NCBI GenBank assembly: GCA_043816785.1
Contig: JBDRHP010000085.1
Coordinates: forward strand, 1 to 22,438
Length of the DNA: 22,438 nucleotides
Direction of reading: 5' to 3'
From: Candidatus Margulisiibacteriota bacterium
Lineage (GTDB): Bacteria > Margulisbacteria > WOR-1 > O2-12-FULL-45-9
Made by a program: the position numbers and the translations under genes. Positions 1 to 22,438 of this stretch are shown piece after piece (position 1 is the stretch's first letter; each line of letters begins with the position of its first letter). The notes beneath the pieces were generated by a model that saw only the letters and a program-made list of their open reading frames with translations, was not told the DNA's origin and searched no databases.

Positions 1-345
1 TTGGAATATGCCACCTTAAGGTATCTAGGGGCTCAAAGAGTAAATATTGGAGGAATATTTGGGACCGTAGGAATTAATACTGAAGACACGCATTTAAGTC
101 TCCGAGCAGGCATTGAAACTGCTTATATCCATCGAGAATGGCAGGTTGCTTATGAGACATGGGGAAGAGTAATTGAAGGTGAAAGCCATAAAGAAACCGG
201 ATTAACTTTAAACGGACAAGTAGGTCTTGAAGCTGGCTTTCTCGGGAATAAAGTAAATATTTACGCGGCAGTACAAATTGATTATTTAACTGAGCCAATC
301 CAAACCGCAGCAGGATTTACATTGCAAGCAATGTATAACTTTTAA
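1..345 (+). CDS. 3' part of a probable outer-membrane beta-barrel protein (truncated by window edge)
   Basis: Open frame from the window start. Alternating hydrophobic/polar beta-strand pattern and C-terminal ...FTLQAMYNF ending in Phe, typical of the BAM beta-signal. Confidence 0.55.
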   Translation: MEYATLRYLGAQRVNIGGIFGTVGINTEDTHLSLRAGIETAYIHREWQVAYETWGRVIEGESHKETGLTLNGQVGLEAGFLGNKVNIYAAVQIDYLTEPIQTAAGFTLQAMYNF

Positions 346-378
346 TTTAAACACAAAGGAGCAAAAAAGCATCTTGAT

Positions 379-3282
379 ATGCCAGTAGCATGCAGAACAC
401 ATTTAAGAAGGTTTTCTCAACAAGCTGCGGGAAATGTTGTCCAGCTTGGTACTTACTTTAGAGGCCCACATGCCTTAGCCAACGCAGCAGTAGACTTTAG
501 AAACTGTTCTCCGCAAGATGTCGGCCGCTTTATTGGCGCAGTCCGTCATCAAGGTCCTTTACAAGATAATGTTATTGGCCTTTTTAATAATGGAACTGTT
601 CCCATTGCAACAACTTCCCCCCAACCCAGTCTTGCTCAACTTAGAATAGCAGCTTATAGAAAAGCAAAGGATTGCTACTATTCCTCTGACTTCTCAGAAC
701 ACTATTTTGACTTCTGCATCAGGGAAAAAATAAATACAGGCAGAAGCTGCAAGATGAATCTTACTGAAGAAGAACTCTATAGAGCCATACTGGAGATCAA
801 CGCAAATAAATTAAAATACTTAGCTGGAGATGAACTTCTTGATTGTGTCTTAAAATTCAAGGCGCAGGAAAGAATCATTCAAGAAAAAGCCTTACGAGGC
901 CAGTTCATTTTCTTCGGCAATCAAGAAGATTTGACCCTTTCAGCCAGGCTATTAACATACGCCTTACAGAGCCAACACGTGTCACACGAAAGAAAACTAA
1001 CCCTAGCACTAATGATCTTGAGCAGCCACCTTTTTAGGAATAATAAGGGCACTAGTTCTTTTTCCGACCGTTTTGCTTATCCAAAAGATCTTAACCAAGA
1101 TCATTTAATTCCTGTACTAAATAAGGAATTAAAAAGAAAAGGAGCAAACCCGATTGGCTCAAGACTAACCAAGCCCTCGGAGATAAAACATCGTTATCAG
1201 AAAAACCTGAGAGCTGCTGAAATTGCTCGATTAGAAGAAGAAGCCAGACAAGCTGAAATGGCTAGAAGAAGACCTAAACGGACAGAATTTGTTAGTCTCC
1301 TTCGTTCACAGGAAGCGAAATTAATAGAAGAAGCTCGGCTGGCTAAAGAAGTACAAAGGGCAGCTGAAGCTGCGTTTGAAGCGTGGTTTGAAGATGCTCG
1401 ACAAAATCATAATGTTTACCTGGAATTTTGCCAGGATACCTCAATCAATTTAGAGCGTCGCTTATATCTTCACGCTGAATGGGAACAAAGAAAAGACCTT
1501 GCCAGAGAAGAAATGGTTACAAATGCCAGCGTGAGGCAAAGGCTCTATCAAGAAATTGCTTCGGGAGATGTATACCTTAGCGATAGTGAGGCTGGTGATT
1601 TATTACAAACTTCATGGTATTGGAAATTATTTACTTGTCGGCAAACACCAGCAATTTTACAATTACGAATGGATCTGATTGATGTTATGGCTCTGGGATG
1701 GCATTCTCTAGCTGAGCTCCAAAACCATTGGAACATAACTGTTAGAAAGAATTTTCTGGCAACCTCCTTGGATTATATTAAGCATCTACGCACATTCAGC
1801 AATGGTTTTGGCAAACCCTGGCAAGAACATTATTGGATTTCACCCCGCATGTGTGCGGTTGCCGCATTAATTGAAGCAGGCAAAAATATACCAGCGGATA
1901 CAATTATTCGTGAGGCAGCAGGCGATAGCGAAAAAACTGAGTCTGTCCTGTATGCTTTTAGCCGAGTCAAGGGTACACCTTCACGTGGCTGGGTTGCCCA
2001 ACTCCTATGCATTCCTTTTGAAGATTTTCCAACTGATATTTTAAGAACATATTTAGAGAGAATTGATCAACTTCCGCCAGGAGCCTTACGCAAACAATTG
2101 CGCTTACAAGTTCAGTTTGCCCTACCCCTGGGAGTAATGTCTGGTTTTTCTCCAACAGTTTTAAAAAACGAGGATTCCTTTAGAGCAAGGCTGACGGAAT
2201 TTCGAAAGATTGCAAGAGAATTTGATCTTGGACCAATTCAAAAAGTAATTGAGGTTATAGATTTTGCTCTTAGCTTTCGAGTTGGCCAATCCGCCGAGAC
2301 CAAAACCTTAATGGGGGTGCGCAACCACCTTTTAGCTTGGGTCAGTGCCTTTACCGCAGAAAACCCGGTATTTGCCAGAAGAACAAATTATCAAGCTTTC
2401 CTTGAAAATGCCTTATTAGTTTTGCTACATAGAGTTTTTATTCAAGTAGGAAGAAACATTGCAAAAAGGATTGAAAAAATTTCTGGTTATGAAGTTTGGA
2501 TAGATGTAGACAATGATCTTAGCGGCTCATGGGGACAAATAACTCTAACCCACTTGAGATCGTTTTTATCTGGAAATAAACCAAACAACCAACCTGAGGC
2601 AACAGCCGAAACAGCAAGCGCTATGACAGCTTCTTTTTCAAGAATGAGTATGGTAATGCGTCAAGAACTAAGATTAAGCATGTCATTACAAACTTTAGAT
2701 ACTATGCTCCTTGAAGGATCATATAGTCTTGAAGAATTCATAAACCGTTTATTAACCCTAAATGCCCTCGTTCCGCATGAGTTGGCCCACCAAGTTGTCG
2801 AATATGGCATTCTTACGCCCCGGGTTAGAGGAAGTGGCAGGGTCCCTGGCAGATTGAAATTCTTTGATAAGCAAGACGTATCAGGCCAGTACAAGGAAGT
2901 TATTACAGATCGCGTTGGACTTGCTCTGGCTAGACGCTACGGAGTGTTTTCCCCTGCTCGATCTCGCAAAGAAAGAACCAATGAATATGCTCATTCACAA
3001 TATCACATCGCTAAAATGATTTTTGAAATGAAAATATCGGGCAGACATGATTGCAACAATGTTTACCTTTTAAGGGTAGCAGCTCATTGTGCCTATCTAG
3101 CTGCTGAAATCGAAGATGAATCTCTCCGTAATAAGCTACAAACACTTTCACTTCAAATATTGGGGTATTTTGCCAAACAAGACAACAAAGTAAAAGCTGA
3201 GGAAGCAAATAGAATATTTGATTATTTCGTGAAGGTTTTTATCCAGACAAAAGTCTCTCGACTAAAAAGAGAAAAATCCTAA
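379..3282 (+). CDS. Large orphan protein (967 aa) with a central coiled coil and a C-terminal zincin-like metallopeptidase motif
   Basis: Long ORF. E/A/R-rich helical segment at about aa 270-340. HELAH (HExxH) at nt 2776-2790, followed about 40 aa later by KEVITDRVG, resembling the third-ligand helix of gluzincin/M48 peptidases. Confidence 0.6.
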   Translation: MPVACRTHLRRFSQQAAGNVVQLGTYFRGPHALANAAVDFRNCSPQDVGRFIGAVRHQGPLQDNVIGLFNNGTVPIATTSPQPSLAQLRIAAYRKAKDCYYSSDFSEHYFDFCIREKINTGRSCKMNLTEEELYRAILEINANKLKYLAGDELLDCVLKFKAQERIIQEKALRGQFIFFGNQEDLTLSARLLTYALQSQHVSHERKLTLALMILSSHLFRNNKGTSSFSDRFAYPKDLNQDHLIPVLNKELKRKGANPIGSRLTKPSEIKHRYQKNLRAAEIARLEEEARQAEMARRRPKRTEFVSLLRSQEAKLIEEARLAKEVQRAAEAAFEAWFEDARQNHNVYLEFCQDTSINLERRLYLHAEWEQRKDLAREEMVTNASVRQRLYQEIASGDVYLSDSEAGDLLQTSWYWKLFTCRQTPAILQLRMDLIDVMALGWHSLAELQNHWNITVRKNFLATSLDYIKHLRTFSNGFGKPWQEHYWISPRMCAVAALIEAGKNIPADTIIREAAGDSEKTESVLYAFSRVKGTPSRGWVAQLLCIPFEDFPTDILRTYLERIDQLPPGALRKQLRLQVQFALPLGVMSGFSPTVLKNEDSFRARLTEFRKIAREFDLGPIQKVIEVIDFALSFRVGQSAETKTLMGVRNHLLAWVSAFTAENPVFARRTNYQAFLENALLVLLHRVFIQVGRNIAKRIEKISGYEVWIDVDNDLSGSWGQITLTHLRSFLSGNKPNNQPEATAETASAMTASFSRMSMVMRQELRLSMSLQTLDTMLLEGSYSLEEFINRLLTLNALVPHELAHQVVEYGILTPRVRGSGRVPGRLKFFDKQDVSGQYKEVITDRVGLALARRYGVFSPARSRKERTNEYAHSQYHIAKMIFEMKISGRHDCNNVYLLRVAAHCAYLAAEIEDESLRNKLQTLSLQILGYFAKQDNKVKAEEANRIFDYFVKVFIQTKVSRLKREKS

Positions 3283-3330
3283 TCAATCCTTACGCCACCT
3301 CGCCCCATACTGCGTATCTTCGATACTATT
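3283..3330 (-). pseudogene. Relic duplicate of the cysS 3' end
   Basis: Minus strand reads NSIEDTQYGARWRKD* with TGA at 3283-3285. 3295-3330 matches 4918-4953 of cysS at 29/36 nt. Confidence 0.8.
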
Positions 3331-3342
3331 TTCCCGTATAGC

Positions 3343-3370
3343 TGAAATTAGTGCTGATTTTTAACGATAT
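3343..3370 (+). promoter_or_regulatory. Alternative-sigma (sigma-28-like) promoter motif, copy 1
   Basis: TGAAATT-N16-GATAT with -10 octamer AACGATAT. Followed by SD GAGGTG (3395-3400) and ATG at 3408. Confidence 0.55.
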
Positions 3371-3407
3371 ATATATGTTAGCAAATCTATAAATGAGGTG
3401 ACCTAAA

Positions 3408-4949
3408 ATGGGAAGTCCAATATGTGCAACAGGAGCAGCAAAAAGATTTCAATTTCCAATAATGGCATTGCAACGGCCTATAAAGCTAAAAACCGAGAAC
3501 GCTTGCTACCAGCTTCAAATGCTCAAGATAACAGGCTTGCAAGCCAAACAATTAATGTCAGCACCAATGCAAATACGAAGAGCATTGGATAAATTTTCTA
3601 TCGGCATAGAACGTATTAGTGGGGCTAGAATAAGACTTTTTCCAAATAGACATGAAAGTCTGCGCAAAATGACTGACTTTTTCCAAGATTTTAGAATTGA
3701 TCTAGCTCCAGGCGAAGTTACTCTGCTTGAGATCGCCGAGGCCATTGACATAAAACCTCTTGATTTATTGACTTTTGTTGAAGAGGGAAATCTTGACGAT
3801 TTGATTGCCAGAACTGTTGTTTTATCGCCAAGAAAAAACTCAGACCTTATCACGGGAATCTTTCAACAGAGTGACATTCAAGAAATCAGTAGAAGGATTT
3901 CTTTAACAACACCACAACAACTTCAAGAATTATCACTTAGAGGCATGCAACTACTTGCTCAAAGGACACAAATCCCTACAATACTCGAGCAGGAAATTGC
4001 AGGATATACCGGAGCAGCCCCTATGTCAGCTGCGCTCGAACATTTAAATCTTGGTCTATTTATCGAGGCAATGCAGCGTGTCGCGTCAATCCAGGCAGAA
4101 ACTGTAACCACATTAGAAAGTCTGCAACAATCTTTTCAAGAAGCTTTAGGTTTTCCAAAAGAATTTCGCCCTATGAAATTCATTGCTTGGCCTGCATATT
4201 TGGGCACACATCGAATAAGAGAGGTTGCCAACCTGGTTGGGACCACAGAAGTTGAAACCTCTGAAGGAATAATGGCAAAGGCTAAGCTTCATAAACTATT
4301 AATAGCCTATGCCCAACAAGAGGGTGATTCCGCCTCACTCGCCTTAGTCCATTATTTATTGGATAAAGCTGATCAGGGAAAAATCACCAATCCAGATGGC
4401 CTATTAGCAGAATTCCAAGCTCTTTCGTGTCTACTACCCCTCCCCGGCTCACAAGGTGAAGATTTTGTGCCTGCCCCTCCTGCAACCACTTGGAGAAAAG
4501 AATATATTGGGAGCATAGCCGCTCATGGAGTACAACTAAAGCAGGCCTGGTTATCAGGGAACCCTGAAGCAAAAGGTTTCGAAACCTTCTTAGCAGTTTG
4601 GCCCAGAGACTATGTTAGAGGAGGAAAACCATTATCAAGCCTGATGATGGAATATCACCCAGGCGTTTTTGTAAGAATGCTGGAAGAAGTTGCACAAGCC
4701 AAAACAGATAGCGATATCAGTCAATTAAAATTTGACCATTTTAGGATAAAAAAGAGTGATGGGTTTGGATCAATTGGTCCTTTCGAGTTTGTCCTTGATA
4801 AAATCCTGTCCTATCTATTTTTTGTTGTAGATTTACCATGCTCAGCTTCAACTGAACTTGATTTTGTAGAATTACACGCGAGGTTAACTACTTTAGCTCA
4901 AAGTTTTGAGCAGAAGTCCGCCTCGTCCCATACGGCGTATCCTCAATAG
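3408..4949 (+). CDS. Orphan hypothetical protein (513 aa)
   Basis: Long ORF with a good SD and no recognisable motif. Its 3' end overlaps the convergent cysS 3' end by 62 nt. Confidence 0.75.
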   Translation: MGSPICATGAAKRFQFPIMALQRPIKLKTENACYQLQMLKITGLQAKQLMSAPMQIRRALDKFSIGIERISGARIRLFPNRHESLRKMTDFFQDFRIDLAPGEVTLLEIAEAIDIKPLDLLTFVEEGNLDDLIARTVVLSPRKNSDLITGIFQQSDIQEISRRISLTTPQQLQELSLRGMQLLAQRTQIPTILEQEIAGYTGAAPMSAALEHLNLGLFIEAMQRVASIQAETVTTLESLQQSFQEALGFPKEFRPMKFIAWPAYLGTHRIREVANLVGTTEVETSEGIMAKAKLHKLLIAYAQQEGDSASLALVHYLLDKADQGKITNPDGLLAEFQALSCLLPLPGSQGEDFVPAPPATTWRKEYIGSIAAHGVQLKQAWLSGNPEAKGFETFLAVWPRDYVRGGKPLSSLMMEYHPGVFVRMLEEVAQAKTDSDISQLKFDHFRIKKSDGFGSIGPFEFVLDKILSYLFFVVDLPCSASTELDFVELHARLTTLAQSFEQKSASSHTAYPQ

Positions 4950-6315
4950 TAATACCCATCGCAGCTAACTGATCCCTAATCTGATCAGCTTTTGCAAAAT
5001 CTTTTTTCTTGCGCGCTTCTTCTCTCTCGGCTACCAATTTCTCCACTTCTTTATCTCGCAAAGCAAGCTTTGCAACTACAATCTCTAACCCCAAAATCCC
5101 ACACAACTCCAACACCGACCCCTTCATCACTCCCAAACACTCCTTTTCCGCTTCCCCCTCTTCCAGCTTCTTATTACAATAATGGATCAAACCAAAAATT
5201 GTGGCAATCGCGCTGGCTGTATTAAAATCATCATCCATTGCCTCTTTAAATTTATCTTTGAATTCAAAAAGCTCCTCTTCCAGGTCTTCAAGCTCAATAG
5301 TCGGGGCCTTCTCCATTGACTTCTCCAACAGAAAATCAATATCTTGAATAAATTTGGAAACACGGCCCAAAGCCTCCCTTGAACTCTCGATCTCTTTATC
5401 GCTATAGTTGATCGGGCTGCGGTAATGGGTCGAAAGCAGGAAGAAACGCACCGCCATAGGATCAAACTTTTTAAAAATATCTCTGAGTGTAAAAAAGTTC
5501 CCCAAGGACTTGGACATCTTCTGCTGGTTAATATTCACAAAGCCATTATGCATCCAATATTTAACAAAAGGTTTGCCAGTAAAGGCTTCTGCCTGGGCAA
5601 TTTCATTCTCGTGATGCGGAAAGATCAGGTCACGGCCGCCGCCATGGATATCAAAGGTCTCACCCAAAAACTTATTCGACATGGTTGAGCATTCAATATG
5701 CCAGCCGGGCCTGCCTTTGCCCCACGGTGAATCCCAACTTGGCTCGCCTTCTTTGGCCGCTTTCCAAAGCGCAAAATCCATTGGGTCTTTTTTACGCTCA
5801 TCAATCCCAACGCGCGCCCCTGCCAGCAAATCCTTCTTCTTTCGCTTGGAAAGCTTGCCGTATTCAGCAAACTTGGAAACCTGAAAGTAAACATCACCCT
5901 CAATTTCATAAGCAAAGCCCAATTTGATCAAGCCTTTAATGACTTCGATCATATCCGGGATCGTCTCGGTAGCTTTAGGATATTTCGCTGCCCTGCCAAC
6001 ATTTAACTTATCCATCACCTCAAAATAAGATTGCGTATATCTATCAACCACGTCCCCCGTCCCTCGCCCCTCATCCCTTGCCTTAGCAATAATCTTGTCA
6101 TCAATGTCAGTTATGTTCTGGACATAAGTAACTTCATAGCCCGACTCTTTAAGATAACGGAGAACAATATCAAAAGTCACATAAGCGCGAGCATGTCCCA
6201 GGTGGGTCTCATCATAGGGAGTAATACCGCAAACATACATTTTGACCTGAGGCGGATTTAGCGGCTGGAAATCTTCTTTTTGTTGGGTTAAAGTATTATA
6301 AATCCTTAAAGCCAT
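4888..6315 (-). CDS. cysS: Cysteine--tRNA ligase
   Basis: MYVCGITPYD, HLGH (HIGH), GRPGWHIECS, DIHGGGRDLIFPHHENE, KMSKS, DDFNT and the C-terminal REEARKKKDFAKADQIRD anticodon-binding helix. Confidence 0.98.
   Translation of the reverse strand: MALRIYNTLTQQKEDFQPLNPPQVKMYVCGITPYDETHLGHARAYVTFDIVLRYLKESGYEVTYVQNITDIDDKIIAKARDEGRGTGDVVDRYTQSYFEVMDKLNVGRAAKYPKATETIPDMIEVIKGLIKLGFAYEIEGDVYFQVSKFAEYGKLSKRKKKDLLAGARVGIDERKKDPMDFALWKAAKEGEPSWDSPWGKGRPGWHIECSTMSNKFLGETFDIHGGGRDLIFPHHENEIAQAEAFTGKPFVKYWMHNGFVNINQQKMSKSLGNFFTLRDIFKKFDPMAVRFFLLSTHYRSPINYSDKEIESSREALGRVSKFIQDIDFLLEKSMEKAPTIELEDLEEELFEFKDKFKEAMDDDFNTASAIATIFGLIHYCNKKLEEGEAEKECLGVMKGSVLELCGILGLEIVVAKLALRDKEVEKLVAEREEARKKKDFAKADQIRDQLAAMGITIEDTPYGTRRTSAQNFELK
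6051..6078. repeat. Four imperfect tandem heptamers inside cysS
   Basis: CGTCCCC CGTCCCT CGCCCCT CATCCCT, encoding RDEGRGTGD on the minus strand. Confidence 0.6.
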
Positions 6316-6324
6316 GACCAGCCA

Positions 6325-6335
6325 ATTTTACCACA
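6325..6335 (-). promoter_or_regulatory. Extended -10 promoter of cysS (near-leaderless)
   Basis: Minus strand TGTGgTAAAAT lies 9 nt before ATG 6315, with no SD in between. Confidence 0.55.
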
Positions 6336-6343
6336 TTTCCCCC

Positions 6344-6372
6344 TTGACTGAAACAAAATATAGGCGGATAAT
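6344..6372 (+). promoter_or_regulatory. Sigma-70 promoter of the lipoprotein gene
   Basis: TTGACT-N17-GATAAT, followed by SD AAGGAG upstream of ATG 6394. Confidence 0.55.
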
Positions 6373-6393
6373 TCATGAAAAAAGGAGAAAAAA

Positions 6394-7917
6394 ATGAAAA
6401 AAAATATACGATTGAACTATGGGATATCGATTCTCTGTCTTTTGGGATTGGCCTGGTTAATTGTCGGCTGCGGACAAACCACTACCCCTGCCCCAACGCC
6501 CACCCCAACCCCGAGCGGCAGCGTAACGATTAGCGGCACTTTAAACACAGGCAACATCGCCAGCACTGCCATTCATTCAGCCGGAGTCAGAGCCCAGGCT
6601 ACAGTTCTGGCAGCGCTGCCGGATTATTATGTGGTCGCTGTTTCCAGCGATACTGGCCAGGTCTATTTCCCTGCCAGCGAAACAGACGCTTCCGGCAATT
6701 TTAGCATACCTAATTTACCTAACGATGAAAGCTTCTTTCTCGAGGTCATTGACTCCAATTATCAATTAGCTGCGCCTGTTGCCCTGGGTTCGACTGATGG
6801 AAAAGTCGTCATGGCTTTAGATCCAGGCACAACCAGCACCCTTGACCTGGACCAGATTGTCCTGGACACTTCTAAAAATACTGCTGCTCCAGCTTCAGCT
6901 CCGTCCGGCTATTATGATCTGACTGCCAGCGTTGAGGCCAAAGCCGGAGAAGCCCTGGTTCCCAAAGGAGCAGGCAATTTTGGCAAAGGCTCTGCGCAGC
7001 AATACAGCGGCAGCTACGACCCTGATCAGATTGACGGCGACAAGGACGGTCTGCCCAATTTCTTTGACGCGGACAACAATGGCGACCTGGTCGTTGATGA
7101 GCTGGACGGCCTCTACACCCGCGAAGCCTTTATCCTCGGCGCCATAGCCGACTTTTTCCCCTATGCTTTTGTTAACCTAAAAATTGATTATGACCGGCGC
7201 AACACATTTAATACTGGCACCGACGCTTACAGCGACATGACCATTGCCATCGGCGTAACTTCCAACATAGGCAGAGGCGCGCTGTCAACCAAGACCATTT
7301 CCAGCGTAAAGGTTATTGAAGGCCCCAGCTGGCTGTCAAAAGCTACTGTAATCAGCGGCGGACTGTGGAGCGCGACCAGCTATGCCGTACCCGCACAAGG
7401 GCTCGATGTCTTTGAAGTCCAGGTCAACGGTTTAAAGCCGCTAACAGATGTTAACGCCGGGGACGCCTTGAAGTTCCAGGTAAACTACACAGATGGGACC
7501 AACGATGAGGCGATCAAAATGCTCAATTTTATTTTTACTGATATTCCGCGCGTCACCGCCTATAAGATCGGCAGCGGCAGCTGGATAGACGCCACGGCTT
7601 TCCCAACCGCGGGTCCGCTGAGTTCTGCCTCAACTTCTGAGGTGTCCTTGCGCTGGACCAGGCCTAAGGACGAAACCGGCGTGGAAATCAATGGCGGCCG
7701 GTACACCTGGGAGTACAACGCCGTGGGTGGCGGCGCCCGCGAAGTGGAGATTATCAGCAAGGATACTTCAACCGCTCCGTCCCTTGAAGGAACTTATCTA
7801 TTGGGCTCACTAAGTGACGCTGATTTTTCCGCAGCAGATTTTATGATTGGCGTTTGCATCCGCAGCATGGCTAATGATAACGCGGCAGAAAATGTCAGGT
7901 TCACCAAAGGCTGGTAA
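6394..7917 (+). CDS. Surface lipoprotein with a Pro/Thr linker, beta-rich domains and an acidic Ca-binding motif
   Basis: Signal peptide with lipobox LIVG-C25. PAPTPTPTPS tether. DGDKDGLPNFFDADNNGDLVVDELD resembles thrombospondin type-3 (DxDxDG) Ca-binding repeats. Confidence 0.8.
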   Translation: MKKNIRLNYGISILCLLGLAWLIVGCGQTTTPAPTPTPTPSGSVTISGTLNTGNIASTAIHSAGVRAQATVLAALPDYYVVAVSSDTGQVYFPASETDASGNFSIPNLPNDESFFLEVIDSNYQLAAPVALGSTDGKVVMALDPGTTSTLDLDQIVLDTSKNTAAPASAPSGYYDLTASVEAKAGEALVPKGAGNFGKGSAQQYSGSYDPDQIDGDKDGLPNFFDADNNGDLVVDELDGLYTREAFILGAIADFFPYAFVNLKIDYDRRNTFNTGTDAYSDMTIAIGVTSNIGRGALSTKTISSVKVIEGPSWLSKATVISGGLWSATSYAVPAQGLDVFEVQVNGLKPLTDVNAGDALKFQVNYTDGTNDEAIKMLNFIFTDIPRVTAYKIGSGSWIDATAFPTAGPLSSASTSEVSLRWTRPKDETGVEINGGRYTWEYNAVGGGAREVEIISKDTSTAPSLEGTYLLGSLSDADFSAADFMIGVCIRSMANDNAAENVRFTKGW

Positions 7918-7928
7918 GCGGGGCTAGA

Positions 7929-8537
7929 TCATTTATTGATCTTTTCTTCCAGCACCTTGAGCCTGGTGTTCAGTTCGTCGATCGCTTTATGCACCGGATC
8001 AGGCAGTGCGCCGTGTTCCAGCGGAGCCAAACGACGGCCTTCGCGCTTGATCGTCCAGGACGGATTGCCCACCACAGTGGTATCAGGAGGAACCGATTTA
8101 GTCACCACACTGCCCGCACCCACCCGAGAATTGTTGCCAATGGTTATATTGCCCAGGATGATCGCTCCCGCCCCGATCACCACATCATCACCCACGCTGG
8201 GATGCCTTTTGCCTTTTTCCTTGCCAGTGCCGCCCAAAGTAACCCCCTGAAAAATAACAACGTCATCGCCGATCACTGATGTCTCGCCAATAACTACCCC
8301 ATTGCCATGGTCAATAAAAAATCGCTTACCAATGGTTGCACCAGGATGGATCTCAATTAAAGTCAAAAGCCGCGAGATCTGCGAGATCAGCCTGGGGAGG
8401 ACAGGGATCCTCAATTTATATAAAAAGTGAGCGAGGCGATAAAAAAACATGGCCCACAGGCCCTGATAAAGCATGACTTCAAAAATATTAGCTGCTGCCG
8501 GGTCTTTTTCAAATATTGTTCTTATGCCGTCAAACAT
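7929..8537 (-). CDS. cysE: Serine O-acetyltransferase
   Basis: [47 protein letters not shown] and hexapeptide repeats. Start moved to ATG 8537, which has SD AAGGAGG at 8543-8549. Confidence 0.96.
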
Positions 8538-8555
8538 TGAAACCTCCTTAATAAT

Positions 8556-8666
8556 CCTCACCCCCTCCCTTCGCTCCGCTCAGGGTTTCCCCCTCTCCAT
8601 CGAAGATGGAGAGGGGGAGGCGTCTTAAGCGTTAGCGGGCCTGCCTGCCGGCAGGCAGGGGTGAGG
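8556..8666. repeat. Composite palindromic (REP-like) repeat cluster
   Basis: Outer inverted repeat CCTCACCCC (8556-8564) / GGGGTGAGG (8658-8666). Inside: CCCTTCGCTCCGCTCAGGG (8567-8585), a perfect 14-bp stem with GAA loop (8588-8618) and the perfect 20-bp palindrome CCTGCCTGCCGGCAGGCAGG (8640-8659). Confidence 0.85.
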
Positions 8667-8667
8667 T

Positions 8668-9198
8668 TTATTTCCTATCAAAAAACGGATTCTTCCCCGT
8701 TGCTGACAAAGGAATGCCATAGGCCGCTGCCACTCCATTACCCAAAAAACCCAATTCCATGGCTGCTTTGCCAACAGAGTACATGATCCGGTTATCGATC
8801 CGGTGGTCCATAGCCACAGAGACAGCTGAACCAATAGCAATGCCAAGGTCGCCGCTATTAATAGCACAGACTACCTTGGCTTTTTCAGCTTCCGCGCAGC
8901 CGGGAAAGCCGCAAAACCCGCAAAGCCTTAAGCCCAGGTATTGTGTTTTGGTGCCGATCACCACAATCGCCGCAGCTTTCAGAATATTATCGCCGTCACG
9001 CAGGAAGGTCCGGTTATTTTCCTTTTCTCCGAGCTTGATCATTTTATCAGAAAGCTTTTTTATCTCGCTTCCCTTGATAATCGCGATCTCCAGCAGGTCC
9101 AAACCCCGCGCCTTGGGAGCGGTCCTGGCTGCCAGGCACATTTCCTGAGCGATCTGCTCAATAATTTTATCCTTAAATTCTTTTTCCCTGACCGGCAT
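8668..9198 (-). CDS. DUF2148-like ferredoxin-domain protein
   Basis: AARTAPKARG, CGFCGFPGC, DLGIAIGSA, DNRIMYSVG, GIPLSATGKNPFFDR. Start set at ATG 9198, 1 nt after the upstream stop codon. Confidence 0.8.
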   Translation of the reverse strand: MPVREKEFKDKIIEQIAQEMCLAARTAPKARGLDLLEIAIIKGSEIKKLSDKMIKLGEKENNRTFLRDGDNILKAAAIVVIGTKTQYLGLRLCGFCGFPGCAEAEKAKVVCAINSGDLGIAIGSAVSVAMDHRIDNRIMYSVGKAAMELGFLGNGVAAAYGIPLSATGKNPFFDRK

Positions 9199-9199
9199 A

Positions 9200-10195
9200 T
9201 TATTTAACCATCTTCTCCAACAAATCAAGTTGTTCAAGCGTGCCGATAACCACTAATACATCATTATTTTCGATTTTCGAGGCCGCCAGCGGCTGCAGGT
9301 TAAATGCTCCGTCAGATTTTCGAATCGCCAGAACCGTTGCGCCTGACTTTTGTCTGATATGGGCGTCTTCCAGCGATTTATTCATTAAGGGAGATTTATC
9401 AGGTATGGATATCTCCCGCAAACTGAATTCAAGATGTTCCCCATGCATAACCGTATCAAGAAAGTCTGCCGCTACCGGCCGAATAGCCAGCGCCGCCATT
9501 CTTCGCCCAGAAATAAAATAGGGAGAAATAACCCGGTTCGCCCCGGCCAGCTTTAATTTTTGCTCAGCATCCTTGCCGCTGGCGCGCGCCACAATATAAA
9601 GATCTTGGCTCGCCGCCCTGCCGGAAAGAGTTACAAAAACATTCTCCATATCAGAATCAGCGCAGGCCACCAGCCCTTTGGCTTTTTTCACGCCAGCTTC
9701 TTCTAATTTTCCATCAGTGCTCGTGTCGCCAATAATATAAGGGGTGCCTTTGGGCTCCAGCTCCTCTGCTGTTTCTGGTTTGATATCAATAACAACATAC
9801 GGGATCTTGGCTGCTGCAAACTCAGCCGCTATCTGGTGCCCCACCCGGCCAAAACCACAAATAATATAATGATCTTTCATATCCTTGATCTTTTTTTCCA
9901 TCCTTTTCCTCCTTCTGTAGCCAAACAGCTGGCCTTCAATCACCATTTCTCCCAGCTGGCCAACTGTATAGATCGCTGTGCCAACGCCGGAAATGATCAG
10001 CATCATAGTCAGGATCTTGCCAAAAGCAGAAAGTTCACGCGCTTCATTAAAACCGACCGTGAACAAAGTGATAACCAGCATGTAGGCCGCTTCCAGCAGT
10101 GACCAGCCCTCGATCAAGGTGTAGCCAGCTATGCCTACTGTCACAATGATCAGCAAAGTTACGATTGGCGGTATTAAACGCTTAAATGGATTCAT
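9200..10195 (-). CDS. Potassium channel protein (2TM pore + TrkA-N/TrkA-C RCK domains)
   Basis: TM1, pore helix with TVGFNE, TM2, then HYIICGFGRVG Rossmann motif, AGANRVISPY and a TrkA-C domain. Confidence 0.9.
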   Translation of the reverse strand: MNPFKRLIPPIVTLLIIVTVGIAGYTLIEGWSLLEAAYMLVITLFTVGFNEARELSAFGKILTMMLIISGVGTAIYTVGQLGEMVIEGQLFGYRRRKRMEKKIKDMKDHYIICGFGRVGHQIAAEFAAAKIPYVVIDIKPETAEELEPKGTPYIIGDTSTDGKLEEAGVKKAKGLVACADSDMENVFVTLSGRAASQDLYIVARASGKDAEQKLKLAGANRVISPYFISGRRMAALAIRPVAADFLDTVMHGEHLEFSLREISIPDKSPLMNKSLEDAHIRQKSGATVLAIRKSDGAFNLQPLAASKIENNDVLVVIGTLEQLDLLEKMVK

Positions 10196-10839
10196 TTAAA
10201 TAAATAAACCGTAAAATCTCCAGGATGATAATCATGCCGGATAATGAACCGGTTGCTGATAAAACGGCAAAAACTCATGATCTCCTCCGGTTTAAAATAA
10301 AAATAACGTCCTGAATTCAGGTCCTCTGGAACGCTGATCGGGATGGCCCCCTCGCTCAAAAAATTCACCCCAATCCCATAGTTTGCCAGATCATACAACC
10401 TGAGCAGCATTTCTTTCACAAACTCAAGATGATTTGCTGTCGCGCCCGTCCGGATGTTAAAAACTCCCGAGCAAAACACATAATCAAATTTTGGCAGATG
10501 CCTCTCTTCTAAAATATCCTTCAATTCAAACCGGCCATCCGGATATTTTTTCTTAGCTACTTCCAGCAATTTAGCTGAAACATCATAGCCAGTATAACGG
10601 ATCTTATGCCGCCCCAGCAATTTTTCAGCTTTAAAATAGCCATACAGATCTCCGAAGCCACAGCCCACATCCAGAATCGAGATGCCAGTGCTTTTTTTGC
10701 CCCAAACAAACAAGTCTTTAAAAATCTTATATCTTAATTTCTGGCTCTCCGGGCTATTCCAATCAAGCGCCAGAAAACTTTCACCATGCTTAGCCAGCAG
10801 GCCTTCAAAATAATCAATTTGTTTTTTCTTGTCTGTCAT
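10192..10839 (-). CDS. Class I SAM-dependent methyltransferase
   Basis: ILDVGCGFG motif I, YTGYDVS and FDYVFCSGVFN. ATGA overlap with the channel gene. Confidence 0.9.
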   Translation of the reverse strand: MTDKKKQIDYFEGLLAKHGESFLALDWNSPESQKLRYKIFKDLFVWGKKSTGISILDVGCGFGDLYGYFKAEKLLGRHKIRYTGYDVSAKLLEVAKKKYPDGRFELKDILEERHLPKFDYVFCSGVFNIRTGATANHLEFVKEMLLRLYDLANYGIGVNFLSEGAIPISVPEDLNSGRYFYFKPEEIMSFCRFISNRFIIRHDYHPGDFTVYLFK

Positions 10840-10893
10840 TCCCTTTGGACTTTTAGCATATCATTAAAACCCCAAGTTTTCAACGGAAAAAAG

Positions 10894-10921
10894 TGAAATT
10901 TCCGCAATAAAAATATGATAA
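10894..10921 (+). promoter_or_regulatory. Alternative-sigma (sigma-28-like) promoter motif, copy 2
   Basis: TGAAATT-N16-GATAA upstream of ATG 10960, with SD AAGGA at 10946-10950. Confidence 0.5.
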
Positions 10922-10959
10922 GAATATAGAATAAGCATGTCCGGCAAGGAACGATATCT

Positions 10960-11544
10960 ATGACAAATCTTGTTAAAATCGGAGGCTGTTACAGCGGCCT
11001 GCTTGGCGGCCCCAGCAGCCGGTACAGGCGGATAGCTATCGCTACCCCACCCGCTCTTGACCGATTCCACAGCAACATGCGCTTGCAAACCGCTGTAATG
11101 AATATTGAGAACGTCGTTATACTAAATTCAACCACCATTGCTGAGGCTGGTTTGGCCAAAGAAGATTTTATCGGCGGCCGAGGTTTTCTCAGTGTCGGAC
11201 TACGGCTGATTGAAGCGTCAAGCGATGAAAAGCAGATATATGAGGAAGCGAAAAAACTCCTGCGCAGCCAGCAAAGAGGCATTCATCGCAGAATATTTCT
11301 GCGACGGGAAGGGATCGGCGCATCCAGTGAAATAGATGACTTATCGCCCAATCTTTATGCGGCGCTGCTGGCTGAGTTAGGAGATCGATTTCAGGACACT
11401 TCTTTCAAGAGTGTTGTTTCCCTAAGCGTGGAAGATATACCTTTTGATGTGATTGAAAGAACTGAAGGGGGAAAAATAATTAGATTCTCACGTTCATTAT
11501 TGGAAAAAGCCCCGTTCTGGGCGCATATTGAAGAGGAAGATTAG
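10960..11544 (+). CDS. Orphan hypothetical protein (194 aa)
   Basis: ORF with an SD that fills the gap. Its stop codon overlaps the stop of the convergent gene (11541-11544). Confidence 0.7.
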   Translation: MTNLVKIGGCYSGLLGGPSSRYRRIAIATPPALDRFHSNMRLQTAVMNIENVVILNSTTIAEAGLAKEDFIGGRGFLSVGLRLIEASSDEKQIYEEAKKLLRSQQRGIHRRIFLRREGIGASSEIDDLSPNLYAALLAELGDRFQDTSFKSVVSLSVEDIPFDVIERTEGGKIIRFSRSLLEKAPFWAHIEEED

Positions 11545-12650
11545 ACAGCGGCGGCAGTTATTTCGTTCAGTTGTAGCGGCACGCCGCCAGGCATTCCATC
11601 CTTGATCACCACTACACCAAAATGATTAGGAATATTGCTGTGCAGGATATGCAGATTTTTACCGGGAACCGGCTGATATAACCAGCCGCGTTCTTTCTCG
11701 GGGGTATGACCACAGATAATAAAAGTGTTAGCTGGACTAGCCATTAATCCTAACCCGCGTATTGTTGCATCAATATCAGCTGCCGAAAAGGTTTTTCTTA
11801 AGCTACTATCTCTGCCGAATAAGCGCAATTCTGATATTACTTTATCCGACCCATAACGATTCCTTAGCAATTGTCTCATCAAACCTTCATCACTGCGGGC
11901 GTTAACTAATTGCTGTTGGGTCACGCCTCCCTTGACTACAGCGGCATGTGCCAAATAAGCCGCTCCCCGCCTGCCTTCAACAGTCGCCGCCAGTGGACAT
12001 CCATCAAAAAATGACTGATAACCAGCGACCATGCGTTGAACATCCTCGCTTGAGTAACCAAGTTCTCCAAAAAACTCAGAGAGATGCATCTGAAAAAAAA
12101 TAGACTGCATTACTCCCCGCTTCGTTTCATTCATCTGGAAGTTATCCCGGTCAACAACATCATGATTGCCAAGCAAAACATGAACTTGTTCAGGAAACTC
12201 GTTTTTTAATCTAATAACCGTGTTCAATGTCTCAAGTGAAGACCTCATTTCAGTCATGTTGGCTGATTCTTCCGGATGGATTATGTCGCCTAAAAAGAGC
12301 AAAGTTACTTCGCCGGCTGCTAACCTTGGGCCATATTCTCTTAAGATCAGGTCAAGGCGATTGGCGTTGCCATGCAGATCACCAACCACAACTATCTCTC
12401 GATCAGCGCTCAGTCGAAGCAAAGCGCCTTCTCGCAAGAAAAACTGACTACTAACACTTGATTCATTGGCCAGCCCATCGTTGAGTCGATAAAGTTCACT
12501 CATTTGTAACGGGCGGTGTAAATTCTGCACAGTTAATTTGGGATATGCGCGAGAAATGCGATGACTGGTACCAGGCAGCAGGTTTCTGCCCCAGTTTATA
12601 AGTCTTTGACCTAATGTATTATTTGTTCTGGCAACATTTGAATTTGCCAT
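11541..12650 (-). CDS. Calcineurin-like metallophosphoesterase (PPP-type Ser/Thr phosphatase-like) with an N-terminal extension
   Basis: GDLHG, LGDIIH, LLGNHD, AHA and CGHT motifs in canonical order. SD GAGGAG upstream. Confidence 0.88.
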   Translation of the reverse strand: MANSNVARTNNTLGQRLINWGRNLLPGTSHRISRAYPKLTVQNLHRPLQMSELYRLNDGLANESSVSSQFFLREGALLRLSADREIVVVGDLHGNANRLDLILREYGPRLAAGEVTLLFLGDIIHPEESANMTEMRSSLETLNTVIRLKNEFPEQVHVLLGNHDVVDRDNFQMNETKRGVMQSIFFQMHLSEFFGELGYSSEDVQRMVAGYQSFFDGCPLAATVEGRRGAAYLAHAAVVKGGVTQQQLVNARSDEGLMRQLLRNRYGSDKVISELRLFGRDSSLRKTFSAADIDATIRGLGLMASPANTFIICGHTPEKERGWLYQPVPGKNLHILHSNIPNHFGVVVIKDGMPGGVPLQLNEITAAAV

Positions 12651-12701
12651 AAAATGCTCCTCTCCCCTCCAGCCTTTGCGGCGGGGGTCATTTCATTAAT
12701 A

Positions 12702-12729
12702 TTATCGATATTAAAAGCAAATAACTTGC
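12702..12729 (-). promoter_or_regulatory. Alternative-sigma (sigma-28-like) promoter motif, variant copy 3
   Basis: Minus strand GCAAGTT-N16-GATAA (-10 octamer ATCGATAA) upstream of the phosphatase. Confidence 0.45.
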
Positions 12730-12737
12730 ATAATTAC

Positions 12738-12765
12738 TGAAATTTATTGTCCATTATATAGATAT
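12738..12765 (+). promoter_or_regulatory. Alternative-sigma (sigma-28-like) promoter motif, copy 4
   Basis: TGAAATT-N16-GATAT ending 12 nt before ATG 12778. Confidence 0.5.
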
Positions 12766-12777
12766 AATTTAAGAACA

Positions 12778-14457
12778 ATGACAAGAATCACTCCATCAAG
12801 CAGCAGTCCTTTTACCAGCCGCTGGAAATCAATGGCCGCGGCTAGGCCACACCTTGACGCTTATACAGCTCAGCGTTTAAAAAGACTTCTCAACGATCCC
12901 TTATTCAGGGCCTCCAGCCTTAGACTGGCTGAAACCGAGCGTGTTGCCCGCGGTAAATATTTACCTGACCTAGAATTACTCATCGGCGATAAACTCTCCA
13001 TGATAGAGGGCATGTCAAAGGCAGAACTCATAAAGCTCTATGTCGAAAAAATGTCACCGGTCGTTCAGGAAGTCTATGAAGAGGTCCTGGACGGCTCAAG
13101 AAAAACTTTTCCAGATAGGTTCTGGTCCGGCAGACAAGGTCAGCTCAATATGATCATCTGCTTCCGCTATCTTCTGGAACAAAAATTAGGCTTTCAGATG
13201 CAGCGCTCTCCCCAGATCATTGACTCACGATTTTTTAGACAAAACCAGGGAGAATTTTTGGTTAGCGAAGTTGGTAAAGAGGATTGGACAGCTTTTTGCG
13301 CAAAATATAAACTTGGCGGAGGCTTAAACTTAACTTTCGCCAATTCATTCTCTCAGCTGATACGCACATCCTATCCCTGGGCTTTTAATCTGAACAGCAA
13401 GGAAGGCAGCCACTTGCATCCAGATGACTTTCGCACTAATGACACCTGGCAAGGCAGCAAAGGCAGAAAACTAGCCGGACGCATGGCTGATCACCGCTTC
13501 CGTCGGCATCTTGGGTTGACCATGGATGAAAAGACCAAAACTTTTGATCCCCGCCTGCTCCGGGAGAACCAGGCTGAACTTTTGGCCTCTCTGGGCTACA
13601 CCTGCTGGCGGGATGTTTTTTATGCAATAGGACTGGGCAGTATTTTAGCTGCTTTCCCTGAATTTCATCATAAAGTTGGTCATGTTTTAAAGTGGCGTTA
13701 TCCCTGGGCTTTTGACTGGAGCAAACCAGAAGGACAACATTTGCATGCTCATGATTTTGGTGATAAAGCGGTTTTTAAATCTGATCAGGAACTAAGAGCC
13801 GCCATCCTGCACGAAACAGACCAAGAAGGCTGGGAATTAAGGGACTTACCGGCCCGTCTAACCAGCCCCTGGTTGGCTAAGCACGGACTGGCTGACCAAA
13901 GGAGTTTCTCAAAGATCGAGGTTATGCAGCGTGCTTTTGCCCCGGAATTCGCCCGGGGATTTTTCACTGAAGCTGATTTCAGGAACCAAAATTACACCAG
14001 CTGGCTCAGACCTTCAGCTCTGAGAACGATTAAGCCCACAATGGCAGGTTCAATGCCTTATGGCGTGATCCAGAGCGGCAAAACAGCTTTTTATTTTTCC
14101 GCTGATCTGGTCGGTTTTGTCGCTAGAATAGAATCAAGAGATCATGGCACTATTTATAAGGTTGTGACAACTTTGCACGAAGAAGGTAAGCTGGGTCGAA
14201 AATTACGGCCGGTCAAAGCATTTGATCTACCCCAGGAAGAAACCAGCTATTGGCGGCCAACGTTAACTGACTACAACAGAGAGGAGCACCCCATTATTCC
14301 CTCTCGCCTAAGGAACGAACTAATAACTTTAGGTGTTGCTCCGCAATCACTTTCGCTGGAATTGCAAAAGCAATTGCTTGCCCATCTTGCTGCCCGAGGC
14401 GACCGCAGTTTACATGAATTTCTAAGGCGCTGCGGCCTGCTACAACATTTTGTTTGA
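12778..14457 (+). CDS. Repeat protein (559 aa) with DUF4046-like repeats
   Basis: VYEEVLDGSRKTFPDRFW...FRYLLEQKLG resembles DUF4046 (family recognised from memory). Internal repeats YPWAFNLNSKEGSHLHPDDF and YPWAFDWSKPEGQHLHAHDF are 109 aa apart. Confidence 0.65.
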   Translation: MTRITPSSSSPFTSRWKSMAAARPHLDAYTAQRLKRLLNDPLFRASSLRLAETERVARGKYLPDLELLIGDKLSMIEGMSKAELIKLYVEKMSPVVQEVYEEVLDGSRKTFPDRFWSGRQGQLNMIICFRYLLEQKLGFQMQRSPQIIDSRFFRQNQGEFLVSEVGKEDWTAFCAKYKLGGGLNLTFANSFSQLIRTSYPWAFNLNSKEGSHLHPDDFRTNDTWQGSKGRKLAGRMADHRFRRHLGLTMDEKTKTFDPRLLRENQAELLASLGYTCWRDVFYAIGLGSILAAFPEFHHKVGHVLKWRYPWAFDWSKPEGQHLHAHDFGDKAVFKSDQELRAAILHETDQEGWELRDLPARLTSPWLAKHGLADQRSFSKIEVMQRAFAPEFARGFFTEADFRNQNYTSWLRPSALRTIKPTMAGSMPYGVIQSGKTAFYFSADLVGFVARIESRDHGTIYKVVTTLHEEGKLGRKLRPVKAFDLPQEETSYWRPTLTDYNREEHPIIPSRLRNELITLGVAPQSLSLELQKQLLAHLAARGDRSLHEFLRRCGLLQHFV

Positions 14458-14475
14458 TCTCTTCCCGTCCCGAAA

Positions 14476-14486
14476 TGTGCTATAAT
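14476..14486 (+). promoter_or_regulatory. Extended -10 promoter, leaderless transcript
   Basis: TGTGcTATAAT followed after 6 nt by ATG 14493. Confidence 0.65.
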
Positions 14487-14492
14487 ATCGGC

Positions 14493-15125
14493 ATGTTAAA
14501 AAGAATTGTCGCTTCATTATTGATCTCTACTCTCCTGCCCCTGGCCCTGTTCGCGGATGAAGCCTCTGACCAGGAATACATCAAAAAATTAACCTACCAG
14601 CGTAATAGATTGGAACTGGTTACCAAACAAAGAGAAATCGATGAAAGACGCAGTTACAGCTACACGGACATTGATTCCTACACTTACAGTTATGAAGCCT
14701 ATGCCCACACTTCAACCGATATTTCAACTCAAACATTAGACCGTTCAGAAAAAAAAGAAGTTACTGACTGGTATATTTATAAAGGTGGCCTCCGCCAGAT
14801 CAGCGACCCAGAATTCCTGGAACTGGTTGGCGCTAAAACCAAACTAGCGTTGGTCCTAAAAGAAGAAGAGCAAAAAGCCCGGCTAAGGGGTTTTGGCAAT
14901 ATTTTGATCGGGACTGGCCTGGCAGTAATGCTGGGCGGCGCGGCTTTTTCCGCGCCTGAAGGCACCACAACTGCCGGCGCATTAGGCATGACCGCTGGTT
15001 TTTTTCTTAATGCTTTTAATCTATCACCCCAGCATTATATTGAACCAGACTTTGCCCAGGAAAAGATCGACGAATACAACATCAATCTGAAGAGAAATCT
15101 GGGGCTGCCGTTAAGCAATAACTAA
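14493..15125 (+). CDS. Exported/membrane hypothetical protein
   Basis: Signal peptide MLKRIVASLLISTLLPLALFA and two Gly-rich hydrophobic segments near the C-terminus. Start moved to ATG 14493. Confidence 0.75.
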   Translation: MLKRIVASLLISTLLPLALFADEASDQEYIKKLTYQRNRLELVTKQREIDERRSYSYTDIDSYTYSYEAYAHTSTDISTQTLDRSEKKEVTDWYIYKGGLRQISDPEFLELVGAKTKLALVLKEEEQKARLRGFGNILIGTGLAVMLGGAAFSAPEGTTTAGALGMTAGFFLNAFNLSPQHYIEPDFAQEKIDEYNINLKRNLGLPLSNN

Positions 15126-16144
15126 ATTAGCTTATCCGCGATCATCCGCTCAGCAATTAAAACCGCGTTAAGTGCCGCTCCCCTGCGCAGATTGTCAGAG
15201 ACAATCCACATGTCCAGGCCATTTTCCTGAGAGATGTCTTCGCGGATGCGGCCGACAAAAGTCTCGTTTTTGCCAGCGCAGTCGATCGGTGTGGGATATT
15301 CCCCTTTGGCTGGATCATCAACAACCTTACAAGTTGGAAAAGCCGCGATCAGCTTCCTAACCTCGGCCACAGAGATTTTATTCCTGGTCTTGATGTTGAC
15401 CGCTTCAGAATGGCCAATCGCCACAGGAACCCTGACACAAGTCGCAGAGACCTGGATCTTGTCATCTTCAAAGATCTTTCTGGTCTCATTGTACATTTTC
15501 ATCTCTTCCTTGGTATAACCATTATCAGTAAAAGAATCGATCTGCGGCACGCAATTAAATGCGATCTGCTTGAAAATGTACTTGGCGGTAACTTTGGCCT
15601 TTGGATCAGCCAGCAGTTTTTCTGTCTGCTCATACATCTCAGCAATGGCCTCTTTACCCCATCCGGAAGTTGCCTGATAAGTGGACACAACTATCCTCTC
15701 AATGCCCACAGCATCATAAATGGGTTTTAAGGGCAAGACCATTTGGGCGGTTGAACAGTTGGGGTTGGCAATGATCCCTTTATGCCTTTTGATAGCTTGG
15801 GGATTGACCTCAGGCACGATCAGCGGAACTTCTGGATCCATCCTGAACTGACTGGTATTGTCAATGACTACACAGCCGTGTTTGGCCGCTTCCGGAGCCA
15901 TGACTTTGGAAACTTTGGCCCCGGCAGAGAACAGGCCGATCTGAATGCCTTCAAATGATTCAGGTTTTGCCTCTTCAACAGTATACTCTTTGCCTTTAAA
16001 AGTGACTTTGCTTCCAGCTGTCCTTTCCGAAGCTAGCGGCAAGAACCGATCGACTGGAAAATCCTGCTCTTCCAGGACTTTGATCATTTCTTTGCCAACC
16101 ATACCGGTTGCGCCAAGCACACAAACATTATATTTTTTAGCCAT
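15122..16144 (-). CDS. asd: Aspartate-semialdehyde dehydrogenase
   Basis: GATGMVG, VPLIVPEVN, IIANPNCST (catalytic Cys), TCVRVPV..GHSE and DNLRRGAALNA. Confidence 0.98.
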   Translation of the reverse strand: MAKKYNVCVLGATGMVGKEMIKVLEEQDFPVDRFLPLASERTAGSKVTFKGKEYTVEEAKPESFEGIQIGLFSAGAKVSKVMAPEAAKHGCVVIDNTSQFRMDPEVPLIVPEVNPQAIKRHKGIIANPNCSTAQMVLPLKPIYDAVGIERIVVSTYQATSGWGKEAIAEMYEQTEKLLADPKAKVTAKYIFKQIAFNCVPQIDSFTDNGYTKEEMKMYNETRKIFEDDKIQVSATCVRVPVAIGHSEAVNIKTRNKISVAEVRKLIAAFPTCKVVDDPAKGEYPTPIDCAGKNETFVGRIREDISQENGLDMWIVSDNLRRGAALNAVLIAERMIADKLI

Positions 16145-16168
16145 ATTTTTCTCCTTCTTAAAAGTTTA

Positions 16169-16293
16169 GGAAACCGGAGACTGAACGTCTCGGTTTCCAA
16201 TTTTCTTGATTAAACTCATGGAAACCGCGAAGCACCTCGACTTCGCTCGGTGCTGCCCTGAGCCAGTCGAAGGGTTTATTCGCAGGTTTCCAT
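16169..16293. repeat. Inverted doublet of REP-like hairpins, the second carrying a 42-bp insert
   Basis: GGAAACC-G-GAGAC-TGAAC-GTCTC-GGTTTCC (16169-16198). An opposite-orientation copy at 16218-16293 has 16233-16274 inserted in its loop. Confidence 0.9.
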
Positions 16294-16307
16294 CGTCTCG
16301 AATTTAA

Positions 16308-16332
16308 AATTATATCATAGTGTGATATAATT
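16308..16332. promoter_or_regulatory. Back-to-back extended -10 elements for asd and gmhA (perfect 10-bp inverted repeat)
   Basis: AATTATATCA-tagtg-TGATATAATT gives TGaTATAAT on both strands. Confidence 0.65.
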
Positions 16333-16340
16333 ACCAAGAT

Positions 16341-16913
16341 ATGCAGGACAGGATCAAAGCAGAGATCAAAGAAAGCATCGACATAAAAAATCAGGTTGGC
16401 AAAAAGCTCACGCCCCAGATCGAGCAAGCCGCTAAATTAATGGTCCAGGCCTTAAAGAACGGCAACAAGGTCCTGTTCTTTGGCAATGGCGGCTCAGCAG
16501 CTGACGCCCAACACCTTGCTGGTGAGCTGATTGGCCGTTATTTAAAAGATAGACGCGCTCTGCCGGCAATTGCTTTGACTACTGACACTTCGATCCTGAC
16601 CTGCCTGTCAAATGACTTTGGCTTTGAAACTGTCTTTGCCAGACAGATCGAAGGTTTAGCTAAATCTGGGGACATTGCTTTTGGCCTTTCCACTTCAGGC
16701 AATTCCAAGAACGTCCTGATCGGTCTTGAAAAAGCCAAAGAACTTAAATGCAAAACTATCGGCTTACTGGGCGGAGACGGCGGCAGGATCGCGGATGTTT
16801 GTGACCTGGCCATCACTATCCCCTCCAATTCCACACCCCGCATCCAGGAAAGCCACATCACCATTGGCCATATTCTTTGTGGTCTAATAGAACAGGAACT
16901 CTTTCCCCAGTGA
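16341..16913 (+). CDS. gmhA: D-sedoheptulose-7-phosphate isomerase
   Basis: GNGGSAADAQH, LPAIALTTD, NDFG, STSGNS and TPRIQESH. Confidence 0.97.
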   Translation: MQDRIKAEIKESIDIKNQVGKKLTPQIEQAAKLMVQALKNGNKVLFFGNGGSAADAQHLAGELIGRYLKDRRALPAIALTTDTSILTCLSNDFGFETVFARQIEGLAKSGDIAFGLSTSGNSKNVLIGLEKAKELKCKTIGLLGGDGGRIADVCDLAITIPSNSTPRIQESHITIGHILCGLIEQELFPQ

Positions 16914-17470
16914 ACAAGGCAGTTTTTCTTGACCGCGACGGAACTATCGTAGAAGACGTGGGCTATTTAAATTCCCCAAAGCAATTGCAATTTATACCCG
17001 GCTCGATCGAAGCCATTAAAAAACTTAATCAAGCTGGTTACAAAGTCGTGGTTATAACCAATCAGGCCGGCGTTGCCCGCGGGCTGATCACTGAAGACAT
17101 GCTACAGACCATAGACAAAACCCTTCATCGATTTATACTTAGCGGCGGCGCGCACTTGGATGGCGTTTATTACTGCCCCCACCACCCTGAACATGGGGTC
17201 TATCCTTACAAACAAGCTTGCGAATGCCGCAAGCCCCACCCTGGATTGATCAAAAGAGCGCGCAGGGATCTCAACATAGATCTTTCCCAAGCCTTTATGA
17301 TTGGCGACAAGGTTTCTGACATTGAAGCAGGCAAACGTGCCGGCACCAAGACCATCTTTGTTACTACCGGCCGCGGACCTGAGGAAAAACCAAAACTCAA
17401 GGAAAAACCCGACCATATCGCAGAAAATCTTAACCAAGCAGTAGACTGGCTGCTCAATAATACTGTATAA
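16910..17470 (+). CDS. gmhB: D-glycero-D-manno-heptose-1,7-bisphosphate phosphatase
   Basis: AVFLDRDGT HAD motif, TNQAG, YYCPHHP...CECRKP and MIGDK. GTG start overlaps the gmhA TGA. Confidence 0.95.
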   Translation: MNKAVFLDRDGTIVEDVGYLNSPKQLQFIPGSIEAIKKLNQAGYKVVVITNQAGVARGLITEDMLQTIDKTLHRFILSGGAHLDGVYYCPHHPEHGVYPYKQACECRKPHPGLIKRARRDLNIDLSQAFMIGDKVSDIEAGKRAGTKTIFVTTGRGPEEKPKLKEKPDHIAENLNQAVDWLLNNTV

Positions 17471-17479
17471 TTGTCCATC

Positions 17480-18931
17480 ATGGACAATCTTAGACAGGTC
17501 ATCCCCAAACTAAAAGGCAAAAAGATCCTGATCTTTGGCGACCTGATGCTGGATGAGCATATCTGGAGCCGGGTCAGCCGCATTTCCCCGGAAGCCCCCG
17601 TCCCCATCGCTGATGTTGCCAGGATAAGCCATGTGCCTGGCGGCTGCGGCAACGTTGCTGCTAATGTTTCGGCTTTAGGAGGCATTCCCTTCCTGGTTGG
17701 CATGATCGGCAAGGACAGCTCAGGCGACAAACTTCGCAAAGCACTGTCCCAGGCCAAGATCTCTAGCAAACATCTTATTGTTGATAACAAGCGGCCGACC
17801 ATTCTAAAATCCAGGATCATTGCCGGCTCCCAACAAGTTGTGCGCGTTGACCGGGAAGACCGCACGGTCCTCTCCCCCAAACTGGTCAAGACAGTCAGCC
17901 AGCGCCTAAAAATAATTATCCCAAAAATAGACGCAATTATAATCTCCGACTATGGCAAAGGCATGGTTATGGAAAAAACTGCCCAAGCAGCTATCAGCCT
18001 GGCACGAAAATATAAAAAACCCGTGGCCGTTGACCCTAAAGGTCACGACTATACCAAATATCGCGGCGCCACGGTCATCACGCCCAACCTGCAAGAAGCC
18101 GCGATCGCTTCCAGGCAGATCATTATCAGCGAAAAAAGCCTGATCAAGGCCGGCAAAATCCTGCGAAAATTATCCAGGACCGAGTATGTTCTGATCACTC
18201 GCGGCCGCGATGGCATGTCCTTGTTTAGCCAAGAAGCGGTTACTTATATTCCGGCAATTCCCCGCGAGGTCTTTGATATTACTGGCGCTGGCGATACAGT
18301 TATTGCCACCCTCAGTTTAGCAGTTGCTGCCGGCGCGCGGATGAAAACAGCCGCTCTCCTGGCCAACTCAGCCGCCGCAGTGGTCGTCGGCAAGATCAGC
18401 ACTGCCCCCTGCTTCCGCGAAGAGCTGGAAGAAGCCATTGAAGGGCACGAACCGATCGCCAGAAAGATTAAACTGCGTCAAGAGCTCAAAGCGATCGCGC
18501 AGAATTTAAAGAACGAGGATGCCAAAGTTGTTTTTACCAACGGCTGTTTTGACATTCTCCATCTAGGCCATGTCAGATACCTGCGTCAGGCAAAAAATCT
18601 CGGCGATGTGCTTATTGTGGGATTAAACAGCGATGACTCTGTCAGCGCGTTAAAAGGCACGGGCCGCCCTTACGTCTCAGAGCTGGAGCGGGCAGAGATC
18701 CTGGCTTCTCTTGAATTTGTGGATTATGTTACGATTTTTTCTGAAACACGACCGGATAATCTGATCAAGATAATCAAACCAGACATTCATGTTAAAGGCG
18801 GGGACTATAAGATCAGCCAATTGCCGGAAAAAGAACTGGTTGAAAGACTGGGCGGCAAAGTCGTGGTTATTCCGTCGATCAAAGGACGATCAACAACTAA
18901 TATCGTAGAAAGGATATTATCTAGAAAATGA
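17480..18931 (+). CDS. hldE: Bifunctional heptose-7-phosphate kinase / heptose-1-phosphate adenylyltransferase
   Basis: GDLMLD, RISPEAPVP, SDYGKG, DITGAGDT (PfkB domain), plus VFTNGCFDILHLGH and VKGGDY (cytidylyltransferase-like domain). ATG 17480 is preferred as start. Confidence 0.96.
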   Translation: MDNLRQVIPKLKGKKILIFGDLMLDEHIWSRVSRISPEAPVPIADVARISHVPGGCGNVAANVSALGGIPFLVGMIGKDSSGDKLRKALSQAKISSKHLIVDNKRPTILKSRIIAGSQQVVRVDREDRTVLSPKLVKTVSQRLKIIIPKIDAIIISDYGKGMVMEKTAQAAISLARKYKKPVAVDPKGHDYTKYRGATVITPNLQEAAIASRQIIISEKSLIKAGKILRKLSRTEYVLITRGRDGMSLFSQEAVTYIPAIPREVFDITGAGDTVIATLSLAVAAGARMKTAALLANSAAAVVVGKISTAPCFREELEEAIEGHEPIARKIKLRQELKAIAQNLKNEDAKVVFTNGCFDILHLGHVRYLRQAKNLGDVLIVGLNSDDSVSALKGTGRPYVSELERAEILASLEFVDYVTIFSETRPDNLIKIIKPDIHVKGGDYKISQLPEKELVERLGGKVVVIPSIKGRSTTNIVERILSRK

Positions 18932-19662
18932 AAAACAAACTATTCATGGAACCTGAGACTAAACCCTTCGGCAAGCTCAGGGCAGCACCGAGCGAAGTCG
19001 AGGTGCGTCTCGGTTCCATAAGAACAATAAACTCAAGGAACCGCGAAGTTCATTCGCAGGTTCCTTGGAAAATACTATTGTTGTTAATCATCTCATTGTT
19101 AACTGTCAATATTGCTCACGGCTGGCGCATCACCACCGAGTTAGAGCAGGAGCTCGAACAAAAAAAGGCCGCGGTAGATGGAAAACCCAATGACCCGGCA
19201 GCCCGCTTTGATCTGGCAGTCACTCAAGCCTACACCAACCATCTCATTGACGGCATGTCCAGCATAAGGAAGATCCATAAACTTGACCCTGATTTCAAGA
19301 AAAAAGCCTTGGGCGACTACATCAAAAAAGTTACTGCTAAGCCAAATGATTGGCGGCTTCGTTTCCGTCTGGCCTTTGCTTATTATTTCAATGACCAGAA
19401 ACAGAACGCCATCCATGAGTTCGAAAATGTCTTAATGATCGACCCTTACAATGTCTGGGCTTATGGGTATCTCGCCCTGCTCTATGGTGAGATTGATAAA
19501 GTTGATAAAGCCATGGAGATCACCAAGCAGGGGCTGGCAATCGACAGCAACGTGGCTGCCCTGCATTTGTTGTTATCCGAAGGGTATTACAAAAAGGGAG
19601 ATAGCTGGAAAGGCTTTTTGGAAAGGATGGAAGCCGTGCGCCTGAAAGCCCTGGGATATTAG
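18928..19662 (+). CDS. Exported TPR-repeat protein with a repeat-derived in-frame N-terminal insertion
   Basis: ATGA coupling to hldE. TPR-like units (ARFDLAV.., LRFRLAFAYY.., AYGYLALLY.., LHLLLSEGYY..). Hydrophobic signal core KILLLLIISLLTVNIAHG. Confidence 0.85.
   Translation: MKNKLFMEPETKPFGKLRAAPSEVEVRLGSIRTINSRNREVHSQVPWKILLLLIISLLTVNIAHGWRITTELEQELEQKKAAVDGKPNDPAARFDLAVTQAYTNHLIDGMSSIRKIHKLDPDFKKKALGDYIKKVTAKPNDWRLRFRLAFAYYFNDQKQNAIHEFENVLMIDPYNVWAYGYLALLYGEIDKVDKAMEITKQGLAIDSNVAALHLLLSEGYYKKGDSWKGFLERMEAVRLKALGY
18946..19067. repeat. Inverted doublet of REP-like hairpins, the first carrying a 42-bp insert
   Basis: ATGGAACC-T-GAGAC-TAAA[18964-19005]C-GTCTC-GGTTCCAT, plus an empty opposite-orientation copy at 19034-19067. 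Confidence 0.9.
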
Positions 19663-19663
19663 A

Positions 19664-20683
19664 ATGAAGCTTACTTATCGGATTATTTTGATTATTGCAG
19701 TTGCTTTTTTGTTCGGCATCTTTTTTTGGGCCCTCTTCTCCCCTAAACAGGAGATTTCCGACCGGATCTATAAGACCCTCAAAGAACAGGAAAAGCGGGC
19801 TGACCTGGCCTTCAAAGATGTCACCTTTGAAGAAGTCGTTGCCGGTGAAAAGTATTGGCAGCTCAAAGCTAACAGCGCCACGGTCAACAAGTCAACTGAG
19901 ATCGCCACACTAAAAGATGCTAAAGGCACTTTTTACAAACAAGGTAAAGCTGTGCTGCGCTTCCTCTCCCCGGCCGCTCTTTGGGATATGAAGGAAAAGG
20001 AGATCCTGCTCGATAACCCTATTGGCTATGACGTTAAGCTGGACAACAAGATCTCGTCCCTCATAAAAAACCTTAAAAAATCACCCTTTTCCGTTTTTAA
20101 CCTGCCCAAAACATACAAGAAAAGTCTTGGTTACTGGTTCCAGGCTAACAATCTAAGCTGGAAACTCTCCAACCAAAAGCTGCTCTGCACCGGCGGCATC
20201 GTCTTAAACAAAGGCGAGATCTCTGGTTACGCCGAAAGACTAGAAGGCGACGTTGCGCTGGAACGCATTATGCTTCAGGGTGCGCCAAAAATCATTATTT
20301 CACCCGCTGGCTCCGCGCCGATCACTTTAGAAGCGGAGGAATTTGAAGTTATCAGTAGCCAGGACATTATCCTGGCGCGGGGAAACCCTAAAATCTTCTG
20401 GGAGGACGCGCAAATTTCCGCTAAAGACTTGACCTATGACCAGGGGAAAAATGTCCTGCAGCTGAAACAAGCGGTAAAGATCGACTTCCAGGACATCAAA
20501 GCCTGGGGCAACACGGCAACCTATCTGACCGAAACAGGCAAGATCATCCTGGAAGGCAGGGCCAAAGCTTATCAGGGCGACAACAAATTAACTGGAGAAA
20601 AAGTCAGTGTTTCACTTAAGGAAAAGAAAATTTCCGTGCTGGGAAAAGGCAAAGTCGTCATTACCGAAGAGGAGCTGAAATAA
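19664..20683 (+). CDS. LPS transport periplasmic protein, LptC/LptA (OstA beta-jellyroll)-like
   Basis: Single N-terminal TM anchor. LptC-like WQLKANSA..KGTFYK segment. C-terminal LptA-like IILEGRAKAYQGDNKLTGEKV. Located in a heptose biosynthesis gene run. Confidence 0.7.
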   Translation: MKLTYRIILIIAVAFLFGIFFWALFSPKQEISDRIYKTLKEQEKRADLAFKDVTFEEVVAGEKYWQLKANSATVNKSTEIATLKDAKGTFYKQGKAVLRFLSPAALWDMKEKEILLDNPIGYDVKLDNKISSLIKNLKKSPFSVFNLPKTYKKSLGYWFQANNLSWKLSNQKLLCTGGIVLNKGEISGYAERLEGDVALERIMLQGAPKIIISPAGSAPITLEAEEFEVISSQDIILARGNPKIFWEDAQISAKDLTYDQGKNVLQLKQAVKIDFQDIKAWGNTATYLTETGKIILEGRAKAYQGDNKLTGEKVSVSLKEKKISVLGKGKVVITEEELK

Positions 20684-20685
20684 AG

Positions 20686-21681
20686 ATGACCACTCAGGTA
20701 AAAGCCAGGCCAAAACCACAACTTAAGAGAAACAATAAGGATAAGGAAATACTTGATCTGATCATCATCGGCGGCGGGCCAGCCGGGCTAACAGCCGCCC
20801 TCTACGCAACCAGGGCCAGGCTAAAGGTTTTGTTAATCGAAAAAATGATCCTGGGCGGCCAGGCCACAACCACTTTTTTTATTGAGAATTATCCCGGGTT
20901 TCCAGAGGGCGTTTCGGGAATGGAATTAAGCAACAGGATGCAGGATCAGGTTAAACGATTGGGCTTGGATATAACCTGGGGCAACACGATCAGTGTTGCC
21001 AACAAGAAAACACTGCGTGAGGTCCAGGTCGACGGCAAGGTGCTAACAGCTAAAGCAGTAATTATTGCCACTGGGACCGAGGCCGCCAAATTGGCTGTGC
21101 CCGGCGAGGATGAGTTTCGCGGTCGCGGGGTATCTTACTGCGCAACCTGTGATGGCGCTTTTTATAAAGACAAAAATATTATGGTGGTTGGCGGCGGCAA
21201 TTCCGCGATTGAAGAAGCGCTTTTCCTGACCCGTTACGCAAAAAAGATCTCAGTTGTCCACCGCCGCGATCAATTGCGGGCCGACAAGATCCTGGCGGAA
21301 AAGGCCCTGGCTGAACCAAAGATGTATTTCTTCTGGCACTCAGTTGTGGAAAAGATCGGCGGCCAAAAGAAAGTTGAAGAAGTTACATTAAATGACCTGG
21401 CCAGTGGGAAAAAAATAAAGGTGCAAATCGATGGGGTTTTTGTCTACATCGGCAGCAAGCCAAATACTGACCTGGTCAAGGATGTGGTCAAATTAGATAA
21501 ATACGGTTTTATTATCACTGACAAAAACATGAAGACCTCGGCCACCGGTATTTTTGCCGCCGGCGATGTCAGGGCAACGCCTCTTAGACAGATCGTCACT
21601 GCTGCCTCTGACGGCGCGATCGCCGCTGAATCAGCCAGAAAATATATCGAAGGGCCTATCCAGAAAAAGATCACCGGCTGA
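20686..21681 (+). CDS. trxB: Thioredoxin-disulfide reductase
   Basis: IIGGGPAG, GRGVSYCATCDG, VVGGGNSA, HRRDQLRA and GIFAAGDV. Confidence 0.96.
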   Translation: MTTQVKARPKPQLKRNNKDKEILDLIIIGGGPAGLTAALYATRARLKVLLIEKMILGGQATTTFFIENYPGFPEGVSGMELSNRMQDQVKRLGLDITWGNTISVANKKTLREVQVDGKVLTAKAVIIATGTEAAKLAVPGEDEFRGRGVSYCATCDGAFYKDKNIMVVGGGNSAIEEALFLTRYAKKISVVHRRDQLRADKILAEKALAEPKMYFFWHSVVEKIGGQKKVEEVTLNDLASGKKIKVQIDGVFVYIGSKPNTDLVKDVVKLDKYGFIITDKNMKTSATGIFAAGDVRATPLRQIVTAASDGAIAAESARKYIEGPIQKKITG

Positions 21682-21687
21682 TGATAG

Positions 21688-21715
21688 TTGACAATTTTAA
21701 CCAAAGGGGTATACT
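21688..21715 (+). promoter_or_regulatory. Sigma-70 promoter (near-leaderless) of the redoxin gene
   Basis: TTGACA-N16-TATACT, 8 nt before ATG 21724. Confidence 0.65.
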
Positions 21716-21723
21716 TTAAAATA

Positions 21724-22233
21724 ATGTTGCGCAAAGCAATGATTTTCTTAACGATACTGCTGCTTTGTACTGCCGTTTTTGCTAAACCGGCCTTAAATGT
21801 TGGCTCGCCCCCGCCTGGTTTTAGCTTGCCGAACCTTTCCGGAAAAAACATCTCTTTGGAAAACCATCTGGGCAGAGATGTTGTTATCCTAAGCTTCTTT
21901 GCCAGCTGGAGCAAGTCCTGTCAACAAGAGATATGTTTTCTACAGGAGCTGGCTAAACAATATAAGCAGAAGAATTTGCAGATAATCGGGATATCATACG
22001 ACAGAAAACTAGATACCCTTAAAAAATATGTCGAAAAAAATGACTTTGAGCTTGAAATCCTTCATGACAAAAAATTACAGACCTTAAAAGATTTCCGCAT
22101 CCTTATCATCCCCACCCTTTTGGTTATCGAACAATCCGGGGATATCAGAAGTATTTATGTGGATTTTGATGAGAACGTGAAAGAAGCAGTCTCGCAGGAC
22201 ATTCAAAAGCTTTTAAGCCCGCCCGAGAAGTAA
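21724..22233 (+). CDS. Exported TlpA/ResA-like redoxin with an SxxC active site
   Basis: Signal peptide, PPGFSLPNLSG, FFASWSKSCQQE and the cis-Pro loop IPTLLVI. Confidence 0.85.
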   Translation: MLRKAMIFLTILLLCTAVFAKPALNVGSPPPGFSLPNLSGKNISLENHLGRDVVILSFFASWSKSCQQEICFLQELAKQYKQKNLQIIGISYDRKLDTLKKYVEKNDFELEILHDKKLQTLKDFRILIIPTLLVIEQSGDIRSIYVDFDENVKEAVSQDIQKLLSPPEK

Positions 22234-22238
22234 TTAAT

Positions 22239-22352
22239 CCCCTCACCCTGAGTAATCCTTTTATTGATTGTTTTCGATTTCATGATCCCTCTCCCAAAGG
22301 AGGGTGTCCAATAACACTCATGAAACCTGCGACTAAACGTCGCGGTTTCATG
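22239..22352. repeat. Intergenic repeat cluster: split CCCCTCACCCT...CCCTCTCCC element plus an empty REP-like hairpin
   Basis: CCCCTCACCCT (22239-22249), CCCTCTCCCAAAGGAGGG (22287-22304) and CATGAAACC-T-GCGAC-TAAAC-GTCGC-GGTTTCATG (22319-22352). Confidence 0.8.
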
Positions 22353-22365
22353 GACAGAGTCTTTC

Positions 22366-22438
22366 CTATGCCATTTGTTGTGCTAATTTGGGGCTTATGA
22401 GCCATTCTTGTTTTCCTTTTAGGTGCTTTTGGATCTTG
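22366..22438 (-). CDS. Possible 3' end of a convergent gene (truncated by window edge)
   Basis: A minus-strand frame reads ..KIQKHLKGKQEWLISPKLAQQMA* with TAG at 22366-22368, just before the hairpin. Too short to verify. Confidence 0.3.
   Translation of the reverse strand, partial: KIQKHLKGKQEWLISPKLAQQMA

Follow-up and report, generated by a model that had tools for sequence, protein, structure and literature searches.

The question raised by this locus is how one 42-bp unit came to lie at the same loop position of two different hairpins, and by what agency it entered them. The window, meaning the whole stretch of 22,438 nucleotides analysed here, carries the following features, in which the caret marks the bond that holds an insert.

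16169..16198, + strand: empty host hairpin, outer stem GGAAACC, inner stem GAGAC, loop TGAAC
16218..16293, - strand: filled host hairpin, inner stem GCGAA, loop TAAA^C
16233..16274, - strand: 42-bp unit, variant B
18928..19662, + strand: TPR gene, exported protein
18946..19019, + strand: filled host hairpin, inner stem GAGAC, loop TAAA^C
18964..19005, + strand: 42-bp unit, variant A
18964..18982, - strand: first half of the 42-mer, a 19-nt hairpin of the stem-GAGC-N2-4-GTCGA-stem family
18986..19005, + strand: second half of the 42-mer, a 20-nt hairpin of the same family
19034..19067, - strand: empty host hairpin, partner of the filled 18946..19019 copy, inner stem GCGAA, loop TGAAC
22319..22352, + strand: empty host hairpin within the end of a multi-copy IS-like element

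The five hairpins and the two inserts all lie where an earlier note on this DNA had placed them, the inserts being 39/42 identical, both directly after TAAA and in the same orientation relative to their hosts, and both doublet spacers end with TAAACTCA, as it had also described. The fifth hairpin (22319-22352) is not an independent locus, because it belongs to the end of the IS-like element, which runs from about 22304 to the contig end, is present at 6 contig ends, and was searched for DUF772 with no result. The hairpin at 16169..16198 is the first of an inverted doublet between the divergent asd and gmhA genes. Rather than being intergenic, the second doublet is placed in frame within the 5' end of the TPR gene (18928-19662), the ATG of which overlaps the hldE stop, and the whole doublet plus the 42-mer (14 codons) falls within the signal-peptide N-region. 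Since contigs from public runs cover the insert junctions with zero differences (X1 record 7 to 18975; X4 record 18, 16251-16419), the inserts are no assembly artefact, and no empty allele or skip joint of either was found among the contigs of four runs. A contig of X3, 86% identical, runs to 18975 into the insert and is too thin to use.

The genome-wide census of empty and filled hairpins that had been proposed as a check gave, for the genome of the window (G000), 123 raw copies and 113 distinct hairpins, 90 of them empty and 19 with the 42-mer. This copy number, together with the fold of the empty host hairpin (z about -8), indicates that the family is not due to chance. The host is a high-copy palindrome of the 20-40-nt REP size, and 42 of 45 close pairs are inverted (+/-). 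Its outer stems read GGAACC, GGAAACC, GGAGCC or GGAAGCC, the 5' GT[AG]G tetranucleotide foot of REPs is absent, and Rfam gave no match over host or insert elements at E<=1. The host resembles a REP in behaviour, yet appears not to be a canonical one. Its outer flanks are locus-specific palindromes (mean extension 2.2 nt versus 0.62 nt in shuffled sequences), and are taken as a sign of local templated rewriting. At orthologous sites, G000 shows concerted differences from G011 or G004 in inner stem and loop (2 of 15 alignments, L257 and L258, were non-orthologous at the hairpin and were left out).

All 19 host-borne copies of the 42-mer (variant A in 14, variant B in 5) sit at TRAA^C and share a single orientation. 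The same result was obtained with the split point left free, a test made on G000 plus 230 loci of relatives that had mostly been picked by the fixed-site pattern. A class-wide search with free split points was discarded as too loose, controls matching equally often. The genome contains 5,659 TRAAC sites, and all 19 copies are nonetheless in host hairpins. Where a target duplication of at most 1 nt (C) had been claimed, none is needed, because inserts starting with T, which in the relatives show no target duplication, fix the bond at TRAA^C. Neither a target duplication nor terminal repeats mark the unit as a MITE, its ends (CCCT.. and ..GGTG) not being mutual inverted repeats. The two halves stand head to head around a 3-nt linker, their 5' ends meeting at this CAG/CTG, and the 5' CGTC/TGTC tag is absent. 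That the insert consists of two hairpins, as had been suggested, finds support in the covariation of their 4-bp stems: among 23 distinct flank pairs, 11 are fully paired, versus 0.9 after shuffling and 0/30 for a control core. Folding energy gives no such support, the lone 42-mer being no more stable than shuffled sequences under standard DNA parameters (z 0.05 and 0.81). We infer that the 42-mer arose from a class-wide 19-20-nt REP-like hairpin, two copies of which are fused head to head.

The unit is not confined to the host. Hairpin loops hold 21/21 copies in G000 and 7/7 in G004 and G025, and a preponderance of random non-palindromic sites, named beforehand as the result that would speak against a targeted element, was not seen. 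Exact-pattern scans for the 42-mer gave 1 match in genome contigs and 0 in metagenome and viral contigs, which is not taken to mean that it is missing outside this phylum. Eight of the 28 copies lie at AAG^C, GAG^C, GTG^C, TAG^C or AGG^C in hairpins unrelated to the host, so that homology-driven copying from the host is ruled out for them. Hairpins of the 42-mer's own family are targets too, the loop of a first half holding a second 42-mer at contig C88, and nested double and triple forms are present. In 14 relatives, about 14 other insert types of 19-36 nt, among them 24- and 27-nt siblings, occupy the same TRAA^C bond (3 of 51 non-G000 rows were left out of this tally, G016 as a chance match and G017 and G018 as tandem hosts). 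The view that the insert targets another repeat family is thus upheld, but other inserts share this target with the 42-mer. For a 20-21-nt palindrome, entry into the host is seen at additional bonds, and the bond therefore depends on the donor class as well. An integron-like crossover at G^TT was considered and dropped, other targets reading G^CA, G^CC and G^CT.

Comparison of orthologous loci, also proposed as a check, revealed an empty hairpin in a relative at four sites that are filled in G000, namely leuS, miaB, C102:5868 (G011) and C69:19003 (G004); tsaD has a degenerate empty remnant in G003, and a pcrA-like gene shows the reverse state with a 24-mer. If the filled form were ancestral, the empty hairpins would have arisen by precise deletion, for which microhomology of 1-2 nt (C or GC) at many junctions might be cited. 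Gain is the more parsimonious direction, however, because the empty host was found in 32 of 41 genomes and the 42-mer in 3 of 146, and the variety of inserts at one bond and the nested forms also oppose deletion; the distribution effectively refutes this alternative already, and we give it hardly any credence. The ends, the bond and the orientation of the 42-mer are all fixed, its targets belong to two unrelated families, orthologous sites can be empty, and there is no duplication. In agreement with the earlier proposal of a tiny, non-autonomous, site- and orientation-specific unit nested in other repeats, the gene-less 42-mer is likely a very small mobile element and very probably moves as a unit.

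At least a few insertions were independent, their exact number being uncertain. The inference that these two window copies in particular are independent insertions was not borne out: the arms change in place, clonal spread is possible, and no empty ortholog of either window locus was found among the 29 relatives compared, of which 0/29 have the host at the TPR site, the hairpins being absent from their TPR orthologs, and one has a degenerate host before gmhA next to a different upstream gene. Filled hairpins can spread clonally, as in G036, where 22/22 filled copies fall in one class, to which 2 of 13 empties belong. One or two primary insertions might accordingly have been followed by spread of filled hairpins through gene conversion, cassette exchange or transposition of filled doublets, the arms being rewritten in place later. 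The pattern of G036 is exactly of this kind, the concerted differences of stems and loops and the palindromic outer flanks agree with such rewriting, and in G000 fewer host types are represented among the filled copies than in random draws (10 versus 13.6, P=0.019). This course leaves unexplained, however, the eight copies with identical ends in unrelated hairpins and the many further kinds of insert found at that bond. Unlike the single class of G036, six inner-stem/loop classes are filled in G000, with concordant junction-adjacent arms in 19/19. Such a course would require both arms of filled copies to switch across a 47-nt loop at least 5 times with the insert kept; in addition, the partners of filled copies are heterotypic (18/19 pairs versus 26/26) and the outer flanks of filled copies share at most 15/24 bases. 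We consider such a spread from one or two events unlikely. No preference for host stem, loop or outer type appeared among filled copies in an earlier census, the counts of which have since been superseded, and doubly filled doublets number 0/45, within chance (P=0.09). Subtype counts overstate independent events, since host subtypes differ between relatives at the same site; even so, several primary insertions into the host probably took place in the G000 lineage.

As to the mechanism, the reading that we favour on balance is repeated insertion of the 42-mer as single-stranded DNA at a purine^C bond of loops, effected in trans by a UPF0213-type GIY-YIG protein. A ssDNA nuclease would nick next to the hairpins of the donor and within target loops that are exposed, ligation or repair by the cell would join the nicked piece into the loop, and some filled hairpins would later be copied with their host to further sites. 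A search for GIY-YIG genes near the repeats, suggested in the earlier note, found insert-family hairpins upstream of C77-type genes (the G000 gene lies in the region C77:5295-5510) at 13/30 loci, versus 3/143 control windows, and downstream at 0/30; two more distant homologs have insert-type hairpins on both sides, as judged by eye. The nearest solved relatives of the C77 type are the UPF0213 proteins 1zg2 and 1ywl, which may point to a subfamily other than the Ssn clade cd10448, and the Ssn-like gene of this genome (C33) has its own, different NTS-like repeats. GIY-YIG nucleases hydrolyse DNA, and we know of no rejoining of DNA by them. The UPF0213-type protein might be the enzyme that moves the 42-mer, and we name it as the leading candidate while holding the assignment open to doubt. 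Its link to the hairpins may only mark tRNA-adjacent landing pads, because the core lies upstream only, is missing at 17/30 homologs, and G036 and G011, with filled hosts of other insert types, gave no match to the C77 protein. It is conceivable, though rather doubtful, that such proteins run a general ssDNA pathway by which unrelated 19-42-nt hairpins reach purine^C bonds of loops with no duplication.

The second candidate belongs to the host. Y1 HUH genes at C10 and C60 are flanked by host-type hairpins, and at loci of Y1 homologs a host hairpin lies within 300 nt in 14/30, on both sides in 6. The anticipated linkage of the host to a RAYT or Y1 gene was therefore found for Y1 but not for RAYT: a 115-aa piece of the host-linked protein scores 70.5 with the IS200 model (cut-off 55) and 47.7 with the RAYT model (cut-off 80), its nearest structures are IS200/IS605 TnpA, and it carries the class 1 Y---Q motif, not the Y---NP of class 2 TnpA-REP. 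This IS200-like enzyme likely spreads the host, and might itself nick the host loop and join foreign single-stranded hairpins to it, with no duplication and in fixed orientation. HUH enzymes both cleave DNA and rejoin it, the 5'-phosphotyrosine of TnpA-REP being resolvable in principle by any 3'-OH ssDNA according to a passage in PMC3479197; such an enzyme could account for many unrelated inserts at one bond, and the insert 3' ends (CAAG, CAGG, CGGG, CGAG, TAAA and GGTG) resemble TRAA by eye, in an IS200/IS605-like geometry. The 42-mer, however, also lies in hairpins unlike the host, the 20-21-nt palindrome uses other host bonds, a manual application of the E. coli guide rule, in which guide bases 3-4 pair with the two nucleotides preceding the cut, to a GGAA or GGAG foot fails to predict the bond, and no match to the C10 Y1 protein was obtained in G019, G007 and G022, all with filled hosts. 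Insertion by the Y1 enzyme is thus quite improbable. An RNA route, in which a reverse transcriptase copies a transcribed hairpin into a nicked or single-stranded loop, could draw on the RT gene at C20:66648-67286 with its group II intron-like upstream region (by eye) and on the lean of filled hairpins to the sense strand (10 versus 4; empty 33 versus 48; P=0.043, post hoc). Both strands are used, though, the head-to-head doublet offers one equivalent hairpin on either strand, no Rfam match was obtained and no intron-end motif was seen at the junctions, leaving this route very unlikely. The two inspected flanks of the IS110 gene at C11 show no visible likeness to the 42-mer, and the genome has only two tyrosine recombinases, both XerC/D-sized.

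Tiny hairpins nested in other repeats already have precedents in SDRs, in REPs inside palindromes and in in-frame RPEs, which limits the surprise. The SDRs of Nostoc-group cyanobacteria, described by Elhai and colleagues in 2008, are reportedly very small gene-less structured repeats of about 21-27 nt that insert precisely, with no target duplication, and nest in their own copies. In these features the 42-mer is alike, being gene-less, structured, free of target duplication and nested in its own copies; it differs in its 42 nt, although its halves and the 24- and 27-nt sibling inserts fit, in being a fused inverted doublet aimed at the loop of a Y1-linked REP-like hairpin, and in belonging to another phylum, with candidate enzymes in the same genome. 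To our knowledge, no enzyme has been demonstrated for SDRs, CGTC-type REPs or RPEs, and how 20-40-base repeats move is a long-standing question. Here the 42-nt donor and its target bond are both defined, orthologous alleles exist in the empty and the filled state, and two small candidate enzymes are encoded in one genome. If the general ssDNA pathway considered above is real, its elements would form a class of transposable element smaller than any for which an enzyme is known, living as parasites of REPs and capable of adding peptides to essential proteins. We found no description of the 42-mer in the literature searched, subscription journals and supplements, possibly with matching sequences, lying outside it; the preprint bioRxiv 10.64898/2026.09.22.753630 proved not to bear on it.

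Passages in citing papers (PMC4390886, PMC2884548) state that SDR5 inserts precisely at a fixed bond in HIP1, another repeat, much as the 42-mer does in its host. REPINs inserting into or beside other REPINs are mentioned in parts of PMC3116915, PMC3479197 and PMC6006769; like REP/REPIN-RAYT systems, the host hairpin occurs in many copies as inverted doublets and flanks a Y1 gene, but its foot is GGAA, GAAA, GGAG or GAAG, the enzyme is of the IS200-like Y---Q type, and the insert is unrelated in sequence to the host. As excerpted in PMC1525189, IS1397, IS621, ISPsy8 and ISPpu9/10 insert at one fixed REP point, sometimes without direct repeats, yet these are kilobase elements encoding a transposase, whereas the 42-mer has 42 bp and no gene. 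The passages of Chenal et al. 2025 (PMC11893778) describe Ssn GIY-YIG nucleases that cut ssDNA beside their own NTS/SRM hairpins, SRM mobility being only hypothesised there; a single-domain GIY-YIG gene adjoining a hairpin family is common to both systems, and this ssDNA cutting is the model for the mechanism proposed here, but the 42-mer lacks the CGTC tag, its associated gene is UPF0213-like, and the Ssn-like gene at C33 goes with other repeats.

Filled copies lie in frame in polA, leuS, tsaD, miaB and the TPR gene of the window, and the in-frame palindromes of these conserved genes are absent from orthologs. Over all, intragenic copies occur in the repair, replication and tRNA-related genes polA, mutS, leuS, ileS, miaA, miaB and tsaD. 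The excerpts of Di Nocera et al. 2013 (PMC3733652) likewise report intragenic REPs in genes of these kinds, and GTAG/CGTC REP dimers within palindromes of 41 bp or longer in three species; according to them, empty target palindromes were not found in 2/3 cases, whereas empty and filled forms coexist in G000 and differ at orthologous sites, and neither host nor insert bears a GTAG or CGTC tag. The 14-codon length of the 42-mer would allow its survival in essential genes, and the nested repeats are a route by which 14-50 residues are added to PolA, LeuS, TsaD and MiaB. Rickettsia palindromic elements, cited in a passage of PMC3733652 as in-frame palindromic insertions in housekeeping proteins, are similar in entering conserved proteins in frame; G000 differs in that, in polA, a second and a third element are nested in frame within the first (host plus 84 nt).

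The five hairpins and the two copies of the 42-bp gene-less insert (42-mer; 16233-16274 and 18964-19005) were found in the window where the earlier note had placed them, with the 39/42 identity between the inserts that it reported. The window is contig C85 of the Margulisiibacteriota genome G000 (1.53 Mb, 87% complete). Since contigs from public sequencing runs span the insert junctions with zero differences, and those of run X1 independently contain the nested double form, assembly error is unlikely as the source of the inserts. The second doublet of the window is read in frame as part of the N-region of the signal peptide encoded by a TPR gene, and is absent from 29 of 29 relatives. Five ORFs of 194-967 aa elsewhere in the window (379-4949, 6394-7917, 10960-11544 and 14454-15125) gave no Pfam match.

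The host hairpins form a REP-like family that is linked to a Y1 gene of the IS200-like kind and that lacks the GT[AG]G foot. Two 19-20-nt hairpins (stem-GAGC-N2-4-GTCGA-stem), set head to head with a 3-nt joiner, make up the 42-mer. The core of this insert family (GAGC-N2-4-GTCGA) was detected in 36 of 41 genomes, alone as well as in looser doublets, and the stems of its hairpins covary. Standard folding does not favor this hairpin; sheared G-A pairs lie outside standard folding models. At one locus of a relative (L303, G031:C1:1274466-1274529) the insert-family hairpin is present as three tandem 24-nt units.

The corrected census of G000 gave 120 host hairpins, 12 of which, including the fifth hairpin of the window, lie at the two termini of an IS-like element that has six copies, and a free-split search added three hosts, each with a 21-nt palindrome at other bonds. 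After collapsing the IS-like ends, 113 distinct hosts were obtained: 90 empty, 19 with the 42-mer, one with a 24-mer and three with a 21-mer. This tabulation of empty and filled hairpins, proposed in the earlier note, placed all 19 host-borne 42-mers at the bond TRAA^C in one orientation; of the 5,659 TRAAC sites in the genome, those bearing a 42-mer (19/19) are all inside host hairpins. The possibility raised there that the unit occurs mostly outside palindromes finds no support, as 0 of 21 copies are outside a hairpin, the remaining two each occupying the loop of a hairpin that belongs to the same family as the insert:

C88, a 42-mer within another 42-mer (84 nt in total), with compensatory stem changes
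C11:45301, a 42-mer in a triple nest

The 42-mer was identified in 3 of 146 genomes, and the empty host core in 32 of 41. G004 carries three copies (one in a host, two in own-family hairpins) and G025 four, all in own-family hairpins, of which three share a common context and may not be independent; in every case in these relatives the site is purine^C on the 3' side of the loop. A gapped host pattern matched in 18 of 146 genomes, and after removal of three false rows the same bond was found to be taken by 48 inserts in 14 other genomes, which is evidence of shared use of the bond and not of exclusivity, because the pattern itself fixes the site. By eye, these inserts (19-42 nt) group into about 14 sequence types, some interrelated, and 12 of 15 type lengths are divisible by three (P=3e-4 assuming independence, which the types do not fully have). 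Since inserts starting with T permit TRAA^C as the sole split, no target duplication is needed, where the earlier note had allowed for at most 1 nt (C).

For comparison of orthologous sites, 34 host-bearing regions of G011, six of G004, and the leuS and miaB loci were fetched and their flanks mapped, 15 being aligned. Four sites (leuS, miaB, C102:5868 and C69:19003) are filled in G000 and empty in a relative; tsaD of G003 carries a degenerate empty hairpin, and the host in the pcrA-like gene, empty in G000, is filled at the same bond by a 24-mer in G011. No 42-mer common to two genomes at one orthologous site was seen among the G011 and G004 regions and the leuS and miaB loci. The 42-mer is real, with fixed ends, bond and orientation, enters loops of two unrelated families without duplication, and is present or absent at orthologous sites.

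The 19 filled hosts represent 10 outer/inner/loop types, fewer than the 13.6 of random draws (P=0.019), or six inner-stem/loop classes if ACGAC, represented by one copy, is counted as GCGAC; variants A (14 copies) and B (5 copies) each cross host types. In G036, 22 of 22 filled copies belong to one class, found in only 2 of 13 empties, which is what clonal spread looks like. Because the filled copies of G000 are far more mixed, we read them as probably several primary insertions plus some copying. Inner stems and loops of hosts often differ between two genomes at the same site, with both arms changed in concert and in empty pairs too; hosts are thus rewritten in place, via conversion or via quasi-palindrome template switching. 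A simple count of insertion events is weakened by these differences.

ORFs predicted with a crude caller, some of them overcalled at the 5' end, contain 48 of 108 hosts. Among 19 host-bearing ORFs checked for identity, filled hosts were found inside PolA, LeuS, TsaD and MiaB, and empty hosts inside IleS, GltB, MetH, a PcrA-like helicase, HemW, MutS, MiaA, DinB, LarB, MoeA, CopA and others; the PolA insertion is absent from all four orthologs shown. The 42-mer is open in five of its six frames, and within genes it behaves like an RPE. It works like an SDR nested in a REP. By the tag test it falls outside both the GTAG and the CGTC REPs, and by the membership test outside the MITEs. A literature search of limited coverage found no description of the 42-mer, the value of which is chiefly that mobility of sub-50-bp repeats becomes directly testable.

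In the mechanism we propose, donor and target would be single-stranded, a trans-acting nuclease would be involved, and sealing would be left to the host cell. The search for nuclease genes near the repeats, suggested in the earlier note, returned the Y1 gene with the host and a GIY-YIG gene (C77), the product of which resembles UPF0213 proteins, with the insert family. We rank the UPF0213-type GIY-YIG first as candidate enzyme, because of its analogy with the Ssn GIY-YIG system (PMC11893778) and of the linkage of the insert-family core to the gene. The core is upstream of C77-type genes at 13 of 30 loci, all three 42-mer genomes included, vs 3 of 143 control windows, but the kin are not independent and many loci follow tRNA, so the link may reflect a shared landing pad; two more distant homologs have the core on both sides. 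The Y1 of the host comes second: such enzymes can cut and rejoin DNA (PMC3479197), but it should not recognize non-host targets. Co-occurrence with filled hosts is imperfect for both candidates. A reverse transcriptase route is placed third; one such gene (L211/L231, G000:C20:66648-67286) has a group II intron-like upstream region.

The C10 Y1 ORF (G000:C10:13933-14427) reads at its 3' end through a filled host hairpin, and the second host-linked copy, on C60, has an internal TAG. Three more Y1 genes (L003, L004 and L005, on C16, C49 and C99) are nearer RAYT, and a separate GTAG-like REP family flanks each of them. Four small GIY-YIG genes (L008, L009, L010 and L011, on C55, C105, C2 and C24) lie, by eye, between a palindrome-studded tRNA-like stub and an intact tRNA-like copy, and the Ssn-like GIY-YIG gene (L007, G000:C33:3032-3253) between NTS-like repeats, several with inserts in their own loops.

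A perfect palindrome of 20-21 nt, reading LPAGRQ, is present in 37 copies genome-wide in varied contexts (e.g. C72:14444, C73:1875 and C104:11684 of G000). Its insertions into hosts of G000 and G011 use four different bonds. Spacers of host doublets frequently repeat the outer flanks in inverted form, which lengthens the stems in a locus-specific way (by 2.2 nt, vs 0.62 nt when shuffled) and hints at possible fold-back copying during doublet formation; spacers of insert-family doublets are likewise often inverted flank copies, by eye (L300-L305). The six-copy IS-like element, which we take to be IS1182-like, is located at window 22290-22438 and at ends of C42, C58, C60, C61, C79 and of C8, C41, C60, C62, C87, C88, and its middle part was not located among the assembled contigs. 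Its copies share the end GTGTCCAATAAC, a host hairpin just within each end and an ORF beginning MKFKDYNQ, and each is inserted in a third palindrome family (CCCTCTCCC..GGAGG).
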